Source: Albugo candida
Lineage: Eukaryota
Assembly (NCBI GenBank): GCA_040437565.1
Contig: JBDOQK010000028.1
Coordinates: 1 to 64,000 of the forward strand
Length of the DNA: 64,000 bases
Direction: 5' to 3'
The notes under the pieces were generated by a model, which was not told where the DNA came from, ran no database searches, and worked only from the letters and a program-made list of their open reading frames with translations. The position numbers and the translations under genes are program-made. This document shows positions 1 to 64,000 of the stretch, in pieces (positions within the stretch are counted from its first letter, which is position 1; each line of letters opens with the position of its first letter).

Positions 1-1061
1 GATGCTACACCATTGTCCTTCAAATTTAACTTTGAGTCCTCTTGACACCAAAGCTGATACTGACAGTAGTCGTCGATCCATGCCTGGTACCAATAGCACA
101 TCATAAATGTTTACTCAAGCTGCATTTTCGAGTGTAACGGGAACAGTTCCAGTTCTTGTGGCTGTTAGTTGAAGGCCATTTGCAACAGTGATTTGAATTG
201 ATGATTTGACTTGTTCGAGATCCGTAAAATTTCTTGAAATGGACTCATGTGACTGCTGAAACCACTATCTAGTAACCAATTCATGTCAGACTTGTTCTTT
301 GACGCCATGAATGCGTGTTTGCTACTTGGTTGCCGTCTAGACTGCTGTCGATTTTGACGACATTACGCTATTCTATGTCCAGTACGTCCACATCCAAAAC
401 ACTTTCCATTGAACTTTTGTGCTGCTCCATCCCGTTGTTTATGGTTTCCTTGTCTTTCTTTTCTGAACTGCTGCTTCGTTGCTTTCAAAGCAAGTTCCCC
501 GGATTCCTTTCGTTGCAGCGATTCATATTCACGTTGGATCATTTCTTTCGCTTGTAAAATATCCATATTTGGTATGTTTTCGATGATTTTTACGATTGAG
601 TCGTATTCATCCAACAGAGTGCCTAATAGCAAGATGACTTGCTCGTCTTGAGTCAAAGTGTCTCCAATCGCAGCCGTTCTTGTGCAAATCTCCTCAAATT
701 TCTTGAGGTGTTCCAATGCATTTCCACCCTTTTCCATTTTGAACTCGTGCACTTGTCGTCAAGGCCTTAACGTCATTGACTTTCCACATTTCTATTGCTA
801 GATCGGCCTTATTCGGAATCTTCAAGGCATCAATGATTCCGTGTAATTTTCTTCGCACAATAAGTCACTCTGTTCCATCGAGCTTGGGCTCATAACCTGT
901 TGAATTGAAGTGAGCTTTGACGAGAGATCGTTAGAGCCACGTCGTTCAGTGTAGATTGAAAGTACGTTTATTAAGGTTTTAGATTGCTACCTACAGTAGA
1001 TGTAATATTAGAATCTTCAGCATGGCCTTTATTGTCCAATGTGTCCACACCATCATCAACA
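1..1061 (-). mobile_element. Ty1/Copia retrotransposon, 5' part (LTR, PBS, degraded gag-protease), running off the window edge
   Basis: Gag ORF 363-752 ends in zinc knuckle CFGCGRTGH. Protease motif WLLDSGFSSHM near 245-285. PBS GGTTATGAGCCC at 886-897 abuts the LTR. Stops and frameshifts present. Confidence 0.9.
898..1061 (-). repeat. Copia 5' LTR (~164 bp)
   Basis: Bounded by TGTTGA...TCAACA inverted termini and directly adjacent to the PBS. Confidence 0.75.
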
Positions 1062-1099
1062 AATTTCCCCTCTGATTGGCTAATATTCGTAAACCAATA

Positions 1100-2190
1100 T
1101 AATTGATCAATATGTGACTGTATAAGCACCAAAGATAAAATAATAAAATTTCTTGATTCATCTTTTTCTTGCACTTCTCCGAGTCCGAACGGTGCTTTGC
1201 TTCCCACAAGTACTACATAAACGTTTGTTTTGGTTTTTCCTTGGGTTCCACATATTCAAATCCAGATAAGTTGCGGCGCGTCGATCCATGTTCTTGGCGC
1301 GGTCGGGCGAGCAATTACTGGCTCTTGCGAAGTTTTTGGAATTTGTTGCGAAAGTGTCTGAATGTCGTAGCCTGCTTATCAAATGGCAAGGCTCCGAAGA
1401 AGGTGGCCACTTGATCAGGTAATATTGGGAGACTTCTGGCTGGCCACAATGGAGGAGGGCTTAGTTGGTGGGGCTTATTCAAGTGACGGATAGATGTAGC
1501 TCATTTGCAAGTTTTGGATTTCGACGCAGGTATTGACCCAGTTTTTGCTTATATGGATGATCACAGACGGCATGAATACTCGAAAGCACACGTCTTCGTC
1601 CTTTTTTGTGGCTGGCCGGCAATTTTCAACCGGTGAACGGCCATCTAAAGTTTTGAGGATTGCGGCTTGGAGGGCGTAGTACAGTCTGGTTTTACGAAAA
1701 ACAATTCCACGATCATTCCGCAGACATGTTTGAATGTTCCTCGTTAAAACCCCTTCTTCAGCAAATCCATCTACTTTGTTTTCAATTCTGTTTCGAGTCT
1801 GATGGGGATTGTATGGGTTCTTGTTGTGGTGGATGGCATATGGTTATGATCCTCTACAACCACGCCGATAGTCCAATTCAAGTCATCCTGTATGGCTTTC
1901 GAGCGGAAGGAACCTTTGACGAATACTGTCGAGGTCTTTAGTCTTCGCGTTTTTCCGTTAGACGAAGCAGATTGCGGTAAGACCCTCCTCGGTCGCATCT
2001 GAGATGGACCGTATAGTGTGCATTACATTGCTAGAAGGATGATTTTGTCACTAAACCAGCACATTCATTTAATGCCTTTACCGTGGCTTCACGAGAACTA
2101 TATTCAACTCCAGCAATAATGGTTGATGGATGTAGCAATTCGTTCTGAACCGTGACATCCGATTCTTCACTGTATTTTGCATCCATATTT
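1100..2190 (-). mobile_element. Mutator/MULE transposase remnant, internally deleted
   Basis: FAR1-like segment WTIGVVVEDHNHMPS (1771-1998) and C-terminal STRRNLSGFEYVE...CSTC knuckle (1160-1290), broken by stops. Confidence 0.6.
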
Positions 2191-2656
2191 CGCTTGATTA
2201 AATCCCTTAATATTGCGCAACCCGTTGAATGTTGCTGTGTCTTAGATAGGGGAGCTTAAAAATGTGGAAAAGTGGAAAAGTGGGAATACGTAAGCTACTA
2301 TACATCTTATGTTGAAGGACTACCGTATCGACCAATCATGTTATATTACATAAATTAGCTAATACGAGTTGTTTTATCTGTGGCAATAGTGGCACGGCTT
2401 TTCATTTATTCATAGAGAAGGTTTAAAATGCCATGACTGAATTCAAATTATTACCGCTAAGAGCTGATTGACTCCTCTACACAATGGTGGCATCCTACAG
2501 AGCCTAAAATCCCTTCTCTAAATATCCGAATATGAATGTCCATGTACGCTTTAACATACCCCCTGTAAGTCTTAATACGTACTGAGCATATATAAGATCA
2601 TTTAAAGAAACAATGATCGCCACTTCTGGTACTTGATTGCTGCTACTGATTACTAG

Positions 2657-3563
2657 TGTTAAATAGGCGCGACTGCTGATGTCGAAAGGGCACGACCACT
2701 GAAAATAAACTATTAGAAAAGATAATAGGACCAAAAGCTTCAAATGAAACAGTTTCTCATTTACTTCACACTGTTCAAGAAGCATGGACAACAACAAGTT
2801 ATGATTCCAAACTCCCCGGAGACCCCCTCGCCTTAAGCTCCACTTCGCGCACACGATAATGCGACAAGTTTTAGCGCGTAGTTCTCTAAAGCAAGTGAGC
2901 ACGGGGCCTCTGACCATGGTGTAGACCGTCTAGACAGAATGGAGAGACTCATCGGGAACGTGATGAGTGATATGGCACGGGAACGCGTAAAGCGTACTTA
3001 GTTGCCCCCCCCGCGGAATTAAAATACCACATGAAGAGTCGTTTGAGCGTCTTCATCCAGCTATTGGGTGCCCCACGACAGCTCTCCAGAGCTGGATCGC
3101 TCATTGTAGCCATGGGAGTGCAGATGCCGTTTTCTTCGCCGCAACCTTGAGTGCAGCAGCAACAGCTCTTTCCGACTGTGCAGCCTATGGCGCAAATAAA
3201 TATGCAGCTAGGGCAGCAATTCTTTCCTCAGCAAAAGTTTGTGACCAAGATGCCAAGTGTCACTGATATGAAGCTACCAATTGAGCGCTTTATTGGAAAA
3301 AATGAACACAGGACTTGGAGCTGGAATTAAAGACTGGGGTTGCATTTTCTGGACGAACTTGGTGCAGCTCCACAACTCAGGGGAGGCGAATGGCCTGAAG
3401 AGTTCAAGATGAGGACTCTAAATCGATATCTCGATCGCATCGGAAATACCAGCGGTTAAACATCTGAATGAACAAGATCTTGGAGGTGTACGACCGAGAA
3501 GTTACTGTCGCCCAAGCCACGCGGTTGATGCGAGCACGTAAAAAAAATGACCGCTCGCGGACG
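2657..3563 (+). mobile_element. Copia LTR plus degraded gag, truncated by an assembly gap
   Basis: TGTT...AACA (2657-2796) followed by PBS-like AGTTATGATTCC. Gag fragments (GGEWPEE, AQATRLM) resemble the gag at 51300-51600. Confidence 0.6.
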
Positions 3564-4254
3564 NNNNNNNNNNNNNNNNNNNNNNNNNNNNNNNNNNNNN
3601 NNNNNNNNNNNNNNNNNNNNNNNNNNNNNNNNNNNNNNNNNNNNNNNNNNNNNNNNNNNNNNNGTAAACGCTAAATGATGCCATGTTGCGAGAGTACAAG
3701 CTAGCAGGAGGTTGTGAAAGCTCTCGTTAGGATAGTCAATATAGATGCGATAAGTTTGACAGAAAAGGAAGATCACTCCCTCGAGCTTGCAAAACAAGCA
3801 CTGTCGAAATCAGTGGATCTATCCTACCTGGACATCCGCTGAAGGTGTCTTTATTACTAGAATAACACTAAGTGACTTATCTAGATGGCTAGGCTATCTT
3901 GAATAATAACACAGATTAAAAACGATTCCTGAAAATACCTGTGATAGATAATAGTATGTCTTCTTGTTGATAGCTCTGTTTTGCGGTAATCACCACAATA
4001 TAAGACTGTGTCCAGTGTGTATATAGCTCAAAATTTTCCAAAGTAACGTGCTCATGAAACTATTGTGCTCCACACTAGGCTGAAAAAGTGGCATTCAACT
4101 GTAAGTAGATTAGGAATTGCACTTGCACTTCCACTTCCATTTGATGGTGCCGTACCCGCAGCAACGATCGTCTACTCCTAAAAAAGCAATCAAATAATCC
4201 TTTCGTTTCAAGCTCATCCAGCTCCTTAGCAAGCCGAATGCGTTCGTCTTCATC

Positions 4255-5215
4255 GAATCACTGCCGTAAATGTATCAATCAAACGACGATTCCGTTCGGT
4301 CCAGACGAAGTGCAGATCACCGCTTGCAATACAGGCCATGAAACCGATAAAATCTGCAGTGAGTCTTTTCATGTTGGTTGCAATGCTGGAACAATTGCAC
4401 ATGCAGTATGCATCCAGCCTAAACGGGAATGGAAAAATGGTCACAAGCAAGATCATCTCCAGCATAAATGTGCCGTGTCATCAGACTGGAAAAAGATAGG
4501 GAATTGCTAAACTCACCCTCGCTTTTTCCTAAACTCATCCCATGCATTTTTTAACCAATCATATTTCATCATCTTTGATAGTTTAGCCAATCACGCTTGA
4601 TCGGTTTAAACAATCATAAAACAGCAAATTTTTAATATCCTTGGGCGCTTTTGACATTGAAATCTACCGTCAATCATACCTTCCCGCAAAATGTCTATCA
4701 CGAGCCTCCTGGACTTCAATTGGATCTCACTCGAGGACGATGAACAAGCAATTAGAGCGGCGGCCCTCTCTGACGGCTTTCCAGTGAAAGTTGCACGATC
4801 CAGAAACGTCGGAAACAATCCTGAGACCGAAGTGCGAGTAAAAGTTTTCTAATCCACAAACCCGTCGCCTTCCCAGATACAGTATTTGTCAAGCAATAGG
4901 ACATAATGTCAGGAGGTGCAGGTTGCATCAAGTTCAACTTTTATCGAATCAATCAAAATGATGAAATATGTTCGGTTAAAATTGCATGGGGTGGGTTGAG
5001 TAAAAATCGAGGGTGAGTTTAGCAATTCCCAAAAGATATTTTAATTAGATTCCAGTGCGCTGATCGAACAAACGACGATTCCTATGTGTCTAGACGAAAT
5101 GCAGTGTCACCGCTCACAACGCAATCCATAAATCCGATTTAATTTGCTGATATGTTTTCCAATCCGACCGTAGTGCTAATACGATTGCACATGCAGTATG
5201 CGTCCATCTTGGGCG
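4255..5215. repeat. Diverged direct repeat (about 4255-4420 and 5060-5215) on either side of the MITE
   Basis: Shared CAAACGACGATTCC...AGACGAA.TGCAG and ATTGCACATGCAGTATGC blocks. Confidence 0.65.
4499..5030. mobile_element. Non-autonomous TIR DNA transposon (MITE), 532 bp
   Basis: Termini GGGAATTGCTAAACTCACCCTCG / CGAGGGTGAGTTTAGCAATTCCC, with imperfect inversion extending about 75 bp. Perfect 8-bp TSD AAAAGATA at 4491-4498 and 5031-5038. Confidence 0.9.
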
Positions 5216-6872
5216 AGAGGAAAAAAACTGATCCGAACTAGAAAGAAAATCCCAGATCGCACTCTAGAAAGAGTATTGATCGGATTTCACTACCCCACAC
5301 GAAGAATGCGTGCACACTATTATGTCGAGCGGAATATCCTTCAAGAACCAGAAACGAGATCGAACTGACAACATTCGAAAGGCTAGACGAAACTGTAAAT
5401 CTTCGAGTATCGGTAATAAACGTTTCGAAGATGCCGTGATGTAGCCATGAATATTTGAACTCGTTCTGAATCTAGTGCATCCTATCGCTCCCCTGATGAC
5501 CAATGTGTCAAGCTCGGACGACTCTTGGTTGGTTCGGGAGGTTCCAGACGATTCGTGAGAGTCCTGAGCGTGGAATTGATGGAAAATAATGCTGTCTCTC
5601 CTTGCTCTGTAGTCGCATATAAAAATCTACCACTTGTGTTTGTTCGAATCAAAGTGATGAGACCAAGCGTCCAGCGGATACGCTGCAGTATCTGAGTGAC
5701 TTCGTTGTCCAGTCGACACAGCAACGTTTCTTCAGCCATATCCGATGCGTTCAGCTCTTCGTCGCTGTGATACATGTCGACAAAATCTTCCTCCGTTGGC
5801 CATGTGTCGCTTTCACGAAAAAAGTCTTGCAGAATTCAAATCTCGAAAAGCGTGACAAAGAATTTCTTAAATGTTCGATGTGGTTCGTCCACAATGCCAA
5901 GATTGTACCAAACGTTTTGCATACTCGAATTACGAGTAGCAGCTTCATATTGTAATTCTTGGTCGCAGTGGAACCACATCGGTTGTTCCATGTAGTACTG
6001 ACGGCGTTGTGAAACATTCAAATCGGATATTGTAATGCCCCAATCCATCTGATGCNNNNNNNNNNNNNNNNNNNNNNNNNNNNNNNNNNNNNNNNNNNNN
6101 NNNNNNNNNNNNNNNNNNNNNNNNNNNNNNNNNNNNNNNNNNNNNNNNNNNNNNNTTGCCTTTGGGTCACTCTGTGACGAGGCAACGACAGTACCGCTTG
6201 TACCACCGGTACCACATCCTACACCGGTAGTACCGGTATTACCCTGTACCGTCACACTGGGGTGGGGGTACTTTCCACGTCATCACATAGGGGTGATGAC
6301 TCATCAAGAATCATGCAATCACCCAAGACAGGGTGACTCGTGAGGGTTGCCACGTCACTGCAAGTTGACGCTAGCACCCTTGGTTGTGTCGATATGTCGA
6401 CTTGAACCATTGTTTTCGAGAGGAAAGAGTTGAAAAAAGTCGTTTTTTCGAAATGTTTTTACTAAATTAGCGGGTTACGTAGTAGCCGGCAAATTGAGAA
6501 GTTACAAGGATTCATATAGAACCTGATGCAGTAAATTCACAGCAAATATTATACGTGGTAGCGCATGCGGGGTCATCAGGTCATCGTACCAGTAACGCAA
6601 TATTGCACATATTGCCAAATCACGTGGCGTGGACGACGATGAAGGGTGATGTGAAGCATTTTGTAGATAAGTATACACATTTTTGGTCTCAAATTGAAAA
6701 AAATGTCCACGACCGTTTGTTGAAACATTGCGGGCAACACGGCCATATGAGATTATCGGTCGTTACCGAAACGAATAAACCGGTTCTGTCTGTTTTGGTT
6801 TTGTATGATGGTATGAATAGATCTTAGACTAGACCAGTTTGAACGCTATGGAGTAGTTTTACGATGGGCAAG

Positions 6873-7067
6873 TGTTGTAAGTCCACACTTCGAAACGCAG
6901 CCTCCCTCTCCTCGTTCACATGGCGCCGTATAACTTATTACTTAGTTGTTAAAAGTTTGCCTTCTCTATTTACCAATTTTTGCTCTTCCATAAACCCGCT
7001 ACCCCGTAACCAGATCCGCACTCCGTGACTCAACTACAACATAGCCGGATCCGGTCCAGATCCAAAA
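6873..7067 (-). repeat. Gypsy 3' LTR
   Basis: Diverged direct repeat of 11289-11479 (TGTTGTAAGTCC...GGATCCGGTCCAGA), with an adjacent purine tract on the minus strand. Confidence 0.85.
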
Positions 7068-10000
7068 CTTCTTCCAAAAGGTATCTTCAGCTCGCTGATA
7101 ATATCTTTGTTTACAGGGTCCTCTTGGTGACGCAATGCATACGCCTGAAGCGCCGCAGGAACATCTTCCTTTGAATGAGCTACGGGCTCCTATGCATTCT
7201 CATTTCCGTCTAGGACGACAGGCTCATTGCTTTTCCATCACGTGGCCTTCACTATTGTGAGCGACATGGGCCAATAGGTCACCTTCGAATTTCAAATCTT
7301 GTCCGCATGAAATTTGAGACGCCCAGCTTTGCCTTCGCGTTCCTGGCCAGTGATAAAAAGTTTCGCCGTAAGAATTCAGTTTGAGCTGAACCCGTCACCG
7401 TTGCCGGTCTGAACCAGTGAGAACGCAAGTTGTCGCGCTTTGTGTGGGCGTTAAAGGCATGAATTTGTGCATGGTAACCGCGCTCGCACGAAGGTATTTG
7501 AATTGGAGTACTTGCAACTCGTGAATGCATTTCAACGTCATGTTCGGGAATGAACAGCTAGGCAGCGCGCCATCCCCGTCATCACCAGCGCTTCACCCTC
7601 CAAAGACGGCGACATGGATTAGTTGAGAACATATTGATACCAAAAGAAAATATTGAACGTAGCCAGTCACGCAAATGAATTCGCGATTCACTCGCGAGAG
7701 TATGAAATACTCGAAGTAGCTCTTTGTTTACCACTTTAACAGTTCCATTCGCCCAGGTTCATCGTGCAGCCTTGATGTAGGCGGGGGTCCCCGATCACTG
7801 CATTTTTGAGATGTGATTCTTGATGGCTTACTTAGCGGTTACATATTCCAAATGATGCAATCCAATATTAGCAATACCTCGCGCATGATTAAGGCATCTG
7901 CCCAGCGATGTCTTTGAGGTACACATACTTGATTGCATCTTCTTCAAGCACGTGAATATAGCGCTGTACCGTACTCGAATTCCCAATATACACATAGTCC
8001 CATTGTAATGTATCTTTCGGCTTCGTACCATGTAGCCCTTCTCCAAGACTTCACATTACTGTTCCGTCCGTATCACTAAAGTGTAAACATTGCTTTACAA
8101 ACACCTGAACATCTTGCTTCAATGTTGTCCAGTCGTAAAGCTCGGCCACATTTTGAGTCGTCACATCGACCCCTCCCCCTCCAGGACCACTAATACCAAA
8201 ATAGCCACTACGAACAGTGTAACCTGGAGCTCAGACGCCTCGTCTGGCATTCAAATTCTCCCGGATTTCGTACGGTACACGCCATCAAGATGTTGATCAA
8301 CTGAATCTTAGCTGCTTTCTGGGCTTAGCCAACTTCTTCCATGGTCGGCTATACATGATTCCCTTCCAAAGTTGGCGACAGCGGGCGGGGTTCTTGGTAA
8401 ATCACGCATACTGTTCGCATCGGCGAACCCCATCGGGATAGAAGATCCGCCCAGATATTTTCCACGCCAGTGATATCGTGTGTTTCATACCGATATGCCA
8501 TTAGAAGGATGGCCCACCGCTGCAACTTTGCGGCTGTGTATTTCGGTACACTTGCGATAAGACTGCGAGGATTGAACATATGCTAAAGATTCCGATGATC
8601 GGTAAACAAATTACATCCACTTAGGCAGTGCAGCAGGTAGTCGGCACGGCGACAGGTTTCCACAACGCGTAGGCCTCCTTTTCCACTATTTCCCACTTGA
8701 TGAAAGCGTCACTGAAGGTGCCACCTAAAAACATTGAAGGCTGATGGTCTTGCTAGTTCTAGTTCTAACTTTTTGTTTCCATTTGTTTAGAAACCTGCGT
8801 TATCACTGCTCCCCGATAACAATCCTATGAATCCGTGAATACGCATAGCTGCTTGTTGATTTCCAGGTGAGATAACTCCACTGATTTCGAGAGTTCCTTT
8901 TTTGCACGGTTGAGGCAGAATTCTTCTTTCTGGTCCAGCCTAATTCATCCATATTGACTTTCTTGACCTGATAGATTTTACGACATCCGGCTCGCTCGTA
9001 CTCTCGCTCTATGGCATCCGTTTACGTTGCCACTATGCGATTGTAGCCGGGAATCGAAGAACGCTTCCATCCCAAACGACACAGAAACTGCTGCAACTCC
9101 TCTCCATTTTTGTTAGGGAGAAGAAATTAACCAATGCAGCGATACGCCACGGATCATGCTTCATACCACTTCCACCGATAATGCGGCGCACTATTTTTCT
9201 TCCTGCTGGAAAAGCTGTTTTTGCTCGGGTTCAACTTCAAACGTTGCGTTTCGCACACCATAAGCACTTTCCCAACTATATCAACAGGTGTTGTTCATCC
9301 GTTNNNNNNNNNNNNNNNNNNNNNNNNNNNNNNNNNNNNNNNNNNNNNNNNNNNNNNNNNNNNNNNNNNNNNNNNNNNNNNNNNNNNNNNNNNNNNNNNN
9401 NNNTATTTCTGGAAACCAGTTTGTTCCATCGGTTCTTACGAGGACTTTCTTCTCCTCCGTAAAATCAACTTCTTCATGTTGAATGCAAACACCGACAGTC
9501 TCCTTTTGTAAATCGCCTTCATTTTCAACGCGGTCAAAGTCCACATCGGTCATACGCAACCTTGTGTTATGCAACATTTGGCGTGGACTGTAGCCTAATC
9601 GATGCAGGGCCTCTTTTCCTAGTAGGACCTGTCCCAATCCAGTCGGGAAATCTTTTTCCGCAATCCAGCAAACCACGTTTCTCAGCAAAATCCCACGTCC
9701 GTCGCGAATTTGAAGTTTAGCTTCACGACTTAAGGTAATTTCGATTTTTTTTGCTGAGCGAAATTCTGAGTTTGATTTGGTATCGCAAGATGTTGAAAAG
9801 TTAACCAACACCCTTTTGTCGTAACTGGTCTATAAGCTATGGGGTAAGTACTGATTCGTCGTCACTGCTATCCGGAGTGATCACAACTTCGTGATCATCT
9901 GCAACCCATCCCAATATAGTCCCTTGTGGCTTCTCGAAGACCTCTGCACCAATCCGATCATTGGTTCTCTAGTTTTTTCTGGTAGTTTTTGTCAAATACT

Positions 10001-11288
10001 TTCCTTGCTTCTTCTACAGAGTGACATTGGGCAATAAAAACACTCCGTCATCCTTCGAGCCATACTTGTAGCGTGCACCACGTGTACCCGTTACTGTTTT
10101 TTCGGCCTCGCTTTCCCACAAAACTTTGGCTGACCTCTATATTGAATTCGCAATGTTTTCTTCCGTCAGTCTATCTGTCAGTACCTTGTGACGGCTATCG
10201 TCCGGTAAAAACGATTCAAATTTGAGAAAAACTTTTCAACTGTATCTTGATCCAACTTACAAAAACCACCTTTGATCCTTTCATAGCCTTATTTTGATTT
10301 TTTTTCTTCAGTTCTCTGTGTATCATCTACCTAAATGTCGTCGGACGCAACGCGTTGGTGAAATGGGCCACTGTCATCTTCGGCTCGATTACTATGAACA
10401 TCTTCAGATCAAGCATGTCCAGTATTGTCAAATAGTCTGCAAGTAAACGCACTACTCTTGAATTCGCATCTTGCAGGTTTGTGTCCATGCTGAGATGTTT
10501 TGCATCTCTATATAATTTCTCGTAGTCGTCATTTTCAGAATCCGTACGGAGAGGAAGTGATTCAACCTACCTTGTTTCGTGCTGTTCCCCTCCGGCTTCT
10601 GCAATCTCAAATTGACGAATTCGGTTCATCACTTTGTGGTCGATACAGGCACCAACAGGCATCAAAAATACGCGACTTCAAATGCTCGCATTGAGCACCC
10701 TTACGCAACGATAGTACAACAACACAGGTCCATGAATTCCCTCTTCTCTTTGTTCATACTTTCACTATACGTCGGGGTTATAGGCATATTTGCCCCAGTC
10801 GCCAACGCCACACGCTCCGTGCGAATATAGCTTATCCCTCCATGGAACTCTCGTCTTGATTGGCAAAGAGTTCTCAACGTGCTTCACTAGCCGCACGCGA
10901 TCGCTTACCTAGATAGGATATCTTATGTTGCTGTATGCTTATCGCCTCAGCTGCCTCCTTCAACGCTTGGAACTGATGGGCAAAAACTCTTTCTGTTGCT
11001 CCATTTCCGGTTTCATGGATTGCTGTCACTCATTCAACGCCAGCTGGCTCTGATACTGCTGGGCCAGATATCCTGTGCGCTGTTTCTTCACTGTGTCTCG
11101 CCCGTTCCTCCGCAGCATTCGACACAACGGATCTCTACAACGACCTTTCCGGTATAACCCGTCTTGTCTGGGTCTGCACATTATTTTGAATGACGTGCTT
11201 CACTTCGCAGAGGGCTTTGTCGTCTGTCGTCACCACTCATGAAGGCACTCTTACTTGATAGCACGATACTTTCGGCTAAAGAATTCTT

Positions 11289-11479
11289 TGTTGTAAGTCC
11301 GCACTTCGAAACGCAGCCTCGCTGCTCTCGTTAACACGGCCCCCATGTAGCTTATTACTTGGTGGTTAAAAACTCTGCCTTATCTAGCTACCACTCCTTG
11401 TTATTCCGCAAACGCGCTACCCCGTACCCATATCCGCACCGCCAACCACAACGTACCCGGATCCGGTCCAGACCCAACA
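11289..11479 (-). repeat. Gypsy 5' LTR
   Basis: TG...CA bounded direct repeat of 6873-7067. Confidence 0.85.
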
Positions 11480-14400
11480 GTAAGCGACAAGGCTTCCCAT
11501 TTTAAGATTGAGGTAATGAACCGGTGGCTGAAAATACTAGCAGCTCATCACCATCTCGTGGCAGCATACAGCCCATGGGCAAATGGTACGGCTGAGGTCA
11601 TGAATAGACAGCTGCCGAAAGTAATGCGGTCTTTTTTGAGTGAACGAAAATTGAGGCTTGGCAATGGCCAGCGTTGCTGTCTTTATGATACTCATCGGTT
11701 AGTCAGCTTCCTCATGGTCGCCTAGGTGGAGTGACTCCAGTAATTGCGTTCATGGCTCTACCAAAGGGCGACCCCATTTATGGAAGGGTTGATCGCAAAA
11801 ACATGCCGTCCATCACGCCTCAAAAATTGTAAGGAACACAAAGCAAACTCGTGGTGTAGTTACATCGAAATATTCACGATGTGCACCATCAAGTGTCAGA
11901 AAGTACTAGAAAGAAAAATCAGGCTGCACGTAGGTGGCATGAGGAAAAGTTGGAGTACGACCAGCCAACTCTGAGGTTGGAGATTTCGTATTGGCCGGAC
12001 ATGTTACCAGAACGAAGAACAAACTATTTTTGCGCTGTAAAGGCCCTGACTGGATTGTTGCGACGATCAACTAGTGGAATTACGTAATTCAGGAACTGTT
12101 TGAAAAGCCTTTTCACGATCATTACGTGTCATGTTACCAGATTGAAGTTGTACAGAACGAAAAATGCGGAAGTGACTCAAGATGTCTTGGATTATATCAC
12201 TTATGCAAACGGTGGCTAGATGGTTAATCAGCTGACCAGTTCTCCGCATTAATCTGGACACGCATATTTGAGAAAGATGAGTACAATGGGTAGGCTTGGA
12301 CGAAGTGGGAATTAGCTGGGAGTCGCTCTTATAATGTGGGAAGACGTTCCATGTTTGGCTGAAAAAAAAATTCCACGCGAATCAGCGGTATTGTAACTTT
12401 CTTATGGTCAGAAAGCTCAAGAAGAAGAGGGTAATGACGGGTTTTGTACCAATTTGATATAATAGGAGAGTATCTATCTAGATTTCCAATAGGATCTATC
12501 GGTTCGGCATTTTTCTATACTTTTTGTTAGAGAAATTAGATAGAACTCGACGTTTTGCTTGGCTTCTAGAGCAAGCAAATTCGGAAAACATATCACAAAA
12601 AAAAGGTATACACTGTTTAGTTACAAATGGAGTGAGGCATCTTCTTCATTCAACATCACTTCTTGATTTCTACAGACTACTGGTCCACCGCTTGTCATTG
12701 ATTCAACCCACTCCAATTTGACACATCTGCATACCATCAAGGGTGTACTTCCTATGGTATCCACTTTCATTCGAACTATAGCTTTCTTGCAGGGAAAAAC
12801 TTCATGACGTCAATATGGCTAAAGACATCAGACCTCAGTTCATTTATGTGTGGAGACCATTTTAATAATTTATCCCGTGATAATTAACACCATTGCTTCT
12901 TACTCCAGTCGTTAAGGATCCATTCTGGGGGCAAAACTGATTGTTGTCGAGATGATCTTCTGCTGCTTTGAGTTCTGATGAATATCTGAGTACAGATACA
13001 TATAGTGTCCCAGCGCGCAAGCACCACTGTATCAGCTGAGTATCACCGTTCTTCTTTCAGCTGAGAGAGATACAAGGGAGCATGCTAAAGGATCCTTATT
13101 GTGAATGTTATAGTTTGGTACGGAACAATGCAGCGTTTTCAGCAGCTTTTATATCTATGCCAGGTCTAAAATACTGCAGAAATTGGTCGGTATTACACCC
13201 ATTTAAATAGCGTATCTAATGCGGCCACCTTTTTCTGAACTACTGCTTTAGCTGTCTCTCAAGAGCTTCAGTACTTTCAGAGTCCGTTTCGTTTGTCGTA
13301 CTTGGGTGATCGTTTACAATCGGAATATTTTCGCATATCAGCATTGGTACCAAACAAGCTCTTCAGTCATTATAGGAACGTCAGTCACGTCTGAGACATC
13401 TTAAGCGTCAAGAAGGAAGACTTAGTTTTGCTAGCTCAGGTGGACTTCCCTTTTTCAAGAAATATCTTGCAGTCAATTGATAGTCGTGNNNNNNNNNNNN
13501 NNNNNNNNNNNNNNNNNNNNNNNNNNNNNNNNNNNNNNNNNNNNNNNNNNNNNNNNNNNNNNNNNNNNNNNNNNNNNNNNNNNNNNNNCCTTTTTCTGAA
13601 CTACTGCTTTAGCTGTCTCTCAAGAGCTTCAGTACTTTCAGAGTCCGTTTCGTTTGTCGTACTTGGGTGATCGTTTACAATCGGAATATTTTCGCATATC
13701 AGCATTGGTACCAAACAAGCTCTTCAGTCATTATAGGAACGTCAGTCACGTCTGAGACATCTTAAGCGTCAAGAAGGAAGACTTAGTTTTGCTAGCTCAG
13801 GTGGACTTCCCTTTTTCAAGAAATATCTTGCAGTCAATTGATAGTCGTGGTTCATATCACGGATACGAATACATTCACATCCGAGCCACTGAAACATCTT
13901 GTCACTGTGTCACTTGGAAAATCATATGCTTCTAATGCATACCTCTGATCACCCCGTACGACACACACTGACAACTTGAAGCACATGCGTACGACAGACA
14001 TTTGGAAGAGCTCATAAAAGTAACGTTCAGACACCGCTCTGGAAGCGATAAAGAATATCATGCCCCAGGGACTATTTTACCGTTCAAGGCTTCCAGGAAG
14101 ACATTTGAGAGAAATAATAGCATCAGCCACTGGATGGTTAGCTAGTAGAAGCCTCGAACCACCATGGACACAATGCAATCTGAAGACTAACCTTTTTCAC
14201 CTTACGATGTCGAACGTTGGTACTGACGAACAGCAACAAAGAAGCCCTAATGGAGGAACGTGGCATCAACTTGTAGTAATCAAGAAATTGAGCCTACGAG
14301 CGCAAGAAGCGGATGTGGTGGCCGCTTACGTGCCATCAATTCTCTATGTGTACTTTGAATAGTTTCATCAATGCGTGTACATGCATATGCGTTCTATATA

Positions 14401-15385
14401 AGCACGCGAGTCTCGATTTTAGAAGACGCCGCCCACACGGAAGTAGAGGTGAATGCGAACTTTCCGTCGATTCTTCAATCATTCAATAAGAAGAAGAGAG
14501 GGAGTGAAGGATGGATCGGCAAACGGGAGCCCCGTACTCGGATAATTTGACTGAAGACGACCATAAGCAGTTCAACAAGATTGGAACTGAGGTGTGCTCT
14601 ACCCAGCCAGTGACCATCTTAAAGCGATGCACAATTGTGTGCAGCTAACCTCGCATCAAGTATGCGCCGCAAGAAATACACAAGGATCGGCAAGCTCCTA
14701 CTTGTTTAAATTGAAGAGCTGTACAAGCTGGAACGTATTGGCCTCAACAGCCGCGCCTTGGGCCAAAACTGCGGATGCGTTTGAAGGTTACTTCACACAT
14801 GCCGAATACCGCGCTATAAGCGATCGCACTGCGCAGAGGGACTTAGCGGTAGTCCTCTTTATCCACTGCCAGCATATTGGCTCCCGATGATGAAACCCAT
14901 TCTTACAGAATGGAGCCATCGACTCTCCACACAGTTGTATAAGAGCCGATGGTAATCGTCCTCTCGGCGTGTACAGTCAGCTAATTCCATCGCGAAGAGC
15001 GCTCTCAAGAACTCCGATTGACCTGCTTCGGTCCGCTACTTCATGGAAACGACGGGCTCAGCAATAGCGTCAACGATAGAAAAAATTGAACCTCTTACAC
15101 GAGCCAGTTTCAAGACAAGCTTACCAGAGCTAAGGGCGATGTCGACTATGGTGATAACTAGTATAGTCTTCAGTTTACCCGCTTCTGACTCGGTGGATCT
15201 AAGATATTCTAGCTTCCAGATAGCACAATAACACACTGTCCGGAGTCGCAGTACATTGGCTGCAAAGTGCCATTTTAGCTCCGATCCAAAAGAAGCCTTA
15301 CGATACTGTTGTTCGAGGTCCTAGCGCGGCTTCTGATCTCCATGCAACTGTACACCGAGGCCAAGTTCTGAGCATGTACTGCTGT

Positions 15386-17090
15386 CTAGAGGCTGTGCGT
15401 GTACTTGTATTCTTCCTTGGATGTTGTCTTGTCAATGTAGGAGTGAGCTTTGAAATGTTCTGCTTGGATGAGTTCAGCAAGCATAGGGGCCACCGATAGT
15501 CGCTTTATTTTACTTGAGTGGTACACGTCAGCGCCTTGATCTTGTGGGACAGTATCCATGACAATAACCTGCGACACTGGGCTTTCATCAATGACTTTCT
15601 CTGCTTCTCCATTTAATAGAGGATGTGATGCAAAGCAGTACACTTTACGAGCACCTTTTGATTGGGCAAGTGCTGATAGTTTTGATAGGGTTCGACTAGT
15701 GTCGATCATGTCATCCACGATAATCACATCTGCGCCAGTCAGGTCCCCAACAATATCACCATCAACATGATTTGTTCCACCCGAAGTGGTTCCACGAATG
15801 TAAGCCGCAAATCGTACTGGCGAGTCTGGAAGCCATTTATTCAAGCCATGCTGAAATACGCGTGTACGACGAAGACACTCTGCGTTTGGTGACAATACCA
15901 CCAGAGGGCGTCGCAGATAAACTTGAGTAGCAAAGTATTCAACGCCAGCCATGATCGTCTCAAGCGTTTCGACTGGGATATTGGAGCTAAAGAAGCAAGC
16001 TTCATGACCCTGCGCTCGTAGCTGAAGGTCGACGGCTATCACGCGATCGACTCCCATTACTTCAAGCATTTTTGCAATGTCTGCTGCAGGACTCTGTATG
16101 AACTTGGAATGAAGGCTTGTGGATGCTGGACTCATACGTCTGTGATGCTTATACGCGTAATATCTAAACCGAGGTAATACAAGTTATTTAATGAGCATGA
16201 ACGAATCAGCAGCGAGGTAGACGTACGGGATGACTACCGACACACGTTTCGCACTGGCTCGTCTCATAGTGCTAACCATTAATAGCAGTTCAATGATATT
16301 TTCGTTCACAGNNNNNNNNNNNNNNNNNNNNNNNNNNNNNNNNNNNNNNNNNNNNNNNNNNNNNNNNNNNNNNNNNNNNNNNNNNNNNNNNNNNNNNNNN
16401 NNNNNNNNNNNAATATCTAAACCGAGGTAATACAAGTTATTTAATGAGCATGAACGAATCAGCAGCGAGGTAGACGTACGGGATGACTACCGACACACGT
16501 TTCGCACTGGCTCGTCTCATAGTGCTAACCATTAATAGCAGTTCAATGATATTTTCGTTCACAGGTGCTGATAAGCTCTGTACAAGGTAAACGTCTTTTC
16601 CTCGAACACTCTCGCCGATCTGAACTTGGACCTCGCCATCGGCGAATCTTCCAAGAGTCATCTTTCCTACTCTTGTTCCTAGTCGACGTGCAATATCGTC
16701 CGCCAGCTCGTAATGAGAGGATCCGCTAAAGATTTTGAGCTCATGGCAACCAGGAATGAACATTCCTGCATGTGTGCAAGGATGCTTATCGGATGGAAAG
16801 AATGGCGAGAACGGATCGACACGTTTTCGATCCTTAGGAAGGCCAAATTCTTGATCTCGTAAACCTCGTTCCGTAGATGAAGCGCTCATGAGTGCGACAG
16901 GATACTTAATAAAATTACCAATAATGGTTTTGAGGGTACATCTTTCTTTGTCATTTGATCGAAGAGAGACAAACGGAACAGGTTGAATGTTTGGCCTTCT
17001 CTCATAAGTTTGATATAAAGATCCTGCAGTCACGCCTCCGACGATCACTGCAATTTGCGACACACATCGGCCTGTTGAGTCAAGTCGCAT
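15386..17090 (-). CDS. Ribose-phosphate pyrophosphokinase (PRPP synthetase)-family protein, 2 exons; the gap region is duplicated
   Basis: KIFSGSSHYELA, RFADGEV.VQI.ESVRGKDVY, ELLLM...RRASAKRV.VVIPY, VDDMIDT. GT-AG intron 16164-16226 joins PYYAYKHHRR to ORF 15386-16135. Confidence 0.92.
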
Positions 17091-18492
17091 TGTGAATGGC
17101 GTTAAAGCGTTGTTGTCGCACTAATGTGATATTCATGTGGTCACACTATTGTGATGGTGGAATTGACCAATTACGCTGACAAAATTCGTGTAGATATAAC
17201 GATACGAGTTCAAGAGGGGGCAAGCAGTTGATACAAGTCAATATGAGTGTCCTTTTATTTATACTTTCTCATTGAGTGCACAAGAGCTCTACCTCTTTTG
17301 AGATTGAAACACCCGAGAAATCATGGCCTAGAAAATAAGAGGGAAACGTAGAAGGGGCCAGTCCGATCTCGCTCTACATCTGCTTTACTAAATCCAAGGC
17401 CGACTTCAAAGTGCGACCTGTTGTAAAGTACTATTGGTCAAAACGGAATTGCATCATGAAAGATTCCAGACGTTTTATATATCACGTCGAAAACACCTCA
17501 CATCTCCCCGACTGGAGACTGGAATTGCGACACCCCAATCAAACAGACTAGATGTCGTTTTCACCAATATTCTTCCCAAAATGTTACCGAAAAGGCCAAA
17601 ACCATCTCTGAGCTCTTCCTCAAATTTATGTCCATCTTTGGCTACCACCGTACAGAAAAAGCGAGGGCATACGATCAGCGCATTTAGGCTAGAATTTGTA
17701 GTGGGGTTGCTTACCGAATGGTATCGTGCATTTCTCCCATTTCCAACAGAATATGGGAACATGGCTTCTTTCCAGAGTCTTTGCTGCAATTTCTGGTCAA
17801 ATACCATCAGCACTTGATCTTCCATCTACGAGAAGCTTGGCTATTCTTAGATATTTTGTGAAGCCTTCCGGATCAATCCACAAAGATCTCTGTCGTCGAT
17901 ATCCCTAACATTGCTTACGGTAATTTGATCGAACAGAATAGTGTTATCATTGTTTTCTCTGTATCCTTGCACGATATGTATTTTACATATATCCGTGACA
18001 TGTTGCCTTTGTCATATCTACCCGTTGATTTTTCTGCTTTATCATCTCCGTATCTCTGAGTTTACGATCTCATTGCGGATTCCCTTGGGTGCACGAATCA
18101 TTCTTGACTCGCAAGAATCCATTTTTTCTATCGTTGTTTTTTGCTCCAAGATGCGAGGTAGCTTGTTGGCCATATCAATTGTCTCAATTGATTTCTCGTA
18201 ACGTCAGTTCTACCTTTCCACTTGTTCTGATGTGTAAACCTCGCATAGAAAAAGATAATCTTGTAAATCTGAACTTATGCTTCCTATCTGCACCATGAGA
18301 AGATGATACGTCCAATGTAATACAACAGGATCCGACAATCACACTGTCGTAGATCACTGAGATGAATAAGTGTCACGAATTTTGTGCAATTTGAATGCTG
18401 CTTATTTATACTATGTCCCTATTTCCCACTCCCTTGGAGAACACATGCAATGACATGTGCATAGAGGCGACATGTCTGCTTGTATGTTGTTT

Positions 18493-18583
18493 GCTATACG
18501 AAAAGATCAAAAGGTCGAGTAAATATACATGGATTGATTTCATCCATGCATATTTACTCGACCTTTTAATCTTTTCATATAGC
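18493..18583. repeat. Near-perfect inverted repeat: 42-bp arms, 7-nt loop
   Basis: Arms 18493-18534 and 18542-18583 pair at 39 of 42 positions. Confidence 0.95.
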
Positions 18584-19039
18584 TGACGCTGCCATTTGAT
18601 AGTACGAAATGAAGCACAAGTATCATAACTGGAGAACTTGTACACGTAACACATGTCCTTACTCTTGACGAGAAGCTGTAGGTATAATAAAGTCTACATA
18701 CACAATGCAATGTGCACAACAAACATAGTCAGCAAAGCCGTCTACGAAGGATATGCCACAATTCAAATAGTACCCCTCAGCCGAAAAATAAATTAGTACT
18801 TCATATACATCTACATTCGCGTTGTCTTGAGAATAATTAGGCTTCGTATCGCTATATACAATCACGCTCAGGTATTGCTGCAAAATAGAGATCCAGGTAG
18901 TAATAATGGAAATTATAACCTGTTAGTTTCTCTGCAAGACGCACATTGCTTCCGTAGATCCTATCATGACGCTGCCGAGAGGTTTGGTAGCTCAATGGTC
19001 GTATGAGTGTATTTTTGACGATGTACAAGCACCTATTCG

Positions 19040-19738
19040 ATGGCAAATGCTTTGATCTTTGCAGTGTACCTCATAGTAGGACCTGTTTGCGTCCGGGTTG
19101 CAGCACAAAATCAGGAATATCCTTACAACTTTTCGGGTGCACATGCCACAGCGAGTTCATATTACAACTTCAGTCCAAACAAAAAGTTGGACAAGCAGTT
19201 CTTACCATATCGCGCAATTGATGGAGTGGAGAAGTCAACTAGTTGGTGGTCGGGTGGCGGTGAAGTGTCAAAAGTGTATTGGCAATCAAAAATGACTTCG
19301 CCTCCACCGAAACTAACTCGAATGGTCATACGGTGGCATGGTTTTTTGACCCCGTCTAATTATCGAATTCGAGTATCTTATGCTGGCGACAATTTTCAAA
19401 CAATCGCTGTGGTAACAAACAAAAGCATCGAGTATGATCGAATCGATGCGCTGACAAGTGAATTCGCCAGTATCCCGTCTTCGTACTACTATCTCCGAAT
19501 AGTGATGGATATCCCCAACACTTGTATGGATGCATCCACTTGCACGGGGCCCAGCATTTTACCATACAAGAGCGCTATGGGCGATCGTGCTTCTACAGAG
19601 CGCATAATTTATGGCATTCGTGAAATCGAGCTGTGGTTAGCGCATCCCATGACGAGCAGAGCGAGATTTAGCCGCTCAATTCCACCAACCGAGTTGATTG
19701 TGCTTGTCATATGCATCCTTCTGCTCGTCTATATATGA
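19040..19738 (+). CDS. Secreted/surface protein with an F5/8 type C (discoidin)-like domain and C-terminal hydrophobic anchor
   Basis: Signal peptide; ATASSY...AIDG...SWWS, YYLRIV, IREIELW pattern; hydrophobic tail LIVLVICILLLVYI. Confidence 0.75.
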   Translation: MANALIFAVYLIVGPVCVRVAAQNQEYPYNFSGAHATASSYYNFSPNKKLDKQFLPYRAIDGVEKSTSWWSGGGEVSKVYWQSKMTSPPPKLTRMVIRWHGFLTPSNYRIRVSYAGDNFQTIAVVTNKSIEYDRIDALTSEFASIPSSYYYLRIVMDIPNTCMDASTCTGPSILPYKSAMGDRASTERIIYGIREIELWLAHPMTSRARFSRSIPPTELIVLVICILLLVYI

Positions 19739-22700
19739 TTCCGTGAGCAAGTATTGGAACATGATATGCATGAAGGCCTTCTTTCATATACAACAGGCTT
19801 ATTCAATTGGGAATCATTGTCTCTACCCCAATTATCGCGGAGATGATGTTTATAGGTAAGTCATTGTTGGCTACTGTAAGTAGATGCAACGCAATGTTTC
19901 ATCATAAATATCAGTAGTAGCTATGAGTCAGACATTTGTTACAAGTCGAATTGCTATTTTAATCATTGTCATTCGCCTAGCTACGTGCAGAGTACGAGGA
20001 GTGAGGCGTTCAACGAAGCTGTCCGTATAGTATTCGCAATTAACAAGACACTCCTGAGAGCCGCAATGCCGCGGAAACATGACTTTTGTATGTTGCTTTG
20101 ATTTCCGAGAAAGATACAACACCTTAAGACGTAGAAAGGATCTGCTTTTGTGATGCTGAAATTTTCACTTAATTAGCCAAAGTTAAGGAAGCGAGCAGCC
20201 AATATGACGTAATTCGGCGTCCTAAAAAATTGATGATTTATGGTGGTGAAAACTCAGAAACGGAGAAGGAGAGTGAGAGCACTTATATAGCAATCTTACG
20301 CGCTTATCAGAATTGACACGAATATCTTAAAAAATGAACCGATATTGTGTGCCAAAGGGTTCGACGTACAGTAGCTACATGCACTTTCCCGGTTGAGTCA
20401 AAGAAAGTACTGTTTAGAAAATTGATCTTTTGCGATTGCGCATCGATGATGGCTTGGACGGTCGTGCGTCCTCACGCGATCCATTGGTCGAATCGATTTA
20501 TCTCAAATTTTTCACGATAATGTGGCAGTGGGGATATTATAATTGCTATCTCATGTCAATAAAACTTGATGTCCAGCGGCGAGTTTGCGTCCGACTATCA
20601 TCTAGGCGCAAGCGAAGATCGCCAATGCGTCCGAAAATTGTACTCATACACAACGAAAGATTGTGTTTCCCATTAGCCATCATCAATTTCAACAAAGTTC
20701 GACGTGCTGCCAGAAGTTTTTTTTATGAAAAATGCGAACAAGATTGGACCGGTGGGTAATTTTGGTATCGTGTCCTTGTATTGCCTCGCCTATGGAATCG
20801 AATCTTCAAGGATTTGCCGTCCAGTTGGGGAATCGAGTTGTCTTGTAGAAATTTGCTCAGACGAAAAATTTCTTTCATGACGTGTAGAGCTACATTTCAG
20901 CCCGTCACGCACTGACTTCACATACTTATCCTCAAGGGAGGAATATTGGAAGCTCTTGCTCTATTAAATGATTGATTGGTGCTCCAAATATGATTCAAAG
21001 GCTTGTCGCTGAGTTTTGCAGTGATTTGGCTTTATATACTCATTCAACAATTTAGTGAAGAGCTATCTCTCGAATCAGAGATTGCAAGGCCGATTGCAGT
21101 AATGATTTCGTCGTCGCGACTTACCTGCGTCTATCAATTTAAATTCTTTCTACACAATAGATCCCTCTTGGTATTGATACCCATTGCGAGCATCTGTATC
21201 CCGTCGGTCTTCTCAATTCTGGAAATTTTGTAAATTTTGATTGTTCCCTTCCTTTGTGACTTTGGAGTATTGACTGCATTTGTAGGATGAGCAAGTGGAC
21301 AAACAGCAACCGATGGTTTTGAGATGCATAAGGTATACATTTTTGGAGCTTCCAGTGCTTGGTCAATCCGGGCACCGAATTTTTGTACAAGAATGAGATT
21401 TTGTATACTCGAGAATTTTTTGGAGGAAAGGGGCATCACATGTATTGTTTCAGCTGTCAAAGCCGGATCAGCGAGAATCCCTGAACATCGAGTAGATGTG
21501 ACCTACCAGCGTAAGGAGTTCTCACACGTGTCCGAAGTAGAGCATTTTCTCCAGTATTCAAAAATCTCTATAGCAAAAGCATTTTGAATCTGAATGTGTG
21601 ATCAGGAATTTGTGAAGATTCTACCCCTGCTGCCTTCCCGTCGCAAACATATCATTTTCTTCTAAGTGTTTTTTTTGTGTACTACCGTTCAGGTGACTTA
21701 TACATCTGAGCCGAACTATGATTGCAGAGGTTGCAAAGAACGATACAGAACGACACTTCACTTTTTCGCCATTCTTGGAATGTAAGTTAAAGCTCATTTT
21801 ACTCACGAACATCGCGTGTTTTCGTCAATCAGATCAACGAGTAATTCTGTTTGACGATTATATTGAGCAAGTATCACTTTAGACCAAAACCTCGCTCCTT
21901 TCTTTCCCTTTATGCTGGCTTATCGATTATTCATGCACGATATGCAGCTTTGTGAGCTTTTGATGCTTCGTTGAACATAGAAGATCTGCATACTCTCCAT
22001 ATGGCAGAATGACAAGTATGCTATATCCTGGAAGATTTGAGCACAAACATAACGATTATAGCCCACTGATTACACTTGGACGCTAGTGAAATGAACTAAG
22101 CTAAACACGGAACATTTCCTGGCATTCGGAATATGGGGAATCGAAGGTGTGTTGTATTTGCGGTCAATCGTGCGAATATGTAAGCTTCGCATATATACTC
22201 GAACTCGCACGGCCGCCCAATAGGCTACCTATTTTGTTTGTATGCCTAAGAAATTTTACTTGATCAGGATCCATTGATGAACATAGGCACAAAGATAATG
22301 AATTGATTATAGCTCGCATTCTGTAAGTCTCTTGCAGAATCTCATAAGCCGCCCATATAATTCGGTATCTCCCAAAGCAGATCGTAAATGCTGCACGATG
22401 ACAACGACACCCAGCACCACGATAACCGATGATAGATTTGATCCAATGCAAGCATCAATATAGCACTTCTCTCGGAGCCGTTTTTTTACGTCACCTATTT
22501 TCTTAGTGAATTGCAACAACTCGATAGTGGGCATTTGTGTAATCAATGGGATAAGAGGTAGAAATCATCGATATTACACAAATCTAAGGTGTAACTTGTT
22601 CCGGGACCCAATCACAGTCCTTACGACATCATTCACGCAATTCTTCTTGGTTGATCCGTCACAACAATGTTTCCATTTTATTTCTCCTCCTTACAATCTC

Positions 22701-25328
22701 CTGGACTTTACGCAATGATGAGNNNNNNNNNNNNNNNNNNNNNNNNNNNNNNNNNNNNNNNNNNNNNNNNNNNNNNNNNNNNNNNNNNNNNNNNNNNNNN
22801 NNNNNNNNNNNNNNNNNNNNNNCCTATTTTCTTAGTGAATTGCAACAACTCGATAGTGGGCATTTGTGTAATCAATGGGATAAGAGGTAGAAATCATCGA
22901 TATTACACAAATCTAAGGTGTAACTTGTTCCGGGACCCAATCACAGTCCTTACGACATCATTCACGCAATTCTTCTTGGTTGATCCGTCACAACAATGTT
23001 TCCATTTTATTTCTCCTCCTTACAATCTCCTGGACTTTACGCAATGATGAGGAAATAGTTCCGCTTGAACAAAACGTCAAGTACATCCTGGGTGACCGGT
23101 GTCCGTTCGTCCATTGCTTTCCCGAATGCTACAACGTATTCTTACAAGGAAATATCGGCTAGTTAATTAGTAAGAAGAATACTTGCTGGTGTACTGATTG
23201 ACACAGCGGGATAGGAACGTCGTCATATCAACAGTGACTCTCGCAACTTTCTTCAGAGTACATTGATTTCTCATCAATGACATTTTAGAGTTGACTGCAA
23301 GTTGAGGTGCCCACAGTTGTAAGTTAACAGACATTCCAGCATACGGTGAGACATGCACACAATTCATTAGTATGAATGATTGAGCATATTTCCGTAACAC
23401 GTACGCAGTACGAGTATCACTACATGAGAGTAGAATTTTACTTATGCTTGCTGACACGGCGACGAAGCTCTGTCTCTGGAGTCGACGTAGGAAGGTCATT
23501 TGAGCTGCTTGAAAAATAAGCTGAGGCTACAAAATCGCGCCTGGTTCTCTATCGCGGACGACAACTCGATCAGCCAAATTTGCAGTCATAAGGTATTCAT
23601 TCTCGCAACGCAAAGGGTACCACAACACATTCTCTCGCTTCAAACAAGAGTGTTAGCTCATATTACTTGATTTTTCTCGGCAGGTTTGCCAAGCGCAAAG
23701 CTCTATTGAGGCATTGTAATACAGAAATGATAATTAGAATATCAAATGGACACGACTCGTGGTATCACGTGCATGATAGCCTCGCCTATTTGTGCTGCCC
23801 ACAAATCACCAAGGCTTTTAGATCTACACAGCGTTAAAGCAGTATCCGACAAAGAAAAAAACATGAGCGAGGCTTTTCTTCCGTTTACGATCGTTCTTTC
23901 AGAGGAAGCCTTNNNNNNNNNNNNNNNNNNNNNNNNNNNNNNNNNNNNNNNNNNNNNNNNNNNNNNNNNNNNNNNNNNNNNNNNNNNNNNNNNNNNNNNN
24001 NNNNNNNNNNNNTAGTTCCGCTTGAACAAAACGTCAAGTACATCCTGGGTGACCGGTGTCCGTTCGTCCATTGCTTTCCCGAATGCTACAACGTATTCTT
24101 ACAAGGAAATATCGGCTAGTTAATTAGTAAGAAGAATACTTGCTGGTGTACTGATTGACACAGCGGGATAGGAACGTCGTCATATCAACAGTGACTCTCG
24201 CAACTTTCTTCAGAGTACATTGATTTCTCATCAATGACATTTTAGAGTTGACTGCAAGTTGAGGTGCCCACAGTTGTAAGTTAACAGACATTCCAGCATA
24301 CGGTGAGACATGCACACAATTCATTAGTATGAATGATTGAGCATATTTCCGTAACACGTACGCAGTACGAGTATCACTACATGAGAGTAGAATTTTACTT
24401 ATGCTTGCTGACACGGCGACGAAGCTCTGTCTCTGGAGTCGACGTAGGAAGGTCATTTGAGCTGCTTGAAAAATAAGCTGAGGCTACAAAATCGCGCCTG
24501 GTTCTCTATCGCGGACGACAACTCGATCAGCCAAATTTGCAGTCATAAGGTATTCATTCTCGCAACGCAAAGGGTACCACAACACATTCTCTCGCTTCAA
24601 ACAAGAGTGTTAGCTCATATTACTTGATTTTTCTCGGCAGGTTTGCCAAGCGCAAAGCTCTATTGAGGCATTGTAATACAGAAATGATAATTAGAATATC
24701 AAATGGACACGACTCGTGGTATCACGTGCATGATAGCCTCGCCTATTTGTGCTGCCCACAAATCACCAAGGCTTTTAGATCTACACAGCGTTAAAGCAGT
24801 ATCCGACAAAGAAAAAAACATGAGCGAGGCTTTTCTTCCGTTTACGATCGTTCTTTCAGAGGAAGCCTTGATCACAGCTGTAAATACCAGCTTTGATTAC
24901 ACTTACAAAACATCGTGCTTGGCGAAGAGTAGCTCGTTTCTCACAATTTTGCGCTTGCGTGAAAGTCTATCCTTCACAAAATGCTGCCAGTCATATCGTC
25001 TTCTAAGTAGCCATTGGGATCAATTTCACATTGCCTTGCACAATTTTGCGCGCGTTATCTTCATATTGTCATGGACGAACCTCAAGAAACGATTGAAATA
25101 TTGAACAAAAGCATTATATCTATGCATATACTAATAAATCTGCCAGCGTTCTATTGATGAAACCTCCCCACAAAACGGAATATTACTCCGATTCTGTTTC
25201 CATCCTACTGCAACGCGAAAAGTTTCTCCAAATTTGAGCAGCTCAATAGCACTTTTGCATCGGCATTATTGGACAAAATTGAGAATTTGTAGTCTTCTAT
25301 AAAATTGGACTACTCCGTCGAGCTTCCA

Positions 25329-26531
25329 TCATTGTTCCGACTCGTTCAAAATCGCGAGAATCGATCCACGATTCGAAGTTCTTTTCGAAATGAACGTATT
25401 TAGCTGGCCTGCTTGTACGCTTGATACTGGATGAGCATCCCAATGAGAATTGTCTTCTACTTGACCAAAGAAATTACGGAACTGATTCTTGTTTCTGGAC
25501 ATATCATTCCTCTGATGACTTAAATCAAACGATTGGGAATTTGACGATGATCGATGATTGAGATTATCAGAGAGATTACTGTTTGATTGCAGAGTATCTC
25601 TTGAATCCGATGATGGTACCATATATTTCGACTTGAACGCTTTCGATTTTCCTCTTGCTTGGTTTGAGGAAGATCTGACTCTTGCGTCTGCTTGAGCTTT
25701 CCGACTTTTCGAATTAGGATTTTCAATTACCAAGCTCAGTTCTTTTCGCAATTTTTGGGCTCGTGCATGGATTCGGTTCCGATTTATGTTTATAGGATTC
25801 CCAGCCAGAGCTTCCAAAGTTGTAATTTTGTTTATTATACTCCGAATTCGTCGATGGGGCCATCGAACTAAGCCATTTTTCCGACAGATTTTCTTCATCA
25901 AAGTGATACAAACTCCCAGTTCTTTGGCAACAACCGTCATCGGCTTGTTGAAATATGGTCGAAGCTCATTCAGTGTGAATTCTTTCACATTTAGGTCTGC
26001 GACTTTTATCATATGATTGGCATCTTCCATTTCATGACACGAAGCTCCCATTACCCTCGTTACTTGATGGTAACTTTTTCGTTCAGGATATATAATTTGG
26101 CTAGGAGGAGTGTGTGTGGGCACGGACATCCAACCTGACACAACTTTGGGTTCAAGATTTGTGCCTGCACACATATCCTCTTGCCCTTTGAGTATAATTC
26201 TCTGGGAATGCAGAGACGATAGTATTGCTTGACGCTCTCCGCTATCCATGTTGCGCGTATTACACCTTGCACTATTGTCCCACTGGTCATACTGGCACAT
26301 TCTCTTATGCTCCAAATGTATACATGAAAATACGCAATCTACTTCACTTGAATGGCTCGATAGTTGAGATATGGTGGACGGAGTGCTGTTACCTTCATAT
26401 AGACTTGGCTTGCTTTCCAGGTTGGGGTTTGTTCGCATGGGGAATGGTGATCGGCAACTGATTTTGATATTGTGACTACGCGTCATTCGTTTATGGTGCT
26501 CGTAAGGATTATTGCCATTGGATTGTATCAT
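25329..26531 (-). CDS. RWP-RK (NIN-like) transcription factor
   Basis: LNELRPYFNKPMTVVAKELGVCITLMKKICRKNGLVRWPHRRIRSI in a 400-aa ORF. Confidence 0.93.
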   Translation of the reverse strand: MIQSNGNNPYEHHKRMTRSHNIKISCRSPFPMRTNPNLESKPSLYEGNSTPSTISQLSSHSSEVDCVFSCIHLEHKRMCQYDQWDNSARCNTRNMDSGERQAILSSLHSQRIILKGQEDMCAGTNLEPKVVSGWMSVPTHTPPSQIIYPERKSYHQVTRVMGASCHEMEDANHMIKVADLNVKEFTLNELRPYFNKPMTVVAKELGVCITLMKKICRKNGLVRWPHRRIRSIINKITTLEALAGNPININRNRIHARAQKLRKELSLVIENPNSKSRKAQADARVRSSSNQARGKSKAFKSKYMVPSSDSRDTLQSNSNLSDNLNHRSSSNSQSFDLSHQRNDMSRNKNQFRNFFGQVEDNSHWDAHPVSSVQAGQLNTFISKRTSNRGSILAILNESEQ

Positions 26532-27486
26532 ACCGTTGGCCCTGTTGCATGTACAGCGCTTTTAGTCCAATCTAGTAAATGAATTTTTGGCTCGCAACTG
26601 TCCCTACACAAAACATTTTGGAAGTTGGTAAATTTCAAACAAGCTGGCGAATGAAGAGACTAAAATATCAAAGTGGTCTATCATGGAATGGAAACTGCCA
26701 TGAACCCACCGAAATAAAAGTGCACCGATCCAACATTACCTACTTTTGACAAACGAGCCGACAATAATTTTTGTATCGAATTGGAAGGTTCGCTTTTGCT
26801 CTGTAACCATTAATAAAGGGTCTTACTCTCNNNNNNNNNNNNNNNNNNNNNNNNNNNNNNNNNNNNNNNNNNNNNNNNNNNNNNNNNNNNNNNNNNNNNN
26901 NNNNNNNNNNNNNNNNNNNNNNNNNNNNNNCTGTAACCATTAATAAAGGGTCTTACTCTCTATAAGGGATAAGAGCTATTCGGTATACATATCTAGCCAA
27001 TCATAGGAAGTAGTCAAAACGCTAAAGCTTTTTTGAAAGCGGAACAGACGCTATGAACGGACAATAGTATGACGTTTTCAGGATGATCGCAGTGATTTTT
27101 CGTGGTTTGAAACGGAGCGGACGTACGCCACAAGAGCAATTATTGAGAAAGCATAGTAGATTTTATCATTATATCGCACAATGGTGATTTTAAATGTGTA
27201 TGTAAAACGGTAGCGAAATATGAGATGCAAATTTAGAGATGTTTGTGTGCCGCGCTGGATCGCCTTCTATATCACATCCTTTGCCACCTTCTTAAGATGA
27301 TCGACTGATCGTGTGTAATCGAAGGAAACATACTGAATCTGGACTGACTCGAATCGTGATGTACCGTGATGACTTTATTATAGCTTTTATCGGCTCGTTG
27401 AATGCTGATCTTATCAGTATTAATTCCCTATAGGAGACCCATTCCAAATTGTAAAGGCTGGAACATAGTCACATTCTCAAATCAAA

Positions 27487-28227
27487 ATGCGAAAACTTAT
27501 CTGTCAGACGCTCTTCATGTATTTATCCATCGATGCACATGATGTGAGCGTTTGCAAAGACGCAACATACTTCATTTCAGACGATCGTGGTGATATTTGC
27601 GCCGGTTCTGGATCCCAACCATCGGGAAAAGCGTGTCCCGTGAAACACGATATTGCGGTGGAGAGCTGCCGCGTGGAATTGGCGACTTACAAGATAGATT
27701 CTTCTACATGTGTTGCGAAAGAGGACGCAGTATGTGACATTGTCGGGAACAATACGTGGGGATGTATTTTTCCGTCCATTGGATGTAACAAAACGAAACC
27801 TGTTGCGGAATGCCCGGCCTGGACTCTGACGGGAACGGATTGGATCAACCCAAATTTTACAAAGTCTATCAAGGAGTTGCCTCAAGTCATCCCTGATGAA
27901 CTTACTCAGGAGAACTGGTTCACGCAAGAGACACCCGCTTCGGACCTTACCAGTGGATGTGAAAATATCAGAATACCTGCTGCGACACCTCGGCCAACAA
28001 AAAGTATTTCAAACAAGCAAACGGACGATCCTACGTCTATATCTACCATGTCTTCCCCAGTAAAGGAAAAGATCAGCAGAACGAGCACGGTTATCATCAC
28101 CATTGCCGTTGCTGCAGCTGCGATAGCTGCTACTGTCGGTGTTGCCGCTTTGGTGCGCTATCATTTGGCCCGGGAAACAGCTCTCGAGAATGCCTATCGA
28201 ATGGACCTTGTCTTGACACCAAGATGA
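27487..28227 (+). CDS. Cys-rich oomycete surface protein (putative carbohydrate-binding) with TM anchor
   Basis: Signal peptide; VSVCKDATY...CAGSG..P.G.ACP...EDAVC...WGCIFPS.GC domain; S/T/P linker; TM helix near the C-terminus. Confidence 0.8.
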   Translation: MRKLICQTLFMYLSIDAHDVSVCKDATYFISDDRGDICAGSGSQPSGKACPVKHDIAVESCRVELATYKIDSSTCVAKEDAVCDIVGNNTWGCIFPSIGCNKTKPVAECPAWTLTGTDWINPNFTKSIKELPQVIPDELTQENWFTQETPASDLTSGCENIRIPAATPRPTKSISNKQTDDPTSISTMSSPVKEKISRTSTVIITIAVAAAAIAATVGVAALVRYHLARETALENAYRMDLVLTPR

Positions 28228-28529
28228 GGAATGATGCACGCCGCAAGTTTTTTTTTCTTTTCCAGTAGATAATCATGAAGCAGTAAGAGGAAGCGAAAAA
28301 TTGAGTCGAACTTTTCACAAATACAAAATTCATGATTTAAATTGTTGATTTTCGACCAATCGGTCAAGATAAGGCGATCTTGTATTCATTAATTACCTAT
28401 CATGTGTGATATAAGGTATCACTACCATATAAGTGGCTATAAACGTTTCGTCTGATTGATTGGTTAAAATCAAGCGTTGGTGGAGATCTCGCCGCAGCCT
28501 TCTTCTGCATCTGCATATACACGTTCGAA

Positions 28530-28957
28530 ATGGTCAAAGAAACAAAGACGCGCAGCACCAAACGCTCCCCAGATGTTGTCGCACGGGATTACACAATCAA
28601 TATGCACAAACGTCTTCATGGAGTGTATGTACTTCCACATTCATTGCCTTTTAGCGACTTGTACGCTAACCCAAATTCACTTCCATTAGAACCTTCAAGT
28701 GTAAGGCTCCTCGAGCGATTCGGGAGATCAAGATATTTGCACAAAAGGCGATGAAGACTTGCGATGTCCGTGTTGATCCCAGATTGAACAAGTTTCTCTG
28801 GTCGCAAGGAATCAAAAGCGTTCCAAGACGTGTTCGAATTCGACTTTCTCGTAAGCGTAACGATGACGAAGATGCCAAGGAAAAGCTGTACACACTTGTC
28901 GAGCACGTTCAAGTCGCATCAGTGAAAGGATTACAAACAGAGACTGTTGACGAATAA
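28530..28957 (+). CDS. RPL31: 60S ribosomal protein L31, intron 28625-28689
   Basis: [16 protein letters not shown] | [13 protein letters not shown]...[37 protein letters not shown]. The intron has GTATGT, a CTAAC branch site and AG. Confidence 0.97.
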
Positions 28958-29103
28958 AGACAAGTTGGGGAGAAATATAAACAAACGTGACCGAGATACC
29001 ACTTCTTTTACCATTCCAATGAAAATTATAACGCTATCATTGCTATGCTGAGCCTCACAGCACATATGCACAGCTTACTTGCCCATCTTGTAGCTATACA
29101 TCC

Positions 29104-29593
29104 TCATCCGAACATTTTGGCAAGCTCGAGGATATATTTGCCTTCCTTGTACTTTTGGCTTTCTTCTTGCGCCTCTTCCTAGCATCACGAGATGAAAGCT
29201 CGGATTACGTGAATAGGAAGACTTGCACCTACATATCTCCATCCCACAGGATTCCAGCAACTCTTGCAAAATATGTCAACGACAACATGCACTCCTGTCA
29301 TAAGCACCCGTTCTTCCGGGTGTCCAGAGACAATATTCACGCTACTTGCTCAAAGAGTTGGATGACTTCCTGGAGCGTAAATCGCAACATGAAACGTACG
29401 CTAAGTCGAAAAGATATGCTTTCCCACTTCGACCTTGAAAATTCTACAAGATCGAATGGCATCACGCTTGCTTATTGAGGTGTTTGATTTTCACCTTCGA
29501 TATTATTGCGTCTCTGGTGGACAAGTGCGTGCTGCATTTTCGACATTCAAATACTCGAGGTCCATCGAGATACAATTTGAACACACGTCCCAT
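29104..29593 (-). CDS. YPEL: Yippee-like zinc-binding protein, 4 exons
   Basis: Spliced reading MGRVFKLYL...CRKC.THL...ISK | NFQGRSGKAYLF | VN...EERVLMTGVHVVVDIFCKSC...GWRY | EEAQEESQKYKEGKYILE. Confidence 0.92.
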
Positions 29594-29843
29594 ATTCAAG
29601 TGGCAGAATACTCTACTCCAGGTTGAAGCTTTATTCGAATCGCCGACCATCACCTNNNNNNNNNNNNNNNNNNNNNNNNNNNNNNNNNNNNNNNNNNNNN
29701 NNNNNNNNNNNNNNNNNNNNNNNNNNNNNNNNNNNNNNNNNNNNNNNNNNNNNNNCCTCGAAATATTAGTCTATTAGTCGTCGTATAGTTTGATAACCTT
29801 TCATTCGTGTTACCAAGACCTCGTGCCTCTTGAGACTCGCAGC

Positions 29844-31198
29844 ATGCGCGTGTGTCGTAAAGTGTTGCGTCTTTTATGCGCGTCATTCCTTTTTGTTGGT
29901 CTTCTCTACCTGTATACTGGCTTCCGTCTTCTTCTTATAGCTGAGTTCTATTCCATTGCAGCAGTGCTCATATCAATTGGAGGTTTGCTGCTTTTGAGTG
30001 CATTATTGGGCTGCCAAAATGCACCCACAGATCGAACAAAGCTCCTCATCATCTCGTTCACTATTGACTTTATCCTCTTTGCATGCATCTACCTAACCAG
30101 TTTCTTGCTCGCATCATACGGAAAAATGCTGCAAATTTGGATGCAGCATCATTGGGCGACGCTCGGGCGTTTGCGTCAGCATGAATGCTGTCAGGCCTTT
30201 CCAATGGCGGTGGCTCACGTCGATATACATCGTAAATTGATTTCATGGATAGGTTTCTGCTCATTGGGAATCATTTTATCAAAGATGTATTGCATTGTGC
30301 GAGTTGTATCATTGCCGATTGTTGTCAAATATGTGCTCACCAAAATGCATGCAATATTTGCCGGACTCGGAATAAGTAAGAATTTTGTAATCGGAGTATG
30401 GATATCACTCACTCACTTTGCAGTTGTGTTGATCTTTGGTTTTTCGGTTCGAGAGCGAATTTCTTCGACGCATCGACACAGCTGGATAGGTCTGCACATT
30501 GCTATTTTGTGACATCATTCTTATACGATGGACGTTGTCCTTGCTAGTGATTCTTTTCGTATTGGTCGGAATCCTATTGGCAATATCATCTGTTGTTGGT
30601 TTCATGGGATCACGTTCCAAAAGTAGAACACTCCTCCTCCTGGTACATAACGACATGGTCCCAATTGTGTCGAGCTAATCTTTCTCAATAAGTATGCGAT
30701 CGCCATGATCGCGTGTTTTGTAGCGTTGATGACAGGTACAGGAGGAGCGTTGACATTTATTGCGCATGCCCGACAATCGGATTACAAAGATTCCGGAACG
30801 ATAGCCTGTGATCTCGGTTTATTTCAGTGTACCAATTGTACGAGCACGAACGTTTGTTTGGGAGTTGCTACCACCGAAAATGGGACCAATGTGCCTTGTA
30901 CAAGCGCAGATATGTCTCGAGAAAGCTGTCAGCTACACAAAACCGTGCTTCTATATCCTGAAAATAGCGTAAGAGAGACTCGTATCATCCCTTCACAGAC
31001 TCATTTTTCTTGACGCAGATTGCATCGTGCTCCTTGTGTCCAGAATGGTCTGCGCAACAAGTACATGAGGTCATCAACTACGCTTTTATAACAGTGAGCG
31101 CGTATGGAACGTTAGGGAGTCTGTATATCGGTATAGGCTTCTTCGGTGCTTGCGTTTTGCGAAAAAGCTTGGCAGGATATCAGACTGATTCCGTATAG
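29844..31198 (+). CDS. Multi-pass membrane protein, tetraspanin-like (about two repeats), spliced
   Basis: Successive hydrophobic ORFs (29790-30512, about 30530-30645, 30705-31013, 31010-31198) with LLGC / VGFMG helices and Cys-rich loops, separated by GT-AG segments. Confidence 0.65.
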
Positions 31199-31283
31199 CG
31201 CTTGTAATGCTCGAACCAATCCGATACGTTCATTACGTGTCTTTTGTTCAATCACTGCTTCTTCGTTCCACTTTGTGTGCCAA

Positions 31284-33359
31284 ATGGCCAATTCGTTGCC
31301 TAGCGGCTGGTTTGAGAGCGGTCATAGCGCAATCGTCTTGTACGTTAAAGATTTCCGTGATCCATTTGCCCGTCGTAAAAAGTTTCGCTTTAAACCTTGG
31401 GCAAGCATAAAAGATATTAAAAATCAGCTACAAATTGTGTGGAATGTGCCCGCGAATGCACAGAAAATATTCCACAATGGAAGAGAGCTGAAAAACTCTC
31501 ACAATCTGCAGCAATGCGGCATCTATCAGGATCATGCAGTCTTGGAATTTGTTGCTCGTCGGCCGGAAAATATATCGCAAAATCTAATTACAAAAGCAGA
31601 TATCAGGGAGCATGGAAATTGTCGCAACGGTATGAAGGCTTGGAATCACGACTCGTCTCAGCAAGACCGGCGTGAACGACCGACGAGTACATCGAATGGA
31701 ATACCAATGGTGGAAGCTCCTCGTAACAAATTGATAAATAGTGCTGAAAGCTCATTGCTGAAAAGTTTCCAGATGCCATCTATCAATATTCAGCCATATG
31801 GAGCTCATCTTCTTCCTATTTCTCTTCTCAAAATCTTGCACAAGGTTGGAGACTAATCAATCCCTCGTTTGTTTGCTCACTTTGATCACTCGATCAGGTC
31901 CTACAAGCGCTCGCGCTCGGACTTGCACCAGAGCTTGCAATGGATGGTACAGGAGGAACGTATTTTTTCAAAGACGTATTTCATCGCAATACATGCTGCT
32001 TTAAACCGAAAGACGAAGAGCCTTTTGGACCCAATAACCCTCGTGGACTCGTAGGACAGCTTGGGCAAAGTGGTCTCCGAAAAGGGATCTTGTCCGGTGA
32101 AGCCTGTGAGCGAGAGCTTGCCGCCTATCTACTCGACAAGGTACTCTTTCATTGTCTCATCCATATGCCAAGACTTACTTTGGATGTAGAATCACTTTTC
32201 AGGCGTTCCTGCGACCTCTTTAGTAGAGGCTCGACACCCTGTTTTCAAATATAATGATACAGCACGTCTTCATTTCAAGATTGGATCGTTTCAAGAATTT
32301 GTAAAACACGACGATGTTGTTAGTGACGTATCCCCATCCCAATTCTCTCCGCACGAGGTTCATAAAATTGTGGTTCTTGACATGCGATTACTTAATACTG
32401 ATCGTAATGACGCCAACATTTTGGTCCGACGTAAACGAATGACTCAAAGCGAGGATCAATTGTCAGGTCAACGACCCGTTCAGAAATGTAGCTCCGCTTC
32501 ATCGAACCGAGTAACAGAATATGAGCTTGTTCCAATTGATCACGGCTATTGCTTACCTCAATATCTCGAAGTTGCGTGGTGCGATTGGTGCTGGTATCAA
32601 TGGCCCCAGCTGCGGGTACCTTTGAGTGAAGAAGATCGTACTTATATTCTATCGCTCGATCCCAGCAAAGATATGGAGATGATTTCTCAGAAAATTCCAC
32701 TTCGAGCAGTTTGTCGTCGTAATTTCTTAATTGCTTCGATGGTTGTTCAAAAAGGCGTTCGAGGTCGAGTATCGTTATATGAGATTGCTCGTCTGATGTG
32801 TCGAGAAGATTTGGAAACTCTTTCGGATTTGGAAAAGCTATGTCTGCATTCCTTTGAGCAATTGCTCGCGGCTCGAGATGCTAGACGAGATCGCCGTGCG
32901 GATATGCTTCGATTAGAAACATCTGTCCCAGGTCTCATGAGCATGCCTCCACGTCGGTCTTCACTAAGCAATGGACTTCAGTCTCCTCCTGGATTCTGGG
33001 CCAGCCAAAAACCAACGCACTTTTTCGGTGAACATTCAATGACCCAGGAGCTCGACAGACATTCCAGCAAGCATTCCAGCCAAGTGTTCGATCCGAGTGA
33101 TCCCAGTACTGGAACAAAGGACGATGAGAATGCATTAGGAGGCAAGACAATGCACACGACGTTCAATTCGACAGATTACGAGAGATATCATACGAAAATA
33201 TGCGATTCTTACGATGTGAGTGAAGAATTTGATGCAATGAATAACATTTTGGATGGAAACACTAATGATGAAAAGTTATTCTTATCAATTTTGAGCAAGT
33301 CACTGGACGAAGCTTATGATCTGATCAAGAGCAATAGCACGAATCTGAGCAGCTACTGA
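31284..33359 (+). CDS. Type II PI4-kinase gamma-like protein with N-terminal ubiquitin-like domain; introns 31845-31897 and 32141-32189
   Basis: [12 protein letters not shown]...[10 protein letters not shown]...LQQCGI. Kinase: [65 protein letters not shown]. Confidence 0.93.
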
Positions 33360-33560
33360 CTGGATGTTCGATCCATTAGAATAAACTTAGAATAAAGGGC
33401 GAGCTCAGGTAAACTGCACCAATAATTTGTCCCGTTGCAAGACTTTGTGTTGGAGAGAATAATGCAATGATAGGGAATACATAGGCTTAATTTAATGCAA
33501 TAAATGGCGATTTTGTGTCCTGCTAGGACTTTGAGCTGACTCGAATCCTGTTGATAAAAT

Positions 33561-34718
33561 CTACCGGTGTTCTCGCTCAATTGCCTCATGACCTGATTCC
33601 GACATGAGCATAGGCTTCCCCGAGCTGGCACGAGAGATGATTATAATTCTGGGCCCATCCACTGAATGATTTGGCTCGGTTTCTTCCTCTTCGCCTGATC
33701 CTCGAGATGAATAGGTATCTTCCGTCGATTTGGCCTCTTCAAGTTCCTCTGAGTGTAACTGTTTATATCCACTTTTCATCGGGCTTGATGTTTCCTCGTT
33801 CGATCTCGCACGCAAGAGCAAGTCTTCAAGTTCTCCACGTGGTAATGTAACCATTTCCTGGCTTTTCGAAAGTGGAGGGGGTGGCATACCGAAGAAAGTA
33901 CCTTCTCTTGGTGGAAGTTCCTTTTCAGAGCTTTCTGGGGTATATCTTTCTTCTTCTTTCTTCATTTCTTCCTGTTTCATCCTCGCATAAGGAGAAGACA
34001 TTTGCGATCCATTCGCATTGGCTTGCGATCCAGACAACATGACTTGGTTGTTTGGGTTGAACCCTCTCGTATCGAGTGTTGTGTCAGCTTCTTGGTATTT
34101 ATCGACAGCATTCTCTTCCGCTTCCTCCACTCTTTCGCCCTTTTTCTCCTCTTTTTCCTCCTTCCCCTCTTTTTCCTCCTTCTCCTCTTTTTCCTCCTTC
34201 TCTTCTTTATCCTCATTTCCCTCCTTTTCCTCATTCTCTTCTTTTTCCTCCTTTTCATCACTCTCTTTCTCCTCTTGCTCTTCCGCTGCCTCTTTCGCGT
34301 GTGAAGTGGAGCCACCGTTGGACTTGACTACTTTGCTTTCATTTTCTGACGCCTCCAGCTGTGCAGTTTGCATTGCGGGAGTCTTCACGTCGCGTTGATG
34401 GTCAGTAGGAGGCAAAGTAGGAGCTGACTCAATAAGCTCAGTTCCAGTCTTGTGTTGACTTGATTCCTCATTCGGTTTGACATTCTTTTGGTCGGGTACC
34501 GGCGTACTTGGGTTTGGCGCTACGCCTCCAATATTCGGATTCGTTGGCTGAGTGTTCACATTTGCGTTCGCAGTTGTTACAGTCGGAGTGGAACCCGTAT
34601 TGTTTGGTGCGGAGGACGTCGGCGTTGATGTCGATGGAGTGTCGAAAGCCGAAGCAGAGGATGGAAACGTGACAGCGACCGCTGTGGAAATGATTTGAAT
34701 AATCTTTGCGATTTGCAT
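33561..34718 (-). CDS. Secreted low-complexity Glu/Lys-rich protein (385 aa)
   Basis: Signal peptide MQIAKIIQIISTAVAVTFPSSASA; T/P/N-rich segment; EEK tandem repeat at about 34130-34280; no Cys. Confidence 0.8.
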   Translation of the reverse strand: MQIAKIIQIISTAVAVTFPSSASAFDTPSTSTPTSSAPNNTGSTPTVTTANANVNTQPTNPNIGGVAPNPSTPVPDQKNVKPNEESSQHKTGTELIESAPTLPPTDHQRDVKTPAMQTAQLEASENESKVVKSNGGSTSHAKEAAEEQEEKESDEKEEKEENEEKEGNEDKEEKEEKEEKEEKEGKEEKEEKKGERVEEAEENAVDKYQEADTTLDTRGFNPNNQVMLSGSQANANGSQMSSPYARMKQEEMKKEEERYTPESSEKELPPREGTFFGMPPPPLSKSQEMVTLPRGELEDLLLRARSNEETSSPMKSGYKQLHSEELEEAKSTEDTYSSRGSGEEEETEPNHSVDGPRIIIISRASSGKPMLMSESGHEAIEREHR

Positions 34719-35461
34719 TGGATACTTGTAGTAGTCTCAAGTCTGAAAGAAAAGTGATAATGAGAGCTGTTGGTGCCTTCATGTCTTCTGAGTAACTTGA
34801 TTGCACAATGTCAAGTTGTGCGAGGTGATGAAACCTGGATAAGCCGATATAACGCNNNNNNNNNNNNNNNNNNNNNNNNNNNNNNNNNNNNNNNNNNNNN
34901 NNNNNNNNNNNNNNNNNNNNNNNNNNNNNNNNNNNNNNNNNNNNNNNNNNNNNNNGATATAACGCGTAAAACTAATGCCGGTAATTTTCTTACTCGGCTG
35001 ATTACTGAGTCAGTATTATTTATACACTGTACAACATGATACAATGAGTAGCTACTTCATCATATCGTGATGCGATCACGCAATTTCGATTCGACAAGAA
35101 TCAGGTGCACGAATGAACGACACACACGCAAACCACTAAGATTTGTTGATCGCATTCCTATCAATACGCTGTCTGGAATTCTTTCCTATCGGTTGTTGCT
35201 TTGCAAACGGATAATTGATTTGCAAAAACGTAGCAGTAGGGTAGATTTTGTGATCGTAAGAACTATCATCATCCATCTAAATCGCCCAGCCGTTTCAATG
35301 CTGACCGACATGCTATCGTGAAGTGTGTGATATGCAGGTCGAGAACGCGATAACACATCAACGACTAAGTAACAAACAAAAATGATGTAAAATGGGCAAT
35401 TTTTTTAAAATGACAAAGCGTAGAGAAATAAAGCATATGCTCTCTTAAAACTTAAGCGAAC

Positions 35462-36574
35462 TTAGTGGGTTCGAAGAATGACCACTTTTTGCTCGGCTGG
35501 TTCTCTTTGCATGACAGAAAGCGGGACGTGAGAGTGTTGGCTAGCGACGTGTGCGCTTTCATCAAAAATATCGAAAGGACTGATGTTTTCTTCGGTTTCC
35601 TCAGACTCGGAGGTTTCCGGTTCATCTTCGTCGGTAGACTTCTTGATGATATAGACACGCTTTGAATCATCACGGCGTTGATGATGCTCGGTATCAACCA
35701 TAGCGATTGAACCATCACTCAGACCACCATCAGTAGATATTTCTTTCTTTTCAATCTCTTTGCTCACTTCTGGCATCTCATGTGCGATAATTACGAGAGC
35801 TTTCTGATCTTTTTGATCGCCATTGTGACCGTGTGCCTCCGATTGTGTTGGTGCCGATGTTGGGTGCTCAGGGACAATAGGACCAGATCTTTGTTTCATG
35901 TCTGGTTTTTGAACAGGAGGCGGAGGCTGTTGTTGTGGAGATTCTTTGGGTTCGTCATGTTTCTCTTCCTCCTCTTTGTCTTCTTTCTCCTCTTTGTCTT
36001 CCTTTCCCTCTTTATCCTCCTGCTCTTTGCTTGCATGTTCTTCCTCCTTATTTTCATGTTCTTCCTCTTCCTCTTTAACATTTTCACCACTTTTGTTGTT
36101 TTCTTTCTTTTCGTCCGATTCTTCATCCTTGCTCTCTTCTGGTTTAGTATCATTAGGCTTTTCATCCTCGTTAGCCTTTACGTTCTCAGGCTTCTCTTGA
36201 TTGTTATCTTTTTCGTCACCCTTTGGAGCTTCAGAAGATGTCGGACTGCCTTCTTGTTTTGTTTGGTGAGCAGGAATTGGAGAACTTGATTGAGAAGTTT
36301 GCTTCATCGCAGGTGAATAAGCTTCCGGTTGCATTCCAACCGCTCCATGTTGAGGAAGCGGACTCGCGTTAGGTGGATATCCATTCGAGCGTGTTGGAAC
36401 TGGAGGTGCACTTGGTTTGAATGTATTTGCTTGGGAAGCGGTCTGAGATGCGCCTTGAGATGCGCCTTGAGGCGTAGGCTGAGGAGGAGAAGTGGAGGGA
36501 GTCTCAGCGTTGGAAACGTGGGCTGCGACAGCTAGCGCGATGGAAATGAGGCCGAATGTCTTGTTTAACTGCAT
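35462..36574 (-). CDS. Secreted low-complexity Glu/Lys-rich protein (370 aa), paralog of 33561-34718
   Basis: Signal peptide MQLNKTFGLISIALAVAAHVSNA followed by ETPSTS; P/Q/S-rich segment; EDK/EEK repeat; no Cys. Confidence 0.8.
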   Translation of the reverse strand: MQLNKTFGLISIALAVAAHVSNAETPSTSPPQPTPQGASQGASQTASQANTFKPSAPPVPTRSNGYPPNASPLPQHGAVGMQPEAYSPAMKQTSQSSSPIPAHQTKQEGSPTSSEAPKGDEKDNNQEKPENVKANEDEKPNDTKPEESKDEESDEKKENNKSGENVKEEEEEHENKEEEHASKEQEDKEGKEDKEEKEDKEEEEKHDEPKESPQQQPPPPVQKPDMKQRSGPIVPEHPTSAPTQSEAHGHNGDQKDQKALVIIAHEMPEVSKEIEKKEISTDGGLSDGSIAMVDTEHHQRRDDSKRVYIIKKSTDEDEPETSESEETEENISPFDIFDESAHVASQHSHVPLSVMQREPAEQKVVILRTH

Positions 36575-36584
36575 TGTGATTGGA

Positions 36585-36600
36585 ATATTTGAAAGTGAGA
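36585..36600 (-). promoter_or_regulatory. Possible oomycete Inr/FPR core promoter element
   Basis: CTCACTTTCAAATATT just upstream of the ATG resembles the YCAYTYYNCAWTTY consensus. Confidence 0.4.
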
Positions 36601-36961
36601 GTGATTGATGCTCTGGTCTGCCATTTAGACTGTTGTTGGATCAGACTATGATACCACTTGGAAACATACTCTATCAAGTAATAATACTGGATAATGGATG
36701 CTTGAATTTTATCTCCGATACGTATATCTTGTTGATAATATTCTATAAATGGATATATTCAATAAACCAATCAGTAAGAAAAACGTTGATCCAACTGAAT
36801 TCAAAATCAAGTAAAAAATCGAATGAGACTGGGTTCAAGTAGCTTCGATTTGCATGTCCTTGATCGTCTGATCGTTTTAAGCAACTTTGTAAAGTTGCTT
36901 TGCAACGTTTTTGTCAAAAATTGACTCCGCTTTTTATCGAAATAGCAGCTGCGAGCAACGT

Positions 36962-39672
36962 TTATGCACTGGTTCTCGATTGAGCGGTTGAAGGGTAGAA
37001 TGTAAAGTTTTCAAACGTTCCACTTTGTCGGGAAGAAAGGAGATGACCTGTTCGGATTGTATCAATCACAGGCTCGGATGTGAATTCTGGATCAAAGTTA
37101 CCCACATCCAACTCATTGAGTATGATCGGTTTCCACGGCGGCTGTACCTCTTGCAGAAAAAGCAGACCCCAGCTGATATTAGTGAAAAAAGAATGTGTTT
37201 TGATATCGTCTGCGCCGTGCGCGCCAAGTCGATTCGTTGGCTCAAATGTGAGCAATCGATCGATCAGATCCCGTGCATCTTCAGTCATATTGGCTGGAAA
37301 TAGATCCTGGATGATCCCTGGTGTCATGATTCTTTTCACCATAAGATCGTGATTCGCGTCAAGAAAAGGATGAAATCCCGTCAGCATTTCAAACATCAAT
37401 ACACCAAGCGACCACCAATCGACCACATGGCCATATTTTTGCATAGAGTAAACTTCTGGTGCGAGATATTCTGGGCTTCCTACGATGGTCGAGGCGCCTT
37501 GATTGGAAAACACATTCAGTTTAGATAATCCAAAATCTGTGACACATATGTGCCCAGAATTTTTCAATAAGATATTCTCAGGCTTTAGATCTCGATACGC
37601 CACATTGAGATGATGTAAATGCTCCAATGCTAACACGAGCTCAGCGCAATAAAAGCGAGTCAATTCGTATGAGAATCCGCTTTTCGACATGTGGTGGAAT
37701 ACTTCTCCGCCGCTGCAATAATCAGTGACAAGATACAATTTATCTTTGGTTTGAAAGGAGAAACGAAGACGTGAAATGAATGGATGTTGGATTTCCTTGA
37801 GAATATATCGTTCTGTTTTCACGTATTCCTTCATATTGAGTTTGACCAATTCTTTTCGAAGCACTTTGATAGCGTACAATTTCTGCGTATCGATTTTACG
37901 GGCGAGGAATACCTTTCCGATGGATCCCCGGCCAATGACCTTGATGAGGTCGAAATCGCTGATGGAGATGGAATTTAGTGTGCGTCGTAATGTTTCGTCC
38001 TTGGAGCTCTGATTGTTGGCAGAATTGGCCAATGTCAAGTTGCAACACTCGATTTGGAACGAGGAGGATACCGAAGATGTACTTGTGTCAATCATTGTGT
38101 TTCGTAATTCTGTGATGGAGGCCAAACGATTTTCATGCTCGCAATTCAATTCGGTAGTAAACATCCGATTCCGTCGACTTTGTCGGATCAAATCGATCGC
38201 ATCCACTCGGCATTGCATCAAATGACCAAGCCAAGACGTCGTCCCACGATCACATTCCCATACAAATTCTCGAGCAGAGATCTCACGATCCCGAGCTGCA
38301 ACAAAGTATGTGAAAATGACATCCAAAGCGATGCTGATGGTCATGGCTTGCTTCGAGGAAGCATGTGGTATTGATGTGAATCTTTTTCGCCTACTTTTGC
38401 TCACAATACTGCTTACATCGCCAACAGATATAGAGACGCAATTGGAGCAGTTTGGATTATCCACATGCGCTCCAGCCGCGATGGCCGTATCAGATGTGAA
38501 GTTCATGGCCATTTTGCAGGCGAATGAGTGACTCGTAGAGAGCATTGCCAACGATGTGGCTGGAGCTTCCGCAAAAACAATGGCTTTCAGCATTTTGCAA
38601 AGCCTCTGCTTTCTTTCTTTTGTCAAAAAAATGACCAAATCGATAGCATCGGCTTGCGCGAGGATGAAATATTGCTTTGCTCCAAAATGATGAAACACTT
38701 TATCGCATACAAAACGAGTATATTCTTCTGGCGATACGATCGATCGATCCTCTTTATCGCTGCCGCGTTTGTATGGATCCAAAATTACAACTGAAAAGTG
38801 CTGTTCGCGGGCTCTTCTCAGTGTGGGCAGCATGGATCCCAATTCTAATCCTTCAAAAAACAAAGTATCCGTGCTCCAAATACCAGGTCGAGCGTCTTCA
38901 CTTCCATTAATCACAATGAGAAGATTGGCCTGTGTTTTCCAATCGGAAGTGATAAAGAGATCACAAAGAACTTGCTTTATTTTGCTCTGCCCATTTTTGT
39001 TGGAGTTAGCTTTGACTTGCATTTGGATGTGTGCTCGCTTAAAGTCAAGTTCTGCCATCAGTTCCATTTCAATGTGGGAAATAGCTGCATGCATGGCTTC
39101 CGTCGCTCTTTTTCCTTCTTGCTCGTTGCTTACAAACTCGAAAATCGCTTGGTTGGAAGCACAGCATCGCAGAATTCCGTAGGGATCGAAATAATACGAT
39201 AATTCCTTCAAACACGCCATCCGATCGGTCAGCTGAATGGACTGTGTGTTCTCGTCCTCAGTTCCACGTTTCTGCGATTCTAATGAGAGTTTCTTACCGT
39301 ACCGTTTCCATATCATTTCGAAAATGGAGCGGTCCAAACAAACGATATAATGCTGTCCATCTCTGAACTGCACGCTTTCTGTAACAAGATCGTACGAGGA
39401 TGCTTGTAGAATCCGACACTGTTCCAGTAATCCATCTGGACGGTCTTCCATCTCGACATCGTCCTCGAAACAGCTCTATAAAAACACTTTCATCAGTTGG
39501 AGCGCAAGGTTGGAAAATAGATTTGATTAAAGTATACCATGACAAGCTCGTTCACAGTCACAAGCCAAGAATCCATTGCCGTCACAAATGCAATTCTCGC
39601 ATTGGAATAAACGACTTCATTGCGATTCAGCTGAGCTAACTGAACGCAGACGCGTACACTCGGCGCTTGCAT
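36962..39672 (-). CDS. AGC-family Ser/Thr kinase with N-terminal Arb2/FAM172-like domain; probable intron 39476-39537
   Basis: GRGSIGKV, YAIK, YRDLKPEN, DFG, GSPEYLAPE, DWWSLG, and AGC tail NFDPEFT...FENFTF. An upstream exon (MQAPSV...) splices in frame. Confidence 0.92.
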
Positions 39673-39762
39673 CGTGTTTTCACCCGAGAATTCCGTCCAC
39701 AATGCGACGATAAAATGTTGTCAGAACGTACGTAATTTTGCTTAAAAAACAGCGCATAAGCG

Positions 39763-40655
39763 ATGCGTTCATTGAGCTTTTACGGTCGATTTTCTCCGCA
39801 AATTTGCAGTAAATTGACACGCACAGGCTCGCAGTATGCCTCTATGTCGATCGGAAAGCCACAAGAGCGGCTTTTGTACGCGAATCACATGCCCACAACT
39901 CCTTTGCAGAAAATCATTCTTTCGGGAGTCTCTGCTGTGAGCGTATTTGCGAATCCGAATCGAGCCGATATGCTCGCGAATCTCGGCGAATTGACGGGAA
40001 CCAGTGCTTTACGGTCCATTCACGCGCAAATGTGCTCTAATTCGACCGGAGTTCAGATTCTTTATGATCGCCCGCGAATCCGAAGTGATGCGATTAATAA
40101 GAGCGCATTGCGGTCGCTACCGAGCGATACGTTTGGGTACGCCTACGCTCGTTTTATGGACTCCAACGGGTGCGTACCGCTTCCAATTTATATGATTGAT
40201 TATTCGTTCGCTGTTAGTTTTGAGGCCGATGGGCGCTCGTACGTTCAGTTTGTGGATGACACGGATTTGGCTTATGTGATGCAGCGATATCGGGAGCTAC
40301 ATGATCTCTGGCACACTCTATTTGGGCTGCCTGCGACTCTGTTTGGTGAAATTGTGCTGAAATACATTGAGCTCGTGCAGACGGGTTTGCCAGCTTGTGC
40401 ATTGAGTGGTTTTGTCGGTCAATTTTTGTTGTCGCGAGGTACGGAATTCGTGCAGCTTTTCTCATTTGGCTGAGATGCACATTCACTGTAGATGATATGC
40501 GAGAGCTGGCGTGTGTGTATGTTCCGTGGGCGTACAGAGCCGGCAAAGAAGCATCGTTTTTGATGAACATATATTATGAGAAGGAATTTTCGACGCCTTT
40601 GGAGGAGTTCCGTGATCGATACAACATTCAAGTGGCTCCACCAAAGGAAAAATGA
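39763..40655 (+). CDS. COQ4: Ubiquinone biosynthesis protein COQ4, 2 introns
   Basis: NPNRADMLANLGELTG, LP.DTFGYAY, YVMQRYRELHDLWHTLFG...GEIVLK.IE..QTGLP, YYEKEF; N-terminal mitochondrial-type presequence. Confidence 0.95.
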
Positions 40656-40759
40656 GCGCTTACTGGGCGCTAAGGCTCTGATGTGATAATGAAAAGTACT
40701 TGTCAAGTTTTCAAAATATGCATTCATGCAGAAACATTATTACAATCGGTGCTGGAGCC

Positions 40760-41206
40760 CTATTTATCATTCTTTGGCGATTCTTCTGCCGGGTCTGAAA
40801 CTTGTTCCGTGGGCATTTCTTGCTTGGGGTCTGTGAGGAATTTCTGAAAAGCTTCACTTTCACGCAAACATTCCTGCTTCCCGATAGCGTCCACAATCTT
40901 TGCAAATTGTATCTCGCGTTCCTGCAGAATCTCTGGATTTTGCTTATCCAAAAACAAGGCAAACGTCTTGGTACTTGGGAATTTGGGCAGACTCGATACG
41001 TCCTCAAGATTTGCATACAGCGTTTTGAAGTCTGTGTACCTGCGTTTCAGCAGCGTGTCATCCACTTGCACATTATAATAGACGACTTGGTCGGGCCCAA
41101 TGCTGTGTCCGGTGACGCTGTAGGTACTCTCGCGCTTCTCCTTGGCGTCGACACGCTGATCGTCGGACTGCAGCGTTTGCGCGGGATTCGATTGAGTGCA
41201 TCCCAT
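40760..41206 (-). CDS. Small PX-domain protein with MGC acylation motif
   Basis: MGCTQS start; VVYYNV, KRRYTDFKTLY, LPKFPSTK, ERE, FQKFL. Confidence 0.85.
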   Translation of the reverse strand: MGCTQSNPAQTLQSDDQRVDAKEKRESTYSVTGHSIGPDQVVYYNVQVDDTLLKRRYTDFKTLYANLEDVSSLPKFPSTKTFALFLDKQNPEILQEREIQFAKIVDAIGKQECLRESEAFQKFLTDPKQEMPTEQVSDPAEESPKNDK

Positions 41207-41503
41207 TTTTTGATCGGTCCGAAAGAAATGTAATGCGTACAATCAGTCGATTGCGTGGCTGTGAAAGGCACAGAAAACAGAATTTTTAATCACGATAGAA
41301 ATTTTCCCGCTTTTGGCTCTTTTTCGGTCGGAGGATTGCCAGAGAGATTGAAAGCCACATATCAGCCGATACTGAACCTTTTATGCATCAGAGCTAGAAT
41401 GTCATTTTTGGCCGAATTCCAAAAATACTCGAATAAGACCAGGTCATGAGGACACTCGAGAGCATTGAGCATGCTCAATCGGACAGCCAGTTGAGAATCT
41501 ATC

Positions 41504-42335
41504 ATGTCCAAGAAAGAAGTGATGAATCGCACCGTAAAAGCAGTAGAGCTTGGGCGAATATCGCTACAGCCTGTGGGAATAATTCAGCGTAAAAGCTTGG
41601 GGCCGAAAAGTTGTGGCGCCTACAAAATTCGCAAAATTGAACAGACAAAATTTCGTTATTTTTGTAAGTTGCAGGCTCCCGAACGAAACAATCGAGCTGA
41701 CACGAGTGTATGTAGATGATCGTGGGGATCTTCCGTTGCGCGTGAATTTCAACGGTGCGATTCGGAAGATTCAATGGCAAGTAGAGCTCGCGAAACTCGA
41801 CTTTGGCCATTACCTTCCGCTTTTTATGGAAGGCCTACGCGAGCTGGACGATCCGTACCATTTTCTGGCGCTGAACGGCATTCTGGACATGCTCGATAAA
41901 GGCCAAGATCGGGCGCTATTATGCATTCCTCAGCTGATTCCAGCCATGAAGCAGAATCTTATGACTCGACATCCACAGATTTTATGTATGCAAATGAAAG
42001 TGATACAAAAGCTCGTTGGTGGTAGTAACTATGCTGGAGAAGCTTTAGTTCCGTATTACCGACAGCTTTTATCAGTGTTCAATCTCTTTGTCAATAAACG
42101 TGTCAATTGCGGAGATGCTATCGATTACGGGCAACGAAGAGAAGATAATCTCGGAGATCTCATTCTCGAGACTCTAAATATTTTGGAGCGGCATGGAGGT
42201 CCTGACGCGTTTGTGAATATAAAGTGCGTCGATACAATTGTTCGTATGTGAGGGTGTGTCTGACTTGTTTCGATTTCTGATGATAGATATATGGTCCCAA
42301 CGTATGAAAGCTGCGTGAAAAAAGCTCTTAGATGA
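41504..42335 (+). CDS. PACRG: Parkin co-regulated gene protein (axonemal), 3 exons
   Basis: TKFR..|DRGDLP, LDFGHYLPLFMEGLRE, GEALVPYYRQLL, IDYGQ, GGPDAFVNIK|YMVPTYESC. Confidence 0.95.
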
Positions 42336-42364
42336 TACGAGAATTCGATTTTTTTCAATACTCA

Positions 42365-43345
42365 TTAGACAACTGGAAGCTTTTTTAATGCGGATTTTGC
42401 TTCTTTCAAGCCTTGGTTTGCCGCTAGTTGATAATAATGAGTCGCTTTCGCCAGATCTTTGGGTAATTCAGCTTGTCCCTTTTCGAAAAACTGACCGAGA
42501 CAGAGCTGAGCCTGCGGATTTCCACCTTCCGCCGCAAGAAAAAACCATTCCGCAGCTTTACTGAGATTCTTTTCAACACCGTACCCGAGTGAGTAACACG
42601 CTCCAAGATCGAATTGAGCAAGAATGAGACCGGCATCAGCTGCTTTTTTAAAGTGCCGAAAGGCTCTACAACGATCGTGATCGGTTCCTTGCCCGCGGGT
42701 ATACGCGGTTCCGAGCGCGTGATGTGCTTCCAGCATTCCCTGTTTGGCTGCTTTTTCAAACAAATCGAACGATTTCGCGAAATTCTGTGTCACGTGAACT
42801 CCTTCGGCATACAAACGACCGAGATCATATCGGGCCACCATGTGGCCTCTGTCAGCTGCTTTGGTCCAGTATTCCACCGCCAGCGAGCAATTTTGCTTGA
42901 TTCCTTTGGAACCGTGAAGAAAGATTGTTCCAATTTTATGGCAGCTTTCTTCGTGCCCGGCGTCGGCCGCAGTCTGAAGGAATGTTTTCCCCAATTGCTC
43001 GTTTTTCTCTACGTTTTCGTGGCCTTTCAAGTACAAATTTCCGAGCGCAAATTGAGCTTTTGTGTGACCTCTTTCCGCAGCGTTTGTCCAGTGAATGATT
43101 GCTCGGGTAATAAAACTCCTTGTAGCGATTTTCGCGTCGGAAGAGGGTGCATCGGATGGGTGCGTTCGGGAAGCTTTTACGAAGTATTTAACACCGGTTG
43201 CGAAATCGCTGTCAGCAGATTCAGAAAATTGTCTTAAGAAAAATGATGTGGACGGACTCGTTTGCTGTGCGGATGTTATTTGACGTGGAATTAGCGACCG
43301 CAAGTGCTTGGTCGATAGCAGTTTAACGCTCATGGAGATCGCCAT
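42365..43345 (-). CDS. Sel1/TPR repeat protein, probably mitochondrial
   Basis: Repeated AA..G...AQF.LG..Y..G.GV units; basic, hydroxylated N-terminus. Confidence 0.9.
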   Translation of the reverse strand: MAISMSVKLLSTKHLRSLIPRQITSAQQTSPSTSFFLRQFSESADSDFATGVKYFVKASRTHPSDAPSSDAKIATRSFITRAIIHWTNAAERGHTKAQFALGNLYLKGHENVEKNEQLGKTFLQTAADAGHEESCHKIGTIFLHGSKGIKQNCSLAVEYWTKAADRGHMVARYDLGRLYAEGVHVTQNFAKSFDLFEKAAKQGMLEAHHALGTAYTRGQGTDHDRCRAFRHFKKAADAGLILAQFDLGACYSLGYGVEKNLSKAAEWFFLAAEGGNPQAQLCLGQFFEKGQAELPKDLAKATHYYQLAANQGLKEAKSALKKLPVV

Positions 43346-43467
43346 CGGTTACATAACAAACATGTGATGTTACCTATCAATGCCAGTTGATGTTGCAAGA
43401 ATGTGGTGGTGCAATTTTTAAATAACTGTAACTATGGTGGTGCGTCGAGATTATCTGCCGGTAAGAC

Positions 43468-44073
43468 ATGGTGGCGATGGAATTTGGCCAATTAATGAGA
43501 GGAATGTCAACAGGGTCGTATAAAACGGTTTCTAGTTCAGCACCCAGATTTTGGTCACTTTAGTAATCCAGCAGTGGACCTTCTAGGTACATTTGCGGTG
43601 ACTGACGCCGTCACTTTGCATCATTCTCATGTTGCATCAGCCGCTTATGTAGAATCGTTTCTGCGCACATTGGCGAACGGATTGGCCGAACGAGCTGTTG
43701 CCGCGCAGACTCAAACACTGACTCCGATGGAGCTGTACGCACCGAAAAGAACTCACAAATGCGCTGGATTGTTTTGTAATATTATAATATTGCTGTCATG
43801 TATTTGTCATTTTGTAGCAAACACTTTGTTGAAGCCCGTAAAGATCTCGATTTCCTAAAGAGTAAAGTTGCTTTGGTGCAACATAGTGATGCAATTCGCT
43901 GTAAGAAGCGGAAAACAACTGGAAAGATCAAGATCAATGCAGCGAGAAAGGTTGCAAGCAAGAAGTCGCAGAAACGCTCATCAATGCAGATTAAGATCGC
44001 TCAACCTGGAAAAGTGGAGTCTCAATTGCAGAAAAGCATCGAAGAGAATGATAACTACGATGAAAGTGAGTAG
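43468..44073 (+). CDS. Histone-fold protein (NF-YC/NC2-alpha/CHRAC-like), 2 introns
   Basis: Spliced reading GRIKRFLVQHPDFGHFSNPAVDLL|AAYVESFLRTL...TLTPMEL|KHFVE...LDFLK, then a basic tail. Confidence 0.75.
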
Positions 44074-44109
44074 ACGTAGCTGTTACGCAAACTTTACTCA
44101 TAGAGGAGT

Positions 44110-45055
44110 TCACGCCGCTAAGGTCCTATGCGGTTCAATCTTCTCTATGAGCCCTGCAAAGAGATTGAGAGCCAAAGCTTCCTTCATGCGTTCAGGATGC
44201 AAGTCTGAGGCTTTGTTCACTTGTCTCTTCCACACACTCGAAGTCGCAGCTTGGAGTCCACCCATTAGATAAAGCGAGTTCGGTCTGTTGGAGACCGCAA
44301 TGACTCCGTTACCACACAGTCGAGCAACATCACTGAGCTCAGACGGTGCCTTATTAAGTTCGCATAAAAGCATCTGCTTCCCATTTTCCACCAGTAGGAT
44401 GATAGTTGCGAGCGAACACGTGTTATTGATCTCTTTGGATCGATGCTGAGCAACCCAATCGCAATATAATTCTTCAAATTTGAAGAATAACAGACAGAAT
44501 AGTCTATAAAAAACCATTTCATCTTGTAAAAGCTGCCAATACATTGTCAATTGGACCGGGAAGCGTCCCGGTTGGCCATCCGAGTCGACGAGATAGAAAA
44601 CTTGGCAGATTGATCGAGCGACAGCCATAGCTGTTTTGGCGAACGGGTACCCTCCACGACGCCTCCGCATTAGCGTGAATTCTGTATGATGATTTTGAAC
44701 AAAGTAGATCAAGCAGCGTAAGCCCAGCTCGCCCATAGACCGCAGATCATCGCCTGGGTTACAAGAAGAGAAACCCGCTTTCCATTTCCAAAATTCGCTT
44801 ATTGGCTCGAATTTCCTGCTAGATTTTTGATTATCTACGAGATTCCAGAATTGCTCCAAAAGGCTCAAGTGCTAGAGGGGATAATAGTATTCCAATAAAT
44901 CGAACAATTAGCGATGGTATCGATGTAATTAGGTAAACCTGTGGGGACTGGAGCAAACGTGAATACAGCAATTTTTGTAGCCTGTACAAAATCATAATTT
45001 CTTTGTCATTTGGCTGCCTACCGAGCTCTTTCGTGTGACTCGACTGATTCCCCAT
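44110..45055 (-). CDS. ELMO/CED-12 domain protein, 1 intron, N-terminal MGNQSS
   Basis: WKWKAGFSSCNPGDDLRSMGELGLRCLIYF and YPFA motifs; GT-AG intron at about 44873-44938. Confidence 0.85.
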
Positions 45056-45225
45056 TCTTGCGATCTTCAAAAGACACAAAAACAGAGTGCCAATTATANN
45101 NNNNNNNNNNNNNNNNNNNNNNNNNNNNNNNNNNNNNNNNNNNNNNNNNNNNNNNNNNNNNNNNNNNNNNNNNNNNNNNNNNNNNNNNNNNNNNNNNNAA
45201 AACAGAGTGCCAATTATATATTAAA

Positions 45226-45291
45226 CCAATCATACTGCTGCTAAAATGGAACAAACCAATCGGATTTCAAAACAGCACAAATACAGCCAAT
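45226..45291. promoter_or_regulatory. Three CCAAT boxes upstream of the ELMO gene
   Basis: CCAATC at 45226, 45256 and 45287; retained in the duplicate at 57086, 57116 and 57147. Confidence 0.5.
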
Positions 45292-45301
45292 CAGCTGTAT
45301 C

Positions 45302-46315
45302 TATAGAATCGCAAATGTTCACGCAACTGAACAGAAATGAGATTTTTTTCCGCAAGCCGATCGCTCAAATGCGAGCCAAAAGCACTCGCTGGAATTCAAA
45401 ATCCTTCTTTTGTGCAGCTGAGAGTCAGGATTCCATTTCTCTTGTGCCAAAAGCATTGCACACTCGGCAATGACGCGACTGATGAATCCGTAGCCTGGAT
45501 CGCCTTCACCATGGATACTTGCGCTTATGGCAAGCTGACCATCTTCCTTATAGCCCAATGCAGAAGCTACAAAAAATCCATTTTGAATGGTGGTATCGGA
45601 TGCTTCTTGGCTGGGTGCCGGTGCGAATCGTTTCAGAATGGCCCGCGTCCACCGGAAATAAAGCATGATTCCTTGCAAGTACAACGCAATGGTCAATGCG
45701 AGCTCAAAAAGGAATCCATCCAGTGCAAATCGTATATCAAATACAAATCGGTCACCATAACGATTGTTTGAAAATAGTTGCTGAGATGAACGAAAGTGGA
45801 ATCAAGCGTCCCTCTATCATTCAGTGCTGTCGACCTGTCGATATCCTTATCATATGACATTAGCAAACGCGATTGGTTCTTCTTGACGAGTCCATTGGCC
45901 TCTTTGGCTTGCATCACATCAGTCACGGCCAGCATGAACGGATTCCGCATCCTGTTAAGCTCTCCCGATGTGCTTGTGTCCACATGCGCAAACAATCTCG
46001 CACAGGTTTAGCAGCCACGGTAGGACACCGTTCCATCATCTTCTTAACCCAAACCAATTTTCCGGTCAAGTCGCAGTAGAGTACCCGTTTCGGGACACAA
46101 TTGAAAGAGAACTGTTCCATACAGAGTGTAATGTCCCACGACAGTGAGAACCACTTTGATCGATTTCACCATTTTGAGCAAAGAATCTCTATCATGAGAA
46201 TCTGCGACGTATCGAAAGATTTCGAATCCACATTCGATAATTTCTTTTGTAGATTTTGTAAAAGAGATCGCAACTTTCCTTCGCTGCATCCTGCCAGCGT
46301 CCATTTCATTGAAGA
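45302..46315 (-). pseudogene. Saccharopine dehydrogenase-like oxidoreductase pseudogene
   Basis: Aligns by eye to 57523-58800, but lacks the start codon and GASGxTG motif, has a ~160-bp deletion near 46006, and carries frameshifts. Confidence 0.92.
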
Positions 46316-46357
46316 ATAACATAAAAATATCATGTGCATTCACCTAGTTTATATAAA

Positions 46358-47317
46358 TCAAACAAGACTAGGCTTTTCCATACATCTGTCATGAACCAGG
46401 ATCGGATGGTGCATTTCCACAAAAAGGTGGTACACTCCAGCCCCGATGGCGCCACCGACTATTGGGCCTACAGTTGGCACCCAAAAGTAGTAATCTTGCA
46501 TTGTGAATGTCTTGAATCCCCATCCACCAATTGCGGATAGGAATCTTGAAGCTAAGTCTCCCGCTGGATTGATAGCACCCCCGGTATTCATTCCAAAAGA
46601 CGCTCCAATAGCGATAACAAGCAGCGCAGTGGCGCCTGGAGCGGTGTATGGACCTGCGGGTTTGTTACGTTGGTCTCCGATTGCAAAGATTCCACCCATG
46701 AGAAGCGCTGTTCCGAAGGCCTCAGATAAAAATGCGCTTGCATTCGAGATTGCGGCGTTCGGGTAGGTCGCAAACAGTCCATGTGTAGTCTCTCGTTCGG
46801 GGTCGATGACATTAAAAATAGGATAATAGATTGCAAGAACCATCGCTGCGCCACAAAACGCACCTAACAGCTGTGCTAGAATGTAAAAAGGAGCTTTTCG
46901 CCATGGAAAACGTCGAAATAAAGCCAATGTCGTAGTTACTGCTGGATTAATATGTGCGCCACTGACACCGCCAGCGCAATGAATCCCAAAAAGAACGCCC
47001 AGACCCCAACCCATATTGATACTCAAGTACACACCGCTATTTTGTTGTGATAAAACTACTTGCGCAACGACACCGTTACCAAAGCAAAGAAGAATAAATG
47101 TGCCCAGAAACTCTGCCAAACATTCTCGTAACAGCTGATTCTTTATTGCGCAGCCACTTGGCATTTCCATCATCGTAGCTTTCGGCTCGTGATCGAGATC
47201 TGAGTACCCGCTGTCTTTAACTCCACCCATTGTTACTAGTTCCACGGAAGCGGATTGCCGCATGTCATTACCATCAGCATCGGCATACATAATCACAGAG
47301 AAATCTTGATACCCCAT
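46358..47317 (-). CDS. Aquaglyceroporin (MIP family) with atypical NPAG loop E
   Basis: AEFLGT, SGAHINPAVT, FATYP, GGAINPAGD in an intact 319-aa ORF. Confidence 0.95.
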   Translation of the reverse strand: MGYQDFSVIMYADADGNDMRQSASVELVTMGGVKDSGYSDLDHEPKATMMEMPSGCAIKNQLLRECLAEFLGTFILLCFGNGVVAQVVLSQQNSGVYLSINMGWGLGVLFGIHCAGGVSGAHINPAVTTTLALFRRFPWRKAPFYILAQLLGAFCGAAMVLAIYYPIFNVIDPERETTHGLFATYPNAAISNASAFLSEAFGTALLMGGIFAIGDQRNKPAGPYTAPGATALLVIAIGASFGMNTGGAINPAGDLASRFLSAIGGWGFKTFTMQDYYFWVPTVGPIVGGAIGAGVYHLFVEMHHPILVHDRCMEKPSLV

Positions 47318-47530
47318 TTGATCGGCAGTAGCGAGTCAAAGAATTATTGATCTAGAGACTCAAAAGTGCGAGTAACGAATCAAGAATATAAGAGACTGAG
47401 AATCAATTGAGGTTGTCGTGAAAGTATCTGNNNNNNNNNNNNNNNNNNNNNNNNNNNNNNNNNNNNNNNNNNNNNNNNNNNNNNNNNNNNNNNNNNNNNN
47501 NNNNNNNNNNNNNNNNNNNNNNNNNNNNNN

Positions 47531-47845
47531 ACCCCAACCCATATTGATACTCAAGTACACACCGCTATTTTGTTGTGATAAAACTACTTGCGCAACAACA
47601 CCGTTACCAAAGCAAAGAAGAATAAATGTGCCCAGAAACTCTGCCAAACATTCTCGTAACAGCTGATTCTTGATTGCCCAGCCACTTGGCATTTCCGTCA
47701 TCGTAGCTTTCGGTTCGTGATCGAGATCTGAGTACCCGCTGTCTTTAACTCCACCCATAGTTACTAGTTCCACGGAAGCGGGTTGCCGCATGTCATCACC
47801 ATCAGCATCGGCATACATTATCACAGAGAAATCTTGATACCCCAT
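47531..47845 (-). CDS. Aquaglyceroporin 5' fragment, cut by a gap (third copy or alternate haplotype)
   Basis: Nearly identical to 47010-47317 but with several substitutions (N/D, S/P, M/T, C/W). Confidence 0.6.
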
Positions 47846-50014
47846 TTGAATGGAAGCACAGAGTCAAAAGGTTATTGATCTAGAAACTCAAAAGTGCGGG
47901 AACGACTCAAGAATTCAGGAGACTGAGAATCAATTGAGGTTGTCGTGAAAGTATCTGATCGGCGCGACCCAGAGATGAAATTGGTATATGAGTAGCAATG
48001 TGAGATTTCTAGCTGTAAGAACCATGAAGTCGTGAAATTTGTATTACACCTTTCTGCCAGATGGTATGCATGCGAATAGAATCAACCATACGTCACTGTA
48101 CACTAGCTAAATCATCTTGGCTTTCAAATTTCATAGTGTGACCATACTAGACACATCCGTACCGTCATCTGTCTCTTTCCGTTTACATCAGAGAGACAGA
48201 TTCCGACTGGTGACCCATTACTTAAAGGGCACACACCAGCTGTGTTGAGCGAAAATTGGAAATTACGTTTTTATGTTGATAGGTCCGTAGTTCACAAAAA
48301 GCGAATCTAAGCCAACGCCGCAGCATTCACCATCTTGATATTCTATACCGCTTGTGACAATGATACTTACACTGACTTCACGCGTAAGCAATCTTCTAAA
48401 CTTCTGTTGTGGGAAAGGAGTGTGTTAGTCATGACTTTTTGACCATCTTCTTCCTCACTCCCCCTCAAAGCACTACTCCTGATGTTCGCCTGGTGAACCG
48501 AATCTTGGAATTGTTCGTCGAAATAGGCTTTCTCAAGAAATCTGCAAGTTGATGTTTTGATTCAATGTACTCAATCTGTATTTCTGCAACCTTCAGAGGA
48601 TCACGAAAAAAATGGTATCGAACATCAATATGTTTAGCCCGACCTTGATATCCGATATTTTTCGCATTAGCAATAGCACTTTGATTATCCTCAAAAATAG
48701 TTTGTTATTGATTAATGTTTTGCCTTCAACTCAGATAACAAATTCTTGAGCCATATAACTTCTTGCACACAGAGTGGCAGTGCGATGTACTCTGCCAGCC
48801 GTACTGAGTGCTACACTTTGTTGAATTATATGATTTGAAGATCAGTGGGGCTCCGCTTATCATAATCATGATTCCAGAAACAGATCTTCTGTCTCCCTTG
48901 CTATTTACCCAATCCGCGTCACTATACGCACATACCTTCAAAACCTTCCCGCCGCCTCTGTATGAAATCCCGTTGTCACTTGTTAACTTCATGTATCGCA
49001 GAGCTCTTATCGCTGCTTTACAGTGCTCTTCACTATGTAGTTCCAAATGTCGACTAAGTTGACCGACTGAGAGGGCAATATACGCTTTTGTTCCATATAT
49101 GTAGAGTAATGATCCCACTACAGATCAATTAGGACGAAATTTTATCCTCGAGTCTTCTTGTTCAAACCTTGATAAAACTTGGCCTTAAAACATTGGAGGT
49201 GCAAACTTGCTTTGCGTCGATTTATTTGAACTATTCGATCATCTATGTATGCCGAATACTTGACATATCTTCACCACACGTTTCGTCTGACCTTAATCTA
49301 CTTGTATTCCCGACATATAAATGACCTTTTCGATTCCGTTCACTTAAAATGTTGGCTTACTTTGCCGGAAGTCCCCTTTTTTTCTTCCAAAGTCGTTGCA
49401 CCCATTACCACGTCATCAACACATAATGCGATGTATACCAGCGACTTTCCTTTTTGTCGACAAACATGCATGAGTCTGTCCTACACTGTTTAAATTCCAT
49501 TTCCAAGAATACTTTCGATATTGTCTTAAACCAAGTTAAAGCTGCCTGCTCCAAAATCATACAAACTTCTATTCAGATGACAAACTTCATTACGCTGAGC
49601 CTGGACACCTCTAGGTGGTATACGTATATCTTTTCCTCCAGGTACCAATGCCCATTCAAAGACTAGGTGTCGATATCAATTTGCTTAATTTTGGAAACCT
49701 TCGTGACAGCATGCCGATAAGTAAATACTGATAGAATTCATGTTTGCAGCTGGTGCATATGAATCCATATTATCAACCTCGATATCCCAAAGCAACAAGT
49801 CTAGCTTTATAATTTTCAATTTCACCGAATTCATTTCGCTTCAAGGTGAATACCCATTTTGTTCCAATAACCATCATATTCGGTTTCATGTAAGTCAAAG
49901 TCTATGTGTTCTTTGTTATTTTGTTAGAGGGAAAAAGGGCAAGCATATTATCAAAATCATTAGTCACCTACGGGCCACTAATCACAACATCACAGCTAGA
50001 TTTGTCGACAGCTA

Positions 50015-50645
50015 GATTGTCTGGGAAGATGATCAGGGAGCTATCGCATTTGCCACGAACCCAGGATAGCATTTACGAACGAAATATGGGGATACCCGCC
50101 ATCACTTTATTCGTGAGAAAATAATGACAGGTGTTATAAAAGTGATCTACGAGGGACGAAGTATCGACTCACTGACATTCAGACGAAAGCACTAGGAACC
50201 AAACGAATTCAATGCATTCGTGATTCAATGGGTATTAATTGAGCGTTCAACTTTATTGAGTGGAAGTGTGTTAAAACGTACATTATAGTTGAAGTACTAC
50301 ATGAGACTGCACCACGATATGCAAAGCGATGACTGTGAGCTATGGTACATAAGTCTCATGTAGTACTTCAACTATAATGTACGTTTTAACACACTCCCAC
50401 TCAATAAAGTTGAACGCTCAATTAATACCCATTGAATCACGAATGCATTGAATTAGTTTGGTTCCTAGTGCTTTCGTCTGAATGTCAGTGAGTCGATACT
50501 TCGTCCCTCGTAGATCATTTTTATAACACCTGTCATTATTTTCTCACGAATAAAGTGATGGCGGGTATCCCCATATTTCGTTCGTAAATGATATCCTGGG
50601 TTCGTGGCAAATGCGCTAGCTCCCTGATTATCTTCCCAGACAATC
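50015..50645. repeat. Long inverted repeat: 294-bp arms (50015-50308, 50352-50645), 43-bp spacer
   Basis: The arms are reverse complements, with about 6 mismatches counted by eye. Confidence 0.95.
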
Positions 50646-50753
50646 GTTAGATTCTTCTGTTTGAATCCCAAGTCGAATGCATTTCTCTCTCGTACATAGT
50701 ACGTCCTGTGTGCACATGCTTATTGCCATGCAATCAGCTTCTGATGTACTCAA

Positions 50754-52412
50754 TGTTGGAAGGACTTAAGAATGTGCTTTAGGTTTCTAGTCGCACTTGG
50801 CACTTAGTCTAAACGATAAGTTAGGATTTTAATTTTCTAAAGAATAAAACCTCAGTTTTGGCAATTTTCCTGGAACGCGACCATCTTCGCTCACCTGCCA
50901 ACAGCTTACGAGTCCAACCCAGATTTCATCAGCCAAGACCATGGAAGAATCCGACAGATCAAATGAGTCGGACATGGACCGAATGATGATGCTACTGGAG
51001 GCACTCGGAAATCGACTGGACAAAATCGAGACCGAGCGGAGCCTCGGCTCGCCCCTATCAGCACCGACCGCGCGAACGGAGAGCGTATTTGCTGGTCCCA
51101 GCAACCAAGGACGGATTTGACAATGTCATTCTTGGATGCGAAACCGATGTAGCATCGTGGAAGCGGGATGAGGAGAAGCTTTATCCATGCCATGCAACAT
51201 AATTCTCTGGACGGGCTAAATCGAGTGAGATTCCCCGCAGCAAGCGATACGAAGCTCGCCATTCAGCCAATCGAAGGGAAAGAAATCTACTCTGCACTTG
51301 GAGCGCCGCTACGCAATGGTTTTATCGTTTCTTGCGGCAACTATCGCATGTCCAACAAGCATCCGGCGGGATTTGGAGTGAGGAGGTGAAGCTGGACTGC
51401 CTAAGACGGCATCTCAGCGGAGAAGTTCTCACTTATTTCGAGCATCAAGTACCTCAGTGGATAACTCGGTGTTCTAGCGTTGAAGAAGTGATGGACCGGA
51501 TCAACGAAGTGTTTCGGCCCAGCATCACCAGAACGCAAGCAACACGCCTTTATACCGCAAAAAAACGACTGGACGCGCTTGGAGTGAGCATTTTCTATTC
51601 CTGTCGGCAGTCAGTGAAGCAGTCGGTGGAGCAGATGATATGCCCCTGGAAAGTGTCATCAAGTACGCAAAGCCTATTTTTAAACAAGCCTGGTGGCCCG
51701 TATCAGTACATGAGATAAGACACCAGACGGCAAGCCGAGGAACTCTATCACTTTGCCCAGCTTATGGATTCAGACACAGTGATGCATCAAGAGAGCCGAA
51801 GAAATGGAATCGAGACCGAATCGGTACAATAAGGGAATCCAAGCCGAAGAAGCAAATGAGCTGTTATGATTGCGGAAAAATTGGACATATGAAAAAGGAT
51901 TGCCGGAAAAAGAGTTCCTCCAGCAGGGAAGACATGGTCTTAGAGATTGGATGCAAAAGTACTACGCTGAAACAACGAAGAAAGTATGGATATTAGACAG
52001 CGGATCCAGCAGGCATCTCGTAACGGATGTGAACATGTTACAACATCGCAAGGAATGCACCGTATCATGCATACTTCCAAATGGGAAGGAAATGAAGATG
52101 GGATGGACAGGATCGGCGACGATTGTCCCAACAGTCAACGGTTTACCGAGGAATGTTCTCTTGAACGACGTGCAACATTCGGAACACCTCCCTTGATACA
52201 GTGTTTCGTATGGAAAGTTGGAGGCAAAAGGATGCGAATTGACGCACCAAGCAGATGGATCGAGAGTTAAAGAGTCAAAAATGTGCTTTAGGTTCCTAGT
52301 CGCACTTGGTGCTTAGTCTACATGATTCGTTAGGACTTCGATTTTCTAAAAAATAAAAACTCACTTTTGGCAATTTTCCTGGAACGCGACCATCTTCGCT
52401 CACCTACCAACA
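50754..52412 (+). mobile_element. Copia element C, internally deleted (LTR-gag-protease-LTR), inserted in the RNase H of element B
   Basis: LTRs 50754-50903 and about 52279-52412; perfect TSD CTCAA at 50749-50753 and 52413-52417; CYDCGKIGHMKKDC; WILDSGSSRH. Confidence 0.92.
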
Positions 52413-55400
52413 CTCAAAGCCACTGTACGTTTATACTTTGCCCTGGAAGTAACTGGTCCACCATTGAGTCTTTTCAATATTTGATTCACAGACCTACGGT
52501 CATTCAAGTTGTTTCCCCAATCTGCATCACTGCAGGCAGATAGTTGGTTCGGAGTCTTATTGAAGGTGTAGTGTATTCCAAATGTAATACTTTGATTGCT
52601 ACCTTCCAATGCTTCGATTCAGGGTTAGATAAAAACATCCAATTTGACTTACAGGGAATGCCACATCTGGCCGTATGCTTATTGCAACATACAGCAACCG
52701 CCAATAAGTTGACGATACGGTGTGCGATTCATTAGTTCTTTTTCTTCTTGCGTCGTCGAACTGTCTTTGTTTGAGAGTCTAGTGCTTGGATCAAACGGAT
52801 TTTCTACAGCTCGAGTATGATTATACTTGAATAGTTCTGCAGTCGCTTCTAGACATTTCTTCTGTGTGATCGATATCACTCGCTTCTCGGGTTCTTAATT
52901 TATCTCCATACCTAAGAGGTGTTATACTGAAACCAGGTCTTTGAAATCGTTGCAAAATTTTAATTTTAATTTTTTTTACGATATCGATTGATTTAGCTGC
53001 TACGATCATATCATTCACGTAAAGACACAAGTCAATACATCCACCACCATGCTTCTACTTGTATACGCATCTATCAGCACCACATGCTTCAAACTCCAGT
53101 TTTTAGCAATGTACTGTAGATAANNNNNNNNNNNNNNNNNNNNNNNNNNNNNNNNNNNNNNNNNNNNNNNNNNNNNNNNNNNNNNNNNNNNNNNNNNNNN
53201 NNNNNNNNNNNNNNNNNNNNNNNGTCCCTTTGGGACTTCCAAGTAGACTTCTTGAATGGCTGCGTTCAAATACGCGTTGTCCACATCGATTTCTTTAATG
53301 ATGCATCCAATTGCACAGCAAGTTGATAGGAGTATCCTAATCGAGTTAATGCTCACCATAGCAGCGTATGCCTTAAAACAATCGACTACGTAATGTTGCA
53401 AAAATCCCAACGCAATCCGTCTAGCTTTGTAGCGCAGTGTTGGTCCCGTCTCCTTCTTGACCCAGAACCACTTAGTTCCAGTGGTCTTAATCCATGGTTT
53501 GCGTGTCATATTGACCACGTGTTGTTCCGCTTGTGCGCATCAAATTCGTTGTTGATGGCTTTAATCCACTGGTCTTTTTCATCTCCATTGGTCGCATCTT
53601 CATACGATCGTGGGATATTTTGTGTAACCATTGCGACTTCTACCATCAACGACGTATCGCTATCCAATCGAGATCTCTTGGATGCAGGTTCGTTAACATC
53701 TCTATCACTTGAGTGAACATTGTTATCGTACACGACGATACTTTCTTCGATATGGTTGTCAACATTATCAGCTTCGATCAATATGGGTGGGTGTTCAATT
53801 TGTGCAATATCGTCTCTCCCACTGATTTTGTCGGTAAAAAGGTGCCGGTTCTTTTGAAATGCGCCTTCTTGCTGGCAAAACTTACTTTGAATTTTTCGTG
53901 GCTGTTGCGTGAGTTGTTCTTACTGATTGGTGCGAGATTGATGACAGCCAATTCAGAGGTTCACACTGGCATCTTTGGTCCAATTTCTCTGATGTGTTTA
54001 TCCATCTCCACGTCATCGTCTTCGTGCTCCTCTTCCATTTTCACATCCCCAGTTCCGCTGTTGTGCCATCCACACTTTCAGTCATCGTCTGCATCACATT
54101 CTTATGGGTATACTGATGTATTAGTCACTGTAGAGTTTGACACGTTTTCCTCTTAGGTACTATCAACTTTGCGTCCATCGAGTGTAATCGTTCTGTTGGT
54201 CTTAGTAGTGTGTGTTTCCAGGCCAAAACTTTATAGCCTTTTGTATGTATGTTGGGCATATTCCAGTAACATAAATGAAAATTCTTCACGTCAAACTCCG
54301 TGCGCTTAGTATCGTAAAGATGAGAGTATCGCACCGATCCAAGCACACGTAGGCAATGTAATTGCGGCTTTATCTTGAAACACTTTTCGAATGGAGTCAT
54401 ATTCATGAATGTGCTTGTCATGCTTCGATTGATCAGGTGAACCGCGGTATTGATCGATTCAGCCCACCAAGTCTGTGCAACACCCTTGTAGCTCATCATG
54501 CATTTTTCCTTTTTCGTGATTCTCCTCTTCATTCGTTCAGCAACTCCGTTTTGCTGCGGGCTGCATTGTACTTCTTTCTGGTGAATGATTTGATTCACCC
54601 AGCAAAATTCTTCGAATACTCTTGTTCTAGTCTTCTCCGCCATTGTCCGTGCGTATGGATTTGACTTTCGTTCCACACTGTAGTTCCTTCTCTGCTTTGT
54701 ACTCGATGAACTTGGTAGTCGCTCACTTTTGGTTATTAAGAAGCATACGTCCACAAATGGGGACAAGTCGTCAATAAATGACAGCATAAAACGAGACCGA
54801 CCAGGATTTTTGGTTTTCATGGGTCCCATGACATCTGAGTGAAATAATTGTAATGGATTCATGGTCTTCGTCATCGAATCCTTGGGAAATCTCGCCACTG
54901 TCATCTTTCCTTGGAGACGTCCACTGCACAAATTGCCATCTTTGTCCCAAACTCTTGGCAAACCTTCAGCCGGCTTCTGTGTTTCATCGTAGATTGTGTA
55001 GTTCTGGAGGTACATTCTGGCATGCCATAGCCCCCACTTATCCTTAGCCTTCTTGTGTTCAGCCATCATGGCACGCTTATGTCCCACGTTGAGTGTGTAA
55101 GCTTTACCCTCACGCTTCGATGACACCAGCATATCATTGCCTCTGTAAATGTCGCCATTTATTTGCTCCTCACAGTATGTCGAGCCCATGCTGGGCCATC
55201 TTTGGAACTGGTAGTATCCGTCTATCCAGATTAGGTATGTGTAACACTCCTTCACGGTCAGCATTGAATCACTCTTGCAGCGAATATAACCTTTCCCTTC
55301 TCAATTGCTTCCATTTTGGCTCCGTCTACAATACGGAATTGGATTGGATCCTCCAACTCATGATATTGGGTGAAATCTTCCTTTGGTGGGGTCAAATGTG

Positions 55401-56574
55401 ACGAGGCTCCACTATCCAACAACCACGCTTGTTTACCACCATCATGAACTTTAAAATGCAATTGCATTCGCGTCCGTCACATTCTTTGTCTTGCACTCAT
55501 ATTGTTTGTGGCCTCCTTTGTCGTATCTATGACACGTTCCACGAAATTGCTTCTTCTTCTTTGTATCTTCATTTGTCGTTCTTTGTTGACGCATCGCCCG
55601 TCTTCTCCCTTGGCCATGGCATACGCGAAATGCACCCTCCGAGGTCTCTTTTTGTTGTTTCTCATCGTGCTCCTTCAGCAGCTTTTCTTTCACGTTCATC
55701 AGTGTTAGTCCATTTGAGTACTCTAGTATTGTTACCAGTAGCTCGTATTCAGCAGGCAAGCTTCCGAGCAAAATTGTCAGCGTTTTTTCTTCGTCCATCA
55801 CGTCTTCGAATGCTTCCATGCTTCAGGTGAGCTCGTCGAACGATCTATGTGGCTGACCATATTGCCTCCCTCTTCCATGCGAAACTCATGTAGTCTTCGA
55901 GTTAGAGCTATTCTGTTCTGGAGGTTGCGCTTGTTGTAGTATTTCACAAGAACTTCCTGGCTGTTGTCGCATGGCGAATCTTTTACTGATGCTCGACTTC
56001 GACTCGTTGTGCGATAATCGCAAAGGCTTTTAAATCCTTGACTCCCAGTCAGCACCTAAATCGTCCTCGGACTTCATTTCCATGATATGATTCAGCAGTC
56101 CTTTGCGCGCGAGGTCATCTTCATGTTGAATACCCAATGGAAGCAGTTGCCGTTCCCGAATAAGGCGTCCGGCTGTTTCATCTTCTTTCTGGTGCCACCA
56201 AACATCGTTGGGCTCATAGTTTGTTATTTTGTTGAAGGGAAAGTATATTATCAAGATTTTCAGTCACCTACGAGCCACTAATCGCAACACCACTTATGTA
56301 CCATACATCACAGTCGTCGCTTTCAAATATCGTAGATTCTTCTCATACAATACTTCAACTATAATGTACGCTATGATATTGTTCTCTTCAGCGCTTGAAG
56401 TTCTTGATCAGTGGCACTTTTCCAATCATTTGAATTTGCGGATCTCGTGATGTCGAAAGGACCCGACGCTTGGAATGGATAAAGCGTCTCTTGGTAAGCG
56501 GACCATAAGCTTCACATAATGCAGGTATCATTTACCAGGCCCTGCTCGAGCAGCATGTACAATTAACAGGTTAG

Positions 56575-57035
56575 ACGACAAGATAGAAAAGTTGGCAGAT
56601 TGATCGAGCGACATCCATAGCAGTTTTGGAGAAAGAGTACCCTCCACGTCGCCGCCGCATCAGCGTGAACTCTGTATGATGATTTTGAGGAAATAGATCA
56701 AGCAGCGTAAGCCAGCTCGCCCATAGACCGCAGATCATCGCCTGGGGTACAAAAAAAGACACCCACTTTTCATTTCCAAACTCCGCTCATTGGCTCGAAC
56801 TTCCTTCTCAATGTTTGATTATGTATCTAGAATTGCTCCGAAAGGCTCAAGTGCTAGAGTGGATAAAAGCATTTCAATAAATCAAACAATCAGCGATGTA
56901 ATCGGTGTAATTAGGTAAACCTGTGGGGACTGGAGCAAAGTGTATACAGCAGTTTCTGCACTCTGTACACAATCATAATTTCTTTGTCATTTGGTTGCCA
57001 CCGAGCTCTTTCGTGTGACTCAACTGGTTCCCCAT
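56575..57035 (-). pseudogene. Truncated, frameshifted ELMO-domain gene copy
   Basis: Matches 44585-45055 (QNHHTEFTLMRRRRGGY) but has indels and lacks the 3' half. Confidence 0.9.
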
Positions 57036-57522
57036 TCTTGCGAGCTTCAAAACGCACAAAAACAGAGTGCGAATTATATATTAAACCAATCATACTGCTG
57101 CTAAATTGGAAGAAACCAATCGGATTTCGAAACAGCACAAATACAGCCAATCAGCTGTATCTTTAGAATCGCAAATGTTCACGCAACTGAATAGAAATGA
57201 GATTTTTCTCCGCAAGCCGATCGCTCAAATGCGAGCCAAAAGCACTCGCTGGAGTATAAAATCCTCCTTTCGTGGCAGCTGGAGAGTCAGGATTCCATTT
57301 CTCTTGTGCCAAAAGCATCGCACACTCGGCAATGACGCGACTGGTGAATCCGTAGCCTGGATCGCCTTCACCATGGATACTTGCGCTTANNNNNNNNNNN
57401 NNNNNNNNNNNNNNNNNNNNNNNNNNNNNNNNNNNNNNNNNNNNNNNNNNNNNNNNNNNNNNNNNNNNNNNNNNNNNNNNNNNNNNNNNAAACAGCACAA
57501 ATACAGCCAATCAGCTGTATCT

Positions 57523-58800
57523 TTAGAATCGCAAATGTTCACGCAACTGAATAGAAATGAGATTTTTCTCCGCAAGCCGATCGCTCAAATGCGAGCCAAA
57601 AGCACTCGCTGGAGTATAAAATCCTCCTTTCGTGGCAGCTGGAGAGTCAGGATTCCATTTCTCTTGTGCCAAAAGCATCGCACACTCGGCAATGACGCGA
57701 CTGGTGAATCCGTAGCCTGGATCGCCTTCACCATGGATACTTGCGCTTACGGCAAGCTGACCATCTTCCTTATAGCCCAATGCAGAGGCTACAAAAAATC
57801 CATTTTGAATGGTGGTATCGGATGCTTCTTGGCTGGGTGCCGGTGCGAATCGCTTCAGAATGGCCCGCGTCCACCGGAAATAAAGCATGATTCCTAGCAA
57901 GTACAACGCAATGGTCAATGCGAGCTCAAAAAAGAATCCATCCAGTGCAAATCGTTCATCAAATACGAATCGGTCACCATAACGATTGTTTAGCAAATAG
58001 TTGCTGAGATGAACGACAGCGGAATCAAGCGTCCCTCCAACACTCAGTGCTGTCCAGCTCTCGATATCCTTATCATATGACATTAGCAAACGCGATTGGT
58101 TCCTCTTGACGAGTCCATTGGCCTCTTTGGCTTGCATCACATCATTACCAGCCAGCATGAATGGATTCCGCATTCTTTTAAGCTCTTCCGATGTGCTTGT
58201 GTCCATGAGCGCAAACATACTCGCACAGGTTCCACCACTCAGCATTCCACGAAGACCCGTTATGTTATAAGATACTTTGGATGTTTTGGAATGAAACTTT
58301 TTCTCAATCGCATTTGCAATCATAAACGTTGCAATATCCGCCGGAATGGATTCGTACCCGCAAAACGGTACAATACGGGCTCCTGTTTTAGCAGCCACGG
58401 TAGAAAATCGTTCCATCATTTTCTTTACCCAAACCAATTCTCCTGTCAAGTCGCAGTAGTGTACCCCGTTTTCGGCACACAATTGAAGGAGAAGCGTTCC
58501 ATACAAAGTGTAAGGTCCCACCACAGTGAGCACTACTTTGGTCGATTTCACCATTTTGAGCAAAGAATCCTTATCATGAGAGTCTGCGACTATGATATTT
58601 ACTTGATCAAAAGCTTTCGACTCCACATTCGATAATTTCTTCTGTAGATTTTGTAAAAGAGACCGCAGCTTCTCCTCACTGCGTCCTGCCAGCGCCCATT
58701 TCATTGAGGAAGCATTATCTGATAGTAGGTAACGGGTTACTAGCGCGCCTGTAAGCCCGCTCGCACCAAATACAACAAAGTCGAATGCTTTCGAAGTCAT
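57523..58800 (-). CDS. Saccharopine dehydrogenase-like oxidoreductase (SCCPDH / trans-acting enoyl reductase family)
   Basis: FDFVVFGASGLTG, ALAGRS, VGPYTLYG, HYCDLTGE, CGYESIPAD, SGGT, GDPGY, GGFYTPA in an intact 425-aa ORF. Confidence 0.95.
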   Translation of the reverse strand: MTSKAFDFVVFGASGLTGALVTRYLLSDNASSMKWALAGRSEEKLRSLLQNLQKKLSNVESKAFDQVNIIVADSHDKDSLLKMVKSTKVVLTVVGPYTLYGTLLLQLCAENGVHYCDLTGELVWVKKMMERFSTVAAKTGARIVPFCGYESIPADIATFMIANAIEKKFHSKTSKVSYNITGLRGMLSGGTCASMFALMDTSTSEELKRMRNPFMLAGNDVMQAKEANGLVKRNQSRLLMSYDKDIESWTALSVGGTLDSAVVHLSNYLLNNRYGDRFVFDERFALDGFFFELALTIALYLLGIMLYFRWTRAILKRFAPAPSQEASDTTIQNGFFVASALGYKEDGQLAVSASIHGEGDPGYGFTSRVIAECAMLLAQEKWNPDSPAATKGGFYTPASAFGSHLSDRLAEKNLISIQLREHLRF

Positions 58801-59032
58801 ATTGCGCGATCTTTCCAGAATGAAACGTAGTGCAAAAGTTTGCCGAACTTATTGGAGCATAAAATCATTATGTTCGTTCTACCTAGATTATATACAACTA
58901 GGCTTTGCCTAAACTCGCTCATTNNNNNNNNNNNNNNNNNNNNNNNNNNNNNNNNNNNNNNNNNNNNNNNNNNNNNNNNNNNNNNNNNNNNNNNNNNNNN
59001 NNNNNNNNNNNNNNNNNNNNNNNAGGCTTTGC

Positions 59033-59971
59033 CTAAACTCGCTCATTTACCCGGATCGGATGGTGCATTTCTACACAAAGCTGGTACACTCCAGCGCCAA
59101 AGGCGCCACCGATTATTGGGCCAAAAATGGGCACCAAAAAGTAATAATTTTGCAATGTGAATGTCTTGAATCCCCATCCACCAATTGCGGACAGGAACCT
59201 TGGACCCAAATCTCGCGCTGGATTAATCGCATACCCGGTATTCATTCCAAAAGACATTCCAATAGCGAGAACAAGCAGCGCAGTGGCGGCTGGAGCGGTG
59301 TATGGACTTGCGGGTTTGTTATGTTGATCCCCGATTGCAAAAATTCCACCCAAGAGAAGTGCTGTTCCAAAGGCCTCGCATAAAAATGCGCTTGCATTCG
59401 AGACTGCGGCGTTCGGGTAGGTCGCAAACACTCCTTGTGTAGTCTCTCGTTCAGGGTCGACGGAATTGAAAACAGGATAATAGATTGCAAGAACCATCGC
59501 AGCTCCACAAAACGCACCTAATAGCTGTGCTAGAATGTAGTAAGGAACTTTTCGCCATGAAAAACGTCGAAATAGAGCCAATGTCGTGGTTACTGCTGGA
59601 TTAAGATGTGCGCCACTGACACCGCCGGAGCAATGAATCCCAAAAAGAACGCCCAGACCCCAACCCATATTGATACTCAAGTACGTACCGCTATTTTGCT
59701 GTGATAAAACTACTTGCGCAACGACACCGTCACCAAAACAGAGAAGAACAAATGTTCCCAGGAACTCTGCCAAACATTCTCGTAACAGCTGGTTCTTAGT
59801 TGCGTACTCACTTAGTATTCCCATCATCGCAGCTTCCGGTTCGTAATCAAGATTTGAGTATCCCCTGTCTTTAGCTCCACCCATCGTTACTCTTTCCACG
59901 GAAGCGGGTTGCCGCATGTCATCACCATCAGCATCGGCATCCATGATCACAGAGAAATCGTGATGCGCCAT
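59033..59971 (-). CDS. Aquaglyceroporin (MIP family), canonical
   Basis: SGAHLNPAVT and GYAINPARDLGPR. Confidence 0.96.
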   Translation of the reverse strand: MAHHDFSVIMDADADGDDMRQPASVERVTMGGAKDRGYSNLDYEPEAAMMGILSEYATKNQLLRECLAEFLGTFVLLCFGDGVVAQVVLSQQNSGTYLSINMGWGLGVLFGIHCSGGVSGAHLNPAVTTTLALFRRFSWRKVPYYILAQLLGAFCGAAMVLAIYYPVFNSVDPERETTQGVFATYPNAAVSNASAFLCEAFGTALLLGGIFAIGDQHNKPASPYTAPAATALLVLAIGMSFGMNTGYAINPARDLGPRFLSAIGGWGFKTFTLQNYYFLVPIFGPIIGGAFGAGVYQLCVEMHHPIRVNERV

Positions 59972-60739
59972 TTGAATGAAAATACAGAGTCAAAGAGTTT
60001 AGATCTAGAGACTCGAAAGTGTGGGAACCGAGTCAAAATTCAAAAGACTGAGACTTGATTGAGGTTGTCGTGAAAGTATCTGATCGGCGCGACCCAGAAA
60101 GGGAATTGATAAATGAGCAATAATGTGAGAGATTTGGTTGTATAAAACATGAAAGTCGTGCAAAATAGGTATCCACGTTTTTGCCGGATGGTATGCTGAA
60201 AGAACCAAAAAGTCAACAGGTTGCTGACAGACGAAAAGACGGTAAAGTGTGCCATGGCGTAGAGAAGCAACCTTAGGTCACTGGTACACTAGCTGAATCA
60301 TCTTCGCTCTACTTTATCCTTAATTCAATGACTAATCGAATTACACAATGTGCATCTTGCCGAACACCACCGAAACGTCACCTGTCTCTTTCCCTTTACA
60401 TCAGAAAGACACATTCTGACTGCCGACCCATTACCCAAAGGGCACACACACCAACTTATGTGTACTTTCCCAAGAAGAAGTCCTATTTCGATCCGATACC
60501 CTAAACCTGAAACCGAAATGTTGACACCCAATGATGTCCCTTACGAAACATCTTGTTCAAGTTACAAACAAAAGCTGTAATGCTTTACATTCTCGGGCAT
60601 CAGCTAATTCAGTGTTTAAGGCTGTGAATCCTTTACATAGCTTTCGGAATTCGTGGGGTTTTCACGCGTTAGTGCCCAAACAGTCATAGAGATCAAACGT
60701 GTGAAATGGAGTGTATTGCCTGCCAAATTTAATGTAATT

Positions 60740-62305
60740 TTAAGTGTCAAGTTGCGCTTGCAATGCATCACGAGCGGCAAAAGCAATTCTAGCAGCATGT
60801 CGAGCTGCTTCTTCATTATCCTTGCTAATCTGCGCATCCTTAAATGCGGATTCCAACAGTCTTGAAAGCTTTTGTATTTCCGCAGCCTGATGTGTTGTGC
60901 ATGCTCTCAATCGTTCTACTTCCTTTTTTTCTTCATCTAGCTGTGCCTGGAATGTCACTTTCTCCTTCAAATGAAGTTTCCGAGCAGTGATGAGTTTCTG
61001 TGTCAGCTCTTCGATAATCCTCCGGCTCTCTCGTAACTTTTCCGTTCTCTCGTGAATGTTTGCCTTCTCTTCATCCTGAATAGCCTTCTCTTCGTGATCT
61101 GAGAAGAGGTTCGGATCGCGCGAAGAAGTGACTATTGTCGATGGAGAATAAGGTAACGGCATCATCGCTGGAGAGGTGCAATATTGTCCTGAATCGTAAT
61201 ATGAACGTGACTCGTCTTCCAGTGCATCTTCGTCGTAATCGGTGTTTATAAAGCCGAGAGATAGATTTACGCTTTTTCGAATCGATAATGGTTCCTCTGC
61301 GTCGATTTGATTGGATACATCCATTTCGTCCGAATCAGGAGGCAATATGTTATTTCCCTCATCTTCTTCGGTGTCAATCTCTGTATCAGTTTCATTATTG
61401 AGTAGATTGCCACGCATACAATGTTCAGGTGGAATTTTTGCACGCATCGGTACATCTTTGAGAAATGCAGACAATTTTGTCGAGTGAAGATCATTCTTTT
61501 TCGAGACGCTATCTTCTTCTTTGTTTTTGATGCGCTCTGCTCCTCTATACGCGTTCTTGATTCGCTCGTGTTTTTCAGCGATGTGCTCTGCTTTCTCGAC
61601 CGGTTTGGTGTTTGGCCCTACCTTTTCAGCCGGTCTCTTCATGCGCTCGCGATGGTTGGATCTAGCCACTTTGTCGGTGAACCGATTCAAGAATTCGTCG
61701 AGTTTGTGAGAGCGTTTAGATTCTTGTGGTTTACAAGGTGCCTCAATCGATTTGCGGTTTACTCGCCGTGGGAAACTAGGAACGGTTTGTTGTTTTGTAT
61801 CTGAAGTGAAGCGCTCGCGTAGTGCATTTAAACACATACATACGCTTGTTTCGTTTTTATCGTGAACGAGTTCCAAACTCGTGAATGTATACCGTTCTTC
61901 TAGTTCGACAACCTCTCGACACCAACGTAAAAATAATTGTACACGTTCCATACTGTGAAATGGTGTGACTTGATGTAAGCTGCGATTCACATTTGCTTTG
62001 AATATACTTCTGACAACTCGGTCTTTTTTCTGCAATGAATTTTGTGTGTTTTGTAAAACGTATGCAAGAGTGTATAGTAAACGTCCATCAAGGAGTAGCT
62101 CGCAGAACAAAGTAGATTGCTCTTTCACGTCTTGTATACTTTGCTCAAGTTTATTCCACTGCGTCGAAGTAATGACTCCACTCGGAAGTGCGGTATTCGC
62201 TTGACGCACGCAGTCATAAAACCATGTTCGTAATATTACCTTGAGATCTGGAGAAAAAAGCTTAGACTCGCTCGATCGGCGTGTTAGTTTGATTCCTAAG
62301 AACAT
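60740..62305 (-). CDS. Calponin-homology-like domain plus coiled-coil protein
   Basis: LLDGRLLYTLA, PFHSMERVQLFLRWC, FTSLELVHDKN...VCMCL; C-terminal heptad-rich region. Confidence 0.75.
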   Translation of the reverse strand: MFLGIKLTRRSSESKLFSPDLKVILRTWFYDCVRQANTALPSGVITSTQWNKLEQSIQDVKEQSTLFCELLLDGRLLYTLAYVLQNTQNSLQKKDRVVRSIFKANVNRSLHQVTPFHSMERVQLFLRWCREVVELEERYTFTSLELVHDKNETSVCMCLNALRERFTSDTKQQTVPSFPRRVNRKSIEAPCKPQESKRSHKLDEFLNRFTDKVARSNHRERMKRPAEKVGPNTKPVEKAEHIAEKHERIKNAYRGAERIKNKEEDSVSKKNDLHSTKLSAFLKDVPMRAKIPPEHCMRGNLLNNETDTEIDTEEDEGNNILPPDSDEMDVSNQIDAEEPLSIRKSVNLSLGFINTDYDEDALEDESRSYYDSGQYCTSPAMMPLPYSPSTIVTSSRDPNLFSDHEEKAIQDEEKANIHERTEKLRESRRIIEELTQKLITARKLHLKEKVTFQAQLDEEKKEVERLRACTTHQAAEIQKLSRLLESAFKDAQISKDNEEAARHAARIAFAARDALQAQLDT

Positions 62306-63048
62306 GGTCTAATTCTGTTTGTCCGCGGCAAGAAGACCACCACAAAACAGACTGATCGTTTCGCGGATTGCTATATCGTAAGTTATTTCATGGTATCGTT
62401 CCGAATTCTTGCGGGAATCTATATAAAAATCAAGCAGAACGAGGGTAGGGATACGAATTCCCCCTGTCCAGTCAGATTGTAATGTTGTGCCGAACCGGCA
62501 GTTGACAGCTCCATGCCATTGGATCAATAAAACTGTGTTAATGATTCAAACAAACTGTGCTAATGGTGTGTGGATGTTGCACGAGTGTTCAGATTGTCGT
62601 GAGTGTTGTTCAAATGTAAGGTGACCCGATGACGCAGTCGACGCTACTCGCCTTCTTCAAGACGAAAAACCCTCTCCGAAACGATACAAGGCTCTTACTT
62701 CAATATCAAGTTCAACTTGGATTCGTCCGCTTTCGGACATTTGTTCTCATTTTGTAATACTACGGCTAAGACTGCAAATGGAGACAATGGATATTGTGGA
62801 TTACGAAAATGTCAAGAGCAAACGCTTTCTTCGCTTGGATAACACCAGTGACTTAATGGTTTCAATGTATGAAAAGTTTCGCATGTCTGGCGAGAAACCA
62901 GCCCGTTGTATACTTATAAACTATACAGCGGCAGAAGAGGACGACTTGTGTTCCGACACAACAGAGTATTTGTATACGGAATCACTGAAAAAGTATATAA
63001 ATCATTCATAAAATATGTATCATTCCAAACGTATATTTCCAACGCAGT

Positions 63049-63999
63049 TCACGATGCCGCCGTAGTAGATAGATTATACTTTGCGCGCAGAAAACCACGT
63101 CGCTGTGCTTGTAAAAGTCTCCGATCTTGCTGGAACGAAGATATTTTTTTCTCCAGACACGTTGCTTCCTCTGATCTCTGTCGAAGTTTTGCGGTCTCGA
63201 CCTCAACTTCTCTTGCACGGCGTTCTTTTTCCTGTTTTTGAATAACACATCGAACATCTCGAGCGACTTGAATGCCGTTCATCCATTGTCTTCGTACGGT
63301 GGAATTCTTCGCATCAAATCGATACTCCTTGCTTTCTCTTGTCGTGATGCGGAAGCCTACGTCCGCATTATCCTCTCCAATCGATACTTCCTGAACACTA
63401 ATAATCGCATCTAATGCGATGGTCTTGGTCTCACCTGCACAACTATGTTATCATTTTTGTATTCTGTTACGGAACATGGTAAAGATACCTTCATATTGCC
63501 GTGTTTCCAAATTAACTGACCGGTATTGAAATACATTCGCTTGGGGGAGAAACCATAGCTCAACAGATCGAGTTCGAATCAAACCGTATTTTACAAACAG
63601 CGTGCCGTTTTCCAAAATTGGTAGATATCGTTCATAGTAAACGTTCTCGGTCTTTGCTTGCATCCAACAAGTTGTACACACTCGGACGGGTTGGTCCATT
63701 CCGTACTTGATGATACGTTCGTATTGCCCAGCGCACTTGTGACAAAAAATCAAACCACAACACCGGCAGTGATGCTTACGTGTGAACAGATCAAACTGAT
63801 CCATGCAAGTTGTGCAGCAAATGGAACTGTCATCTTTGGTCCATGGCGGCGGCTTTTCGTATCTTGAGCATGATGATGATGCAAGGGTGTCGCGTGAACG
63901 CTGGATCCGTGCTTTACCAGGTTGAGTGTTGTCGTAGTCATACGGATTGGACGAAGCTTGAAAGCAGCAGGAAAATATGGAGCGAGCATTCGCGATCAC
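63049..63999 (-). CDS. FYVE zinc finger + PH-like + coiled-coil protein, intron 63435-63488; the start may lie outside the window
   Basis: WTKD...CTTC...RKHHCRCCGLIFCHKC...RVCTTC; the spliced exon has a PH-like YRFDAK...RQWMNGI and joins ORF 63049-63282. Confidence 0.9.
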
Positions 64000-64000
64000 T

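Follow-up and report, generated by a model that had tools for sequence, protein, structure and literature searches.

The gene analysed here lies on the minus strand of a 64,000-nucleotide stretch of Albugo candida DNA (contig JBDOQK010000028.1 of assembly GCA_040437565.1; this whole stretch is referred to as the window), and it raises the question of what an Arb2/FAM172-like domain is doing ahead of an AGC-type kinase within one protein. A preliminary description, made from the DNA letters, had the domain tether the kinase to small-RNA or chromatin machinery, in an architecture that it did not recall having been characterised. We see that the architecture and the role of this gene are already known; what is new is the reading of the published Gα-binding half as a predicted ubiquitin-like domain and, after it, an Arb2 pseudo-hydrolase, together with a larger family of such kinases.

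Gene structure and domain content

An open reading frame of 837 aa (stop-to-stop) occupies positions 36962-39475 of the minus strand, and encodes Arb2 and kinase domains with no stop between them. These had been placed in one continuous frame over 36962..39672; the two domains do share a single exon, but a 62-nt intron separates this from a short exon 1, of which position 39672 is the true start codon. The features of the gene are as follows.

39538..39672, minus strand: exon 1, 45 codons starting with the ATG at 39672, first half of the ubiquitin-like domain, 135 nt free of stops
39476..39537, minus strand: intron, 62 nt, GT..AG, phase 0
36962..39475, minus strand: exon 2, 837 codons plus stop, with the remaining ubiquitin-like part, Arb2, linker, kinase and AGC tail
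39326..39672, minus strand: predicted ubiquitin-like (β-grasp) domain, covering approximately residues 3-95 after splicing and interrupted by the intron
38288..39223, minus strand: Arb2/FAM172-type α/β-hydrolase-fold domain, exon-2 residues 85-396, predicted to be catalytically dead
38828..38890, minus strand: 'arm' segment, I199, L210 and L212 corresponding to the Hda1 dimer-core residues I512, I523 and L525
38642..38665, minus strand: nucleophile elbow (AQADA), Ala275 replacing Ser
38567-38569, minus strand: acid residue Glu303, Glu in 28/28 orthologues
38348-38350, minus strand: His site, Gln376, the column being taken from stand-alone rows (63/71 with His)
38156..38191, minus strand: linker basic patch with RxRxxT, candidate nuclear-import signal and AGC phosphosite
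37184..37954, minus strand: AGC Ser/Thr kinase domain, catalytic residues complete, activation-loop Thr663
36965..37183, minus strand: AGC C-terminal tail (Pkinase_C) with NFD motif, turn-motif site Thr806 and hydrophobic-motif site Thr825

The spliced protein has 882 aa, and the protein starting at a Met within exon 2 has 829 aa. The closest named relative is Albugo laibachii CCA22066 (P0003; 82%), with which exon 1 shares 38 of its 45 residues. The intron is spliced out in contigs of the sequencing runs X1, X2 and X6 and retained in X8; the RNA status of these four runs is guessed, with none recorded as RNA, and X1 and X6, which have identical depths, are probably one data set. No joints within 36962-39475 occur in contigs of the four runs, although such contigs cannot establish a single transcript. 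Two adjacent genes or a mis-assembly were ruled out by the single exon, the lack of joints and the fusion seen across 28 orthologues, a count that is complete because the 28 aligned rows were selected as full-length kinase forms.

Head-to-head with the kinase gene lies COQ4 (39760-40655, plus strand), with start codons approximately 90 bp apart and possibly a shared promoter; its introns (40168-40217 and 40436-40490) are spliced out in the same contigs as the kinase intron, and it is adjoined by PX-domain, PACRG and Sel1-repeat genes (40760-43348). Two tandem low-complexity ORFs of 391-392 aa (33561-34736 and 35462-36640, both minus strand), with signal-peptide-like starts and Glu/Lys-rich middles, are candidate secreted proteins; BLASTP between them gave no significant similarity and Pfam no family above its cut-off. 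Elsewhere in the window are a ubiquitin-domain ORF with a PI3/PI4-kinase ORF after it, the two being probable exons of a single type II PI4-kinase-like gene (31137-33359, plus strand), three aquaporin (MIP) ORFs, one of them partial (46358-47863 and 59033-59989, minus strand), an RWP-RK transcription factor (25329-26561, minus strand), and the remains of Copia-type retrotransposons with gag, zinc knuckle and reverse transcriptase pieces (363-758, minus strand, and 51484-55300).

That an intact AGC kinase stands beside the Arb2 domain, as first described, was borne out by Pfam matches in the 829-aa protein to Pkinase (E 4.8e-66) and Pkinase_C (E 2e-9) and by a full set of catalytic residues. 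K537, E555, D629, D647 and T663 are invariant in 28/28 orthologues, the turn-motif and hydrophobic-motif sites are Ser or Thr in all of them, and the top kinase matches in a structure search were Akt1, RSK2 and RSK1. In the linker, an RxRxx[S/T] site is found in 28/28 orthologues, at the same column in the 26 non-Albugo rows; it is weak evidence alone, as a shuffled linker has a chance of 0.16-0.41 of holding such a site, and the surrounding basic patch may serve as a nuclear-import signal and AGC phosphosite. The full-length model of the window protein is poor (pLDDT 56, pTM 0.41) and uninformative on domain contacts, and fold searches using it returned kinases only.

The preliminary description overlooked a further domain at the N-terminus. 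Both models of the first ~100 residues give a strand-strand-helix-strand-strand order. For A. laibachii residues 1-105, Atlas structure neighbours had TM values of 0.53-0.62, all below the bar for naming, and 6/10 of them carry ubiquitin-like family or cluster names (YukD, PRKD1-N, UBAC1, KHA); feature scores for this segment were 0.85-0.88, which serve as leads only. Pfam gave no match on this domain, and a profile of it found one orthologue fragment only among 145 distant matches. The models thus support a ubiquitin-like fold for residues 1-105, without a nameable family. A parallel is the ubiquitin-like domain of protein kinase D (PF25525), also a β-grasp at a kinase N-terminus (TM 0.62 over 79 residues, below the naming bar), which has a role in dimerisation; protein kinase D differs in not being an AGC kinase, and there is no sequence match to it.

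The Arb2 domain and its active site

In the 829-aa protein the Pfam Arb2 family, PF22749, reaches 65.2 bits (E 7.6e-18), above its cut-off of 26.8. This match covers only residues 80-228 and profile positions 4-140 of 260, whereas that of P0035 covers positions 3-253; the family was matched in 28/28 orthologues. Fold searches used the N-terminal 549 residues of the Phytophthora orthologue P0030 (pLDDT 81.5) in place of the window protein. The best matches were Clr3 (Z 19.5, rmsd 4.1, 220 aligned) and Hda1 (Z 18.0, rmsd 3.5, 213 aligned), with esterases below both (Z at most 14.6). Foldseek with the same model against solved Arb2 domains gave E 4.5e-8, a profile search matched Clr3 at E 1.3e-11, and phmmer of the window N-terminus against the PDB returned nothing significant. 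Pfam on the window protein and fold searches on the orthologue model thus yielded an Arb2, α/β-hydrolase-fold match and not a blank, in line with the original assignment.

The Arb2 domains of Hda1 (5J8J) and Clr3 (5IKK) resemble this one further in being non-catalytic domains on an enzyme and in their conserved arm hydrophobics; they differ in being attached to a deacetylase and binding histones (available text of PMC5036196), and the identity is 13%. The arm residues were equated with those of Hda1 by a hand count on a profile alignment, against the same excerpts, and the three columns (I199, L210 and L212) are hydrophobic in 28/28 orthologues. A homodimer prediction for the Arb2 domain scored 0.00 with the alignment unused, which tells neither way.

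Active-site residues were compared in a 100-row Arb2 alignment, for which 14 orthologues were chosen and two double-domain proteins and short fragments omitted. Ser, acid and His are together retained in 62/71 rows outside the kinase-linked group, compared to 3/29 inside it, these three all being of PITG_01365 type with uncertain His alignment. The acid is Glu in 29/29 kinase-linked rows and Asp in 70/71 of the others. Stand-alone FAM172A-like proteins (P0065-P0208) share the PF22749 family and fold with our protein and have no kinase attached; they mostly keep a near-invariant Ser-Asp-His, suggesting that this family may be real hydrolases, and a literature search on FAM172A catalysis found nothing. 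Among the 28 orthologues, the His site holds Lys in 26 and Gln in the two Albugo rows, with His in none. Because of this, while 62/71 other Arb2 rows keep Ser-acid-His, the Arb2 domain of the window protein is, judged on its residues, a pseudo-hydrolase that is catalytically dead. A non-catalytic fold had already been proposed from the AQADAI elbow. This conclusion stands for the window protein, but the elbow argument holds only in Albugo, since 26/28 orthologues keep the elbow Ser and only the two Albugo rows lose it; what differs throughout the clade is the His site.

These same counts raise the question of whether the non-Albugo domain could still be enzymatically active, or trap a ligand covalently, with Ser-Lys-Glu in place of Ser-His-Asp and with this activity lost in Albugo. 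Ser and Lys each occur in 26/26 non-Albugo rows, with Glu in 28/28, and the two Albugo rows differ at both the Ser and the Lys position. However, a joint loss is expected anyway because the entire Albugo Arb2 domain evolves fast (37-40% identity to non-Albugo orthologues, against 72-73% among the latter); the elbow is Thr in Lagenidium and Gly or Asp in most other kinase-linked Arb2 domains, and the His-site column comes after a low-complexity insert. We know of no α/β-hydrolase with Lys as general base, and consider an active Ser-Lys-Glu site unlikely.

Orthology to PsYPK1 and the family of Arb2-linked kinases

In its available text, PMC7010300 names XP_002900048.1 as the Phytophthora infestans orthologue of PsYPK1 (P. 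sojae Ps350990, XP_009525581.1). XP_002900048.1 is PITG_13415, and it falls in a cluster (P0057) found with the window family and aligns colinearly with the window protein over its full length (46.7% identity, 858 columns). Because of these three observations we identify the window gene, by sequence comparison, as the Albugo orthologue of PsYPK1/PITG_13415. The first 400 PsYPK1 residues, as given in S1 Table of PMC7010300, have the matching N-terminus, arm and elbow, and the window kinase domain is 67-68% identical to orthologues compared to 46-54% to other Arb2 kinases. The proteins have a common layout and similar lengths (870-882 aa), with the kinase 70% identical to that of the P. infestans protein; the Albugo Arb2 domain additionally lacks the Ser of the elbow, its loop is shorter, and its identity is ~38%.

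With the Globisporangium orthologue as query, 36 matches were obtained, comprising 21 with a whole kinase, eight joined to a RhoGAP, five with the kinase tail only and two with Arb2 alone. The Arb2-RhoGAP (8/36) and kinase-less (7/36) forms were set aside as probable gene-model errors, as models from strains of the same species differ at the junction and others have the full kinase; database labels for shortened models read 'Arb2 domain-containing' or 'FAM172A-like'. A CRIB-like/RhoGAP gene seemingly lies just downstream of the kinase in Phytophthora, Peronospora and Lagenidium (P0015, P0021-P0025, P0041, P0042, P0062, P0063), and gene models often join the two into one; a scan of 41 window ORFs gave no RhoGAP. 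The members that carry a name are from Albugo, Globisporangium, Pythium, Phytophthora, Peronospora, Peronosclerospora, Bremia and Hyaloperonospora, with no Saprolegniales names among the 36 matches. A further homologue search for longer proteins (1030-2940 aa) found nothing, so any range beyond Albuginales, Pythiales and Peronosporales rests on unnamed metagenome proteins.

Contrary to the view that the architecture had not been characterised, Arb2-AGC kinases have been in print since 2010 (PMC3019232), and knockout, pull-down and localisation data exist for PsYPK1 (PMC7010300). The available parts of the 2010 paper report Arb2 as a domain new to kinases, carried by PITG_06776 and PITG_01365; the domain column of its Table S1 is empty for PITG_13415, whose mRNA levels are reported as 1.27 in hyphae, 1.75 in sporangia and 0.016 in zoospores. 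Titles and abstract openings, with subscription journals outside the coverage, showed no link between PsYPK1 and Arb2, and a search within the same coverage for Arb2, oomycete and kinase returned only PMC3019232. Like the window gene, PITG_06776 (Arb2, C2, FYVE) and PITG_01365 (Arb2, FYVE) have Arb2 N-terminal to an AKT-type AGC kinase; they are paralogues, which carry FYVE or C2 domains and lack the ubiquitin-like domain.

By eye, at least seven of the 47 P. infestans AGC kinases have an Arb2-like N-terminus (PITG_01365, 06776, 07055, 13415, 14413, 15089 and 16446), compared to the two labelled in the available text of PMC3019232; this count comes from motif searches in ~400 letters of each Table S1 sequence, with no profile. 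The five other than PITG_01365 and PITG_06776 have an empty domain column in that table, and the same by-eye count places Arb2 in 6/20 AKT-group kinases and one RSK in Phytophthora. A word-free search found at least eight further unnamed proteins with Arb2 ahead of an AGC kinase or its first residues, among the best 150 of 198 matches. In Cantina marsupialis (P0163, P0209) we see Arb2-FYVE-ankyrin proteins with no kinase, with His where the orthologues have Lys and the elbow Ser lost.

In a quick tree of the whole 100-row alignment, the 29-row kinase-linked group had an SH-aLRT of 80. In a more careful tree of 46 rows (18/29 and 28/71; five long or insert-bearing rows were dropped deliberately), the 18 rows fall on a 97/83 branch, joined by three rows without a visible kinase, and the 18 are exclusive in 20% of bootstrap trees. 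Within the 18, P0148 and P0163 show no kinase, and P0166 and P0210 are PITG_01365-type models without one. The tree allows a single origin of kinase-linked Arb2 without establishing it, and the window domain, which is fused to a kinase, sits on this branch of mostly kinase-linked domains, unlike the stand-alone Ser-Asp-His proteins.

One other family member may already have functional data. Residues 2-321 of the cytoplasmic protein PsZFPK1 (P. sojae 345221) are needed for its function, according to the available text of PMC10381902, and 'Arb2' has no occurrences in the main text of that paper. By eye these residues look like an Arb2 domain. An unusual FYVE motif and the spacing of the activation loop are common to PITG_16446 and PsZFPK1 (599 vs 602, by hand count on the available sequence), and the former is probably the orthologue of the latter. 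PsZFPK1 resembles our protein in its AGC kinase, essential N-terminal region (2-321) and activation-loop Thr; it differs in having its own FYVE domain and no hydrophobic-motif phosphosite.

The Gα-binding half and its likely role

Oomycetes have a single Gα, and the available text of PMC7010300, the source of this paragraph, describes PsYPK1 as the first direct downstream kinase, bound via a region 'of unknown function' with 'no known domains'. PsYPK1 appeared in a Gα co-IP on two peptides within a 65-protein list, and pull-downs confirmed that Gα directly binds its N-terminal half, with binding abolished by deletion of residues 2-303. Full PsYPK1 and its N-terminal half are both cytoplasmic; the truncated form lacking 2-303 is nuclear, as is PsYPK1 in Gα-silenced cells. 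Gα leaves its phosphorylation unaffected, and PsYPK1 also has Gα-independent roles. It acts in the nucleus, and its loss alters 963 transcripts. The knockout has 97% fewer sporangia, 0 oospores, lower virulence and rapamycin sensitivity, and the kinase domain is required for both sporangia and oospores.

We consider it probable that the window protein is likewise an active AGC kinase with an N-terminal half serving as a non-catalytic control module, and that Albugo keeps the Gα circuit as in P. sojae. As published for P. sojae, Gα would hold the kinase in the cytoplasm via the N-terminal half, and its release would let the kinase act in the nucleus on sporulation genes. The basic linker patch would drive nuclear import once Gα lets the kinase go. 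AGC kinases are activated by PDK1- and TOR-type kinases at activation-loop and hydrophobic-motif sites, here presumably Thr663 and Thr825. The Arb2 domain would be a scaffold or ligand pocket common to the paralogue family. As the Albugo Arb2 domain has diverged so far more than the kinase (37-40% vs 69-70%), Gα binding could have been lost.

Which domain docks Gα is a matter of modest preference. The published deletion removes the ubiquitin-like domain and cuts Arb2 just ahead of the elbow strand, residue 303 preceding the elbow Ser319 in 870-aa orthologues. We lean towards the ubiquitin-like domain, at slightly better than an even chance, because among the paralogues it is confined to this one and β-grasp domains are common GTPase effectors; Arb2 is a lesser candidate of some weight, and a site made by both would be surprising. 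A broader alternative, which we hold to be plausible though the less probable course, is that the Arb2 pseudo-hydrolase and not the ubiquitin-like domain is the Gα- or ligand-sensing unit, and a general module of stramenopile AGC kinases. The deletion wrecks Arb2 too, and between Phytophthora and Pythium/Globisporangium the Arb2 domain is 72-73% identical, above the 58-60% of the compared part of the ubiquitin-like domain; the required region of PsZFPK1 also appears, by eye on the available sequence, to be Arb2. Yet Arb2 is common to at least seven paralogues while the co-IP, in the text available, reports just this AGC kinase. Two of the five PsZFPK ids, sought in the co-IP table of 65 proteins, were absent, which is weak evidence. 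Furthermore, Ps350499, the other confirmed Gα-binding kinase in the available text of PMC7010300, has no Arb2; it is a 463-aa kinase that begins directly with the kinase domain, and this ruled out a mistyped identifier for an Arb2-FYVE kinase.

The P. sojae data likewise bear on the proposed tether to Argonaute or chromatin, which we now regard as very improbable. In its favour, the nearest solved folds are the Clr3 and Hda1 Arb2 domains, the arm positions on which Hda1 depends to dimerise and to bind histones (available text of PMC5036196) keep their residue type here, and PsYPK1 acts in the nucleus with wide effects on transcripts. However, the N-terminal half by itself stays in the cytoplasm and the nuclear signal rises when this half is removed, so that the data from PMC7010300, as available, point to Gα binding and cytoplasmic retention. 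The paralogues combine Arb2 with FYVE and C2 membrane domains, and the domain branches with kinase-linked Arb2, apart from stand-alone FAM172A-like rows. The loop that we take, from its position in FAM172A, to be the equivalent of the AGO2-binding NLS loop is only 15 residues long in the window protein and 14-20 in orthologues, in an alignment holding no vertebrate sequence. FAM172A itself is nuclear, and binds AGO2 via E229 in an NLS loop that splits the ARB2 domain (available text of PMC10205598).

Recognition of two folded domains in the Gα-binding half means that the binding site can be tested with two constructs. The data further suggest that a second published essential N-terminus, that of PsZFPK1, also consists of this Arb2 pseudo-hydrolase, and that the Arb2-kinase family is approximately three times larger than annotated. 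A regulatory domain restricted to stramenopiles, on kinases needed to form spores, might serve as a selective target in crop protection. On a bolder and rather doubtful reading, drawn by analogy with plant hydrolase-fold hormone receptors, stramenopiles may have made a FAM172-type hydrolase into a dedicated AGC-kinase sensor, about as frequent as PH/PX in Phytophthora; its old active-site pocket would bind a lipid, a small signal or the single oomycete Gα and so gate nuclear entry, with YPK1 adding a ubiquitin-like GTPase-effector domain. If true, such kinases would form a class not yet described, gated by a G protein or a ligand and controlling sporulation.

Follow-up and report, generated by a model that had tools for sequence, protein, structure and literature searches.

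An aquaglyceroporin paralogue of Albugo candida with glycine at both loop-E positions of the selectivity filter

Selectivity filters of aquaglyceroporins and their natural exceptions

To our knowledge, no functional residue of aquaporins is more conserved than the Arg of the ar/R constriction, and the natural channels devoid of it are few and each instructive on selectivity. Plant TIP1 aquaporins, with the filter His-Ile-Ala-Val, are natural and functional MIPs lacking Arg at the LE2 position, and mutation of the same residue in human AQP2 (R187C) leads to misfolding. Channels of the GLP class are recognized by a Froger-type rule, namely an Asp directly after LE2 and an Arg or Lys four residues later. 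The ar/R filter of AQP3 is formed by Phe63, Tyr212, and Arg218, and Tyr212 is equivalent to Tyr223 of AQP7 and Phe200 of GlpF (PMC11926279).

The ar/R Arg contributes to the repulsion of protons and cations, and TbAQP2 of Trypanosoma brucei, which lacks this residue, passes large solutes (PMC4150397, PMC7473772), in agreement with what a sequence-only reading of the locus described below had stated. TbAQP2 belongs with TbAQP3 to a recently duplicated, tandemly arranged parasite pair, in which WGYR is retained by one protein, whereas the aromatic residue at LE1 and the Arg at LE2 have both been lost from the other. TbAQP2, the altered copy, evolves faster and shows a high dN/dS; moreover, its H2 Trp is replaced by Ile, other filter residues by Leu/Val, and its NPA boxes read NSA and NPS (PMC7473772). 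Among oomycetes, Phytophthora MIPs of groups A and D–G carry WGYR, and every Phytophthora MIP is aromatic at H2 and has Arg at LE2, as described in a survey whose text makes no mention of Albugo (10.1101/394395).

The loop-E filter of copy A

The window, i.e., the whole stretch of 64,000 nt of Albugo candida DNA that was analysed, contains two aquaglyceroporin genes, hereafter copies A and B, which differ at 103 nt and whose products align without a gap over 311 aa at 82% identity (Table 1). No account of copy A was found in the literature on Albugo aquaporins or oomycete MIP selectivity filters, as far as this literature was available.

Table 1. Coordinates of the two aquaglyceroporin copies, their filter codons, and the surrounding duplicated blocks in the window
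Feature	Position	Strand	Remarks
Duplicated block A	44583..48236		Homologous to 56573–60449; 85–88% identity, except a 94–95% patch at 45199–46008
Saccharopine-dehydrogenase-like remnant (pseudogene)	45306..46315	minus	Co-duplicated with copy A
Copy A, MIP/aquaglyceroporin ORF	46358..47317	minus	319 aa, uninterrupted; filter W104/G238/G247/G253; both NPA boxes kept
Codons 256–257, GCT TCA (Ala-Ser)	46547..46552	minus	GGT CCA (Gly-Pro) in copy B
Codon 253, GGA (Gly)	46559..46561	minus	LE2 filter position; CGA (Arg) in copy B; pairs with AQP3 R218
Second NPA box, N250-P251-A252	46562..46570	minus	Unaltered
Codon 247, GGT (Gly)	46577..46579	minus	LE1 filter position; TAT (Tyr) in copy B; pairs with AQP3 Y212
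Codons 238–239	46601..46606	minus	G238, presumed H5 filter position, kept; 239 is M239A
First NPA box, N124-P125-A126	46940..46948	minus	Unaltered
Codon 104, Trp	47006..47008	minus	H2 filter position; pairs with AQP3 F63
A', first 105 codons of a second A-type sequence	47531..47845	minus	Adjoins the 100-N gap at 47431–47530
Duplicated block B	56573..60449		Homologous to block A
Saccharopine-dehydrogenase-like gene, intact	57523..58800	minus	425 aa, PF03435; downstream of copy B
Copy B, canonical WGYR paralogue	59033..59971	minus	312 aa; orthologue-like copy; carries W279L of its own where Trp is otherwise invariant

Copy A matches the MIP profile PF00230 with 170.6 bits (cutoff 25), covering profile positions 5–222 of 222 (E 5.7e-50, versus 4.1e-52 for copy B). 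Its best solved relatives by sequence are AQP3, AQP7, AQP10, and GlpF (E 1e-56 to 1e-47), with which it shares two NPA boxes, a Gly at H5, an aromatic residue at H2, and Asp and Arg after the second NPA box. The profile match and the two NPA boxes place copy A in the MIP superfamily, and its closest relatives together with D254 and R258 place it in the GLP class. An AlphaFold model of the protein (mean pLDDT 87, pTM 0.82, core above 92) resembles AQP3, AQP7, and GlpF with a target-normalised TM of 0.91–0.95 and an rmsd of 1.1–1.6 Å. TbAQP2 (structures 8jy6 and 8ofx) is also matched, with E 1e-31 by sequence and a target-normalised TM of 0.91–0.92 by predicted fold. The predicted helices (residues 61–89, 97–119, 125–133, 142–163, 192–214, 226–241, 251–266, and 269–299) correspond to six transmembrane helices plus two re-entrant half-helices, a confident fold that is no proof of a stable loop, since AlphaFold is insensitive to point changes.

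The filter positions H2, LE1, and LE2 were read from the HMMER alignment to AQP3 (pairs in Table 1), where the AQP3 chain position equals the copy A position minus 41 in the first alignment block. Tyr97 was also considered as the H2 position and discarded, because the alignments to AQP3 and AQP7 give Trp104. The retained G238 is taken here to be the H5 position, equivalent to G191 of GlpF and G203 of AQP3. With the filter positions of AQP3 (PMC11926279), the tetrad of copy A is W/G/G/G, as the sequence-only reading had proposed, and the Tyr and Arg that it reported as changed do occupy the LE1 and LE2 positions, the former being the one equivalent to GlpF Phe200. GlpF, AQP3, and AQP7 have Arg at LE2 and an aromatic LE1 residue (F200, Y212, and Y223, respectively), which in the GLP class makes a hydrophobic corner with the Trp or Phe of H2. 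In copy A both positions are Gly, and an Ala-Ser pair replaces the Gly-Pro turn.

Loop E of copy A reads GGAINPAGDLASR (translated from 46358–47317, minus strand). In copy B and in the single orthologue of A. laibachii this loop is GYAINPARDL[GS]PR and the filter is WGYR, as in the Phytophthora groups named above; copy A departs from the Phytophthora rule of Arg at LE2 (10.1101/394395). The four codon changes listed beforehand (TAT>GGT, CGA>GGA, GGT>GCT, and CCA>TCA) were confirmed at 46547–46579, and M239A, encoded by GCG instead of the ATG of copy B, adds to them a change that had been overlooked. Met is 97% conserved at this position among the 78 top homologues, and Pro occupies the position of codon 257 in 78 of 78, and D254 and R258, which follow the second NPA box, do not vary in the alignments. 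In copy A, radical changes affect the re-entrant loop E and the end of helix 5, and W104, both NPA boxes, and D254/R258 are kept. This distinguishes it from TbAQP2, which has lost the H2 Trp and carries NSA/NPS boxes and Leu/Val residues rather than Gly.

Such a filter is rare. The WGGG tetrad occurs in 1 of 268 sequences, WGYR being the commonest (147/268). Among 266 homologues, LE2 is Arg in 256 of the 262 with a residue there, LE1 is Tyr or Phe in 218 and Gly in five, and the position four residues after LE2 is Pro in 250 of the 263 homologues with a residue there. Loop E without Arg was found in Saprolegnia diclina SDRG_08143 (NPAVDFGGR), a Thraustotheca clavata aquaporin (NPAVDFAGR), and Aphanomyces invadans H310_03931 (NPAADLGCR). 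These GLP-type MIPs of Saprolegniales resemble copy A in that LE2 is replaced, here by Val or Ala, and so is the Pro at +4 (GGR, AGR, and GCR), a combination conserved across three genera; unlike copy A, they retain Tyr at LE1. Since they are only 36–39% identical to copy A, they represent an independent and much older loss of the Arg. The oomycete and Albugo aquaporin literature yielded no published function for them. Overall, the +4 Pro is lost in 4 of 6 Arg-less and in 8 of 256 Arg-bearing sequences (Fisher P 3.7e-5, for sequences that are not phylogenetically independent). The TIP1 channels are more distant, as they belong to the water/ammonia branch and carry a hydrophobic Val at LE2, whereas copy A belongs to the GLP branch and carries Gly.

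Duplication, read support, and retention of copy A

Copies A and B lie in a segmental duplication of approximately 3.7 kb and, in contrast to the tandem TbAQP2/TbAQP3 pair, are 12 kb apart and not adjacent. Among the best 120 protein matches, Albugo is represented by one protein of A. laibachii and two of A. candida, and the tree has the form (A. laibachii 0.14, (A 0.22, B 0.032)) with support 86/79. Copy A is therefore an A. candida-specific paralogue, duplicated together with its neighbour after the split from A. laibachii. The fates of the two co-duplicated genes beside the copies differ, as had been noted from the sequence: the saccharopine-dehydrogenase-like gene is intact beside copy B, and its counterpart beside copy A is broken into several frames, with in-frame stops in three of four tblastn pieces, no start, and a deletion of about 50 codons. 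The reading frame of copy A itself was likewise correctly described as intact, since it shows no gap over 311 codons, and neither indel nor stop over 933 nt, relative to copy B. The blastn HSP that includes this coding sequence has six gap openings, which must therefore sit in the non-coding part of this HSP (approximately 125 nt); gap openings number 3, 2, and 10 in the HSPs that cover the dehydrogenase remnant.

The draft state of the scaffold raises the question of whether the Gly codons could be an assembly or sequencing artefact, or copies A and B diverged alleles. The window contains 15 gaps of 100 N, two of them flanked by duplicated sequence, and copy A stands on a contig of 2.2 kb between gaps. 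Against this explanation, contigs of A type, with at most two differences over 46508–47018 and thus across the loop-E codons, were obtained in three of the four runs examined (X3, X10, and X17, from different studies and years), which bears on the read support for the Gly codons that the sequence-only reading had named as a condition. As these contigs differ by only one or two letters, whose positions are not all listed, no more than one of the four altered residues could differ in any given strain. The fourth run, X19, gave a piece over 46365–46872 with eight differences to copy A. B-type contigs, with 46 differences, occur beside the A-type contigs in the same runs, and 17 runs contain half or more of the words sampled from the A stretch. 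Moreover, the homology ends at 44583/56573 and 48236/60449, so that the two blocks are in different contexts on one scaffold, and the first 309 residues of the public A. candida protein P0001 (406 aa) equal those of copy A. Thus, an artefact or an allelic origin is highly improbable.

A second A-type sequence, A', lies next to copy A and is 94% identical to it over 428 nt, with changes of its own; it may represent a tandem duplicate, another allele, or contig ends that overlap but were left unmerged. A chimeric origin of A' from reads of A and B was rejected, as A' has eight changes of its own and A has 12, while 46 are common to both versus B.

P0001, the only public gene model of copy A, fuses it with the pseudogene remnant, a structure that gives no hint of curation from transcripts. 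The 53-nt splice of this model (46344–46396) appears in no contig and no joint is reported there, although contigs cannot exclude a splice. None of the runs with copy A sequence is recorded as RNA; X17 and X19 are RNA by guess only, X17 giving an A-type contig over 46508–47018 and no cover over 47075–47430, and X19 the above piece over 46365–46872. The word depth of A-type versus B-type sequence is 31 versus 1031 in X17 and 49.8 versus 53 in the DNA run X3, contig depth being unable to rank genes.

Copy A evolves faster than copy B, as TbAQP2 does in T. brucei, and its branch is seven times longer. Residue changes amount to 36 specific to A, seven specific to B, and 13 unpolarised (relative-rate chi-square 19.6, P 1e-5). 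On the copy A branch, omega is about 0.7 by an arithmetic estimate in which synonymous change is divided evenly, to be set against the high dN/dS of TbAQP2 (PMC7473772), and about 1 when the non-coding flanks (12–15% divergence) serve as the neutral yardstick. Consequently, substitution counts alone neither reject neutrality nor demonstrate positive selection; of the dN/dS check proposed beforehand, a ratio below 1 stands on the first estimate and not on the second, and positive selection is not demonstrated. By simple counting, A-specific changes at conserved sites number three versus 5.7 expected, a depletion that is not significant (P 0.13). Codons 247–260 are the 14-codon window of highest synonymous divergence in the gene (0.54 versus 0.19); nevertheless, a separate history of the loop-E patch, as a conversion tract or by escape from homogenisation, is unsupported (permutation P 0.60).

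The long branch and its omega of about 0.7–1 fit a second explanation, in which copy A is a recently inactivated duplicate that was long constrained, then disabled by the filter changes or by silencing, and that has not yet gained stops or indels. The dehydrogenase partner in the same block, already a pseudogene, the near-invariance of the LE2 Arg and the +4 Pro among homologues, and the fact that the runs with copy A are not recorded as RNA point the same way. This explanation was confronted with simulations of neutral change, assuming uniform mutation and an approximate ancestor made of copy B with seven codons from copy A. After about 72 random substitutions only 10% of the simulants remain stop-free. 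Against a full-length profile of 79 oomycete-like homologues, copy A scores 431.1 bits, and stop-free simulants with the same 49 replacements reach 373.4 ± 11.0 (maximum 408.6), none of 400 attaining the score of copy A. With the core residues 61–300 and a profile without Albugo, the values are 395.3 bits for copy A and 364.4 ± 8.1 for the simulants, again with none of 400 attaining it.

The cost of the changes is unevenly distributed. The inferred ancestor scores 423.5 bits, and copy A with the five changes of the loop-E region reverted scores 415.8; the other 23 core changes thus cost only 7.7 bits, a value equalled by none of 400 simulants with 23 changes (375.2 ± 7.4 bits). The five changes M239A, Y247G, R253G, G256A, and P257S cost 20.5 bits, versus 10.5 ± 3.7 for five random replacements, and only two of 400 random sets are as costly, which is expected of a disabling change too. 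All three A-specific changes at sites at least 90% conserved fall within residues 239–257, a window chosen post hoc. However, inactivation has to accommodate seven nucleotide changes within 19 codons, where neutral accrual predicts many more damaging changes in the core, as well as the low cost of the latter, the 933 nt without an indel in spite of indel-rich flanks, and the joint loss of Arg and Pro that Saprolegniales have conserved. Furthermore, the comparison of A' with A over 105 codons gives four non-synonymous and five synonymous changes (omega 0.21; binomial P 0.026). Recent inactivation is accordingly regarded as rather unlikely. Over most of its length, purifying selection has maintained copy A as a protein-coding MIP, and the tests support a gene that is retained and specifically remodelled over one that is decaying. 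From the intact coding sequence and the simulation results, the best reading is that of a channel which selection has kept and whose filter was deliberately stripped; TbAQP2 and the Arg-less MIPs of Saprolegniales provide precedents for the viability of GLP-type channels of this kind.

Proposed pore and its meaning for Albugo

The preferred interpretation, to which about even chances are given, is that copy A is a selectively kept A. candida paralogue of a WGYR aquaglyceroporin whose filter has been stripped in parallel with TbAQP2. The monomer would still fold as a six-helix MIP and join a tetramer. With the loss of the aromatic wall and the Arg, the outer constriction would consist of Trp104 and backbone atoms and become wider and uncharged, and the size limit of the pore would then be set at the NPA region. 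Copy A could in this manner admit bulkier neutral solutes, such as larger polyols and perhaps other host metabolites, whereas the exclusion of protons and cations would be weaker and left to the dipoles of the NPA helices alone. Copy A may therefore be a wider and less selective channel. For TbAQP2, transport has been measured. The much wider pore of the sequence-only reading is something that we infer from the lost side chains, and the role that it suggested for host solutes in a biotroph is speculation.

Removal of these side chains need not widen the pore. In AQP3, replacement of the LE1 Tyr by Thr (Y212T) renders loop E more disordered, so that it lies over the pore in nanodiscs and constricts the pore in detergent (PMC11926279). 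By analogy, copy A could be functional with a pore narrowed or plugged by a flexible loop E, acting as a gated or low-conductance channel, in an intracellular location, or as a subunit of hetero-tetramers with copy B. The double Gly and the change of Pro to Ser after the half-helix would add backbone freedom, mixed tetramers appear plausible given the 82% identity and the conserved helix faces of A and B, and the evidence for selective maintenance fits any function. Yet AQP3 Y212T conducts glycerol faster than the wild type (PMC11926279), and TbAQP2, in which the same side chains are lost, has an enlarged pore (PMC7473772); a plugged or modifying protein is thus judged improbable. A broader version of the preferred interpretation is tentative and doubtful as a whole, namely that copy A is wide-mouthed, has the most stripped GLP filter yet noted, has independently taken the route of TbAQP2, as a young duplicate beside a canonical WGYR copy, and was kept by selection, with structurally coupled losses of Arg and Gly-Pro that recur in Saprolegniales.

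If copy A proved silent or non-conducting, it would be just an unusually well-preserved young duplicate. With copies A and B, Albugo is a second parasite lineage that has a pair of canonical and stripped paralogues, in this case only 18% apart in sequence. With both NPA boxes intact, the two copies constitute a clean natural experiment on how the aromatic residue at LE1 and the Arg at LE2 contribute to a glycerol-type pore, and they also allow a test of the co-evolution of the Gly-Pro turn with the Arg. If the proposed pore is real, copy A could take in polyols of larger size, or further solutes, from the host across the haustorial interface and, like TbAQP2, could let in bulky or cationic compounds. 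This would indicate a lineage-specific shift in the solute exchange of an obligate biotroph.

The paired genes and their duplicated blocks

Copy A, the aquaglyceroporin gene with the altered filter, and copy B, its canonical paralogue, lie within a bounded segmental duplication whose two blocks are 85–88% identical outside one patch of higher identity (see the table). The reading frame of copy A, described as intact in the sequence-only reading, is indeed uninterrupted; its Pfam MIP match (E 5.7e-50) runs the full length of the profile, and it is 82% identical to copy B over 311 residues with zero gaps. The first 309 residues of copy A are those of the public A. candida protein P0001, copy B is likewise present among public A. 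candida records, and the next relative after A. candida among the 120 best hits is one Albugo laibachii protein (P0003, 74% identical to A). A maximum-likelihood tree groups A with B (support 86/79) and leaves A. laibachii outside this pair.

Features of the duplicated region of the window
Feature	Coordinates	Strand	Remarks
Copy A ORF	46358-47317	minus	319 codons, uninterrupted
Copy B ORF	59033-59971	minus	312 aa
A' (second, partial A-type sequence)	47531-47957, CDS part 47531-47845	minus	ATG at 47845, 105 codons running into gap
Block A	44583-48236		holds copy A
Block B	56573-60449		holds copy B
High-identity patch	45199-46008 vs 57059-58231		94-95% identity
Repeated translated stretch	57106-57897		~86 residues, on either side of 100-N gap 57390-57489
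Palindromic inverted repeat	50015-50645		~630 nt, between blocks; 94% identity to own reverse complement
521-aa ORF	60740-62305	minus	upstream of block B; calponin-homology match sub-threshold (20.8 bits, cutoff 26)
ORF upstream of block A	48726-49118		zero Pfam matches

In both blocks the aquaporin is followed downstream by a saccharopine-dehydrogenase-like gene, which is intact on the B side (425 aa, PF03435) and, as noted earlier from the sequence, decayed on the A side, where the remnant is devoid of a start and has repeated frame changes, in-frame stops, and a loss of ~50 codons. The high-identity patch falls in this remnant, and its identity level suggests gene conversion between the blocks, later than the duplication. 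The scaffold is fragmented, and 15 gaps, each of 100 N, interrupt the window. Both flanks of the gap at 57390–57489 match one and the same part of block A, and the repeat around it, where the dehydrogenase-like gene has its 3' end, has the look of an assembly artefact in which overlapping contigs were left unmerged.

A' comprises the first 105 codons and the upstream region, and is located directly upstream of copy A across a 100-N gap (47431–47530). It is 94% identical to the corresponding 5' portion of A and the sequence upstream, with 8 changes private to A', 12 private to A, and 46 common to both relative to B. A tandem copy, an allele, and an overlap between contigs that were not merged are all candidate explanations for A'; since the public DNA run X3 contains a single contig type across 47075–47430, it may be absent from some strains. 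The gene model of P0001 (406 aa) splices out a 53-nt GT..AG stretch (46344–46396) that holds the stop codon of copy A and, thus, fuses A to an ORF of the dehydrogenase pseudogene (46044–46343). No splice at 46344–46396 is listed, contigs of three runs cross it unspliced, and the modelled intron is probably an artefact of ab initio prediction.

Support from public sequencing runs, a point raised in the sequence-only reading, was found for the A-type sequence. Of the words sampled from the A stretch, 17 public runs contain half or more, and 20 rows from 14 studies contain some of the stretch. Among four runs compared, one of which may have supplied the assembly itself, three from different studies (X3, X10, and X17) contain an A-type contig over 46508–47018 with 1–2 differences, and each also contains, alongside it, a B-type contig with 46 differences. 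The positions of these 1–2 differences are incompletely listed, leaving room for strain-to-strain variation at a single one of the four altered residues; in the fourth run, X19, the matching piece spans 46365–46872 and shows 8 differences. An artefact is considered a very improbable explanation of copy A.

The selectivity filter of copy A

The codon changes reported from the sequence alone are all found at 46547–46579 (TAT>GGT at codon 247, CGA>GGA at 253, GGT>GCT at 256, and CCA>TCA at 257), together with an additional ATG>GCG change at codon 239. The solved structures closest to copy A are AQP3, AQP7, AQP10, and GlpF, and alignment to AQP3 pairs Trp104, Gly247, and Gly253 of copy A with Phe63, Tyr212, and Arg218, respectively; Gly238 is taken here to be the helix-5 filter position. 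According to structural work on GlpF and AQP3, the ar/R filter of AQP3 is formed by Phe63, Tyr212, and Arg218, Tyr212 corresponding to Tyr223 in AQP7 and Phe200 in GlpF (PMC11926279). Therefore, the tetrad of copy A (in the order H2/H5/LE1/LE2) is W/G/G/G, as first proposed. Copy B and the A. laibachii protein have W/G/Y/R, the most frequent tetrad (147 of the 268 aligned sequences, i.e., A, B, and 266 homologues), and WGGG occurs once.

Of the 262 homologues having a residue at LE2, 256 have Arg. The position occupied by Pro257 in the canonical form is non-Pro in 4 of the 6 non-Arg homologues versus 8 of the 256 Arg-bearing ones (Fisher P 3.7e-5, uncorrected for phylogeny), and R253G with P257S in copy A reproduces this pairing of losses. 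An Arg-less loop E is common to three Saprolegniales genera, with the Pro four residues on likewise lost. These public GLP-type MIPs (P0181, P0273, P0210, and P0271, from Saprolegnia, Thraustotheca, and Aphanomyces) form a conserved clade with Val or Ala for Arg, of which no discussion was found in the oomycete/Albugo aquaporin literature searched. A survey of six Phytophthora species reports WGYR in most groups and the LE2 Arg in all (10.1101/394395).

Retention and decay

When polarised by A. laibachii, residue changes are 36 A-specific, 7 B-specific, and 13 unpolarised, with branch lengths of 0.22 (A) and 0.032 (B) and a relative-rate chi-square of 19.6 (P 1e-5). One B-specific change affects an invariant site, codon 279 (59135–59137), where YYFWVP became YYFLVP; A. 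laibachii, copy A, and the top homologues (77/77) all have Trp. Pairwise A–B dN/dS is 0.43 (dS 0.21), and halving synonymous change while splitting non-synonymous change 36:7 gives, by arithmetic from this even split, branch omegas of ~0.7 (A) and 0.13 (B). Taken alone, the A-branch value does not tell relaxed constraint from adaptive change. The earlier proposal of a neofunctionalised, wider channel is partly supported, as regards filter identity and a retained coding copy.

Recent inactivation of copy A is considered unlikely, though it is the foremost alternative; three results, namely the intact CDS, the profile scores, and the omega between A' and A, point to retention. The CDS has zero indels in 933 nt relative to B, so that all 6 gap openings of the HSP including it lie in the ~125 nt of non-coding sequence; HSPs of the dehydrogenase remnant have 3, 2, and 10. 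Only ~10% of simulants remain stop-free under random substitution at the observed level. Between A' and A there are 4 non-synonymous changes to 5 synonymous ones, giving an omega of 0.21 (P 0.026). Against an oomycete-type homologue profile, A scores 431.1 bits over its full length versus 373.4 ± 11.0 for stop-free neutral simulants with equal replacement number, under a null assuming uniform mutation and an approximate ancestor; for the core (61–300), with a profile excluding Albugo sequences, the values are 395.3 and 364.4 ± 8.1, and 0/400 simulants reach A in either case.

Reverting residues 239, 247, 253, 256, and 257 brings the score of A to 415.8, which is 7.7 bits below that of the approximate ancestor (423.5) and so gives the cost of the 23 core replacements; simulants carrying as many replacements score 375.2 ± 7.4 (0/400 reach 415.8). 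The five changes alone lose 20.5 bits, ~2x as many as random sets of five replacements do (10.5 ± 3.7), and only 2/400 of these sets are equally costly. Thus, copy A has been conservatively maintained apart from the helix 5 end and loop E (the 239–257 window, picked post hoc), at which replacements fell on the most conserved residues. By simple count, A-specific changes at conserved sites show no significant depletion (3 versus 5.7 expected, P 0.13), and a synonymous peak at codons 247–260 is not significant (P 0.60).

Precedents and the predicted channel

AlphaFold confidently predicts the MIP fold for copy A (mean pLDDT 87 and pTM 0.82, with pLDDT of 92–99 in the core blocks), and the predicted fold matches AQP3, AQP7, AQP10, GlpF, and T. 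brucei AQP2 with target-normalised TM of 0.91–0.95. The T. brucei AQP2/AQP3 genes are a tandem pair with 74% identity, in which AQP3 retains WGYR and AQP2 has Ile/Val/Leu/Leu with NSA/NPS, a pattern taken in PMC7473772 to reflect positive selection for a larger, pentamidine-admitting pore. The role of the filter Arg in cation exclusion, invoked in the sequence-only reading, is borne out as a contribution to proton and cation repulsion jointly with the NPA region, according to PMC4150397. In PMC11926279, AQP3 Y212T conducts glycerol faster than the wild type, but its loop E loses order and is able to narrow the pore or lie over it. Accounts in which copy A is functional but gated, plugged, or a hetero-tetramer subunit rather than a wide pore are somewhat less probable than inactivation.

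Arg-less MIPs are already known; in the literature searched on oomycete/Albugo aquaporins, no oomycete was found described as having a W/G/G/G filter next to a canonical twin. The reading preferred, held with about even confidence, is that copy A is a lineage-specific, selectively retained aquaglyceroporin paralogue stripped of its outer constriction, whose pore would probably be uncharged there, wider, and less selective, so that excluding cations would fall to the NPA region, which is intact.
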